Assembly: GCA_003427395.1 (NCBI GenBank)
Contig: BFEA01000009.1
Location: 3,652,863-3,716,862, forward strand
DNA: 64,000 nt
Origin: Chara braunii
Taxonomy: Eukaryota; Plantae; Charophyceae
Direction of reading: 5' to 3'
This document shows, one piece after another, positions 1 to 64,000 of this stretch; the first letter of the stretch is position 1; every line of letters begins with the position of its first letter. The notes under the pieces were generated by a model. It did no database searches. It saw nothing but the letters and a program-made list of their open reading frames with translations, and was not told where the DNA came from. A program made the position numbers and the translations under genes.

Positions 1-229
1 TCATGGGCCTGATTTCCCCAAAACGGTCCGTGCCTAACTGACACATCGTAAAACATTCCTGTCGTATGTGGCTGGAAGTGGTGGATCCAGACGAAGGTCG
101 AGTCCACCAAGTCTCTTGCCCTCGAGAGGATGCCGAATACCAAGTCTACCATAAAACGGGGTACTCGGCACCGCAATCCTGTAATCGGGGCCCTAAACTC
201 TCGCCATCCTCCTACCTCCACCCGAGTTC

Positions 230-616
230 TCAGTCCCACATTCCTTCTCCCCGAATCTCCTGGCCTATCCGGTTCACTATCCTCGCAACCCTTCCGAATA
301 TTGGCAGCAGTCCATGTCCTAGTGCCATCTCAGTTCCTAGCATGTGCCACCCAATCTCTGATAGGTATACGGTCTCCGTCACCCTCAATTCAGCATATAG
401 ATCGTCCCCTGGTCCCCTATTGAACCTCATACCTCTCCATAAACATTCTACGATCATGAAGGTCCGGTCCCTTCCCAAGGTCACAACTCTCCATTCCGTG
501 TCGATCCCTCGAACCAAGTAGCTTGCAGGAAGTGACACTTCCCATCCATCCCCACTTTCCGTGGGCGGTCGAGGGTGCGTGGGTCATCGTGACATCCGGG
601 CGCGTCTCGTTGCCAT
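230..616 (-). pseudogene. Accessory ORF4 of element A (unknown family)
   Basis: MATRR...VSLPASYLVRGIDTEWRVVTLGRDRTFMIVECLWRGMRFNRG; close protein similarity to 20494-20832; internal stop. Confidence 0.75.
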
Positions 617-762
617 TGTCCGTCAGCGGTTCCCTGCACAGTTTAAACAGCAAGCGAACTCCGCGTATTTCATCCATTCCTTCGACCACCATTTGGGCAA
701 CTCCCCAGTCCTTAATCCGCCCTCCTTTTCTTCCTTACTCCAACCTTCTTTCCTTTCTCTTT

Positions 763-1534
763 TTACTGACCCGTCTCCTCTTCTGATGACTCGTACAGGC
801 GGTTCAGATCGTCAACGTAAATCAACCCCTGGTTTATTTCTCGTCGGACGACGCCCCATAGAACTTCATAGTTAACAATTGGAACCAGAGGCCTTGTGGT
901 GAACACGGCCTGCAGTATTCGCAACACCTCGTACCTCTGCCCACCGTCAAACGGCCCCATTTCCAGGAAAGCTCGGCAGTATTCCCGGTGGACCGCCGCC
1001 TCCTCAAACGTCAGGTTGGCGAGGTCGGCCACTGCCCGCCTGACAAGATCCAGCCCGCCTAGTCTTTCTAGTAAGAAGGGTGGCAACCTCATTCGAACGT
1101 TCTCACTAGGCAAATTGAAACTCCCGGTCATGGTCACCCTAAGGTTCGTTGTCACGTGGTCGAACTCCGGATCTGCGAACTCGAGCCCCACATGCCACAC
1201 TATCTGCCATGCTCCTTCGAACATGCTTATCGGATCTTCTCCTGACGCTAGTAGGATTCCGAACGAGCGTCATCCATCCTCCGATAAGTACAATCATCCT
1301 TCCGCGCGGACATGTCCCCGGGTCTGGATTCCACTCGTCATTCTCATCCGCCCGCCACTCAACCTTGGCTACCAGGAAAACCATGTTTTCCATAAGCTCG
1401 ACCCCAACCCAATCCACCACCGGGTGTCGGACCTCACTTACGGTAGGTAGGCTGATTTCTACGTCGTCAGTCGCTTCCCTTGGCGGCTTAATTCCCAGCG
1501 GGCGATCCTCAAGAAACGTCCTCCTTCGTGCCAT
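763..1534 (-). pseudogene. Accessory ORF3 of element A (unknown family, frameshifted)
   Basis: ORFs 1139-1534 and 763-1224 together align with the single ORF 20949-21725 (DWVG...HREY.RAFL.MGPF...WGV.RRE...Y.DD). Confidence 0.8.
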
Positions 1535-1752
1535 TGCGCGTCCTCTACCTGCCTTCGATCTTTATGGCGCCGCAACGATTCTTACAATGGTCGGACACCC
1601 CAATCCCAGTCTTAATAGTTCTACCCCTCGAGGGTTTGCTTAAAATACATGTTCCCCCGTCTACGTCACCCCCTAATTTTTTTTTTCTTTCCCCCTTCTT
1701 TTCTCCCTTTACCCCCTAGCTTACCCTGCTAGTTCGAGTTTTTTTCCTGCTC

Positions 1753-2508
1753 CTAGTCGTACCACGTTACCTCGAATAGTTTGAACACATCATCCACATT
1801 GCAAGGTGTTGCTGCTACCTCTCTGCGGATTATGGCTTCCCTGATCTCTGGAGCTACCTCTAGCCGGTCGTTCCTGTCCATATCCAAAATGATGAGGACC
1901 TCCCGACCTCTGTCGCCGTGGAAGGGCCCAAATTTCAACGATGTTTTATAAAATTCTTCCGTCAGCCATGCGCAATTTACGTGTAACCGCCCCATAGTGT
2001 TGGCCACCTCCGCGACGTGGTCAAAGCCCCCAAACCAGTCCGCCACGAACTCGTGTACCCAAATCTTGGTTCGCAGGCAGGAAGGCCTAAACTCCTTCCA
2101 TCCCCCCATTACGACCTTACTACGGACCACGTCCTAACCTTTGTTGGCAAACCTCTCGCCTGCCTTTCGAGTCCTCGCCTCGGCATCCCCCAGAAGCCAC
2201 ATCAGACTTTGTTCTGCTGCGAGCGTTGTGCAAAATAAGTGTCACCCTTGCTCGAAGAAGATAACCGTCCCGACCGATTCCACCCTTCCTTCCGCAATCT
2301 CTTCTCATCCTTCCTCTTCTCTTAGAGGGTTCCAGACGCACTCTACCCACATGTATGATAATTCCGGTACAATCCCAAGTCCAACCCAGTCACATGTAGT
2401 CCCTCTTCATTCATTATCTGCTGGTATGAACATCTCTACCCCCCCTTCGACTCGTCTCGGCTCCCATCCTTTAAACGTGCAGTCCTTTAACTATAGTCCC
2501 CTTGCCAT
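1753..2508 (-). pseudogene. Accessory ORF2 of element A (paralog of ORF3/ORF4)
   Basis: Single frame from ATG 2508 with in-frame stops: MARGL*...VEMFIPA...DWVGL...YMWVECVW...GTVIFFEQG*...GGFDHV...FGPFHG...EVLIIL...IIRREV...VDDVFKLFE. Confidence 0.7.
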
Positions 2509-2575
2509 CCTTGATCCTCTGCACAACCCCAATCCACCCATGCCATACAACCCCGAGCCCTTTCTTTTAGAAATC

Positions 2576-3433
2576 TCAATCCTCAATCTCTACCCCCTCT
2601 TCCTCATCCGAGTCGTCTCCGTCTTCCTCATACCACAAGTTCTGTACCCCTTCCAGAAACGTCTCCCCTATCGCGACATTCCTATATATTATCCTCCAAT
2701 GCACGTTGCTCGGGACGAACAGGCCGTCCGTACTAAGATGGTTTAGCATCGTGGCTAGTTCCCTCGCCCAATTCCCTTCGAACGTCCCCTTCTCGACAGG
2801 CAAACGAAAGAAGTCCTGCCGGGCCCCTTGGTACAGCCCCAAACTTGCCATGGATCTACATATCCGCACCAGCCTGCTCCGGGTTCAGAAGACGGCGTCC
2901 ACCATGAAGGGCGACATGACACACCTCAAGGTCCTAAACGGATTTCGTACGTTCCGTCTATCCCCAAGTTCCACACGTACATCGATCACCTCTGTCACCA
3001 TTTCCACCCGCTGGCACGTGGGCCACACCACTTCCTGCTCAACCTCTTTGAACAACTTGTACGGGAGTAATCCTAAGACAAGCTCTATAATCATGGCGTT
3101 TTCCCTTTCCTTAGACAAGTAGACCCATCCCCGGGTCTCCACGGTCCCTCGAAGCTCTAAGTCCAGCAGGCTTGGCGCTAACCTCGTCAAACTAACCTTG
3201 GTCCACATTGTTTCGATCCATAGGAAGGCATCATTTTCAACCAGCATCACGGTTTGGTATGCCGCTCCAGGTCCGTCCAAGTCCCTTCTTCCGGCATCAC
3301 GACTCACACCCCACCCCTTACGTCCACCGACATTTATGGTCCGCCAGAGTAGGTTGGCGAGGACAACCACCGTGCCCATTTCCCAAGTACCGTCGCCCTG
3401 TCGCACCCAAAGTTGGTCACCACTCACCGACAT
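2576..3433 (-). pseudogene. Accessory ORF1 of element A (paralog; acidic C-terminal tail)
   Basis: ORFs 2885-3433 and 2576-2869 are in the same frame, split by one TGA at 2885-2887; motifs FLWIETMW, WVYLS, SPFM, GTFEG, WRIIYRNV match the other paralogs. Confidence 0.7.
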
Positions 3434-6138
3434 TCCTTCTCTTGGTTCCTTTCCTTCCGACTTCTATCCTTGCTTCTTTCCATCTTCTCTCACTCGTGCG
3501 GACTTAGATAGGGGGCGAGAATAAACTTAGAAGACCCGATTCCTTCCCAACAATCCCAAGCAACTTTACAGAGGGAGGCAGAAAAGAAAAAAATCAGGCA
3601 ATCCTCGCACACAGGCCGGTCATCTCCTCACCGACCTTTTCCCAAAAGTGGTCTCTCCATTGTTACTATCGGCAAAGTTTTATCCCATACCTCAAGCACT
3701 GCTCAACCGTCACGAGCGCGGTACCCAGACTCCAGTGGGGGGACACCCTCACCTTCTTGCCCAGAATACCCCATCCCGTCTTGCCGCTCTTGTACACCTC
3801 CGTTGGCACAGGGAATTACCCTGTGTACTCGGTGGGGACAAAAATCAGTCGTCCGGGCATTCACATCCATCGGTCCGATAAGAATCAGCCTTTACCATGC
3901 TGTATCGCGAGAGGCTACTAATCGCCTCCGGAGCTCCCTCCGGGCCCCACATGCAACGCCCCCCCCCGCCCGTCAACAGGTCAGGCCCCACCTGAGGAGA
4001 CGTTTCGCACCCCTTCCGGGCAAGGCGCCGAGCCAAGCTCGGACCCACCCGGGCGAGAATGCTACTGATCAACCGGCGTGCCAACACCCGCCCAACGGTT
4101 CGGTGGCGTGACCTTGCACATGAAAGCTCGGCGGCCTTCCCGAAGAAAACGACGTTTCACAACCCGCACCAGTCGGCACAGACCCACCCTTTCCTTCCGA
4201 AATGGCAGGACGCCTAATCCCCATTCATGCAAACCACAAATCCCAAGTGGGACACATATAATACAAGTGTCTTTCCCATGCTGCTCCCAGCGCTTCCTAC
4301 CCATGCCTCATGTTTTTCTCTCGGGACCGTGTGTGCCACTCACCCCTAGTTTCCATACATCGTGCCTGGTTCCTTTTCGTGAGCATCTTCAAGGGTGAGC
4401 TAGTTTTCTTGGAGTCTAGCAACTCCCTTCATTCCCCTCAGCTTCACTTGTGTATCCGTTCATAGGGCGAGATTGTTCTTTCTTGATTACCGTTTTGTTC
4501 GTATGAGGTTCCTTCAAGCATTTCAAGTGAAAGTGCAAGGAGCCCGCTGGGCTCTGAAGAAGAGAGAAGAAGGCACCCGTGTCGGTCGGATCACTCCGCC
4601 GTGGGATTTTCATTTGAATCCGGCCTAGGCCGAGCACCAACCGCCTGCCAGGTAACCGGAGCCCTTCTTTCACACGAAGAGGAAGAGTCGACATGTGGCT
4701 TGCCCGAGGCTTCCCCGGACCGACGAACATCAGCCCGAAAGAAGAAGGACTAGAGTTACCTCCCAAGGAGGTGGCTAACCAAGTGTGCAATACACATGTT
4801 ATTCCTCCAGGCCTGGCCTTGCCATGCGCCCAACCGTCCTCAAATCTGATTCTCTCAAGGGGATAGAGCATACACAAGTCCTCGTTCCTTATCTTGAGTT
4901 TTGTTCGCGCACATGCGTCGGGCGCCCCCCTTGGGATCGTATGGGTCAGTTTAACCCATACCCGGCACCTCCACCATTTTTTTGTAGGGTCGTACCCTGA
5001 TAGACTTTCGAGCCTGAGTCGACCCCTTTGAGGGTCCCATTTGGCTCGACCCGCCCACGCTCATGCTCAGGCCGCGGGTCGTTTGTCTCAGGGGCACCCC
5101 CACCTAGTGCTATGAGATGGATGGGGATGGGTCATTTGCGAGACGGCTTTAGATTGGGGATGTAGCTCTGCTCTCGTGCTAGATGGTAGCTTTAGGGTCA
5201 CTCACGGCATTTTCTTAATTCACTTAAATGTGGCCAGACAATTGCTCCTTCCAATACACAAGCAGTTCAGGGGGTTCATTGATAATTTTTCTTCTTTTGT
5301 GCATAGGCCAAGCGTTATCCTTGGGCCACACACGTTTTCACTAAGCACAACAATCCCTACGACATCATCGGGGGCGGCGACACCGTCCATCCCCTAACCC
5401 CTATTTTTTTTTGCTTGACATACGCATTATACTCACATATCCGTCGCTAGCCCTTAGTCTTTTCGGGCTTTCACATTGCATGCAAAGAGTTAAGACACAC
5501 ATTCATCATGCCGAGTCTCGCCCTCTTTTCCTTGCCCTCTTCCCCGTGCGCTCGACACCAAGACCCACCGGCATCGAGTTTTACGTTAAGCCCGTGACCT
5601 TCCCCGTCTTTGCTCATGCTTCCCTCTTGCTTGCGAATCCCGGACCCAATCCCGCTCAAGCCATTTAGCTACTCACCTGCACAATCCCACACAAGGCAAA
5701 GACCGATACCATCCCTCATTGGGGTCAACACATTGCCCTTCCCGCAAGCCTAAGTTCCTTTCCCTCCCAAGGTTCCTTCAACTTTCTCTTTCCTTCACAA
5801 TCAAGCCATGCATTTTCCTCAGTCATGCAGTCGGGGGAATGGTTGAGTCAACTGACCATGTGCCAAACTCTCACTTTCACACTCTCTCAAGTCCTTGTCT
5901 TTCCAATTCTCAGGGGCTTTCCTTTCTCTCCTTCTTGGTGGCGCAAGGGACCGGCTATCCTCCCCTTGCCCTCTTTCTCCACCAAGTAAGGACCGCTTTC
6001 TTTCACCGTTCGTTCCTTGGCAATGTAACAAGGTGAGGGGAAGGGTTAGTCACGTGCCAAGAAGGAAGAGGGGGAGAGGGTAAGGTGAAGGTCAAGGGTC
6101 CCGGGAAAGAGAATGAGAACGAGAGAGAGAAAATGAGG

Positions 6139-6141
<3 letters not shown>

Positions 6142-6214
<73 letters not shown>
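6142..6214. repeat. (GA)n microsatellite
   Basis: Direct observation. Confidence 0.95.
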
Positions 6215-6217
<3 letters not shown>

Positions 6218-6374
6218 AATAAGAGACTCCGAACTCCTAATCAACCTTGCTCCTTAGCGCGTCCTACCGTCCTACCTAATGCTCCTTGCGCCCTCTGGCG
6301 CCTCCTTTGTTTGCGACCTTCGAGTGACGGAAGAGGACGGAGGAGGAAAGAGGTGCAAAGTGGTTTGGTCACAG

Positions 6375-7705
6375 AGGATGGGTGAAGGAGGTGGTGGAGG
6401 AAGAAGGTGGAAGGTGGTTGGCTATGGCGGATGGGTGAAGGAGATGGTGGAGGGTGAAGGTGCAAGGTGGTTGGCTATGGTGGATGGGTAAAGGAGATGG
6501 ACGAGGAAGAAGGTGGAAGGCGGTCGGCTATGGTGGATGGGTGAAGGAGGTGGTGGAAGAAGAAGGTGATCGGCTACGGTGGATGGGTGAAGGAGGTGGT
6601 GGAGAAAGAAGCTGGAAGGTGGTTGGCTATGGTGAATGGGTGAAAGAGGGGGTGGAGGAAGGAGGTGGAAGGTGGTCGGTTATGGTGGATGGGTGAAGGA
6701 GGTGGTGGAGGAAGAAGGTGGAAGGTGGTTGGCTATGGTGGACGGGTGAAGGAGGTGGTGGAAGACGAAGGTGGAAGGTGGTTGGCTATGGCAGATGGGT
6801 GAAGGAGATGGAGGAGGAAGAAGGTGGAAGGCGGTCGGCTATGGTGGATGGGTGGAGGTGGTGGAGGAAGAAGGTGGAAGGTGGTTGGCTATGGTGGACG
6901 GGTGAAGGAGGTGGTGGGGGACGAAGGTCAAAGGTGGTTGGCTATGGTGAATGAGTGAAAGAGGTGGTGGAGGAAGGAGGTGGAAGGTTGTTGGCTATGG
7001 TGGATGGGTGAAAGAGGTTGGCGATGGGTGAAGGAGGTGGTGGAGGAAGAAGGTGGAAGGTGATCGGCTATGGTGGATGAGTGAAGGAGGTGGTGGAGGG
7101 CGAAGGTGGAAGGTGGTCGGCTATGGTGGATGGGTGAAGGAGGTGGTGGAGGAAGAAGGTGGAAGGTGGCTGGCCATGGCGGATGGGTGAAGGAGACGGT
7201 GGAGGAAGAAGGCGGAAGGTGATCGACTATGGTGGATAGGCGAAGGAGGTGGTGGAGGAAGAAGGTGGAAGGTGATTGGCTATGGTGGATGTGGTGGAGG
7301 AAGAAGGTGGAAGGTGGTCGGCTATGGTGGATGGGTGAAGGAGGTGGTGGAGGAAGGTGGAAGGTGGTCGGCTATGGTGGATGGGTGAAGGAGGTGGNGA
7401 AGGTGGAAGGTGGTCGGCTATGGTGGATGGGTGAAGGAGGTGGTGGAGGAAGAAGGTGGAAGGTGGTCGGCTATGGTGGATGGGTGAAGGAGGTGGTGGA
7501 GGAAGAAGGTGAAAGGTGGTTGGCTATGGTGGACGAGTGAAGGAGGTGGTGGAGGANGAAGGTGGAATGTGGTTGGCTATGGTGGATGGGTGAAAGAGGT
7601 GGTGGAGGAAGGAGGTGGAAGGTGGTTGGCTATGGTGGATGGGTGAAAGAGGTTGACTATGGTGGATGGGTGAAGAAGGCGGTGAAGGAAGAAGGTGGAA
7701 GGTGG
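6375..7705. repeat. G-rich ~53-bp minisatellite (GGTGGAAGGTGGTTGGCTATGGTGGATGGGTGAAGGAGGTGGTGGAGGAAGAA), roughly 25 degenerate copies
   Basis: Tandem units directly visible. Confidence 0.95.
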
Positions 7706-8527
7706 GAGGCGTCGCCCTTGCTACTTCAAGTGTCCTAGGTCCGGCCGTCTACACCCCTCCGGCCTCCAGGCAAAAATCCTAGCACTAATCCTACAATAGC
7801 TATGCAGATAGACACAGATTTGCAGAAAACACAGTTCTGTAGGGACCCACAGATTTGCAGAAACACACAGTTTTACAAAAAATGCATAATTTGCAGATTT
7901 GTTGTTTTTTCGGCACTTTTTGCCGTTTTTGCATAAGTGTGGGGTGCCGGAAAACACAGGTCTGTGTTTCCTGCCCCAAACGTCCTCAGAATCCCTCAAA
8001 ATTTGGAGGGCTCTTTCACTGCACCTCAGGGAAGGCCTCTGCAAAATTTGAAGTGATTCCGATGTCGTTTGGCCGTACTTGTCTGTTTCGGGCGCCTTCC
8101 GGCCTCAATGCGAACAATTCGGGGAAGTCCGTTCTCCGTTTTTTTCAGAAAAACGGACTCCGATGGTCTGCTGGGTCTGCAGGCCACCTGTTTATGCCTA
8201 GGATATGAGGTCTGAGAAGTTTTAGGCCACATACCCCATGTTTGACAGATTTGTCACAGGGGTGTTTCCGGGTCGTTTCGGTCCGCTTGCGGTTTTCAGG
8301 GCGGTCTTGCGTCGGCGGCCGGCCACTTGTTTTCCTTTGCAGCAGCAGATGTCCGGCTTGGCCAGACCTTTTCAGCAGCTAAGGACCTACAACAATCAGA
8401 AACAGCCGCAGCAACAGTAGTCTAAACAATTGGAAATAAGTATCCTACCTACTTCTCCATTACCGCGTTCGAATAGAACACGAGGGGGGGTGAAAGCATG
8501 CGGTATTGGAGCACAGAGGGGGGCATG

Positions 8528-9545
8528 GCGATTTTCACTAGACTAGGAAAATGGTCAATGCATGAGCACAACATCACAAAAACACTAGAATGAACCAAGA
8601 TTGGACTAGCGATTTACACCATAGTGGAGGTTGAAGGAGAGAGTGGAGAGAAAGTGAGTGAAACTCACTTTTGGACTCTCAGACACACAAGGGAAAGTTG
8701 CGATTTACACTAGACTAAAAAAATGGACAATGCACACGACATCACAAAAACACTAGAACGAACCAAGATTGATCTAGCGATTTACACCATAGTGAAGATT
8801 GAAGGAGAGCGTGGAGAGAAAGTGAATGAAACTCACTTTTGGACTCACACACACACAAGGGAAAGTTGTGATTTACACTAGACTAGAAAAATGGACAATG
8901 CATGAGCACATCATCATAAAAAACACTAGAATGAACGAAGATTGAACTAGCAATTTACACCATAGTGAAGATTGAAGGAGAGAGTGAATAGAAAGTGAGT
9001 GAAACTCACTTTTGGACTCACACACACACAAGGGAAAGTTGCGATTTACACTAGACTAGAAAAATGGACAATGCATGAGCGCAACATCACAAAAACACTA
9101 GAATGAACCAAGATTGAACTTGCGATTTACACAATAGTGAAGATTGAAGGAGAGAGTGAAGAGAAAGTGAGCGAAACTCACTTTTGGACTCACACACACA
9201 CACAAGGGAAAATTGCGATTTACACTAGACTAGAAAAATGGACAATGCATGAGCACAACATCACAAAAACACTAGAATGGACCAAGATTGAACTTGCAAC
9301 TTACACCATAGTGAAGATTGAAGGAGANNNNNNNNNNNNNNNNNNNNNNNNNNNNNNNNNNNNNNNNNNNNNNNNNNNNNNNNNNNNNNNNNNNNNNNNN
9401 NNNNNNNGAACCAAGATTGAACTTGCGATTTACACCATAGTGAAGATTGAAGGAGAGACTGGAGAGAAAGTGAGTGAAACTCACTTTTGGACTCACACAC
9501 ACACAAGGGAAAGTTGCAATTTACATGAGACTAGAAAAATGGATA
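8528..9545. repeat. ~172-bp tandem repeat, about 6 copies, spanning a small gap
   Basis: Unit start GCGATTTACACTAGACTAG (with variants) recurs at 8528, 8700, 8868, 9041, 9215. Confidence 0.95.
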
Positions 9546-9609
9546 ATGGAGAGTCTACTACTAGTGGAAAAGTCTTCTACTCGCGGTCCAAATCTTTGCG
9601 AGATATCTA

Positions 9610-9739
9610 TAGAGGAAAAGGAGAAGAAAAAAAGAAGAGGAGGAAGAAGAGGGGAAGGGGAAGAAGAAAAAGAAAAAGAAAAAGAAAAAAAGAAGAAAAA
9701 GAAGAGGAAGAAGAGGAGGGAGAAGAAGAAGAAGAAGAA

Positions 9740-9771
<32 letters not shown>

Positions 9772-9775
9772 AGAA
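9610..9775. repeat. (GAA)n / purine-rich simple repeat
   Basis: Direct observation. Confidence 0.9.
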
Positions 9776-12355
9776 AACTCTCTCCACTCACCTCTCCTTG
9801 GTCTTGAAGTTGATATCCCAACCTTTGATGAAGCGTTTCCTCACTTAGCTATGGCTTCCTTCTCCTTCAAGCCCTTCCCCTCCTTCCTCTCTCACTTCCT
9901 CCCAAGTTGCCACAAGCTCCAACCACTATGGCTATGGAGTCCTTCCCTTTAGGAGGGCTAATGAGACTCCCTCTAGCCTGTCTCTCCTCCTCACACCCCG
10001 GGGGTCATGGCCAATCACCTTCCTAGTGCCAACCTCCCTACCACCAGCCTCTAGAGCTCTTTTCCTAACTCCCAGTCTCGTCTAAGCTCTCATACAGGCA
10101 TGGGTTCCCCTCTCCTCACTCCAAGTGTGTGTGGTGCTCTCATGGGCACATTTGGGCAACAAGGGCACTCCTCATACAAATGGGAGTGTGGCAGATTGAA
10201 CTCCCAGCTTATGTGGGCTGTAGCGAGCAGTCCGGCCAGCCGATGGGCCTCCCCATGTGCCTCATGGTGAACCGAGGTACCCCCATGGCCAATTTTCACC
10301 GCTAGGCCTCTCCGGGGGCCGCACCTGGGCCTCATTTTAGCCAGGTTCATGCAGTCCGAGTGGTTGGTACCAACCAACTTGGACTGCCCCTTGGGCCTCT
10401 TTTCAGCCTCATGCCATTTGAAAAATGTTGCCCCCTTGAGTCCAAGGCCCAAGGAACGGCCTACTTGGGGAATGACTTTTTCTCGACTTTTTCTGATCTT
10501 GGCCTCCCTTGGGTAGGCCGGAGAATTTTTTCATATGGCGGTATATTTTCAGCCTTGGATCAGGCTGAGATCCAAGGCAAACACTATTCCGAGCTACCCC
10601 ATGATGTCCCTTGCTTCAAATTTGAGCCCCTAAGTCCAATTTTTCATTTTTTTGTGCATCTTGCTCTCTTTTTGGGCCAGATGCACAATTCTGTCTTTTT
10701 CCTTCTTTTGTTTCTTTCCGTTTTGGGTTGCCACCTCATTCCGGAGCTAGCCGTTTTGAGATGGCCCACAAAAAATGGCTGTTTTCTCTCCACCATGAGA
10801 TCTGATCTCAGATCCATGGTCAAAAAGAAAACTGGTCATTTCTCCCTTGCATTTTCCCTCATTTTCCATTTTTTAATTCAGATATTGTGGAGATATGGCC
10901 CTTGGCAATCCGGACTGCCCTCCCTCCTTCCAAGAGATCCCTCCTTCCAGGAGGGATGAGGTCATCATTAGGACTTGTCAGTCCCTACTGCAGCAGTCCC
11001 AATGGACCGGCGCATTCTCCTCCACCCTTTTCTCCCGTTTTGTCTCATTCTCTCTCCATTTTCTCCCCTTTTTCTTTTATTTTTCTTTTATTTTTGTTGT
11101 GACAAGTGTCAAATAGCTGTGCACTCTTTTTCTAGGCCTTGGAACCTCATTCATGGGCAGGTTCATGGCCGGTTGTTGGCCGTTATATCCCGGACTTCAG
11201 AAATGACCCTCCCATAATTGTAGAGGGCTCCATTTTGCCACCGTTTGTCCGAATTTGAGCCCCTTTTGCTCCGATTTTCCATGGACAGCCTGTTTCTCAT
11301 GTTGGGCCTCTTGAAGCTCTATTTTCACATACCTTGCTAGTCCGAAATATCTCGGACTGCTGGGCAGCTCTTCTATCTCTCATTTTCTCTTTTCTTTTTA
11401 CCGTTAGTCCTCCCGTTTGGGCTCCACTAGTAGTTGCACTAGTGGTGCCGATATTTTTCACCATCAAGATCTTCGATCTTGGTGGCGCCATTGGCCTCGC
11501 GCAACCATTCCCCACATCGGCTCGTGGTTGTTTCCTTGGGACACCTCAGGTCTCCGCCACTTCTCCCGTACTAGTCTTTTTTTTTTTTTTTTTTTTTTTT
11601 TTTTCTTGCCCCGCTGGCACGCATCCTATTTTTCGTCTCTTATTATTTTGACCCACTTAGTCCCCGACAACATCCCGGACGGCGTCCCATTTTTTTGTTT
11701 GGGACTCCCCTTGTCCCCGACAGTCCCAATATCTTTTCCGTGAGTGCCACATGTGTGTCGATTCATCTCACGGTTACCGCTTGCCGTCTTTATTTGCCCC
11801 ATGCCGAAATTACCTTTTTCTAGCCTTTTGGGTTTGTCGTGGCTCATTTTCCCTTAGCCTAGGCATCCTCATGCAGTCCGTTACTTCTTGGATTGCAATC
11901 ATGGTCATTTTCCTAGTTCCACAACCCCACAATGTGCCCCATGCCAAAGGAAAATGAGACGTTCAATTTTTGGGTGCATCCAGGTTCAATATTGGCCCCG
12001 GATGCACCTTGGGTTTGTATTTTCTCTTTCCCAAGTAGTCCGTTGCAACTCGGACTGCAGTAGGGGTCATTTTCGTAGTCCCACTACCCCACAACAAACC
12101 TCAAACTAAAAGAAAAGAAAACGGTCAAGTCCCAAGTGCATCTGGTCTCCATTTTGGCTCCCGGTGCACCAAAAACATGTGTTTGGCCTACCTCATGCAA
12201 TCCATTGTATCTCGGATGCATGAGGGTTTGATTTTTCTTGATTTCTCTGCAAAATCAAAAGAAAATCAAGGAACTTTGTAACCGACATATGCCAAAATGA
12301 ATCTGGTCACAAATGCATCCCCTAGATGGGCGTTTTTGGCTGTTAGTGCGCTTTT

Positions 12356-12395
<40 letters not shown>

Positions 12396-13004
12396 CCCCC
12401 CCTTTGAGCAAAGAGGGGCCCCCCCCGCCCCTCTTTTTTGCACCCCCTAATGACAAACAAACCCTCCATCCCTTTTTCTTTCTTTTTTTTTTTTTTTTTT
12501 TTTTTTTCCTTATTCTTTTTTTTTTCCCATTTGCATGCCAAGTGTCAACCAGCCGTTAAGGCCCTTTTCTAGGTTTTTCCTCTTGGTTTTGGCCCTTCCC
12601 ATGCTCAAGGGTCACTCCGTTGTTTCTCGGACTGCAGTTGCGGCCTTCCCATGTCCATGAGAGTCTCTGTTTGACTCTATCTCTTCCAAACGGTAGGCCC
12701 TCATGCTCTGATTTTCTCCCGGAGGTCTATTTTTCCCATGGAGCCTCTTTTGACTCCATCTTCTTAGGGGAGGCCAATCCGAGATTTTTCGGATTGCTCC
12801 CACGCCTCTACCTCCATGTTCCTTTGCCTTTTTTTTTTTTTTTTGCCTTCCCACTTGCTCCCAATAGTGCTCATTCTAGTGGTGCTAATATTTTTGGCCG
12901 TCAAATCCTTGATCTTGACGGTGCACCTTGCTTTAATTATTTGCACCTCACGGCGCGCCATAATTTTTCCTCGGGACTTCACAAGTCCCCGCCAATTGAC
13001 CGCG

Positions 13005-13175
13005 CTGGTCCCCGACACTAGGCCCGCTAGTAGTCCCCGTCAGTACTCGTCCCGCGCTAGTTCCCGGCATTAGTCTGGTCGGTGGTCCCCGACACTTTGT
13101 CCCGCCGGTGGTCCCCGACACTTTGTCCCGCCTGTGGTCCCCAACATTTTGTCCCGTCGGTGGTCCCCGACACCT
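13005..13175. repeat. Short ~26-bp tandem repeats (GGTCCCCGACACTTTGTCCCGC)
   Basis: About 5-6 degenerate copies visible. Confidence 0.8.
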
Positions 13176-13438
13176 TGTCTTCCTCTTGCTCCGCATGCCG
13201 ATCTTCCCGGTTGTGGCTCCTTACTTAGCCCATGACCCCTTGACCTTTTGTCCTGACCAAGTGCTCTCTAGTGCCGAATTTCTGACTAGGACCGATTCCC
13301 CCACCTGCAGAGGTTCTTTTATGATATTCTTGAGTTGATCCCACCTTGCCTTGTCTTTCATTCTGCTATCTAGGACTCAACTCACTACTTTTTCTGTTGC
13401 CTCCTTTAATTGTTCTGTCGTCAGGCGCGGGTCATCAT

Positions 13439-14395
13439 CTAGCCTATTCCAAGGCGCCGATATCTAGCCTCGGTTAATTGTTCCGTCGTCAGGCGCGGGT
13501 CATCATCTAGCCTATTCCAAGTCGGTACTGGGGCTTCCATTGGGAAATCAATTTCTCTCTCATACCACAACTCGACTGGAACACATCCTGTAGTTCTCTT
13601 TGGAGTTACATTCTCTGCAAAAACGACCTGCTTGAGGTACTTAGGCCAGTTCCCGATATCATCAGCCGCTAACTTCGCGATCGTGTTCTTCAGTGTCAGA
13701 TGTCCCCTTTCCACGGGCGGCGTATTGGCCTCCAGGTGGTATAGCTCAATTAGCTTAATGGGCACCCCGGGTCTTTTAGAAGTGTTCAAGACTTCCTGAT
13801 TCATGAACTCCATCCCATTATCAACTATAAACCTCCTGATGAATGAGTATCTCAGGTAAAAATCCTCAATCCAACCGGCCACTGATATCCCAGTTTTCTT
13901 CTTGAGAGTTACCGCTTCCACAAACCCACTAAGGTCATCTCTAGCGTCAAGTATGTACCGGTACCCTTTCGTAGATACGGGCATGACCTCGAGATCGAGG
14001 TGAACCAAATGTCCTGAACCAAGCACCCGCGTCGGTCTCAAAAACTCAAAAACACAAGCCGAACTCCGGTCTTGACAGATGAAACAGGTCTGGCAGTATG
14101 TGGCAACCATGCTCCCCATTCCTGGCCAGAAATAGAGTGACGCTATTTTTGCCAGCGTCCCCTTCAAGGAGCGATGTCCCCCTGCCAATCCATCATGCAT
14201 TGCCTGAATTACGTCCGCCAACCAAGATCGTCTGCACACGACCCTTCTAGGCATTAGACCTTCCTTCTTCTTGAATGAATGTCCGTTCTTCAATACATAC
14301 TTATCAACCTCCTCTCTTGCCTTGAGGCTGACCTCCCCCGCTTCCTTATTTTCTACGAGCAATAGATCTATCTCCTTGAAGAGCCCATCGTACAT
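13439..14395 (-). pseudogene. Integrase of element B (HHCC zinc finger + DDE core)
   Basis: HDGLAGGH...YCQTCFICQ; VHLDL; IVDNGMEF; VERGHLTLK. Confidence 0.9.
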
Positions 14396-14799
14396 CTGAA
14401 CATAGAAGTATTCCTTTGTATTTTGACGATCCTCCTCCTTAACCTATGCTTAACCGACTAGGTACTGTTGCCGCTTCTGTTCTCACAACTCAACCAGACT
14501 CATAACTATTTCCTGTCCCCCTTCTACAACCATTGCCATCAGCTCTTCCTGAAGCCCCACAATGTCACCCCATGAGTCCTTCTCTTACTTACAATTGGTC
14601 CTTGTAACTCTGCTCCCTCCCTGAGTTCTGCCACTACGGTAGGAGACTCTTTTTCCAATGCATAAAGCAACAATTCCCCGGATGTACAGGCCGGCTCCAC
14701 CATCTCGTTGTCTACCACAAGAGTCCCTCCCTCATAGTGGAGGAACGCATCGACGTGCTCCGCGTCCTCTACTCTTTCCGGTGTAATGCAAACCCTGCT

Positions 14800-15200
14800 C
14801 AGGCCATCGGCCCTATTCCTAAGGTCCGCAATGTGCTCGATTTTGCAATCAAACTGCCAGATGAACCCTACCCATCTTCCTACTGTCGGATCTATCGGCT
14901 TGTAGTTCTTTAGTTCTCCCACGACATTCGTCGGGTCGATCCTTAGGATGAATCTTCGTCCAAAGAGGTAAGCTTGAAAGGTCTTGAGGCAATGTAGAAC
15001 GACCAACACCTCCTTCTTCAATTGAGAGTAGCGACGCTCTGCTGAGTTCAGCGTCCCACTCTCGAAACTGGATTGGTCGCTCTCTCTCATCTTCACCCCT
15101 TTGTATTAGAACTCCTCCCACAACTAAAGGTCCCCGTCGGTCTCAAGCACAAAAGGACGCCCTACCTCATCGTAAAAACACGGAGCAGCAAGGATGACCT
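14800..15200 (-). pseudogene. RNase H of element B
   Basis: GGVLIQ...ERPIQFES; AERRYSQLKKEVL; FILRID; NRADGLSR. Confidence 0.85.
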
Positions 15201-15379
15201 GCTCGGACGTCAATATATCTTTGAGAGCCTGGACGGCGACTTCTCTCTCCTCTGTCCAGTCCATTGTACCTTCTTCGCGAATCATGGCCCGGATGGGTTC
15301 CGCTATCTTAGCGAAGCCTTTGATGAAAATTCTTCAAAATCCTACAATCCCTAGGAAGACCCTCATTTCTGTTGTGCTA

Positions 15380-16000
15380 CGGAGAGGTGTTGGTCATTGA
15401 GAGATTTTGCCGGTGTTGGTTGGATCGGGCTTCCTTCCATATGCTCCACAACAAAACCGTAAGATGGTCACTTCTAGAACTGCCAGGATACTCTTGGGAT
15501 TGCTGGCAGTGATATTGTACACCACGAACCTACGGAGGAGTTCCTTGATGTCATGTAAGTGATCCCATACGAACTTTCGCACTCCGGGTTAAACTTTTGT
15601 CTCATCCTTTTCTCGGGCGCCCTTAATCGGGTTGTTAGCAATGTCAGGTTCACACTTCGCAGGGAACATGTCTCCTGGAACTGCGAGCATTCCCCTTTGT
15701 GCTTCCACCACAATATTGGTGAAGCCCATAGGAGTCACTTACATTTGTAACTGGGCTACTCGAGTGTGCATGCTCGTGTTGGGTATATCCCGGGCATCCA
15801 GCGGGAGCTGATCGTATCCGGAATAAAGATCTACTAGTGAGTAAATACTTCGCCCGACATGGGATTCTACCAACAAGTCTGTTTGAGGCAGCGACCCTGC
15901 CTCCCGGATGGTGACAACATTTAATTTCTGCAGATCCTGGATCCACATAAGCGTCTTGTTAGGTTTCCGGAACGCAAACCGCATGTTTGCTTATGACGAT
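15380..16000 (-). pseudogene. Reverse transcriptase of element B (degenerate)
   Basis: QDLQKLNVVT; SLVDLYSGYDQ; PMGFTN; the expected YIDD position reads DIAN. Confidence 0.85.
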
Positions 16001-16995
16001 GCCGTGGTTTTTGCCACGAAGGAGTCCATCTTTACTCTAAGTAGCTTTGTCACTTCTCCTGCTACTCCGAAATCGTAGTCAGGTACCTTGTCATTCCATC
16101 ATTCGTGCTCAACTGTGTGGATCCTGACTGGAGGTATCAAATTTGCATTCAGTCGCCCCTTCTGATGGTCATTGAAGGCAAATGCTATGTGAAAATCTTG
16201 ACATGCTTTCTCAATTAAGAGTGTTTCCTGCTCTATCAGGAATCCCTCCACTCCTATCTTCATGGTCTCTACTACTTCATTCAGTATTCGATGCCCCTCT
16301 GTTGCCCTTCTTTCCTCCCTTTCCATGACCTCTTCCTTTGTTGTATCTAGCAGAATCGAGACAGGCTTAGCCTTCTTTCCTATTTGCGAACGCTTCCTTC
16401 TACGATCTTTCTCCTAAAAAATGAACAGTCAGAATCGTCCGTGGTGCTTCAGCAATTTGAGACTGGATACCGATCAATTTCCCATTTAGGCAATAGCCTT
16501 TTCGGACTTCTTCCCCAAACTTGGCGAGCGCAACTGGATCCACACCTACCTTATGGTATTGATAGCTTTGACAAGGTGCAGTAAGTCCGAGACTTCCAGT
16601 GTTATCTCTGCCTCCTAATCTCGAGTCTCCTTTGACCTAGGAAAATTGGTCATTAATTAGACCTCCGTTTCCTTTTCTATCAACATAACGCCCAAGACAT
16701 TGTCGTCCTGTCTCCGCTTTTTTTGCGATAGTCTCATTTTGACCCACTCCTTCTTGTTGAATGCTTCCTCGATCATGATTTCTACCCTCTCTCCCATCCC
16801 TTTTATTCGCGCGAAGACCCCCTTTCTGGCACTTTCCTCGAATGATGGTGACCATGTTGCTAATTTCCCCTTCGGCATGTCACCCCCTGTCCCGATGAGA
16901 CAGAGCAACTCACCACGCCCCGTCACCAGTTCTTCTATGTCTACCATGTATGTCCAATCATGCAAGTGCATCCCTATCATCTCCACATTTGCACA

Positions 16996-17260
16996 TCAAG
17001 GTTTTCCAAGGATTATGTCATGGTTTATTTCGTTCATGACGGTCATCCGCTGGAACAACCAAATGGACTCCCTAACCCCGGTCAAGGGGATTTCCCCACC
17101 TGCCCCACAAATGCTTCTGGTTGTCTCTTTGTTTACAACGCATCCCGTAATTTTCGCAAAGTCTCGCTTAATGAGCATGATTTCGCCCCTCTGTCTAGCA
17201 ACGCATTTGTGTGATGACTTGCAATCTGCACTTTTAACTTACCCAAAGGTCGCGCATGAA
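16996..17260 (-). pseudogene. Aspartic protease of element B
   Basis: ALLDRGA...(frameshift)...HDIILGKP. Confidence 0.75.
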
Positions 17261-17799
17261 AACTAAGCTTTGTTCCTGGTGGCACTCTCATAACTTCACC
17301 ATCTTCGTGATCTAGCAGGCTTAAACGGATGTTTGAGAAAACTTTCTCAAGGTCTTCTAGGTCCCTGGGAATCCTTTGGAGGTTGGCCACTTCTCGCGGT
17401 GCCTCCTCTTCCTTCTCTTCTTCTTGTTGTTCCGGCCCTTCATCTATCTCTACTCTTCGTCTTGTCAGCAATTGTCTAAGGCCTTTCAGGAGCTTAGGAC
17501 TCGCCTGCAGCATCGTCTGAAATGAGACTGACACCATGGTCCCTAACAATTTGCTAAGGGTGTCATCGATCTCGGGCATAATCAGAATAGGAATCTGATA
17601 CCGGAATTTCTTTTGGGCCGAGGTCGCTTTGTCTATCGGGGCCTCTTCTCTAGGTTTCCCGTAAACCTTCTCTTGCTCTTGTGCCTCTGTTTCCTGTGGC
17701 GCCCCCGGGCCATCCCCTGCCTCCTCCATAACTGCGTCCTACGCGACCTTTATTTCTGTCACTATTGCCTTGTGGTTACGTTCACCCTATCTCGCCCAT

Positions 17800-19618
17800 C
17801 GATTTTGAAAATAAAGTTAGCCTGCGGCCTACGCCCTCGCGCCTGTTCCCAAGCGATTTATGTCGCTAACTCCGCTTCTATTGTGGCGACGTCAGGATTG
17901 TTAAGTGCAATTATAGCACGACGCATCCCTCCCGAGGAGTTCCAATCCACTTTCTCTCCGCGGGGGCCTATGATTTCTCCTCGTAGCGTTCTAGAACATC
18001 ATTTTTGCACGATGTCATGGTTGATCCTCGGACATGTTCGCACAATGTGCCCAACCAATGTACAATATTTGCATTGGTCATTGGCCGGATCTCTCGTATT
18101 GAACCCTCGGTTAGCTATTCCGGTCGGAACCACAACTTCTTGCGGTGGGGGAGGGGGGGTCGGGCTACCTGGGCTTGCATTACCATTAATGCATTTTCCA
18201 CTCTTTCGATCTTGCTATCTACTCCATGTACGTGCTCATGCAGACTTTTTATTCCTCTTTTCACCTTATCCTCTGTTTTACCGGTTAGGTTTATGACTTC
18301 TCCCTCCTTCAGCAGAGCTAAGGAGTCGGTTACCACCATCTTTTCGGCAATATCTGTTACAGTGTTGAAGTCGACGTCCCTTGTATTCATGAAATTTGTG
18401 GTCTGCTGGTAAGTCGATAGGATCTTATCTTGATCGAACTTGATGAACTGTCTAAGGAAATACTTGCTCATTATGCGGTCTGTCACCCCCGGGATCCGCA
18501 ATGCCATGAGGGTGAATTCTCTAAGGAAATCGTTATATTTTGCGAAAAATTTCCTTTGTACCACAGCCAGTTCCAACTTTGTGGCCATCTTCTCGGATGC
18601 CATGTACCTCCTCATCATTACGTCCCGGACCTCCTTCCAGGATCTGCTGGTCACGACGATAGTCATTGTGTCCCTCCCTAGGTTCAGTGATACATGCTGC
18701 CGTAGGTGGTCCATTTTCTTTTCCTCACTCCACCTTAGCAGTGTTACCAAGTTCTCGTAATCTATTAGGAATTTCGTGATATTTGCCCCGTTGAACGTTA
18801 ACTTCTTCTTGGCATCAGCCATGTATTCCTGATTTTTATTTAGCGCACGCGTGAGTGAAGATACCATTTCTCTAAGCCCTCCTTCGGATCCCCCTATTTC
18901 GTCAGCGGCGCCGGATCCTTGTCCTTCCTTACCGGCTTCCAACCCTTCCCCGACCTTTGTCGTACCTTCCGGATCAAACCATCCCAACACCCTCTCTCTC
19001 AAGCTCCAAAGTGCTTTACACCCTGTTGCGACTATGGGTGAGGTTGCTGGTCGGCTTGCCCCGATGTGTATAGCAGGTGGGTTAGTGGCCTTCTCCGCCT
19101 CCAGTCTCGGAGATCCCATCCTCTCCTTTCCTTTCTTAGTCGGCGTCTCTCTGCGCTCCCTTGTCCTATCCTTTCTCCTTTGCATGGTATCATCCTCTCC
19201 CCCTCGACCCTGGTTTACCCCTTGTTCCTCGCGTGGCCCTTTCTCCGGTGAAATCCCCCTCGCTCTCATTCATCCTCTCTTCCATCAATTTTGCTTCATA
19301 CTTTGTCGCCCTCCTCTCTATCTCGACTAATTTTTTATGAGCGTCCGTTAGCCTCACTTTCTTTGATAGTGCCCCTTCCGATGCTCGTGGTGTCGGGCTA
19401 CCGTTATCCCTATCTCTCCCAGTTTCATGGGTCCCTCGTTTGTTCCCACCGGTTTTCCCTGAGCTTTCTCCTGTCACAACTTTCTTTCCTCCTTCCTTAG
19501 TACCTTCTGGATTTGTCGACTCCCGGTCCCTCACGGTCCCTTCATTCTGCTCTACATCCTTTTCTATGCTCTGACTTCCCTTGCCTCGTAGACTCCCTAC
19601 TTCTCCCTCAGTTGCCAT
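17800..19618 (-). pseudogene. gag: Gag of element B with CCHC zinc knuckle
   Basis: TFNGANITKFLIDYE...RWSEEKK capsid-like segment; CKYCTLVGHIVRTC at ~18040-18080; frameshifts. Confidence 0.8.
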
Positions 19619-20493
19619 CCTTCTTTAATCCTGCACATAGGGAAAAACAAATTCCGGGGTGGCAGACTGCCCAAAGGTCTTAGGATTTTTAGGTCCTAAC
19701 TGTCGGTTTCATAGTCTTTATATATTTGTCATTTCAGTATTCCATTTTTCTAGTGGTCATCTCAGGTCTGCCCCCTTTTTCGGTTCGCGGGGTATCGCCC
19801 GCCTTCCCTTTGAAAAACCTGCCGCTTTGGGTCGGTGTTTCGACACTACCGCGCATCGGATCTAAGGTGGCGTGTCCATGACGGAGTGGGTCCCTATTTT
19901 GGGGATGACCTTTTTCTTTCCTGCCCTTGGACACTTCTAGCGCCCTTGGCGATAGTGACCATCCTAGTCCTGTCCCGATCCATCCTTACATAGAGTAATA
20001 CTCCAACTGCTATCTTCCGGAGAGCGTTGTCCTCACTACTGTTTTTGTAGTACATCGCTATTTTTCCTCCATTAGGCCACCTCCCCGACGTTTTCTCACA
20101 CTGATTCCTCAGGCTCGTTTTGTTTGACGGACTCTTCGAACAGTCTAGCCACCCTCGCAAGATAGTTTTCCCCCATTCCTATTTCCCTAATAATTATCGA
20201 CTCATATTCTTCATAAGTCAGTCGTGGTGTCTTGAATATCAAAATGTTGATGAGTATTAGCAATTCTCAGGCCCTATTTCCCCAAAACGACCCGTGTTTT
20301 ACCGACACATCGTAAAACATTCCCGTTGTCTGCAGCTGGAAATGGTGTACCCGGATTAAGGTCGCATTCACCAGGTCTCTTGCCCTCAGGAGGCTTCCGA
20401 ATACCAAGTCTATCATGAAACGAGGTACTCGACCCGAGTCCTCAGCCCTACATTCCTTCTTCCCCGAATCTGCTGACTTGTTCGGGCCAATGC

Positions 20494-20832
20494 CTAGGCC
20501 GCTCTCCGAAAGATCGGTAGTAACCTATGTCCCAACGCCATCTTGGTCCCTAGCATGTGCCACCCAATCTCCGGAATATACAAGGTTCTAGTTACCCTTA
20601 GATCGATGTACAAGTCATCTCCTGTCCCTCTATTGAATCTCATGCCGCTCCATAGGCATTCCACCATCATGAAGGCTTGGTTCCTCCCCAGGGTCACAAC
20701 TCGCCATTCCACGTCAATCCCTCGAACCTCGTAGCTTGCAGGGAGCGACACCTTCCATCCGTTAGCGCTCTCTATGGGCGGGCGAGGGTGAGAGGGTCGC
20801 CTCGACATTCGGGTGTGCCTCATTGCCATCAC
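20494..20832 (-). pseudogene. Accessory ORF4 of element B
   Basis: Homolog of 230-616. Confidence 0.75.
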
Positions 20833-20948
20833 CGGTTGGTGGATTCCTACATGGTTCAGAAAAAAAGTAAATACCTCAGATTTCCTCTATAGCCCCAGAC
20901 CTTGCTATAGCCCCTGTTCTTTTCGTCGCCCTTGTTTTTTTTCCCTCT

Positions 20949-21725
20949 CTATTGGACTACCTCCTCCTCTGGTAGTTCGAATAAATGATAAATGTCGTCT
21001 ATGTAGGTCATCCCGCAGCTTACTTCGCGCCTAATGACTCCCCACATAGTTTCATCACTTACTAGCGGAATCCTTGGTCTCGTTAGTACAACCGCGCGCA
21101 AAACGCATAGCATTTCATATCCATGTTCTTCCTCAAATGGCCCCATATTCAGGAAGGCCCGATAATACTCTCGATGTACCATGGCGTCCTCAAAGTTCAA
21201 CCTAGGTAGTACTACTACCGCCTGCTCAACGCGATCCACACCTCTCATCCGTCCCAACATGAAGGGCGACAATCTCATTCGTACGGTTTCATTTGGCAGG
21301 GTGAAGGTTCCTGCCATGACAATTCTTACTTCAGTCGTCCCACTGTCCCGCTCCGGATCCACGAATTCAAACCCTTCTCGTAATGTTATCTGCCGAGCCT
21401 CTTCAAACATTCGCATGGGATCGCCCCCGGATGCCGAGGTGATCCCAAAGGTGCGCCAACCTTCTTCCGATAGGAACAACGATCCCTTGACATGTACGCG
21501 TCCCGGAAGGTCCAAGTTCATGCCCCCAAACTCCCCCCTTGCACGCCATTCCAACTCCACTACTAGATACACCGTGTCTTCCACCAACTCTGCTCCCACT
21601 CAGTCCATTATTGGGTTGCTTACTCCATTCCTTGCCGACATACTTATCTCTACCCTGCCATCTAAATCGCTTGGTGGCAAAATCCCACGACGTCTGTCTT
21701 CCCGAAGTGTCATTCTTCGAGCCAT
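20949..21725 (-). pseudogene. Accessory ORF3 of element B (~258 codons, one in-frame stop)
   Basis: ATG at 21725 (MARRMTLREDR) is in frame with ORF 20949-21599; homolog of 763-1534. Confidence 0.8.
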
Positions 21726-22753
21726 CCCGCAACGTCTCACTTTTCACTTTCTTCCAATCGACTGCTGCATCCACCGAAATTTCATGCTTCCTAGATTCAG
21801 TCCTTTCCTATGTGTCCCCCTCGACGGCGGCCATCACCGCCTCGACCGAGGCCGCGCGCCCGAGTTTGCACGCGACCACGCCGGGGCCAGGCGGGGGCGC
21901 GCGCTGAAAAACAATGCGCTCGCGCCGCCTGCGCACGTCGGCCACTACCACCCTATACAAAAAAAAAANNNNNNNNNNNNNNNNNNNNNNNNNNNNNNNN
22001 NNNNNNNNNNNNNNNNNNNNNNNNNNNNNNNNNNNNNNNNNNNNNNNNNNNNNNNNNNNNNNNNNNNNNNNNNNNNNNNNNNNNNNNNNNNNNNNNNNNN
22101 NNNNNNNNNNNNNNNNNNNNNNNNNNNNNNNNNNNNNNNNNNNNNNNNNNNNNNNNNNNNNNNNNNNNNNNNNNNNNNNNNNNNNNNNNNNNNNNNNNNN
22201 NNNNNNNNNNNNNNNNNNNNNNNNNNNNNNNNNNNNNNNNNNNNNNNNNNNNNNNNNNNNNNNNNNNNNNNNNNNNNNNNNNNNNNNNNNNNNNNNNNNN
22301 NNNNNNNNNNNNNNNNNNNNNNNNNNNNNNNNNNNNNNNNNNNNNNNNNNNNNNNNNNNNNNNNNNNNNNNNNNNNNNNNNNNNNNNNNNNNNNNNNNNN
22401 NNNNNNNNNNNNNNNNNNNNNNNNNNNNNNNNNNNNNNNNNNNNNNNNNNNNNNNNNNNNNNNNNNNNNNNNNNNNNNNNNNNNNNNNNNNNNNNNNNNN
22501 NNNNNNNNNNNNNNNNNNNNNNNNNNNNNNNNNNNNNNNNNNNNNNNNNNNNNNNNNNNNNNNNNNNNNNNNNNNNNNNNNNNNNNNNNNNNNNNNNNNN
22601 NNNNNNNNNNNNNNNNNNNNNNNNNNNNNNNNNNNNNNNNNNNNNNNNNNNNNNNNNNNNNNNNNNNNNNNNNNNNNNNNNNNNNNNNNNNNNNNNNNNN
22701 NNNNNNNNNNNNNNNNNNNNNNNNNNNNNNNNNNNNNNNNNNNNNNNNNNNNN

Positions 22754-23599
22754 TCGAACCAACAGCAGAATCGCATCACGAGATTCACCAAATAAGAACA
22801 CACCAAGAGTTCATAATTGACAATGCTGAAATAGTCCCATCATCATCAACAAAGAACCAGAGTTGATATCCTATCTGGCGCTCGGCGCCCAGACTACATG
22901 TGGCAGATCCTATCTAGCCTATACTATGATACCGAAAGATGACGTCAACAACATTCCCGAAGTACGAGCATATGGCGACCAATGTCGCACGCTTCCAACA
23001 CCAGGTATGTCTCTCGCCACACTCACAACCTCGTTCCCCAACACACAGATGCCACTAGCACCCAAGGACCACCCTGCGCTTCACCCAGCTTACAACAGCG
23101 CAACTCAGATATGGCTGTGTGCTCCTACCCTGCTCGCCCGTGAGAGCGTAGGCGCCAGACAGCAAATAGCGCAGCAGCGCTTGTGCAACATGCAGCCAGC
23201 ACCCGAATGCCGAATGAGGAGGCAGGCCCTTTGCTATATCGAAGTGGCCTGCCTGCGTCCAGTCCCAGGAAGCTTCCAGTAGGCCCCGGTAGCCTGAGGC
23301 CCAGTACGATCGAGCACAGGCCCGGGGCCTGCGGTAGTTGCATGTGCCCAACTGCCCTTGGCATGTGTGTGGCCCAGTACCCGTATCCAGCCCAGGGCCT
23401 GCTTTCCATTCATTCACACAAACGGCCCAGGGCCTGGGTTTCTTCAACCAACTGGCGCTGCGCAACTGCCTGAATTTCCTTAGTTGCGCAGAGGCCGAAA
23501 TAAGGCCCTGAAGGCCTCGTCGGGCCTGCCTTCACTTAGGGCGGCCGACGTGCTGTATAAGAGGGGCCGAAAGAGGCTCATAGAGGCAGTGGCCTCACA
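22754..23599 (-). mobile_element. 3' LTR of a chromovirus (runs into the gap)
   Basis: Begins TGTGAGG on the minus strand immediately after the polypurine tract. Confidence 0.75.
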
Positions 23600-23612
23600 T
23601 TCCCTCCTCCTT
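23600..23612 (-). other. Polypurine tract (AAGGAGGAGGGAA)
   Basis: Lies between the chromodomain stop and the LTR TG. Confidence 0.8.
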
Positions 23613-23635
23613 AGTTCAACAGTCCTCTGAGAAGC

Positions 23636-25172
23636 TCAATCTTCGACCATCGGGCGCTTTCCTTTCTGCAGAGATTTCTCATATTGAGATACAACTTGAG
23701 GAGCGGTCTGCATGAGTTCTTCCCTCGTGAACCAGCGGTCCTCCTTCAGTATGATGTAGGAACCGAACGCGGTACTGCAGCTTCGGTTTCGGAGGACGTC
23801 CCCTGCCTGTAGGTCTCTGAACTGGCAGCTCCCTGTGATCCACGATGTCATCAATGTCCACTTCTTCGTCCATGGTTGGGGGCAGCATTGAGCGACGAGA
23901 AGGAAACTGATTAGTCTCTTTGAAAGGTGCTAGCTTGGAGGCGTGAAAGACAGGGTAAGTATGGAGATGACCAGGGATCTGGATAACATAAAATGGCCCA
24001 TCCGGATCTATCCCCACGATGTCCAAGACTTCCCAGGGTCCAAAGTACTGGGGCATGAGTTTGCGGGAGATCCCGTGCTCCTGTCCCATTTCTGAAGACT
24101 TAACCCAGACCCTATCCCCAACCTGAAATGTAGAAGGTCGGCGATGTCTATTTTCAGACTCTATCATTGCAGCCTGCTCCATCTTCTGCTCATAGCGGTA
24201 AGCAAATTCTAAGGTACCTGGTGCAGCAGTGGATTGATTCTAAGGGAGAAGAAAGTCTAGGGGCAGTCTAGGCTTAAATGTTAGCAGTAAGTTGTTTGGG
24301 CTCACCCCGGTGGCGCTGTGTACAGCGTTGTTGTACAAGCTGGCGATGAGAGCAAGCTTCTTATCCCAGTCCACCTGGTTGGGCTTGATGTAATGCCTCA
24401 ACAGGTGTTGTACAATGCGGTTCAATTGCTCGGCCTGACCGTTGGCCTCTGGGTGATTCCCAGAAGTCATCTGCAACTGAGTTCCCTGCTTTGCAGCAGC
24501 GACCTTCCACAACTCACTGGTAAACCGGACATCCCTGTCACTTATAATAGACTTCGGTAAACCAAAGTCCCGAACCAAGTTTTCTTTGAACATTCTGATC
24601 ATATACTCTGTTCTTGTTGTTTCCGGCATTGCCACTAACCTAGCATACTTGCTAAATCTATCCACAATGACAAAGATGTGTCGCATCCCACTCTTGCTGG
24701 TGATCAGAGTATCCATGAAGTCCATGGACAGACTCTCACCAGGCCTTTCCGGAATCGGAAGCGGCTTCAAGAGCCCAAGAGGGGCCTGTGTACGTGGCTT
24801 GTTTCTCTGGCAAACTTGACACGTTTCCACGTAAAGCTGAGCATCTCTCATCACCGTGGGCCACCAGAATCGCTGCAGCAGATTAGCTGCGGTCTTTTTG
24901 TACCCAAAATGATCGGTGGCATCATGACATTCTCCTAAAAACAAACTGCGCAAAACTCGCTATTCGGGACACACAAACGCTTATTCCCTGCCTTCTCAAG
25001 GAACAACAAGCCATTGACCAACTCAAACTCGGCAGAGGTCTTCTTGTCCTTCGCCTGCAATCTGCGTATGATCTCAGACATAAACTGGTCCTCGCGATAG
25101 GCTTCCACCAAGGACTGAGTAACATCGTCCGTCAGATCGAACTCAGTAATTAGCGCACCCGAGAAATCAGGT
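23636..25172 (-). pseudogene. Chromovirus integrase plus chromodomain (frameshifted)
   Basis: CHD..HFG...CQVCQ; SMDF; SDRD.RF; GQAEQLN; FGPWEV; VFHASKL; IDDIVDHR...YRVRF...EDRWFTREEL. Confidence 0.92.
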
Positions 25173-27200
25173 CTAGCTTTCCAACTGAGATGATCTCACA
25201 GTCTCTAGGACAACCCTGCGCTCAAGCCTATCTCTGTCCGTCGCATCTGCAGGTGGCTCATACTCCCAAAGTACCCTCTGGATCTGGGCCCTCCAATCAC
25301 TCGCCTCTCTCTCTTGAATCCTGAGGACCGCCTCGGCCTCCTCTAGAGTTTGGGCCTCCCTTCCCTCAACAATCGTACGGAGGTCACTCACCACCTCTCT
25401 CAGTGCATCGTGCTCTGTCTGCCTAACGCGACTCAACTCAAAGGATCAGATGGCAACTCTCCTCGTGTAATCTCTCACCTGCTTTGTCGCCTCTCGCGCT
25501 GCTGTGAGGCCACTACCAATATTGGTCCTCTGTAGGGTCAGGTCGTCATACAATACTCTAAGCCCACCAGTGGGCCGATCCTCCGACAAGTGAGGTCTTG
25601 TGGCCTGGCCTAGTCGCTCAAAAGCCAGCCAACCCGAAAAATGTAATGATGGCATCCGTCCCATCTCCTCGACTAGCCACGCTTCCCTCCTGACAGGCTC
25701 GTGATCTACCGGCCCCTGAGACTCCGGCAAGCTCTCCTGCTCATAAGTCATGGATGCATCCGGGGTACGCTTCGGGCCTGCCTCAACGTGACCCCTCATG
25801 CTGGCCTCACTCCGATCACCATCCCGTTGAGGAGTATTTCCAAAATCTAGAGGTGATGATCCCACTCGCTGGGTTTGTATGCCCTCTGTAGGATCCTCCC
25901 TATCTAGCCCCAAAACCTCGGCCTCAACCTGCTATGTCTCTATATCCATGACCGAAGACTGGGATACCTTTTGTTACATCTGGCTCCTAGGAGACTCCAC
26001 ATCATATAGCTGGGCAGTCAATGAACCCTCAGGCTCATTTGGCTGCTCAGCCAATCGACTCTCATTCATTAATGGCAACCCTTCCAATGCTAAAGGCCTC
26101 ATCTCACCTCTCTCACCATCCTCCATCCCTGGCTCTGGCTGAGGCTGGTCCTCCTGTCCATCATACCCTGGCTCACCGTGCATCGACGTTGTCTCTCGCG
26201 GCTGCTCTGGCTGAGGCCCCTCGTACTCCTGCATCGGCTCTATGGTGGCAGACCCTATCATAAGTTGTAGTTCCCCCTGTGGGAGATCTAATGCCATGTC
26301 CCGTGTGTCTCTCCACCGATAAGGCCTATCCCTCCTATCCTCCGATGCAGTATCGGAGACCACTCTCTCCGTGGTATCAATCTTCGTAGGTTGGCCGAAG
26401 TAGTCGTCAACACAAGCTGTAGGGAAGTCTCCTCCCCATCCTGTCTGAGCATAGGCTGAGTAGTCCCATCTGTCCCAGGCGCAATTCCAGGATCGCAGTC
26501 TCCAATCCCTATCTCATCCTGACATGCCTTTGGTATTGGCGATGTCCCAATCTCAAGGATAGATGAGTCACCTCGTCTCTAAGACCCTACTGGTAAGGCC
26601 TCCTTCCCCACATCATCTGTCGGGAGGGCCTTTCCAATATCATCAGTGAGCACCTGATCTCTCTCCTCTAGATCATCCCCTCGGTCCTGACGTCCTCGAC
26701 GCCTGCCTATCCTAGGCCTGCGTGGGATCCCTGGCTGCTCACTCTCTCTCTGCCTCTCTCGCGATCGCCTCTCATTACTCTCAACCCTCTCTAGTTGTGC
26801 CCGTTGACGTGTCCTGAGCTCTGGAATGTAGTCCCTAACCTCTCTGTGCAACCTGCGTCGCCTCCCTGTAGTGAATGCCCCTCTAAGTGTCACTAGAAGC
26901 TCCGCCCAAGTCTGCGTTGTGTATGATATGGTACTCACCTCACGTCTAAGCTCCGGGACAATCTAATGTCGAACCTGCCTAACCCTCTGTGCCTCAGTCC
27001 ATCTTTGCCCATCCCCAAAAATGATGAAAATCTCAAGGAACTCATCCAGGTTAGCCCTATCAAACCGCATGGGCCTACCTTGTCGATCAATCGGCTGAGG
27101 CCGCAATCTCAGCATCCGCCTAGCGAACTGCCTCCAATCCAATGACTCTCTCACGTCAAAAACACACTATATCATGTCCGTAATCACAAAAAGTGTCGTT
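25173..27200 (-). pseudogene. Degenerate gag-like region of a different Gypsy family
   Basis: RFDRANLDEFLE...RWTEAQRVRQVRH resembles element B gag TFNGANITKFL...RWSEEKKMDHLRQH; lies downstream of a PBS. Confidence 0.6.
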
Positions 27201-27267
27201 TTGCCTGGATCATCGTTTTGCACTAAGCCCAAGTCCGTTCACTATGGACCTCGGTAGGCAGCCGAGA

Positions 27268-27285
27268 TCCCCGGCAACGGCGTCA
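27268..27285 (-). other. Primer-binding site complementary to the tRNA-Asp 3' end
   Basis: Minus strand TGACGCCGTTGCCGGGGA versus canonical TGGCGCCGTTGCCGGGGA; 2 nt after the LTR end ...GCTAGACA. Confidence 0.85.
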
Positions 27286-27287
27286 CC

Positions 27288-27860
27288 TGTCTAGCGCACA
27301 GTCCCCGCTAGGGGGACCTTTCCGGCCACGTCACACAGGATTAACAGAACTCGCAAACCGCTTCATGAAAAGGGAAGTGGCAAAGCCGCTCCGGCCGAGT
27401 GCGCCAGATATACCTTCATCGAGTCCCTACGACAGAACAGGGTCTCGCGAGGTACAACTCACCTCCACCCGTGGGAGCTGTCACCATCCCTTGGGTGGGC
27501 GTATCCCCGTCGAGTTACTGAACCACACGCGGAAGCTTTTACATGCAATCATGGAGGTGGCCCAGCCGAGGAAATTCTCGTATGCTGTAGCATAGGGGGT
27601 ACGCGCGGTCCACGCCTAGCTTGGACCCGTACGCGAACCGTCACTCTGGGGTGCTGATCTCCCACGTGCGATTCAGCGTCAGTCGACTATGACATCCTAA
27701 CTCAATCACGCGATACGCAACAAAACAAACTAACTCAGCCAAACAAATAAGCATAGTCCCTTTTTCATACGTCCTAGATCAAGAGAGAAAACGAGAGTGA
27801 GTGGGGACTTGCCAAGGGATCAGGGACACCGAAGCGAGCTGCAACGGAGCCAATCATCTT
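27288..27860 (-). mobile_element. 3' part (R/U5) of a 5' LTR, truncated
   Basis: Ends CA before the PBS; homologous to 32650-33264 in the opposite orientation. Confidence 0.75.
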
Positions 27861-27975
27861 ATCCCGAGTATAATGTGTCTGCATTTTGACTGTATTGAGC
27901 CGAACTGTAGTTTGTATGGGTTCACATAGTTTTGTTATTTTTGTTATTTTTATTGCTTCCTGGCAGTGAAATAGG

Positions 27976-27977
<2 letters not shown>

Positions 27978-28065
<88 letters not shown>
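27978..28065. repeat. (GA)n microsatellite
   Basis: Direct observation. Confidence 0.95.
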
Positions 28066-28067
<2 letters not shown>

Positions 28068-29794
28068 GCTTACCTATTACAATGGCTGCCAACCATGATC
28101 TACAGGGAGAGGTTCGAGTGTGAGCATGTCCGCTGGGGTCAAGCGACAATAAACTGTGACTAAGCAGGGAAAGGCCTGAGGAGATTCAAACGGGGAAACT
28201 CAGTAATAGTAACTTGCGACTGTTCGACGAGGTTTGACAAGGAGGAGATGCTTACCTCGTTTACGTGATAAGGAGAACAACCACGTAACAGCCTGAGAGT
28301 GCTTAGGACTCACGACGTCGAAGGACTCGAGAAGCAAGGCCCCACTTGTGCGAAGACGGATTGTCCACCGACAATCCGTTGTAAGAAGCTTGAGGGTGAG
28401 CATGCTGGCCCGAGATCAGAAGACAGTGGACTAAGCAAAGCAAGATCGGAGTTTTTTCAGCAACACCAACATTCTAGACGACACTGCAATTGCAATTTTG
28501 CCTTGTCTAAAACTGCTATAGCCACTATTCTTCTGCTGTTGTGGAAGCAGACCACTACCATTACAGTTGGTCAAACACAGCTATTATTGCATGGGTGTAC
28601 TTGAGTTGTTGCTGAAATCTCCAAGTGCGCTGGGCTGAAAGAGGGGGGGGCATTCGTGTCGATTGCTGGTTGCCACAGGCCTACTGCTGCTGATTAACCT
28701 TCCTAACCGATACGGGTGGTTACAAGAGCGGGTTGTTCCCAAAACTACGGATTGCCACATCGGCAAAGCTTTGCAGTCGAGTTCCGGTAATTGCAGCAAC
28801 TATAGTCACGAGTCCGGGTTGTTATTGAGGGAACTGTTGCTGTCACAAAGGGTCGGGGCTGTCGATCTGCAGTATTACGGCGCCCTGCAGCACCACTGAG
28901 TTTTCTTGTTGTTTGCGTATCTGCAGTCTTACTGGCGTTACTATTGTTAAGCCTTTGCCGGGTTATTTCTGCGACGTCATGGACACCGTGTATTGTTAAA
29001 AACACAACATTGTGACTTACTGTTTCTGGTGAGCATCACACTGTGCATATCTATTGCGCTATTGTTATGGATGATTACGGAGTATATCACGTTTTCTGCG
29101 GAGTTTGCTGCATTTTTGCTTTAAGCACGGGACTGGGCTCTATTCAAACGCAACAATTTTTAGGCTACGTAGTCGTGTCCTAGTCAGAGGTTGGAGTGAG
29201 ACGATTTGGGAGTGTGATCGGGCATTTACGGACCGGTTACTGCTGCGACTTGAGAGACTGTCAGGAGGTTGCTATTTGCATTTTGGGCGTGATTCAGCCG
29301 ACTTCACTGCATTCTTTTGGCCATCATTGCGGGGCCCTCAGGCGATTGAAGATTACAAGGCCCTCTCACATGAATTGAGTTGACCCTCTCTTGGATCTCG
29401 AGCATCTGACTTATCTTCTTCTGCCTTTCTTACTCTAAGTCTAGTCTAAGGTTACGAGAGGAAGGCGGCAGGCGGGATTGCAACCCATAGGACTGCAACA
29501 AGACCTTGTGGGAGGTCCACGCACCAATTGTGGGAGCTCTGCCGAAGGGCAGGCGGGGTTCTGGAGGCAGATAACACTCAGGTATAATGCTCGTTTTATG
29601 CGTGTGATCCTATCCCCTAAACTGTACTACTCTCTATATACGTGAATGAAAGTATGAATGTGAAAGCTATTACTTTTGACCACTTTTATTTCAGGATACA
29701 ATCTGAAAAGGTTAAATTAACAAGTGTATATGAAAAATTCAAATTACTTAAGTGAATTCAAACAAAATGAAAATGTGACCCTATTCGTTGTTGT

Positions 29795-31050
29795 ATTGCG
29801 GAGGTTGGGTGAACGCATAAGTTGCGGGCTATTCGGTCACACGCAATTGTAGCTTGTCTAGGCGGGGCTAGACTCCTCATAAGTTGAGTAACTTAGTTCT
29901 ACAACTTCTACGCTATATGTCATTGTATGGGCTGACTAGCCACACCATAAGTTGGTGTTGTCTAGTTATATGTCTTTCGTCATTTGTTCAGACAAAGGCT
30001 AGACCCCTCATAAGTTGAGGTCGTTTGTGTATGCCAAATGTTCAAGCTGATCAACCTCACCATAAGTTGGTGCAGCCCAGTTATACACCTTATGTCCATT
30101 GTCTAGGAAGAAACTGACCACACCAAAAGTTTGTGTGGATCAGTCCTATGCCTTATGTTTATTTGTTTTGGCAGGCTAGTCACACCATAGGTTGGTGTGA
30201 CCAAGTCATGAGCCGCGAACATAACTGGAACCTGAGTATACAATATGATATAATTATATATATATTAAGTATATCATTGGTAGGTTAGGCATCATAAGTT
30301 GGGAGATCTACCCATATAAGCTGGTAGCGGATAAAGCAGAGGAGAAAATAAGATTAAAAGTATAAAATTGAGTGGTAACTTTGGGCAGGTTGACTCATCC
30401 ATAAGTTTGGTAGTTGGTCCTATGCCCCTGATAATACAAAGGGCATAGAGATAATATAAAGTTTGGCTATTTTTCTTTCTAAACATAAGTTGATGTTTGG
30501 ATAGAGGATCCTCATATAGTGAGGTGACCTGACTACTCGTCTGAAGACAGAAAGAACGTGTGATCTTACTTATTGAATGCAGTTGTGTTGCGGAGGCTGG
30601 GCGAACGCATAAGTTGCGGGTTATTCGGTCACACGCACATGTTGCTTGTTTAGGCGGGCTAGACTACTCATAAGTTGAGTAGCCTAGTTTTACGCTATAT
30701 GGCATCGTGTGGGCTGGCTAGGCACATCATAACTTGGGGTGTCCTGGTCATATGCCTTTCATCGTTTGTTCAGGCAAAGGCTGGACCCCGCATAAGTTGA
30801 GGTGACTCAGTTATTTGTGTATGCCGAAAGTTCAGGTTGACCAGCCTCACCATAAGTAGGTGCAGACCGGTCATATGCCTTATGTCGATCATCTAGGTAG
30901 AAACTGGTCACACCATAAGTTGGTGTGGTTTTGTTTTATGCCTTACGTATACTTGTTTTACCAGGTTAGGGCACCATAAGTTGGTGTGACCTAGTCATAT
31001 AAACTGGCAGGTCAGTCACATTCATAAGTTGGGTTGGATGATCCTATGTC
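29795..31050 (+). repeat. Array of ~18 stem-loops with a conserved ATAAGTT loop, ~60-65-nt period, including a ~790-bp higher-order duplication
   Basis: CATAAGTTG core flanked by inverted repeats in each unit; 29790-30230 is paralogous to 30585-31000. Confidence 0.85.
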
Positions 31051-32646
31051 TTATGTAAGGAAGGGTAAAAAAGGAATAACGAGGGTTTTTGAACGAACTA
31101 CGTGACCTGGAAAGGAACTTGAGGGTTCGCGAGAGATGTTGTTGCACTCACCTATGTATGTTTTTGAGGTTAATCTCTGGGGTATTCTTTTGGATAGCTT
31201 AGTCACTTTTAACGCTCGCTGAGTGTTGGAGCTATAGGTAGGTGAAATGGATGATGGGAGAAAAACTTGGGATACGATAAGAGTGATCTTACTAGAAGTT
31301 AGGACTAAAATAGCTCACGATATCACCTTCAAAGGAGGATCGTGTAATTTATCTCCAGTTCTAATTATCAAGTGAATGTCGGAAGTCATTCTCAAGTATA
31401 GTTGTACCTTATCTTTGCATTTTCAGCTTTGTATAAATCTTGGCAGTCTCCTTTTCCGACGGGAAGCGCTGCCGAACTGTTTACAAATTTGAAAGAGTTA
31501 GCAATTTTTGGACATCTGAAAATCCTGAAAAGACACTTTTTCTACGGAAAGCGCTGCCGAAGTTTTGTAGAATTTGAGGAGTTCGATTATTTTATGCTAG
31601 GAAGAATTTGACAAACTACCCGGACTGAGGGAGATGCTGCCAAAATTTTCAGTAATTTTTGGAACTCATTAGAAAAAGGTGAGGAGAAGTTAGTAGAGGA
31701 GTTAGGCTTATGACATGGAGCATGTTCTCCTACTACATAAGATTGGTCCATTTTGGCCTGGACTGTGATGCAGGTCTACAAACTCGATTGAAGGTTTGAT
31801 TCGTCCGGCCTAATCCTACGAAGGATCGCTTTACTGTTATATTTTGATAACAGGTCGGTTTACGACACAACTTCCCTGCTTCTGCATCTCAACCTAAGGC
31901 CTTGACTCTTGTGGGTTTTTATGTTTGTTGAAGTTTTTACCTTGATTTCTTTTTAAGTGGCCATTTCTAAAGACTGAGTACCTCTATTGAGGGATGGTGG
32001 AAATTGGTTGGGGTTTGTATGCATAAGGTAGGGTGTGAGTCGCTTTGTGATAGTCTAAATATTGTGTGAATGCGGATGGACAAGCCGCACAACTGTTGTG
32101 AAAGTGATCATCTAATAACACACAAACTTCTGCTTGACTGTTTGAACTATCTTTGCTTAACATAACTATAATGGCTGAAGGGAATCCTGCAGTGGTTGTG
32201 AAAAGTGATAGCTTCATATTTCATAACCCCTCATGTATGTATATGTATACATTCCTACTTACATATACATTTAATACCTGTACAGTCTGCTGTGACCGCA
32301 TGCGAGGTTTAAACAAAGTATGTCTTGAGAGAAAATGAAGATCCCCTTTACATTTTGCTTTTTAGAGTTATTATAGTTGGATGTTATAGTCTGTGGCAAC
32401 CGTCAAAGTCAAACCTCTTGATTTTTTTCCAGGCCTTGGATGATGGAGCTTGCCTCCTAGGCCACGAGAGTCGACTGCCACCACAGGCCGCAGCCTGTGT
32501 ACCACCCACTCTCCGCAGGATGCAGAAGAGGGTGTGGTGATCAACCGCCGTGGCGGTTGTCTAGCGTGAGAGATTAACCCCTCAAGGCGCGTGTCATCCG
32601 ACACTTGAGAGTCGAAACGTGACCCCCGAGATTATCGAGGGTCACA

Positions 32647-33264
32647 TGATTTTGGGTACCACATAGTACTCCATCGTTGCGGCTGTGTGTGTATGCTTGC
32701 ATTGCTGGTCGATATGAGAAAGGCTTAGCGCCCACGCGGTTTTGTCTTGAGTCTCGCGAGCGACTATGTTAAAAGGTTTTGGGTCGGACACTGAAGGGAT
32801 TAAGAGAGTTTTGTCTTTATGTCTGTATTGTAATTTTATTGAGATGTAACGCGTGGTGAGTGGATTGTCTCATAGTCGATCGACGATAAGTCGTGTTTGG
32901 GACCTAAGCCTCCCAATGCGTCGATTCACGTGTGGGTTCGATTGAGGGGCGTTGACCGCGCGTACCCCCTATGCTACAGCGAACGAGAAACTTCCTCAAC
33001 CGGGCCACCTCTACGATTGCATACGAAAAGCTTTTGCATGTGGTTCGGTAGCTCGGTGGGGTTACGCCCACCCAAGGTCTGGTGACAGCTCCCGCAGGTG
33101 GAGGTAAGTTGTACTTTGCGTAACCCTATCCTGTCGTAGGGGTTCGCGAGAGATATGGCTGACGCACTTGGCCGGAGCGACAAAAACGCTCTATGACGAA
33201 GTCCTGCAAAAATCCTGCATGGCGCGACCAGGAGGGTCCCCCTGAGGCACCGATGCGCTCGACA
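32647..33264 (+). mobile_element. LTR 3' fragment of the same family as 27288-27860
   Basis: Long colinear DNA similarity; ends GCGCTCGACA versus GCGCTAGACA. Confidence 0.75.
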
Positions 33265-34883
33265 TCGCCGTCCGTCGAGGTACCGTCTGCCTCACATCAG
33301 ACCGCCGCATCTAGTCCTTTCCCTCTGAAACTTCCGACTTGTCGTGCCATTCCCACAACTCGTTGTACTGCTCAGCTGGCGGCTGGAGATGACGTTGTGT
33401 CATCTCTCCTAGATTTAAGCATTCTTCAGGCTCGTCAGGAGCAACTTACAAGACACGTAAACGTCTTGCGTCGTCTTCTCGCTATGCTCTCTGACCCTGA
33501 TCGCACCCTCTCCATCATTCCTATTCGCCTAGGGACATCTATGAGGGTGTATCGACCTTTATGGGACTTCGACTTACAGGGAGATTTTGTTCACCCTCGC
33601 GTGGTTGAAGAAGCTCACCTAGCTACCTCTGGGTCTCGCTCTCCTATCTCCCTCAGGATGTCAACGTTTTGCGGCTCTGCTTCGACATCCACTAGACTCC
33701 TACTTCATCGATGTCATCGACCACTTCAACGACTTCAGCTACCTTCTCAACTTCAACCATCTTATCAGCTTCATCTACTTTGAACGTGACTACTTCACGC
33801 CACCACCCTACCCTGTACATTCCCTTGCATCTGTCGCATGATGGTTCTCACTTAGCTGAGTCTCTTTGAGTTGGGCTCTCCCTTGGTATTGCGTAGGCAT
33901 TAGGACCGTAGCGTTATCTTGGCTTCCCTGCTCCCAGATCTAGCTCCCTCCCCCAGTTGGTGAGTTGTGTGCACGTTTCCCTCACCTACTGCCCTCATCA
34001 CCCTAGTGTCGGCTCTTGCATGCCTTCAGTTAAGTATATTTCCACCCTATTGCAGGCTCCCCTTTTCATGGTCGACCCTGCATGGTGCCACCCTTTTGTC
34101 GAGCATTACTTGCCTTGATGGTCTATCTGTTAGGTTCATTGGTTTTGTTTCGCTACCATTCCCTCACCTTGAGCCCGATGACCTATCCCACCTTCGTGTA
34201 TGACTGCCCTTAGGAGTTTCGATTCTAAGGTTGCGACACGATATTACCTTGTGACATATTGCTATTTTTTCCTTTCGGCTCTGAGGCAATTGTCTCCAGG
34301 ACTTTAGGATTGTCCCATGCTACATTTCATTTTTCTGCTATTAGTTAGGATGTGGATATCAAATATTTCCTTTTCTTTATGACATTATGTAGCTTAGGCT
34401 GCATCGCATGGACTCCGCAATGTCCGCATGGAGCTTGCTCCGCATCCTAGATTTCTCAGCTTTTCTTGTTGCAAAGTTCCGCTGCTTTTGCGGATAGCGT
34501 GTCTATGGCTCGTGCGATTCACTACAGGTCTGAGGATCGTGCAGCGGGCCTACAGCCAGGGCCTATTCGGCTATTTGCCTGTTCGGCCTGTGGGACCAAG
34601 ACGTGACGTGGCCCCACAGGCCGTGTGCTGTTTCAGTCCAATCCAGTCCCGCCCAGTACCGCTGTCGGTACCAGGCCAGTCCAATCCAGTGCAGTCAGTC
34701 CGCTGGGGTATACCCCAGCTGCAGTCTGTATTCTGGTTCATTCTGCATTTGCACACTTCGGAGTACGTGCGTGTTGAGTCTGCGTCGGAGATGCGCTGTC
34801 CCTTCCAACTCCATCTCCATCTCCTCCTTCCTCAACCCTCTGTGCTGATCCTGACGGACCGCCATCCCGACGGGTCCGTCACA
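33265..34883 (+). mobile_element. Internally deleted remnant of an element-D-related chromovirus: protease fragment, 3' UTR and 3' LTR (34540-34883)
   Basis: SSLLDLSILQARQE...QGDFVHPRVV matches 50407-50670; 33800-34540 matches 54590-55528; LTR TGCAGCGGGCC...GGTCCGTCACA. Confidence 0.85.
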
Positions 34884-37790
34884 ATGAGAGTGAATCTCCC
34901 GCTAGAACATGGAATGGTGAGTCAATGTATCGAGATGTATAGGCAGCATCATGTGTGTATATAGAAGAGAGAACGGGGTAAGCTGGACAAGCACCCCCCC
35001 AAGGTCCGAACCAAGCTCGAACCCGTGACCCTGTAACATGTAATCGTATGACTCTACCATGTGAACGACTAGTGGAAATGGCACGAACGTGTGATATGTC
35101 AAACTAGGGAGATCAACAGAACACCCAAGACCAACAACCCCAAGCAACGAATGTGAAACCCAGAACCAACATACAACACCATGAACAACCCTTGGGTGGT
35201 GCGCAGGCAGTGTCTGTAATAGTACCATGCGTCAGCCCAAGGGAGTGTATGTCCAGCCGTGCGTCAATCTAACGCCCTGCCGGTGTCTGTGCCCAAGGTT
35301 GCAATTGAGTTTTGAACCCGCAACCTCATACCACAATGCGCATTTCCAACCGGTGCTCTAGCCACTGAGCCACATCATATACATAGCTTGCGAACTATAC
35401 ATGGCCTACGGGCTACATACACAAGTTTCCACACATAGTGCTGTCTGTACATCGTGATACATAGATACATGGAGCATACACAGCCTTCGGGTATACACAT
35501 ACATTGCGAACTACACAAGTATCAGACTGGGGGGGTCTAGTCACTGGGTGGGGTCTAGTATCTGCAGTAGGGACAGGTATGGGCCACCGGAGTTCCTACT
35601 GATATTCGGATAGAACTGTCTAGTGGCTATATATAAGGCTTAGACCCTGGGGTAAGGGTAGGGGTATAAGTCGCTCAGGCCAGTCCGAGTTCCGCCTGCC
35701 TTGGGTAAGCTAGGGGAAGGACGGTAAGACTGCTTCAATGGGTGCTACCCTGTCTGAAACCTAGGGCCCAGAGTCTCTTGGGGCCTGTAGTAGATTGTCT
35801 GGGCCTGGCGTCCGAATTTCCCGTTCGACACCAGGGATGGGCAACCTATGAGCCCTGGTGCCTATCACTGCTGTTCGGTCCAAGTTACCTGCCCATTGGC
35901 AGGGTAATGGTCCTGAGTGCTGGTCACACTGAGGTAGGATAGTGTGATAGGGGGTGCGCTAGGAGTATTGACATGAGGATGGGATGGGAGGTGTCTCATA
36001 TTCCAGGACACCCACGGCCTACTGCTCCAGGTGATCATTGTGTACTCAGTGACTGGCCTCTACAACACCATGGACTTTTGAAGAATTAAAAAAGAAGAAG
36101 AAGAAAAAAAAGAACACGGAATGGCGACATATTTTTGTCTTTTCTGCATCTGGTGAGTAGTGGAGCGAGGCTCATTGCATGCTGTGATGGTGCAGCCCTG
36201 TGGTCACAGGTGCTTTTAACAACCAAGCATATTCTTTAGTTGATGGACGGTTTTGGCCGCCCCTAAATTTCTGAACACTAGCTGGCACGGGCCTACCAGG
36301 GGTCCCCAGCCTTTTTGGCCGGGTAGGACAAACCTTCCCTTGGCACTGGGTTAACCATCGGGTGTGCACCATGGTACTCGTGGTTTAATTGCCTGTACTG
36401 CTGGGTTAACCATCGGGTAGCTCGTCATCGTACTGGTGGTTTAATTGCCTGTACCATAACGTGAAAACAGCCAGTCACAGCCCTCACTCATCACAGTTTT
36501 TATCAGATCCCCAGAACATCTCCATCTAACCCTTCCATCCCTGGATCACAAGCCCATTTTGTTATTTTACTGTTCCATCGTCAACCATGATATATATTAC
36601 TATACTAGCCAATCCATCCCACAAACCCCTTAAAGTACCTTGACCCCACCTTCAGCCAGTAGGTGACGGTGCTGCAGACTGGTAGGTTCACCATGTGGAA
36701 TGCATGCTGTACTTCCAGGCAGTATCTTGCAAGATGCAATAAATACAGATGAATGTAGATGAAAGGCCTTCCACGATTCAGGCCCCAAATTCGGATCTCA
36801 GGGTCAGAGGCCCTGGTCAAGAGAGGCCGAGTTTGTCAAATTCAGAAAAATCACGGCCGGGTACCTCAGCAGTCCAGTCCAACAGGTACCCAGCAAACAG
36901 TCACATCTTAAGGGCAAGAGTCACGTCTCATAATGAAAAGTCATATTGAAGAGTCACATCCCACGAGTAGAAGGGCAGTTCCACAGGCAAGAGTCGTGTC
37001 CCAGAGACAGGAGTCGCAGTCCACAGTCAAAAGTCATGTTCACAAGTGAAAAGTCATGACTCGAAGGCCCAAGCAGCAGCAGACCAATGGAAATTCGGGA
37101 AGGTTCCAGGCCTTGACATTCAGAAGCAGGCAGGCCGTGGGGATGTGGTACCGGAACCAGTCAGGACCCAAGAAACAGAGGCTGGCACGAGTTGAAGTGC
37201 AACGAAGACTACAAAAGGACTGGCCAGCCTCCCATTCGGGCAGATTTCTCATTCACAAGAAGTGCGGAAGTGTTGGTGCACTTGTGCACTGTAGTGAAGG
37301 GCAGAGCGCTGAAGCCAGAGTGCTGTGCTAAGGGAGAGAGAGAGAGAGAGAGAGAGGAAGTGTTAGTGCTGGCAGGGAGAAGGCAGCCATAGCCAGTGCA
37401 GAATGTTAGTAGTAGACTTCAGATAGTTAGTAGGCTTATCAGTGGGTGTATTCAGAGTAGATCCTTGAGTAGAAGTTAGTGAGTGTGCATGCAAGTAGGG
37501 AGAGAAGATACAGCGAGGACATAGCTAGAGAGGAGACCAGTAAGGAGAGGAGATACACAAGAGAGAAGAGCAGAGAGGAACGGATACTTACCTGAGAGTT
37601 TATCCTGGTTACTGGTTACCTTTGGTTTGCGCTGTTGAGCGCTGGTGACTTGAACTCTTATTGCTCTTGTAATAACTTGTTGGAATTCATAAGCTGCGTT
37701 ACCTGGTCTTAATCTCTCTGGTCTTCAGTGTGAACTTCGTGTGATCTCATATATGCATAAGGTGTGAATATGTGCACTCACTGGTGTTGA
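34884..37790 (+). mobile_element. Probable LTR-like non-coding repeat; boundaries approximate
   Basis: No coding signal; internal 55-bp and 20-bp repeats, a GA tract and a U5-like end. Confidence 0.35.
35297..35378 (-). other. tRNA-derived sequence with Pol III A and B boxes (not a canonical tRNA)
   Basis: Minus strand TGTGGCTCAGTGGCTAGAGCA...GAGGTTGCGGGTTCAAAACTC. Confidence 0.65.
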
Positions 37791-38025
37791 ATTATTGAGG
37801 TTTATTGCATAGAGGGGGTTACTATCCTGGCCAATTCCGAAGTGCAAATACACAAGGAAATGCAATGCCATCCAATTGCGAAAAGAAATGAATGAACTTG
37901 AGAGGAGAGCAAGACAAGGACGAAAAAGAAGAAGAAAGAAAGAAGATGTACACCATCAAAAGAACACTGACCAATCCCCCTTCTCTCCGCCAATCAAGCT
38001 CCTCCTTATCTCCACCTCTCTTACT

Positions 38026-38026
38026 C

Positions 38027-38085
<59 letters not shown>

Positions 38086-38104
38086 CAATAATAATAATAA
38101 TAAT
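38026..38104. repeat. (AAT)n microsatellite
   Basis: Direct observation. Confidence 0.95.
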
Positions 38105-41100
38105 CACAATGAATGCCTAAGCCAGAACCAATGTCCGAATCCCTCTCCTACTGCTAGCACAATATGAAGTCCACCATAGCCATGAATCGCATCTTCCTCC
38201 TCCTTTGGCAAGTACTGGCTATGGTGGACATCAGGGACCTGTTCAAAAGACAACGCAAAAGCAGCTATGTCCGTTGCACCTCAGGCCGCCATGCCTGACT
38301 CTGCCTCGAAGCCTTCTTGTAGCAGCGCACCCTAACTAGGGCCTTCCAGCAGCAGTGCCAACCAAGAAGATGAAGATGCCGACCTCCATAGCCAGGTAAG
38401 TACCTCGCCACTCTCCTCTTTCACCCCCTCTCCATAGCCAAGCAGAGCACCCAGCTCCTGCTTCCTCCTCCCAGCGGCGATCTTAGAACCAGCGCCTGCT
38501 CAAGCAGCATGACACCCAAACATGCGAACTGCAAATGAGGCTGAGCCTCTCACTCTGCCTCCAGATATAGCAAGGCACTTGCCTCTTGGGGAGTGATTTC
38601 CTGGGCGCTTGGGCCACCCTCCTTTCAGAGGGAAACATCATTGCAGGTCTGATATCGTTTCCACAGGCCCTAGACTCAGGCTACTTGGACTGGTACCTGC
38701 CTACCTAGGCCTACTGGTTCCTTGGCCTCTAAAAATTTTACCTTTTTGTCTTCTTCTGCTAGGCCTACTGCTACTTGAGTGCTACTGGCCTAGCCCACCC
38801 CGCTACTTGAGTGGCCCTAAGCTACCCCTCCGACAACTTGAGTGTTTTCCCCACTGCAACCATCAAAGTCACAGCCACAGGTAAGTACCGACCCCGCGGG
38901 CCTCTCAAACACACAAGTGCCCTGGCGGGCCACACACACACTCAGGCAGACGTGCGCTCAGACACCACTAGTGGTTAATTTCGGCCACAAATGGGTGATG
39001 TCATTTTCGGCGATTTTTCACCGAAACTACCATATTTCCCTGTTTTTTTGCTTTTTTTCTCTATTTTTCTTTTTGTGTGATATGCATGTGCTTTAGGGTA
39101 CATCTGTTTCCAGTTGATGTTCGCAAAATTTTCCACCACATTGCTTTGTGGTGATGCGGCGAAAACCCCCAAATTTTGGGTCTTCCATTAACCGCTACTC
39201 CGTGTGGGGGGTGGGGCACGTAGTGGAAAGGGATCTTAAGGCAATGCTCCTTTACCAAGGTTTATCTGATCGAAGCATTGCAACTATCTTCCAAATTCGG
39301 ACTTCCAAACAACCATTCCAAACGTGAGAATCCCAGCAAGAAGGGGTTGAAGTACGCATTCAGGCTGCTGTGGTCCAGTAAGAGGCATCAGACACTTTGA
39401 AAATGTACTTGAGAAATTGAGATACTGGACCAGCTGATGACACACTAGGAATTTCGAGCTCATTGTTGCCAAACGTGCAGGTGTAAACTAGCACTTCCCG
39501 AAATGCATCTGACTGCAATTCCGGTCAGACCTGGATGAACCTGACCGCAATCACGTCAAGCGTTTTGTCAAAAAAGACCTCGTGTGAGTGTGGCCTCAGT
39601 GTTTACCACTCAGGATCATCTTCCATGACATCAGTAGAACAACCTGACCAGAACCAGATGGTGGTCGCAGTAGATGCGTCATCCTGATGGCTAGCAATCA
39701 ATCAAATCTGACTCGAATTTTGAATCTGAGTTTATCCTGCTGCTAGTAGTTGCTTGTCCCTCTGTTCGGGGTCCAAGAAGTAGGAGGAGGAGGAGGGAAG
39801 GACTGCCAGACTGACATGTGAGAACATATGCAGACCCGAGAAGAAACAACGTGTGGGGGCATCCAGCACATTCATAAACTTCACCCCTTAACCCCCACCC
39901 CCCTTCCCCCCACAAACAAAAACAAAAAGGGAAAGAGCACCCATAAATCCAAACATGTGTTTGGTGAATCTCTGAGAATCACTGCTGGCTCTCCTAGAGG
40001 TTTCTGAAATGATGGTAATCTCCAAGCTACTTTACCTCACATTCTTAAAATGGAAAATAGATGAATGAGCAGTGCACAATGATCAAGGAAAGATGTCGCA
40101 CTCTATAACTGGACCCCGTCCACACTAGGACGTTTTTCAATTGAATCCGATGGCCATTATGGTCAGATACATTGAAGGAAACCCGTAACATAGGGCAAAG
40201 GTCCTATGATCTTTCCAGTTATGATGTTTGGTTGCTTCCACCTCCATAAACTGCCACTGCCTTACCTCTGACAGGTGGGAAGGTTTCTTAAACGTTTGAG
40301 CTACCATGGGCCTTGCTGCACTATACCACAGTCTACATGCATTTGGATGCTTTCTAGACTCCATACACTCAGAATTTTGAGGTCCCATGACTGGTTGTCA
40401 ATCCAGCCGCAGGTTCCCCTACGGTTTACCCTACCTCTGACAGCCAGATATTTCCACACCTGTGATTTGTAAGAGGCAAGGCCCTCTTTACTCAGATTAC
40501 GTGTTTCTGGTGGTTGATATCCCTGTGATCTGCATCTCGGAAGAAAGAACTCAGGGAGACGGGACCTCGTCCCCCTCCCCCTCCCCCTCCCCCTCCCCCG
40601 CTCCCTTTCCCCGCTCCCTTCCCCTCCACTGAAAAAAAAAAAGACATTTTCAGGGCATACTCACACTGGTAGCTAATATCCCAAATTTCACAAATTTTCC
40701 GAGTGTATGTGGTAACACTGAGAGGGAGGGCACACAAAAAGTAGCAAAGGCATACACAAACGTCAGCGGCCTGCCTGGCACCGGGAGTGCGCATTTTGCG
40801 GGCACCTCAAGACATCTTTCTTTTTTTCTTTTTTTTGAGAACAACCCGAGCGGGTGCTAGGGGTGCTGGTAAGAGCAGACACCACTAGCACTCCCGGGGA
40901 GGCTCCATCTATTGGTGGGGAGCAGCACCTGCTGGAAAGTGGGTCCAGCGTCCCTGAACATTTGATTGATTGTTTGTATGAACAGACGTGCTGAAGTGTT
41001 GTCTGTACCTTGTAGGGTCTGTCAACCTTGGATGATATTTGACAGATCGAACTCCGGGCAACTGAGTTGCTTGCCTACTTGCTGACCTACATAGAGTGAC

Positions 41101-41699
41101 AGTGCTTGCAGACCCCCCGGCTGGTTGTAAGAGCACCGGGCAGGGCCATATGCGAAGATCTGTCTTTCCCCATTCACCTGCCAAACGGCCCTTTCTTGCC
41201 ACAGGAACCTGGGACTGACATCTGTGGTTGATTTCCTGAGCAGGTTGGCCGGTAATCCACCCGTTCCCCTACCCCCACCCTTAGAACACGTGGCTAACCC
41301 GGATTCCAATCCTGTGTTTTGCTGAGCACTTAGACCCATTCCCCGCCATCTGCCTTGTCTTCATGTAGCTCCGCTACGTTTGGGTAGCCGCGCCTGGCTG
41401 CTTCTGAGACCTTGATTCCACCGAGGATGAGCAGTTGTTGTTGTTACACTCCATGTGGTGGCTGTTTCTGGCTTCCAACTTGCACCTTCATTTGAACCAT
41501 CTGTCGCTTCTCCCTGGGGGAGGAGGGAAGGGGGGTGGGGGGGGATGCAGGTGGTGGAGGGGTGGGGAGTGGTATAAGGATCAGGGAGGTGGAAAGGGGG
41601 GTAGATTAGGGAGACGGGAGAAGGATAAAGTTCTGATCTGGGTACGGTAGTTGGAACCTTAGCACCGGGAGATGCTGCCAAGTGGGTTCATTGGCCACC

Positions 41700-44600
41700 T
41701 ATCGTTTCCACTGGATATTGAACTGGGAGTCCAGTTTGAAAAGTGATTTGTTTTTATCCGGCCAGATGGAGTGGAAGAGGGCCAGGCATTGCGGCTTCTC
41801 TATATGGTCCTTTGAGGATTGCAGCTGTTGCTTTAGCTCTTTCCATGCCTGTTGCGTGTGGGTGGTGATTGTGTTGATGATTGCTTCCCTAGCCTGGGGG
41901 AAGCTAAATGCACAACCACTCCGTTCGTGGGAGCACCTCATTCTCCAGGCTAGGAGTAAGACTGTCAGACGAGTGTAGGAAAATAAGTTTGCTGCATCCC
42001 ATTGTCGAGTTTCGGGAGTGTGCTTAGCCAGCAGGATTAGTGCTGGATCCCACTGAAGGTGTTGACCTGTGAGGTGGTGTCATGCCGAATCCCACCAGTG
42101 TCGCAGCTGAGCAACCAGTGGACATGTCAGCAGAAAATGTTCCAGGGTTGCTGTAGCACGTTGGGTGGCTCTCCCACAGTAGGAGCAGATTGGAGAGAGG
42201 ATGCCTCTCTGTTCCAAGTCAGTCCGTGAAACTAGCCAATCGGGCATGGTCAGGCATCTGTGAATGATCTGCCACTGAAGGGCTCGGTGGGCTGTGGGCA
42301 TTAGTTTGGCGTATGTAGACCATTTGAGGTCCAGCAGATCTGGTGCCTGGAGCGGTGAGTCCCTCTCCCATCTTTTGATGAGTGTGCTTTGAGTTTGAGG
42401 TAGGGTCCATGATGCTTTGTACCCTCCTTTAACTGTATATTCCCAAATCTGCATTCCTTTACCTCCCTTCCATTCCCACTGGGCCGGGTCAAAGTGGAGT
42501 CAGCTGATAGGTGTAGCCGACTCGTATACCCATCTGTCGTGGTTGCAGTTTTCCACCACTCGGATTCTCATGAGTTGGCAGATTGCTGCTTCCGTGTCTC
42601 CTTCTTCATGGCGCCGTAGTTGTGTGAATCTAGCACCCGGGAGAGCTGGCTCGAAGGCCTGCAAGACGGCGGAGGACAATGAGAGGTGAGTGATCTGGTA
42701 TACTTTCATTGGGGTTGGGAGGTCTTTGTAGAGTACCCACCCAATCCCCATTTCTGAGTGTGGGGCCTTGTTTGAGTGCAAGACGCCACACCAACGGTAT
42801 TGCGTCGATAAGCAGGTCTCATTTCAGTTCTAGTTTTTTGATGTTTCTTAGATTCGTTCTCAATGTTTCCACAGTTTTCCAGTCGCCCTCTGAGTGGTCC
42901 CATAGGTCTCCTATGGTATAGCATCCTTTTTTAACCCAGGAGAGCCATGGCGAGTTAAAGTGAAGACTGAAAATATGTCCGTCTTTGTCCAAGATCTGTG
43001 GATTTCCAAAAACAGGTTGCCTCACCATGCTACTTGAGACGGGTCTTTTCTTCTCCATAGGCTGATGAGTGAAGTCCATAGAGGGTCAGTGAGGAGGTCT
43101 GTTTTCGCTTGGTTAGCTGGTGATGCTTCTCTCCTGTGTCTCGGTGGGGAGGGTATAGACCAGGCACTGTTGGTAAGCCATCTTAGTAGGTGTACCTTGA
43201 TCTGGGATCCCACATCCGGGGCCAAGCAGGAGAGTTGGATGTATGCCAGGGGGGCGCAAGGGATGTCGTTACCAAGTAATAATCTGATAATCAATTTGAA
43301 AATTAGGGCATCTATTTCGTCCCGTGGGTCTATTATTCCCAAGCCCCCTTTCTCACGTGGTTGAGCAATGTGCTCCCAGGCCACGCGGTAGATACATCTG
43401 GCATCTGAATCCACATTTTTCCACAGGCAAGTAGCTACCGCTCTCCTCAATTGTGCTAGTTGTTTTGGGGCCAGTTTCCAAAACGCGGTTTTGTACCAGA
43501 TACCCGCAAGATTGAGTTGTTTATGGCTAGGGCCCTTCCAAGTTCCCACTATGGATGTGTGGAGGCCCTTCCATTTCGTGATGTTTCGGAGGGCCATGTC
43601 GACAAGGATATTGCAGTGGTCCCCCGGGGAGGCTAACCCCCAGGATTTTTATGGCCTTCTCCTTTCCTCTCCAATTGACACTGGGTTGGGCTGGGGGAGG
43701 CTGGTCCTGGGAATCTAGCAACCACCCTTCGGTTTTACTCCCCAGTTCACTTTCATGTCAGTTGCCACTGAGAGCAGATGGACAACCTCCTCTACTGCCC
43801 TCAAGCTTTGGTTGTTGGCCCGGATGAGCATCGTGAGGTCATCTGCGAAGAGGGAGGTGACGGGTATGAGGTGTGATGGGATTTCTGGTATGTCTATCTT
43901 TTGGACTTGGCGGTTAGTCCTTATGAGGGCCGCCAAGCCTCCATGACAATAACAAAGAGGAGCAGGGCGATCAGATCCCCTTGTCTGACGGACCATTGGA
44001 AATGAAGGGTGGGGATAGGTGGCCATTTAGCATGATGGTTTTTTTTTTTTTTTTTTTTNNNNNNNNNNNNNNNNNNNNNNNNNTTTTTTTTTTTAATCCC
44101 CCTTCCAGTGATAGCGGTGTTGGTAAGAGCAAACACCACTAGCACATGAGGAGAGGCTCCATCTATTGGTGGGGAGCAGCACCTGCTGGAAAACGGGTCC
44201 AGCGTCCCATATACAGAAGAAATTTGGAGTACGTCAGGAAACGGAGCGGGAGACTCCTGCTAGCATTGATTACTCTGGAATCCAGAGGATTGACTGAACA
44301 GGAGTTTGGAAAAAAGAAGAGAACCTCTTCGCCCTGAACCAGGCGGCAGATAATTGCTGCTACAAACTAGTTCCTCCCTCCCCCCCCCCGCCCCTTTTCG
44401 ACCCTGTCCCAACTGCCAATCTCCAAATGTAAACCTCGAACATCGAAGGGACCAGCTTTTGTTTGGACAATGCTCTATGAGGCCTTTATATGCTCTGCCC
44501 TCATTCAAACTGCACAGTTGGTTCCATATCATTGCAGGTCCACCATTGCTAACTGGTGGGGCGGGAAGGGGTCGGGAAATTTCTGTGGGTAGCATGATGT

Positions 44601-45712
44601 TAGTGGCTGCTGTTTTGTGGAGGATACTCACTCATCTGCAGAAAACTTCCCCGAAATTCATTCTATGCAAGGACAAATCAAGGAAGTCCCAGTCAACGTG
44701 GTCGTACGCTTTCTCGAAACCAATGAAAAGAACGGTTGCGTCTGCCTTCCACTGCCTCACGTATCTAATAGTTTCGTTAACTAGGAGGATGTTGTCCTGA
44801 ATATTCCTGTTTGGCCTGAAGCTGGATTGATCGGCATGGATCAAGAGATTCATGAAGGAGAGTAGCTTGATGGTTAGGGCCTTTGCCACCATCTTGTAGG
44901 GGAGTGTGAGGAGTGTGATCGGGGGGTAGTTGCGTACGTCGGATTTGTCCCCTTTTTTGTACAGGAGCGTTGTGATCCCCTGATTCATTAATCCTCCGAA
45001 AGTGCCCTGTCTCTGTACATCCCCAACATAGAGCATGAGGTCATCATGAAGGTCATGCCAAAAGTCGGTCATAACTCCTTGGGGAAGGAGTCAAGACCTG
45101 GTGTCTTCTCGTCGTCCATTCGCTTGAGGGCGTCCCATATCTCTTGCTCAGAAAGTGGGGCGTCCAGGTGTTTCCTCTGTGGGGTGGTATTGAAGGGATG
45201 GGATGACATTTTCTAGGTTCGCTATTGTAGGTCCCTTTGGTGGGTTTGAGATGTGTAGAGGTTTTTGTAATAGTCAGTGGCGTATTCCACTATTTGGTAG
45301 GCATTCCGTGCTGTCGGGTTTTCCTGAAGGAAGGGATGTCTTAAAGCGGCAATCGTACTTTGTCTAACTCTGTTTTTTGCCTTTCTGAATAAGTGTTTCG
45401 CCATCGTACCTTCAGTCTGATTTTTTTTTATTTTTTTTTTCCCTTGATTCTCCATGCTTGGGCTTGCTGGTCTAGGTGCTCTTGGTACAGATCTCTCGCT
45501 ATCTGGAGCTTGTTGAATAGTTTTATGTCCACGGGATGTTCCGTCGGTTGGCTGTCCCATTCTTCTAAGTTGAGGAGTAGCCGATCGAGGACAACTTTTC
45601 GGTCTCTTGCGCATTTGACGGATAATTTTTTCGCCCTTTCCCTTAGCTCTGCAATTCCCTTATTGAACCATTCCACCACTTCTCCTTGTAGAGGTTTGGT
45701 TGATTGCCAGTA
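41700..45712 (-). pseudogene. LINE ORF2, RT and C-terminal part
   Basis: KTPGLD; NYPPITLL...YK; FEKAYD; VRQGD; LFADD; KGGLGI; CSYC...LEHFLLTCP. Confidence 0.9.
44038..44589 (-). mobile_element. Short polyA-tailed retrocopy (5'-truncated related LINE or SINE) inserted in the LINE RT
   Basis: 10-bp TSD TAGCATGATG at 44028-44037 and 44590-44599; polyT on the + strand; terminal ~100 bp matches the host LINE 3' end. Confidence 0.85.
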
Positions 45713-46033
45713 TGTAGCGGACCTTTGGTTGGCCTGTGAGACCAGCCCGTTGGCCTGTCCTCATAGGCCTGTGTTCTGTTCGGGGGCAGTCCAGTCCAGT
45801 CCAGTCCAGGCCGGTACCTCTGTCCGTACCAGCCAGTCCAGTCCAGTCCCGTCAGTCCGCTGGGTTATACCCCAGCAGTTGTCTGTTTCCGAGATCATTC
45901 TACACTTGCACGATTTTGGAGTACGTGCGTTGGAGTCTTGCGTGGGAGTTGCGCTGTGCATCTTGCTCCCCCCTTCTTCCTCCATCTCCATCCCTATCAC
46001 TAGCGGAGCACCACACCTGGTGGGTCCGCTACA
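45713..46033 (+). repeat. 5' LTR of element D (321 bp)
   Basis: Direct repeat of 55529-55839 with about 12 substitutions and one 10-bp indel (counted by eye). Confidence 0.95.
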
Positions 46034-46034
46034 T

Positions 46035-46046
46035 TGGTATCGGAGC
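46035..46046 (+). other. PBS complementary to initiator tRNA-Met
   Basis: TGGTATCGGAGC versus canonical TGGTATCAGAGC, 1 nt after the LTR. Confidence 0.9.
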
Positions 46047-46346
46047 GAGAACGTTCCCCGCTCCCACCCACCACCCCGTACAGCTGGTCAGCACCCCGTA
46101 CAGTGGGGAAAACAGCAAACCCGACAACGGTTTTTTTCACTGTTTTTCGGGTGATTTGCAGCGAAAACGAGGGAAAAAAGCAGCGCCTGCGGGGAGGTGA
46201 CACGTGGCGGAAAAAGCAGGCGCCACCACGAGCGCGTGCGCGCAAGCGCCGAGGCCAAGGCCGCCGCACGCGCGCGCGCCACGCGCCCACGCTGCCCCGC
46301 TGCCCCGCCCCGCTCCCAGATTTATATTATCAAGATCCGGGAGTTT

Positions 46347-46428
46347 TGCTGCTGCTGGGGTTTGAACCTAGGCGCCTGCTAGGCCATGCGCGTGCGTAAG
46401 CACCCTGATAACACACTCGCCACAGAGC
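46347..46428 (-). other. tRNA-like Pol III A/B-box module, antisense in the element D leader
   Basis: Minus strand GCTCTGTGGCGAGTGTG...CCTAGGTTCAAACCCCAGCAGCAGC. Confidence 0.45.
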
Positions 46429-48068
46429 GTAGATGNNNNNNNNNNNNNNNNNNNNNNNNNNNNNNNNNNNNNNNNNNNNNNNNNNNNNNNNNNNNNNNNN
46501 NNNNNNNNNNNNNNNNNNNNNNNNNNNNNNNNNNNNNNNNNNNNNNNNNNNNNNNNNNNNNNNNNNNNNNNNNNNNCCCCCCCCCCCCCGCCGGCGAGCA
46601 GCAACGGGTGGGCTGCTATTTGCTCCCCCTCTCCCCCCCCCCGTTGGTTGTTGCTGCTGCCTGCGCACGTGGCCACCTGCATTGCCACGTGGCAACTTAC
46701 TGTGGACTTGAAGACCCCTTTTTTCAGGGGCTGCTCTATAGTGGTGAGGGTCTGTTCACACAACAGACCCTAGATCTGCAGATCTGCAGAACTGCTGCTG
46801 CTGGGGGCTGATCAAGATCTCAGCCCCCCTCTCTCCTCCAGCTGGCTGCTGCAGCAAAGGCCAAGACCCTCCTGGTCTTGGTGTACCTTGTGCCCTTGGA
46901 GACACCAAGGGTCAGATATCTCTTCTCTCTCTCTCCTTCCTCTACTAACTCACACTCCCTACCTCTCCTCTCTCCTCTTACTCACCCCTTCTCTTTCCCC
47001 CACCTTCTACTGCATCTTTTCTCTCCTCCTTTTACCTTCCCCACCCCACCTTTCTCCCACCACCCATTCTTTTACTCTTTATTTCTTTTTTTTTCTTTCC
47101 TCCTTCTTTTCTCTTTGCTTCTTGATCCCTGTCCACCTTTCCCCATCCCTCCTCTCTCCCAACTACCACCACACCACCCCCCTACCTCCCACTTCATCTT
47201 TTTCTCTCTCCCACCTATTTCTTTCTTTTCTCCCCTTCCCCCCTACTTCGAATTTTTTTCTGTTTTTCTTTCTTCCACCTCTCTTTTGATTTATCTTTTT
47301 TCTTTTTTCAAAAATTCGAATTATCTCCTCCCCCACTTTCTTTTCTCATTTTCTGATTTATTTCATTTATTTTTCTATTTATTCTGAAAATTCGATTTTC
47401 TTTATGACAACCCTAAATTTGAGTAGGTGTTAGTCTTTCTTGCTTTTGGCACACGTTTTGACCGCGTGGGGGTAACGAAATGCAGCCGAAATTTTCTGAT
47501 TTTCTCTCACTTCGTCCTTTTTCGGCACACTTCGACCCCATGGGGATAACGAAATGCTGCCAAAAGTTTTGAAAAATCAGCTACCCCATCTCTTTCCACC
47601 TCCTCACCCACTTATTTACTTATTTATTTATTTATTTATTATTTCTTCATTTATTTTCTGAATTTTTTTTATTTGCGGCAGTTTGAAACCTAGTGTGCTT
47701 ATCTCGGTCTCTCCTTTCCCCTTGGCACATTCTTGACCCCATGGGGGGTAGGGAAATGCTGCCGAGAATTTCAAAAAAATAAATATTATTTTTCTTTTCA
47801 CATTTTGTTTACTTCTTCTCTTAATTATTTTTATTATTTATTTTCTTTTGTTTTTCTCTTAAAATCTTGTTGTTTATTTATTTTTCTCCCGCCTCCCCCC
47901 CCTATGCTTGCTATTTTATTTTCTTGATTAGGTCACTGGTACCCTACCCTAACCACTTAAACTTCGGTTAGGGTTTTCTTTGGGTTTCTCTAGGGTTGAG
48001 GGTTCTTCAAAACCCCCCTACTTCCCCTTCCTCTTCGGGCACCTTGGACCCGAACCACCCCTCCCCCT

Positions 48069-50158
48069 TTGACGGCGCCCGCGCTAGCCTTGCTAGCACC
48101 GTCAGCCACTTTCTACCGCGGACCCCCCCCTCGCCCTCCGCTCACGCGGACCTCTTCTGGCCCCCTCCAGTCCGGCCCGTCACCTCCCCATGGCCGACGG
48201 TGTGTCACACGCCGCCGATGCGGCGACGACCACGGCATCGGGCTCCACACCCGTGCCGGCGGACCAGGGCCATCATCCCCAGTGGCGACCCTTGCCGCCG
48301 GCATGCAACAACTCCAGGACGCTGCCTGCCCGTCATCTCCTGGCTCCCAGTCTGGGTCCCTCGTCCTCCGACAGGGTGGCCACGGCGGAGCTTCCTCCTC
48401 CGCCGCCCCCGACCCGGCCATCTTGGTGACTGTCCACACCCCTAGCACGACGGCGGCCACGAGCCAGACCCTCCCTCAGTCTACGGGCGCACCCGTCCAG
48501 ATCCCGGTCACAACGGCCACGATACAACAACCTGCTACCATGGTCTCAGCTTTTCCGGGTGCCCCGCTTCTCCCTCCCCTTCGCACGACCGCAGCACCAC
48601 CTGGCTCTCCCCCCTCTGGGATGCCCCGCGCTGCTCGTGCGTCCACTTCCCCCACTCTTCCTCCTGCTACCCCTCGCATGACCTACGTTCGAGTTCTCGA
48701 GGACGAAATTGCCCAGCTCTGGGCCGACCTCGCCCTCTCACGCCTTCAGCCTCCCCCACCCTCACAGGTGGCCGCGCCTTCCGGCGCACCCCCTTCTTCC
48801 TCTACTCTTCCTTCCATGCAGGCTCGCTTCCCTCGCCCTGCACCCTACCCATCCCCATCCTACCTCCTCCCCATCCCCTCGGTTGCTGCGACCTCTTCTA
48901 CCGCAGCTCCCGTGCAGCCTGCCGCTGTTTCCCCCGCCGCTCCACCATGCGGCCCGGACGTACAGTCAGTTGCGCCCCCTCCTCCAGGACCTGCGCCGAC
49001 TTATTCAGCCGTAGCGCAGTTCCCTGCTTCCCGTTCTCCTCGCCGCCAAAATGGTGGCGGACCACTCGTCCGCTTGACGGACATTGCCTTGTATGATGGT
49101 ACAGACATACGCGTGTCTCGGTGGCTACAGTCTACCACCCGCACGCTCCAGCTCATAGGTGCCGCTCCCGACACGTGGGTGGCTCACCTCTCCACGAGAC
49201 TGCGTGGCGGTCCTTCCGATGCCTGGGAGGATTTTTACGCTTACTCCGTTCGTGCGGGTCGGACTCCGACCTTCATGGATTTCCAGGCGTTGCTCGAGGA
49301 TCGCTTCGGAGCCTGATATGACGTGACTGACGCCTTCGAGCGTGTCGTCACTACACGCTGGTCCGGCTCTGGTGGCGCTGCCGGCCTGGATCGCCACATC
49401 CAAGTCTTTCAGGACGCCCGCCTCATTTGTGACATGGCGTTCCTCCCCGAGGCGGCCCTTATCGATCGTTTCTTGGCCAGCCTTCCGCTCGAGTACCGCT
49501 CTGAGCTATGGCGGTACGAGTTCACATCGGCCCCGCAAGCTTACGAGGCNGTCAGGGACCATCAGCGGATGCGGGCCCGTCTTCACCCCGCCTCCTCCTC
49601 TCAGCCGCAACGTACAGGTTACGCCTCCTCCTCCTCTCACACCACTTCCAAGCGTCGTTCCCCTTTCCGTGGTCGCCCCCGCTGTTTCGCGCAGCAGGGC
49701 CGCCACTTCTCGCGCCGCTTCAGCACGCTCGAGTATATGGTGAGTAGGACGCTGGTGCCCCGCTGTCGCCAGAGGGTGACCATAGCGACGACCTCGACCT
49801 CGGTGAGGCCGTCCACCACCACCTAGAGGACCCTACTCTCCTTATGGCTGAGCGCCTCCAGCTCATCCTCTCCACCCTTTCCCAGGCACGCAGCCGCCCT
49901 GGTCACGCTGGCGCGTCGCCCCCCGAGGTCCCTCAGCAGGACCTCCCCCAGGGCTTTATCCCTCCTCGCGGTGTCCTTTCCGCTGAGGAGCGCGCGACTA
50001 TTTTGGGCCGACGTGGGTGTTTGCGCTGCCGCTTGGACGGTCGTACCTCCTCGCGGTGCCCTTATACCACCGCCCTTGACCGCCACTACGCTGACCTTTC
50101 CCGCGAGCGTCGTGCTCAGTCCCCCCCCGGCGCCTCACATCCCCGTGGCCCCTTCTAG
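48069..50158 (+). pseudogene. gag: Gag of element D (Pro-rich N-terminus, retrotrans_gag-like core)
   Basis: YDGTDIRVSRWL...RLRGGPSDAW...FQALLEDRF; LIDRFLASLP; GCLRCRLDG; one stop at 49314 and a frameshift. Confidence 0.8.
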
Positions 50159-50406
50159 CCACGGTGCAGTGTACACCTGCGCCCTCCTCAGTAGAGGGTT
50201 TCCCGACATCTCCGTCGCGGTTCGCCCCTCTCGCTACTGGAGCTGAGGTATCGCAGGACTCGACAGAGTGTACTCAGCCCTCTGTTGCAGTACCGTCTGT
50301 GCCTCCGCAGACCACCGTCTCCCCTACTTCCCCGTCGTGACTACCGACGCGTCGAGCCATTCGCTCAGCCCGTTGCAGCGAGCAGCTTGCTACTCGCAAG
50401 GACATT

Positions 50407-53400
50407 GTGTCCTCTCTTGTGGACTTGAGCATGCTCCAGGCTCGTCAAGAGCGACTCACCCTCCATGTCGCTGCACTGCGTCGCCTTCTCGCCATCCTCT
50501 CTGACCCTGATCGCACCCTCCCGATCATCCCAGTACGACTTGGGACCTCCACGAGGGTGTACTCANCGCTGTGGGATTCCGGTTCTCAGGGCGACTTCAT
50601 TCACCCACGCGTGGTGAANGAAGCCCGCTTACCCACGACAGGGTCTCCGACTCCCATCTCCGTCACCCTAGGGGATGACAAGACCCAGCGCTTCTTCGAT
50701 CAGACGTTCACCGACCTCCCTTTCTTCCTCACTCTCGAGCCGACTAATCGTCCCCCGGCGTCTCGTCGCCACCGCTCCTCTGCACATTTCGATGTGATGG
50801 AGACGGGGTACGACTTCATTCTCGGCACTCCGTGGTCTCGTCGGTTCCGCAGCACCGAGGCCAATTGGGCGACCAACACTCTCGTTCTCAAAACGAAGTG
50901 TGGACAGACATATCGCGTACCTTTCATAGGTACCACTGCGACACCACGCCCCGATTCTTCTCCCCCAGAGCCTTCCGTGCCCACACCATCTCCTTCTATC
51001 ACTGTCACCTCGCCTCGGCAGTTCGCCCACTTCATCCGACAGGACGACGTCACCTTCTTTATGGTGAACATGACGGATCTCTTACACTATGATCCACCCT
51101 GTCCCGACGCCGAGCTCATCCCTCTGGAGCCAGATACTCCTTCTATCTCCATGACTCCCATCTCTACTTCCGTCCCTCCGCCGCCCGTCGAGTCCACCCC
51201 GCCGTCGTGCGTTGACGCTGACGCTGAGGAACTCGCACGATATACGGCCGACCTGAAGCCCGCAGTTCGTGACCTTATTCGAGAGTACCACAACATTTTC
51301 CCATCGTCGTTCTCGTACGCTTGCATCCCACCGATGCGCGACGTCGAGCACTCCATCCAGCTTGTGCCTGACTATCGTGTTCACCACCAGGCACCCTACA
51401 GACTCTCGATCCCCGAGGCCACCGGACTCAAGCGTCAGCTTGAGGAGCTCCTGAGACTGGGTTTCATTAAAAGCAGCAACTCCTCGTGGGGTGCACCCGT
51501 CCTTTTTGCTCGCAAAGCGGATGAAACTCTTCGTCTCTGCATCGACTATCGCGGTTTTAACCGCTACACGGTTAAGAACAACTACCCCATGCCTCGTTCC
51601 GATGAGCTGTTCGACCCCCTGGAAGGCAACCGCTTCTTTACGAAGATTGATCTTCATAGCGGTTACCATCAGATCCGCGTCGCTGCAGCCGACCAGCCGA
51701 AGACCGCGTTCCGATCGCGATTCGGCCACTACGAGTTCACGGAGATGCCATTCGGCCTCACCAACGCACCCGCTACCTTTCAGAGGGCGATGAACGACAT
51801 CTTCAGGGACATCTTGGAGCAGTACGTTCTCGTCTACCTCGACGATATCCTGGTCTACAGTCGTACCCTTGAGGAGCATCTCAGACACCTCCGCGATGTC
51901 CTTGACCGCTTGCGCAGACATGGCTTCCATGCCAAGCTGAGCAAGTGCCGCTTTGCCCAACACAAAGTGGATTTCTTAGGACGATACGTGTCTGACCAGG
52001 GTCTCCACATGGACGACGCGAAGATCATTGTTATTGCGGAGTGGCCCGTCCCCACATCCGCCAAGCAGTTTCGTAGCTTCCTAGGTCTGACCAGCTACTA
52101 TAGTAATTTCATCCAGGGATACGCTAGGTATTCCTACGTCCTTACCTCCACCCTCCTCCGGAAGAACCCACCCTGGGCTTGGACACCCCTCCACGAGGAC
52201 GCCTTCCGCGCCCTCAAGAAGGCGGTGACATGCACACTGGTTCTTCACCTACCCGATTTTGATCGCCTTTTTATCCTTACCACCGATGCGTCAGACTTTG
52301 CTGTAGGAGCAGTGCTTTCCCAAGTCTTCCCCTCCTCTCCTGATTCCTCTCATCCTCGTATCCCTCGCTTCCCACCACCTACCCCTACCACTGCTTCCCG
52401 ACTGACGCCTACTCGTCCAGCTACTGACGAGCCTTCTATTGACTATTCTCCTACCATCGTCGAGGACGACATTGTCGAGTCTCGCTCAGGTGATTGTCTG
52501 ATAGCCTTCTACCCCCGCCAGCTCCTCCCCGCAGAGATAAACTACACTGCTGATGAACGTGAGGTTCTCGCAGTAGTTTATGCCGCTCGGCACTGGCGTC
52601 ACTACCTGCACGGGGCACCATTCACGGTGCGCACGGACAACTCTGTTGTCCAGGCTTTTCTGACAAATTCGAAGCTCACTCCTCGACAGGCTCGCTGGTG
52701 GCGCGACCTATCCGAGTTTAGTTTCACCACTGAGCACATCAAGGGTGAGACTAATCGGGTCGCAGATGCCTTATCCCGGTGCCTTGACCACGACCAGGAG
52801 CTGACTATCGCGACATCTCGGTCACCACTGTCCACCACTCGGTGATCGACGAGTTTCGCACTCAGTAACGTCACTGCCCCGACTATCGCGACATCCACAC
52901 GACCCTTCGGAGTGGCAAGACCGTCCCGAACTACTCTCTCGGGGACAACGGTCTCGTGTACTGGCACGGTTCACAGGGCACCAGAGAGCCCCGTATTTGC
53001 GTTCCCTCCACTGGACAGCTACGTGTCCGAGCAGTAGCAGAGTTCCATGACCAGGCAGCCGCAGGTCATATGGGCTTCCACAAGACGTTGGCTCGTGTGA
53101 GCTGCCTGTACGTTTGGCCGAAGCGCAAGGACTTTGTGAAGGACATCTCGATGGACTTTATCGGTACCCTTCGTCCTCCGACCCCCCGCGGTCATGATGC
53201 TATCTTGGTCGTCGTCGACCGCTTCACGAAGTGTGCACGCTTTGTTCCGTGCCGTTATGCCATCAGTGCACGTGAGGTCGCCGACATCGTGTTTGACCGA
53301 GTTGTGCGTGACCACGGCTTACCACTGAGCATCATCTCTGACCGTGACCCACGCTTTACCAGCCGATTCCGGCGACGGCTCCATGAGGTGTACGACACTC

Positions 53401-54400
53401 AGCTCCGCTTCTCCTCATCTTACCATCATCAGACTGATGGTCAGACCGAGATCACGAACAGGACCCTCGAAGATATTCTCCGAAAGATTGTTCGTGACGA
53501 CCAGCAGTGGGATCTCCATCTTGCCCACGCGGAGATAGCCTACAACCACGTCATCTCGCCAACCACGGGGATGTCGCCATACTATTGCGACCTCGGGTAT
53601 CACCCTCGTGTTCCCGTGGACTTCCTTCGACCGTCACAGATGCACCCCGACATGAGTTGTCCCGCGCTGGATGATTGGGCTGCACACATGACGTCGATCA
53701 TGAAGACCGCACATGAGCACATAGCCGCTTCCCAGACCCGCATGGCAGCACGTGTGGACCGATCGATGATGGATCATCATTCAAAGTCAGTAATGATGTG
53801 CTTATCGACGCCCGCCACTTACAACTCGAAGCGGACAGGCTTCGCAAGTTTCGGCGTCGCTTCTTTGGCCCATGCCGCATCCTCCAGGCCGTCGGTTCTG
53901 ATACGGCTTCTAGCCCTATCAGCTTTCGTGTGAAGCTGCCCGACTACCTACGCCAGGCTCGTGTGCACGATGTCTACCACGTCTCGTTACTGCGCCCTTA
54001 CCTCATACCGTCTGAGCATTTCGTTGGACGACCATACGAGCGCCCGCCACCCATCATGGTGGACGGCCACGAGGAGTTCCTCGTTGGTCGTTGAGTCACC
54101 GACGACAACCCCCCCCACGTCGAGTATTTCGTACGTTGGAAGGGTTACCCTAATGAGGAGGCTACCTGGGAGCCCCTCGAGCACTTGCAGCACGCTCGCA
54201 TGTTGGTGCGTGCCTATGACCGTGCTCGTCGTGCTGAGTTCACTGCTCCTCCTCAACCCACTGACCCTCCTCCTTCTCCCCCGGCTGAGGAGACCGCTGA
54301 AGTCAAGCCTGCTCCATCTGAGGCAGACCTTCAGCAGCAGCCGGATGCTTCTGAGCGTCCACAGCGCACTCGTCGTCGTCCTGCTCGATACGACGATTGA
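50407..54400 (+). pseudogene. pol: Pol of element D: protease, RT, RNase H, integrase, chromodomain (frameshifted in the IN region)
   Basis: LWDSGS; YDFILGTPW; LRLCIDYR; MPFGLTNAP; YLDD; TDAS; VADALSR; SMDF; SDRD; GQTE; FGP; VRWKGY...TWEP. Confidence 0.95.
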
Positions 54401-55528
54401 CTCTGACTTATCTTCCCACGTCTTTGACTTCTCAGTACTCCATCCACTCCAGTTTTGCTACTTCAGCTTGTCGACGTTGTGGCTCTTCCTCGACGACATT
54501 CCAAACTTCTCATCGTGGACGTCATCGAGAGATTCATGGACTTCGTCACGATCAGCTCTGCCTACTTCAGACGTCATCGCTCCCTTACCACTTTACCCTG
54601 TACAGTACCCTGCTTGTGTCGCATGATGGTCTCCCTTTAGCCGGGTTCCTCTGAGTTGGGCTCTCCCTTGGTTTACGCATAGGCATCGGGACCGTAGCGT
54701 TGCCCTGGCTTCCCATCTTACAGATCTAGCTCCGACTTCCCTCACTTTAGGAGTCATTTGCATGATTCGCTTACCCATCACCTTTCTACCCTTTGTCGGC
54801 CCTCACACCCTAGTTAGGCAGCCCCGCATGCTTCATCTAGGTGCGCCCAGTATACCAGGCTCTCTTATTCCCTTGCATGGTCGACCCTCCATAACGGTCA
54901 CCCCTTAGTCAAGCTTTGCCCGCCCTGATGGTCTATCTGTTAGGGTCATTGGTTCTGTTCGCTCCCAGTTCCCTACCCTCATTGAGCCTGATGACATGTG
55001 TCTCTCTGTTATCTATGTGTGGATGCTCTTAGGAGTTTTCGACCCCTAGGCTGCATTCGCCACCCTCAGAGACCATCCCACCCTTTGGTTTGCGACACAC
55101 TTCTCCTGTGACATATGGTTGACTTGTTGTTGCTTGTTGCTCCCAGAGTGAGGCTACTGCCTCTGACATTTCTAGGATTTAGTTGTTCTGCTTTTGCTGT
55201 TCTTAGGACTTATACACTAGTCAGCTGTTCCTAGATTGAGCCTACTGCCTCCAACACTCTCGGATCTAGTTGTCACTACTTTCTGCTTTCCTAGGACATG
55301 TATGCTAGTTAGTTGCTTCTGCTTTCCTAGGACATGTATGCTAGTCAGTTGCTTCTGCTTTCACTTAGGCTGTTAGTTGTGACATTGCTGTTTTGTAACA
55401 TTTTCTATCCTAGGTTGCATCGCATGGACTGAGCATGGAGCTTGCTCCGCATCCTAAACTACTCAGGTTTTCCGCTTCTTCACGGAAGCGTGTTTGTGTC
55501 TAGGCGATCCATCACAGGTCGAGGATCG

Positions 55529-55839
55529 TGTAGCGGACCTCTGGTTGGCCTGTGAGACCAGCCTGTTGGTCTGTCCTCACAGGTCTGTGTTCTGTTCGGG
55601 GGCAGTCCAGTCCAGTCCAGTCCAGGCCGGTACCTCTGTCGGTACCAGCCAGTCCCGTCAGTCCGCTGGGGTATACCCCAGCAGTTGTTTGTTTCCGAGA
55701 TCATTCTACACTTACACGATTTTGGAGTATGTGCGTTGGAGTCTTGCGTGGGAGCTGCGCTGTCCATCTTGCTCCCCCCTTCTTCCTCCATCTCCATCCC
55801 TATCACTAGCGGAGCACCACACCTGGTGGGTCCGCTACA
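55529..55839 (+). repeat. 3' LTR of element D
   Basis: Direct repeat of 45713-46033. Confidence 0.95.
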
Positions 55840-55844
55840 CAGTA

Positions 55845-56710
55845 AGTCCAAAATTCCTTCACTAAGGTTTGGCAAGAGGATAGCTTAAGAAGCGAGTTAT
55901 TGAACTTGTAAAAACCCGGGCCTCTCTGGATGTGTTTGTGGAAGGAGAGTCCAATAGCGATCATTTTATGATCAAAGGATTTGCAGGGGCTAATTGGGAG
56001 TATTTCAGTCGCTGAGAGGAGGCCGATGAGGTCAATTGAGAGTAGACCTACATCTATTCCTGAGTTTCAAAGGCCCCCCTCTCCTTTAGATCGTAGATAT
56101 GTGTACGCTTTTTATGTTGGATTGATTATTCTAAACGTGCCTTTCAACTGGAGTTATGCCTTTAGTTGGGATAACAAAAGGGCATCAGGACTTGGCTGGC
56201 TGTGGGGCATGAAACTCGACTGTGAAGACAATTTCTTGTCCATTGTTGGCTGCAGGGTGGTATTGAAGTCCCCTAACGGGATCAGCGGAGCATCTTGTGG
56301 GAGCTCGTCCGGAAGATCCAGAGGAACTCCAATCTCTGAGCCTGCTCACAAGCGGCATAGATGGAGACAATATAGCTTATATCTTCCCTTGCCCGAGCTT
56401 TGAGCCAAATCCACCTACCCTGAATTTTGTCCCAGTCGGACTGTAACGGCTCTAGCCTTGAGGAGGGTGGGAGCCAAATGGCTACTCCTATGGAGGTTGA
56501 TGATCTGGCCGGAGCCAATGGACGGCTTATGGCCAGATCGATTCCCCTTTGGCCTTATGGATGGGTAACCTGTCAAGTGAGTCCCTTGGATACATATGAC
56601 ATCTGGCCATCTTCCGGTGGAGGGGTGTCTGGCCATATTCCAGACTGCATCATTTTTGGCTTGAGTCGCGGTACTCAGTCCATTGACGTTCAGTGAGCGT
56701 ATATCAATGT
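55845..56710 (-). pseudogene. LINE ORF2 apurinic-type endonuclease domain
   Basis: SLNVNGL; PDVICIQGTHL; SIYA; LGDFNT; DHKMI; GPGFYKFNNSLL. Confidence 0.9.
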
Positions 56711-56934
56711 CTGCCTAGCTCAGCCTTTTCTCCCAGGGTGAAGGTCTCCGCAAGGGGGGTGGGACATGTGGGGAAGGGGGGGGGGAACTGGTGGTGGTGG
56801 GCGGGGGGGGGGGGGTTGTGGTGGTGTCGGGTCAGGGCAGAGCGCAAGGGGGTTCCCTTTGGTGGCTGGCGTCCCTGAGCTGGCTGGCATGGGCCTGTTA
56901 TGTGCACTGTGGTTAAAGTCTTCCATCGGCAGGC

Positions 56935-59900
56935 TTATTGCTTAATGGACTGTTCCAATGGGAGAAGGAAAGGTACATCGTCCCATTCGTTGTGAGCTCC
57001 CAGGAAGTCCTCTTCTAGGATGATTTGGATAAATTTGAGAATTTGTGTTGCGGTCCAAGTGGCGTTTGTTTCAATCCTTGCCTTTGTTGTGTGCAATAAT
57101 TGTTCCTGTGTTAGCCAAGTCAAGGAGCTGTTAATGCTGTTCTGGTCAGGATCAAAGAGAAGTAAGATGGGGGTGAGGTTTGTGGGGAATGGCACGTCTT
57201 TGGGAAGTACAATTCCCAAGACTCTGTTGTCCCCTTTCTCTTTGACCAGGGTTTCTGTTCTATTTACTGCCATTGTAGTGGTCGGGATGGCCCTCCATCC
57301 CTCCAAGGTGAGGCCTTGAAGGCTTGAGTAGCCCGTCGATGAATCTGCTTGATAGTCCTCAAATTTGCCTGTTTGGGAGCACATGCCCAATTGCCACTTT
57401 CCATTTGAAGAGGACCTTTTGACTGGCAGAATCGAAGTCCCTGTGGCCAGCTGCCTGTTCAAGTGCACTGCTCCAGAAGAGGATAGCAGATTGCATAATT
57501 TGCCCCTCGTTTTGCAGTGAGTGTTCTCCTCAGTTGTTTGTGAGGGTTGCTGGCTGTCCTTGCCGCTTGTTGTGTCCTCAGAGAAGTCTATGACCACTAT
57601 ATCTGGGACTAAGGGAGGGGCAGTGGGCACCCTGTCCACAGGGAGCGTTGCTGCAAGGAGTTTCTGGGCTAAGAGTTCGTGTGGATTCTCCTGCCCCCTT
57701 CCATTCAGTTGGAGCATTTTTTGCGCACACGGCAACGCCGATTGATGGGTTGGCTGGTGGCGATGGATTACCGGGAGGTCTGCCATGGGGTATTCCTGGT
57801 CTGAGTCGTAATCTGAGTCCGGGTCCAGATCAGGTTCTGGTATGGCTTCCACCAGCTGTCCCAGTTGACAGTGAACGTCTTGGGAGGACATGAGTGTTGT
57901 GAAGGACCTTGTCTGAAGCTGCAGGGAGTCGTTTGCCTGTGTGACTCTTTGCCTACGAGTGGTTCCGTCTGTGGGTTCGGCGAAAGTGCGAGAAGCTGTA
58001 GTTCTTGCACCAGCTTCGCTGGCCAGGAGATGCTTCAGAAGCAAAAATCTTCGTTCATCCACTGAGGGTCATCCTGCTGGCCCTTGTTTGCCTCCTGGTT
58101 TCACTGGATTTGTCGGGTGTCCATTGTATATGTGGATATAGCAGTTCTAAAAGCATCAATCGTGTAGATGAGCTCTCTGCCCATTTCCACCCAGTTGATC
58201 AAATCTGTCGTTGGGTAGTTTGAAGAATTAGTTTGATCCTATGACAGCGCATTAGTTGCTTTCTGATTTTTTCCCAATGCAGTGGAGGGATGGAGAGCTG
58301 GTCTTGTTTGTAGTTGTGGAATAGCATCTGGAGCAGGATCTCGTCGGTCAAAAAATTGAGTTTTTGTCTGACGGATCGGTCTACAACCTGTTGTTTACCT
58401 GCTTACAGTTTTGCCGTTGTGGGCTGGACTGCACACTCCTGAGCTTGGTGTGAGAGTTGGTGGGATTCGAAGCGGAGGACACCTTCCACCATCTTACCCT
58501 CTGTTGCCCCCATGGTCCCTTCAACCCCCATCTGAAAGTCCCCGTTTAGATCCTGGTCCGGTCCTGGGTCTATTACCATTTCCTGGGAGAGGAGATGCTG
58601 GGTGGGGTTGCCAGACTGTGTCTGCTGGGGATCTGTGGGTTGGTGAGCATTCGGCATGCAAAGAGTCAGAGGGAACTGATCTTGTTGCGGTGGTTCGTTT
58701 GGTGCAGGGAATCGGGCTGCTTTGGCCGAGTTGTAGGGGACACTGGGCTGGACCTTGCTGCTGTTGGGCCCCCAGTTTGGGGGTTTGGCAATAGTAGGCA
58801 GGCCAACGTGAGTTTGCCATTTAGCTGGCTTTCGGCCGTGTGACCAAAGGACTGCTTTTCATCAGTTGGCATTGTGGGAAGAGTCGGGACACTTACGTGA
58901 TTGGGGTGGAGCACTGCGTCGGGATGATCTTGTCTTTCTCCCGTTGGGTCTTTTCCCTGCACTGTTAGCGGGACTGTTGCTGTTAGTCCGGCTATGCTCT
59001 GGAACCAGGCGCCTTTGGCTATGTAATCTCTCATCTGATCTTTCATAAAGTCGACCATTGATCTAACTGCCTGGGACACTTGGTCTGTGTCTTGAGGATT
59101 TGCCGCAGCCCCCACATTTGGGCCGTGGACTGTTAATTCTTGCAGTTGTTGTACGTGTTGATGACTGCCTTGTGGGGGATTGTAGTTGCTGGGTTCCTAT
59201 GAATCAAAGTCGTGTCCCTGCTTACCTCCCTCCTGGTCGTACCCCTGAGTCTTGTCCTGGTGTGATAGTGTCGGGATCTGATGTTAGATTGTCTGCAAAG
59301 CCATTTCCTTCGGTGGTGGAGGCGAGTTGTGGGGAGGCCAACTAAGAGGGCAGTGTCTGTGTTTCCTGCCGTCGGCAGTGCCACCATGGCCCCTGCCGTA
59401 TTCTGCTGATGCTGGCTGCCATAGAGGGGTGCTGGCTGAGTTGCCCCGGGTTCTATCAGCGGAAGAGTCCCCTGTTGGTGACGTTGTTGGTGCTGGTTTG
59501 CAGGAAGCCCCACTATTAGGTGTGGCTGTTGCTGCTGCGGTCTGCTGGGCAGGCCCTGTTGGGGCTGGATTGCAGTCAGGTGATTACCTCTGGTGGCGAG
59601 CAGTGGGATGGGTTGGGCACGTGCCTGAAGGACAGCGTTGACGGCCGGCAGTCCTACAATGAGGGAGCCGGGACTTGGTAATCCCTCAACTGTCTGGGGA
59701 GATTGTGGTGGTGGCGGCACTGGCAGGTGACATATCTGCTCGTGACTGGGGGGCTGCCGATGTGGACGAGGTGTGATTTCTGTGGTGAGGAGCGGAAGCG
59801 GTTGCGGTGAAGGTTGCTGAGTAGGATTGACAGCCGGTAGTCCTACTATGAGGGAGTTGGCATTTGTTGTTTCCACGGCTACCAGCGATGGGTGTGGACG

Positions 59901-62440
59901 GGGCTGCATGTCCAGCTGGCGTGAGTGGGCTCCCTGGTGTATCTCTTCAATAGTAGGGAGTGGAGGTAGTTCATCTGCGGCCGTGCTGCTGGCCGGTACT
60001 ACGATAGAGGTGGAGCCGGAGATTCTCAGTGGGATCGCGGATGGGCTGGTCTGCCTCCTCCTGTTGTGTTGCAGCGGGATGTCTCCTTCGCCTTCTGTGT
60101 TGTCTGGTTCGGTGAGGGGTGGGGTCTCCTGAGTTGATACATGGCCTGGACGGGGGGGTGCAGGTCTTTGGTGGTCCTACTTCCTGACATATTTGACCAA
60201 TTTGACAGGGTGTACTCTGGGAGATCCTGTCTTTGGTCCCTGGCCAGCTGAGGGGAGAGTCTGTCTGTCAGCCAGTTCGGGACGGCCCTGCATCTGGGAG
60301 CTCTTTTTCAGAGAGATTTTTGACTTGTAGATCTGTGCCCCTGCCATTCCCAAATCCCGGGTGGCCCTTCTTTGAAAATCCAGTCCTTGAGCTTGGGGTC
60401 TTCTGGGATTCAGGCTTTCGGCTGGTTGGGGTGAGAGGTGACTATCCCTTTGATCTGGCGCTTACGGGAATGAGGGCAGGATTCGTTTGAGCAAAGGTGG
60501 CCCTTTTCCTTACATGCATAGCGCCAGGGGTCTTGGGAGTGGCTTATGGGTACTGTAATTAGTTTGGCCCCCTTTAGTATCTCCATTCCCTGTGGATTGG
60601 AAAGTGCTTTGTGTGGTCCCAACGGACTGCCACCAAGAGGTTGTCGTCCCTACGAGATAGAAACTGGGGCAAATCGTTGATGTAGCCTACCACAGGGGCT
60701 ATCGCCTCTAAGTCCTCCAAGATTGCCCCATGAACGCTGAGTGGGGCAAAGCGATACTCTACCCAAAAATTGGTTTTCATCAGTTGTTCTCTTTTCTCTT
60801 CAGGCGTCGGTGGATCAGGGGGTTCCCAGGGTCTTATCTGTACCGATCTTCCTCTGAACTTCCTGTTGGAGAGGTTGAGCAGTATTTTCCTATCTGCTCA
60901 TACAAGGCAATGACAGTAACTGATAGTAGACCTTATGCTTTGACCAGAAAGTGATCGTCTGCAATTTGGTTGGTTGTCTTTATCGATTGTAGCCTTACAT
61001 GCACCCATCACAGTTTGTCGTTCATCGGTTCACCCAAGTCGTCCGCTGGAAAAGCTAGCTGGAGTGCGTGGTGGGAGTAAATGTGGTTTCTAACTGCGAT
61101 GGCTTGCGGTGAGAAGAAGGAAATAGGCTTTACCTCTCCGTCTCTGATTTGGTGCTTTATCAGAGGCGGGACGTGGAGTTTTTGTATGAAGTGGCTTTTG
61201 ATTGGGCGGATTGGAGCCAGGGACAGGAAAGTCCCAGGTTCCGCCTTGGCCTGCTTTCAGTGCTGATACTAGGGCCGCGGGTGGGCCCATTGGCAGGGCA
61301 GGGCCTAGACTCGACTGCTGTTCAGTTGGCACGAGAGTGGCCGTGGTCGTTTGGGTGACTTTTGTCAGCCATGTGGAGCTATCTTTAGCGGGTGGCCCAA
61401 TTCGTGGTCCGTGCACCTCTTGTGTCTGGGGGGGGGGTTGATGTGGCCCCCGAGGAAGAGGGTGTTGCCTGTTTAATCTGCTCCCTTGTTCTCCCTGGTG
61501 CTTGAGAGTTTTGCTGTGCCGGACCAGCAAGAAGGGGCCCCGGAGAAAATGGTATCCTCGTGCTGTGTCCGATTGGCGATGGCCCCTACTGTTGTGAGTG
61601 CGTTTGTTTTTGTTTGTTGTTCTCCACCCTCACTGATTGCAAGGGACTCTGCAGGCTTCTTGGATTTAAGCGATGCCACAGGGGTCGTGAGGGTGTTGAG
61701 ATAACTGTTGTGGCTCTCTACCCCTGTGAGGGGGGCGGACTCAGTCTCTTCGGGCGGTGGGGAGTGGTGGCGAGGGGGAAGGGGGCGGTGCGGAGGTGGA
61801 GTGGTGGATAAGCGGATGACAAAAAAAAAGAAAAAAAAAAAAGGAGGCGGCTGGGGTCAGACTTTTAGGATCAAGAGAGGATTTAGTTGTGGGTGGGAGG
61901 GGGGTTGCGGGAGAGAGGGGGAGGGTGGGGGAGATGTTACCAGGGTTTTGGGTGGTTCTTGGTACACGTGGCGAAGATCCGCTCGATTGTCACCTTTGGA
62001 ATCGCCGAGTTGTCTGTGGTCTTCACTATGGTTCAACGTGCTCTTTCGCCCAATTCCCTTTTTAGGGGTGGCCTGTTTTGCCTCTGTCTTTGTGAGGTCT
62101 TCTGATTCCCTTAGCCTCTTCATCCCTCTTCCAAGTCACACCGGTGGGGAGCGATGGTGGCTTCGATCCCGAGTAGTGATCACTGATTGGCCTTGTTACC
62201 CCCACCTCTCCTTCTCTTGCTCGTTGACGGGGAGTGATCGTGGTCTTGATTCCGGGTCGCAAAACCTGATTAACCTTGGCCCCCCTCCTCTCCTTCTCTT
62301 GCTCGTTGTTTTGAGTCAGCATATATGTGTGCGTGTATCCTTCCCTGATTGTAAGAGTTCTTCGTATCAACCACATCCTCTTGGATCTCCCTCGGTGACC
62401 GAGCCGGTCATGTGGATCGCGGCATTTTGGATCCGCCACG
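56935..62440 (-). pseudogene. Very long degenerate LINE ORF1 region
   Basis: FWVEYRFAPL and a degenerate zinc knuckle (R)YACKEKGHLCSNESC at 60410-60780; Pro/Gln-rich minus-strand ORF fragments continue to 56935. Confidence 0.6.
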
Positions 62441-62479
62441 TAGGAGTTCCCCGTTTAGTCAAATGACTTCGCTACCTAT

Positions 62480-63795
62480 GTCAATGCAGTCTTTCACGAG
62501 GAGATGTTTGGGGAGATGATAGGACAGGGAGTGACCACTCTGCTACACAAAAAGGGAGACCCGGATTAAATTCGTAACTACCGACCGATCACTTTGCTTC
62601 CGGTCCCTTACAAAATTGTGGCTAAGACATGGGCGTCCAAGCTCCTATCGCGGCTACCCCATCTCATCCATCCGGACTAGTCAGGCTTTCTGCCTCACTG
62701 GAGTATCCAAGACAATATCTTGCTTGTCAACGAGACAATTGCGAGACAAAGGAAGGCGGAGGCGGCCATCTTGTTCATTGATTTCGAAAAAGCCTACGAT
62801 CATGTTGACTAGGATTCCCTAGATATGTGCTTAGACAAGATGCAGTTTGGACCTGTGTTTCGTAAATGGATTAGCATCCTGCACAGAACTGTGGCTACCA
62901 ACATCATGCTAAATGGCCACCTGCCCCCCCGTTTTATCTTCAGAGGTCGGTTAGACAAGGGGACCCCATCGCCCCGATGCTTTTTGTTTTAGTAATGAAA
63001 GCATTGGCTGCGATGATAAGATCTAACCATCTGATTCAAAAAATCGACGTACCTGAGATTCCGCAGCACCTGATCCCGACGACCTCTTTGTTCGCGGACG
63101 ACCTCGCGGTTCTCTTCCGGGCCAACGCCAGTAGCCTCCAAGCCCTTGCACATACTATTCACCTCTCTGAGTTGGCATCGGACATGAAGGTCAACTGGGG
63201 AACAAAGACGGAAGGTTGGTGGCTACACCCGAATGGTGAGGACCCGCCTGCTCAACCCCAAGTGTCATGGGAAGCCAAGGAAACTGCTATACGGGTGCTC
63301 GGGGTTAAGCTGACAGAGCAGGGACCCCGCTAGGATCATGGGGAGGCATTGGTAGACCTTGTCATCCAAAGAATGGGGCAATGGGATGGCAAACACACTT
63401 CGCTAGTGGGCAGAGCGCCGACCCTTAACAACGCAATCTTTGCGGCAATTTGGTATAAAGCAGCCTTTTGGCCACCGACCCACAGACAACTCACTAAGCT
63501 ACGACAAGCAGCCACGACATTTTTGTGGAAAAACGACCATAATGACACTAACTGCATTAAGCGCCTGGCGTAGGACACAATAACTCAACCAAGGTCCAAT
63601 GGAGGCCTTGGAATCATTGACCCCCAACAAGAACTCGACGCTTTTCGGTTCAAGTTTCTGATCAGACTGTTGTTGGGGAATGACATCCCATGCGCCCCGT
63701 ATGCACATATTCAGATTGGAGCTCTGGCCCCAAAATCCAAACCTGAGAGACCAACGCACCCCCTGCAGTGGTTGACAAACCCAGCATCTGTGTTA
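62480..63795 (+). pseudogene. 5'-truncated second LINE (same family), RT fragment
   Basis: NYRPITLL; DFEKAYD; VRQGDP; LFADD; GGLGIIDP; colinear with 43100-45000. Confidence 0.9.
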
Positions 63796-64000
63796 CCGCG
63801 CTTTCATTGAACGCGCGTTCCACGTTCGGGTTTTGAACGCACTGAACGCGCGTTCAGTGAACGCCGATAAACGCGATTGACGCGTTTGCGCAGGGGGTTG
63901 TGCGGGGTGGGGGGGCCTGCGGGGAGCGGCGGCGATGTTTGGGGAGCCTGTGGGTGAAGGGCAAGGCGAAACGGGCTCAAAAAAAAAAAAAAAAAAACGG
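63796..64000. other. Start of an unrelated GC-rich insertion with repeated GAACGCGCGTTC palindromes (possible DNA-transposon end)
   Basis: Abrupt loss of LINE homology; perfect 20-bp palindrome at 63840-63859. Confidence 0.4.

Follow-up and report, generated by a model that had tools for sequence, protein, structure and literature searches.

A one-directional array of same-loop hairpins in a probable long LTR of Chara braunii, a possible docking platform for Gag

Invariant loops carried on variable stems serve as repeated protein-binding sites in the transferrin receptor IREs, in CsrB/RsmZ and in the MAT2A hairpins, and the RRE binds multivalently. An LTR element, moreover, must package RNA with the whole R-U5 in order to rebuild its LTR. 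In retroviruses, Gag recognises 5'-leader stem-loops with unpaired purines, and splicing can remove these stem-loops; Psi of HIV-1, MLV, MMTV and MPMV is of this kind, while the HIV-1 RRE and the MPMV CTE are structured cis elements that serve the export of unspliced RNA, as laid out in the part of the source available to us (PMC12789967). Repeated fold-back motifs are also found in the LTRs of the maize Sireviruses Ji and Opie, which are Ty1/copia elements; the accessible part of that study describes about seven palindromes per LTR, lying before the TATA box, with arms more conserved than the centre (PMC4728375). Among the non-chromovirus Ty3/gypsy elements, which include Athila, Tat and Ogre, LTRs of up to ~5 kb, non-coding tandem repeats and priming by tRNA-Asp, among other primers, are recorded in the available sections of a further source (PMC6317226).

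The array described here lies in a 64-kb stretch of Chara braunii DNA (the window, that is, the whole stretch analysed) and resembles each of these systems in part. Like Psi, it consists of conserved stem-loops exposing unpaired purines, which would lie in 5' non-coding RNA, plausibly in unspliced RNA only. However, Psi is made up of a small number of dissimilar hairpins close to the PBS and gag, whereas the array comprises 19 same-loop hairpins located ~2.2-3.5 kb before the LTR end. The self-complementary dimerisation loop that is a feature of Psi is absent: the array's loop is non-palindromic, and no complement of its core occurs in the LTR. For this reason, we liken the array to the Psi/RRE type rather than file it as a member, and Gag binding is a proposal. 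The RRE and the CTE, although likewise structured cis elements, are not tandem same-loop arrays and do not lie in an LTR 5' leader. As compared to the Sirevirus palindromes, the relation between centre and arms is reversed, since in this array the sequence of the centre stays constant while the two arms change together (6 of 62 core columns and 25 of 114 stem columns are variable among four block copies). With Athila, Tat and Ogre, the array's host shares the LTR size and the non-coding tandem repeats, a likeness by description and not a clade placement, but compensated same-loop hairpins are not reported in the part of the source that covers these elements (PMC6317226). The IREs, CsrB/RsmZ and MAT2A hairpins differ in their loops and their hosts. 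No Rfam covariance model matched positions 28500-32500 at E<=1, and a literature search, in which the coverage of subscription papers was thin and which did not extend to the Chara genome paper, returned no description of the array. It is thus apparently undescribed, as the initial annotation had supposed.

The hairpin array is real, and its parts are as follows.

29790..31060, + strand: hairpin array of 19 units, one decayed, sharing the core CATAAGTTG
29816, 29878, 29946, 30009, 30061, 30124, 30186, 30293, 30400, 30484 and 30513 (decayed), + strand: core positions, first half
30608, 30669, 30728, 30791, 30851, 30914, 30975 and 31023, + strand: core positions, second half
29790..30209, + strand: first seven-hairpin block, 79.7% identical to 30582-30998 (self-BLAST), a duplication also present in the homologue L235
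30582..30998, + strand: second seven-hairpin block, copy of 29790-30209

In the core, C-G and A-U pairs close a UAAGU loop. The 64-kb window contains 16 occurrences of the heptamer ATAAGTT, against 4.7 expected, and none of 100 shuffles reached 16; 14 of the 16 occurrences lie within 29817-31030, all on the + strand. A covariance model built from the array units gave 17 matches in the window at E<=1, all on the + strand within 29793-31064 and none elsewhere in the 64 kb. The 18 cores listed by the initial annotation are all present, displaced by at most 1 nt; 13 of them are exact copies of CATAAGTTG, four have one mismatch (30186, 30400, 30728 and 30851) and one has two (30124). A nineteenth hairpin is decayed at 30513 in the window and intact in L235. 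The five stems named earlier are found in the sequence exactly as written. The spacing, given as mostly 50-70 nt, is confirmed for 13 of the 18 intervals (48-68 nt), the other five measuring 107, 107, 84, 29 and 95 nt. A linker reported to follow most stems is common in the looser form YAYGYC, but its full form, CTTATG, occurs only four times in the array. A loop-to-linker pseudoknot (CAUAAG/CUUAUG) was considered and rejected, since there are only these four linkers in the array and the long stem leaves no room for it.

The unit is typically ~60 nt long and is composed of a short upper stem, an internal loop and a 6-bp lower stem, often with a basal GGC/GCC helix beyond a 3-nt bulge. The array consists of two copies of the seven-hairpin block, a less regular middle and one last unit; given the duplication of 29790-30209 at 30582-30998, it therefore contains ~12 unit types. 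The stems adjoining the core fall into about three main classes, CG/CG, CCT/AGG and CAC/GTG. Outside the core, identity is 0.73 within a unit type and ~0.40 between types in a rough alignment. Thus, of the "freely varying but paired stems" proposed initially, the pairing is retained, while "freely varying" was too strong. Tandem Repeats Finder did not include the array among its 33 rows for the window, and a tRNA scan found nothing. Elsewhere in the window, tandem arrays are located at 6376-7653 (53 nt, 24 copies) and 8528-9327 (173 nt, 4.7 copies).

The homologue L235, a metagenome contig, is 83% identical over 1430 nt and has the same block order. Pattern scans covered 27 of 64 parts of the viral contigs, where they yielded 120 stretches, and 22 of 64 parts of the metagenomes, where they yielded 118; among the 237 loci kept, L235 was the only BLAST homologue of the array. 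The other high-scoring loci that were inspected are short tandem (probably coding) or CRISPR-like repeats and not homologues. One CRISPR-like array, L199:167-704, has a repeat that happens to contain the core nonamer, with unrelated flanks. In a DNA run, the summed contig depth over the array was 1,331-9,639, while a 991-nt piece identical to the window flank had a depth of 8. The array clearly belongs to a multi-copy family, although this depth is not a copy number. At two places where the window copy has off-core letters, the other copies carry the consensus letter (3536 of 3590 in depth at 30408 and 2513 of 2513 at 30733), and at 29959 a C-G pair is restored in 13 of 13 reads of the RNA run X9.

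The multi-copy host family is likely a Ty3/gypsy family of Chara. The window consists of nested fragments of Ty3/gypsy and LINE elements; neighbours and relatives show the gypsy domain order, and the element's own pol is absent from the window. Several other parts of this nest were noted. The segment 33265-34801 belongs to the gypsy family also found at 45713-55839, but has an internal deletion that joins the protease region to the 3' part. At 6-2385 and 20270-21599 (- strand) there are several paralogous frames related to a 216-aa frame (20949-21599), possibly an accessory-gene array, and 56935-60176 (- strand) contains two long low-complexity frames, 377 and 347 aa in length, to which no Pfam family could be credibly assigned.

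Pairing was analysed in a set of 36 units, 18 from the window and 18 from L235, with two full array copies behind the statistics; the set excludes the window's decayed unit (30513) and an L235 unit whose core carries a deletion (1388). Every core column is conserved in 34-36 of the 36 units, and the core is far better conserved than the linkers: of the 237 unpaired columns in the four block copies, 104 are variable (core versus unpaired, p=1e-7). The near-invariance of the loop claimed by the initial annotation is thereby borne out. The three positions outside the core are Watson-Crick paired in 26, 27 and 26 of the 36 units, with 4, 3 and 2 pair types, respectively, all four Watson-Crick pairs occurring at the first. 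The paired fraction is 77.1%, as compared to 62.4% with shuffled arms (0/500) and 35-47% in slid registers. Permutation gave p~0.002 with one unit per type, and a median p~0.03 (90th percentile 0.14-0.15) with six stem classes. Under a tree-aware null, in which six columns were simulated independently on a tree from the outer flanks with matched parsimony length (45 changes), 38+/-11 Watson-Crick cells were simulated versus 79 of 108 observed (0/5000), whereas the count of Watson-Crick pair types fell short of significance (356/5000). The predicted 6-bp lower stem is 86.7% paired versus 11-50% in slid registers and passed the shuffle narrowly (10/500), in an alignment (A2) of 30 of the 36 units selected in a way that favours the lower stem, as the short or irregular units W4a, Wm1, Wm3, Lm1, Lm3 and Lm4 were omitted.

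These results uphold the earlier proposal that pairing is kept beyond neutral decay, the observed pairing exceeding the tree-aware, shuffled and slid controls. The proposal that each core is a stem-enclosed loop holds in part: when folded in the context of the whole array, the core is closed at p>0.5 in 9 of 19 units of the window copy, which is decayed, and in 12 of 18 L235 units, and the mean unpaired probability of the loop is 0.79 in the window copy and 0.94 in L235. The array is likely under selection. As the element replicates via an RNA, selection at an RNA site accounts for the fact that loop letters and pairing, but not stem letters, have been retained.

The array is located within a probable long LTR, which we place by comparison with a sibling element on the opposite strand.

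28637..28650, + strand: stretch resembling a polypurine tract, 6 nt ahead of the probable LTR start
28657..33264, + strand: inferred LTR of ~4.6 kb, TGTCGA...TCGACA, with the 3' end well supported and the 5' end moderately; probably a 3' LTR
27288..27692, - strand: 3' end of the sibling's 5' LTR, homologous to 32870-33264 (76.8% over a 310-nt BLAST hit)
27268..27287, - strand: PBS-like sequence directly after the sibling LTR end
25170..27214, - strand: broken Gag-like frame of the sibling with Arg-rich stretches, whose relatives are Chara braunii proteins

The sibling LTR sequence (27692-27288, - strand) ends in CA and is followed by the PBS-like stretch, which presumably is of the tRNA-Asp type. 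Since the aligned sibling LTR end precedes this stretch and the Gag-like frame, 33264 is taken as the LTR end and + as the sense strand. The LTR start is set at 28657 because the purine tract precedes TGTCGA, the inverse of the TCGACA end, giving 6-bp inverted ends. The right LTR junction may be a deletion joint, as it has a few letters in common with the neighbouring family's fragment. The inferred LTR contains no open reading frames of note (two ATG frames of 46 and 55 aa). The Gag-like frame has no relatives among proteins of similar length and no Pfam family; among longer proteins, it is related to four Chara braunii gene models (57-82% identical), which are chimeric. These four relatives have Arg-rich stretches, and one of them has a C-terminal CCHC knuckle. 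The frame belongs to the sibling element, which may lack the array. The initial placement of the array in a long LTR-like region, with + as the sense strand, agrees with both the sibling LTR/PBS alignment and the inferred LTR borders.

This anatomy provides firmer evidence on the strand than folding or G-U pairs. The alignment consensus folds with -3.67 kcal/mol on the + strand versus 0.0 on the - strand, and the four-block alignment with -106 versus -59 kcal/mol. On the other hand, the - strand is as good as the + strand in single-sequence folding z-scores, and in the window copy 11 of 19 cores are closed on the - strand versus 9 of 19 on the + strand. All cores face one way, and no inverted core is present within the inferred LTR. 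The many G-U pairs that had been noted on the + strand do exceed A-C (53:12 in the lower stem and 11:4 in the inner stem), but not significantly so against slid registers (p=0.13 and 0.42); in strand-neutral pairs the ratio is 12:3 (p=0.035), with cells that are non-independent and a level not above the unpaired background. The G-U argument thus speaks weakly for the + strand.

The sequence around the array further suggests the borders of a leader intron.

29245..29581, + strand: conserved block common to related elements and candidate leader exon, with DNA depth up to 66,735; sense-transcribed
29582..32432, + strand: candidate intron of 2.85 kb, CAG/GTATAA ... TTTTTTTCCAG/G, holding the array
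31420..31660, + strand: second three-copy repeat of ~84 nt inside the same candidate intron, unrelated to the hairpins, sharing GCTGCC(G/A)AA
33101..33111, + strand: site resembling a strong splice donor, GAG/GTAAGTTG, lying 160 nt short of the LTR end; its letters +2 to +8 match the hairpin core

The GC content falls from 0.54 to 0.305 at the candidate donor (29582) and rises from 0.35 to 0.555 around the candidate acceptor (32432), and L235 matches the window at 29550-29587 and then diverges up to the array. Together, the splice-site, GC and conservation borders suggest a leader intron containing the array. In oligo-dT RNA, the depth of first-mate-minus versus first-mate-plus reads over 29405-29565 was 59.3 versus 0 in run X10 and 23.7 versus 1.6 in run X8, the RNA strand being assigned by the usual first-mate convention and the reads, mostly <95% alike, coming from other copies. 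Sense coverage in X10 and X8 extends over 29244-29565 and is ~2 or less over the array. This drop is not proof of splicing, because DNA conservation drops at the same places, and no read joining 29581 to 32433 is found among the joints listed (15 of 24 and 15 of 221). In the third run, X9, the whole region is covered on both strands, with somewhat more antisense than sense depth over the array. Support for transcription of the array as such is weak, with low depth on both strands, and the copies that give RNA over the upstream block may lack the array.

A loose end behind 29541 (34 reads in X10 and 9 in X8) resembles the spliced junction that a related copy would give at the same donor, but is no more than a hint, since nothing in the window matches the downstream part above chance. 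The sibling LTR preserves the donor-like site of 33104 as GAG/GTGAGTTG (near 27450, - strand), and loose ends of related reads have it too; an intron starting from this site would take the PBS out of the mRNA. At 28088-28130, ~98 sense RNA reads in X9 with a loose end upstream point to a transcribed relative elsewhere in the genome.

Our preferred reading, held tentatively and at somewhat less than an even chance, is that the array is a multivalent docking platform in the sense RNA, most likely for the element's own Gag, that marks the intron-retaining genomic RNA for packaging. The array would lie downstream of the transcription start, in R/U5, and within a leader intron, so that it would be absent from spliced mRNA and kept in unspliced RNA; there, Gag would dock on the repeated loops and that RNA would be chosen for packaging. 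A label of the genomic RNA would be expected to look like this, with a series of identical loops held on compensated stems and placed in a leader segment that can be removed. The repeated invariant core, the compensated stems, the single orientation and the many family copies argue for docking, and the Arg-rich stretches of the family's Gag-like protein, with the CCHC knuckle in one of four relatives, for Gag as the partner. The packaged RNA pool of BARE is uncapped and not polyadenylated, according to the part of the source at hand, and such a pool would fit the low oligo-dT coverage of the array (PMC3735527). Against Gag, the selectivity of retroviral Gag leans more on structure than on primary sequence, as stated in the portion of the source considered (PMC12789967), whereas nine letters are nearly invariant here.

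This last point would suit a specific protein, and the same anatomy could serve hairpins that bind an accessory or host RNA-binding protein for export, retention or protection from decay of intron-containing RNA. Retroviruses use such cis elements to export unspliced RNA, as the accessible part of that source has it (PMC12789967). However, no accessory gene is tied to the family in the window and the frame behind the sibling PBS is Gag-like, and we consider this Rev/RRE-like role unlikely, though the likeliest of the alternatives. A role in splicing itself ranks next and is rather unlikely: the UAAGU loop corresponds to letters +2 through +6 of a splice donor whose G at +1 has become A, and 19 such unspliceable decoys would hold U1 snRNP or donor-binding factors, favouring intron retention and suppressing early polyadenylation in the long AU-rich leader. 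The core ATAAGTTG and the donor-like GTAAGTTG that the element itself conserves at 33104 differ in a single letter, and A stands at the +1-equivalent place in 35 of 36 units. Nevertheless, the duplex predicted with the 5' end of U1 has only -2.5 kcal/mol versus -10.7 for the real donor, a loop of 5-7 nt limits helix formation, and the likeness was spotted after the fact. With A at +1 and such weak U1 pairing, the cores do not qualify as functional 5' splice sites. Suppression of 5' LTR poly(A) use by U1 binding is on record for HIV-1 and foamy viruses in the part of the source seen (PMC12789967). Splice-donor decoy and Gag label might reside in a single RNA element, in which a copy of the retrotransposon's own splice donor was turned into an unspliceable loop, in 19 copies within a leader intron, that holds back splicing by engaging the donor-recognition machinery of the host and labels the RNA with the retained intron as genome for Gag; we regard this combination as distinctly improbable.

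A function at the DNA level, either as transcription-factor sites in a U3-type enhancer array or as cDNA hairpins in reverse transcription or strand transfer, would be in keeping with the scarcity of RNA over the array, with the minus strand folding about equally well in single sequences and with a G-U excess that is not significant; palindrome arrays also occupy the cis-regulatory part of Sirevirus LTRs, as far as the available text of that study goes (PMC4728375). Yet compensated flanks are needless for double-stranded binding sites, the cores all point in one direction, the alignment consensus folds on the + strand only, and over the block that precedes the array there is sense RNA from related copies, making a DNA-level function doubtful and less probable than the decoys. 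Templated correction of quasi-palindromes in reverse transcription could yield double changes without selection, and a neutral minisatellite grown from a palindromic unit, its stems repaired in this manner, would account for homologous units that arose by duplication. Tandem arrays are, besides, common in large non-chromovirus elements, in the sections of the source available (PMC6317226). This neutral origin is very unlikely, since it leaves unexplained the invariant loop in diverged units, the consensus letters across many copies, the kept bulges and the lack of any inverted loop. Least probable of all is a small-RNA precursor cut from each hairpin, as suggested in the initial annotation: the units are tandem bulged hairpins of ~60 nt, and hairpin-derived small RNAs have been proposed for Sirevirus LTRs in the part of the study consulted (PMC4728375), but here it is the loop that stays constant while the stems vary from type to type, which is the reverse of a miRNA cluster with its conserved arm and variable loop.

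How plant and algal LTR retrotransposons choose between packaged and translated RNA is a largely open question. As a compact, repeated and sequence-defined hairpin, the unit described here offers a testable candidate for a packaging or export code, and if a partner protein is found, the array would be a natural tag array comparable to MS2 loops. Should the improbable combination of unspliceable donor loops and Gag labelling prove true, it would constitute a switch between replication and translation that is undescribed among plant LTR elements.
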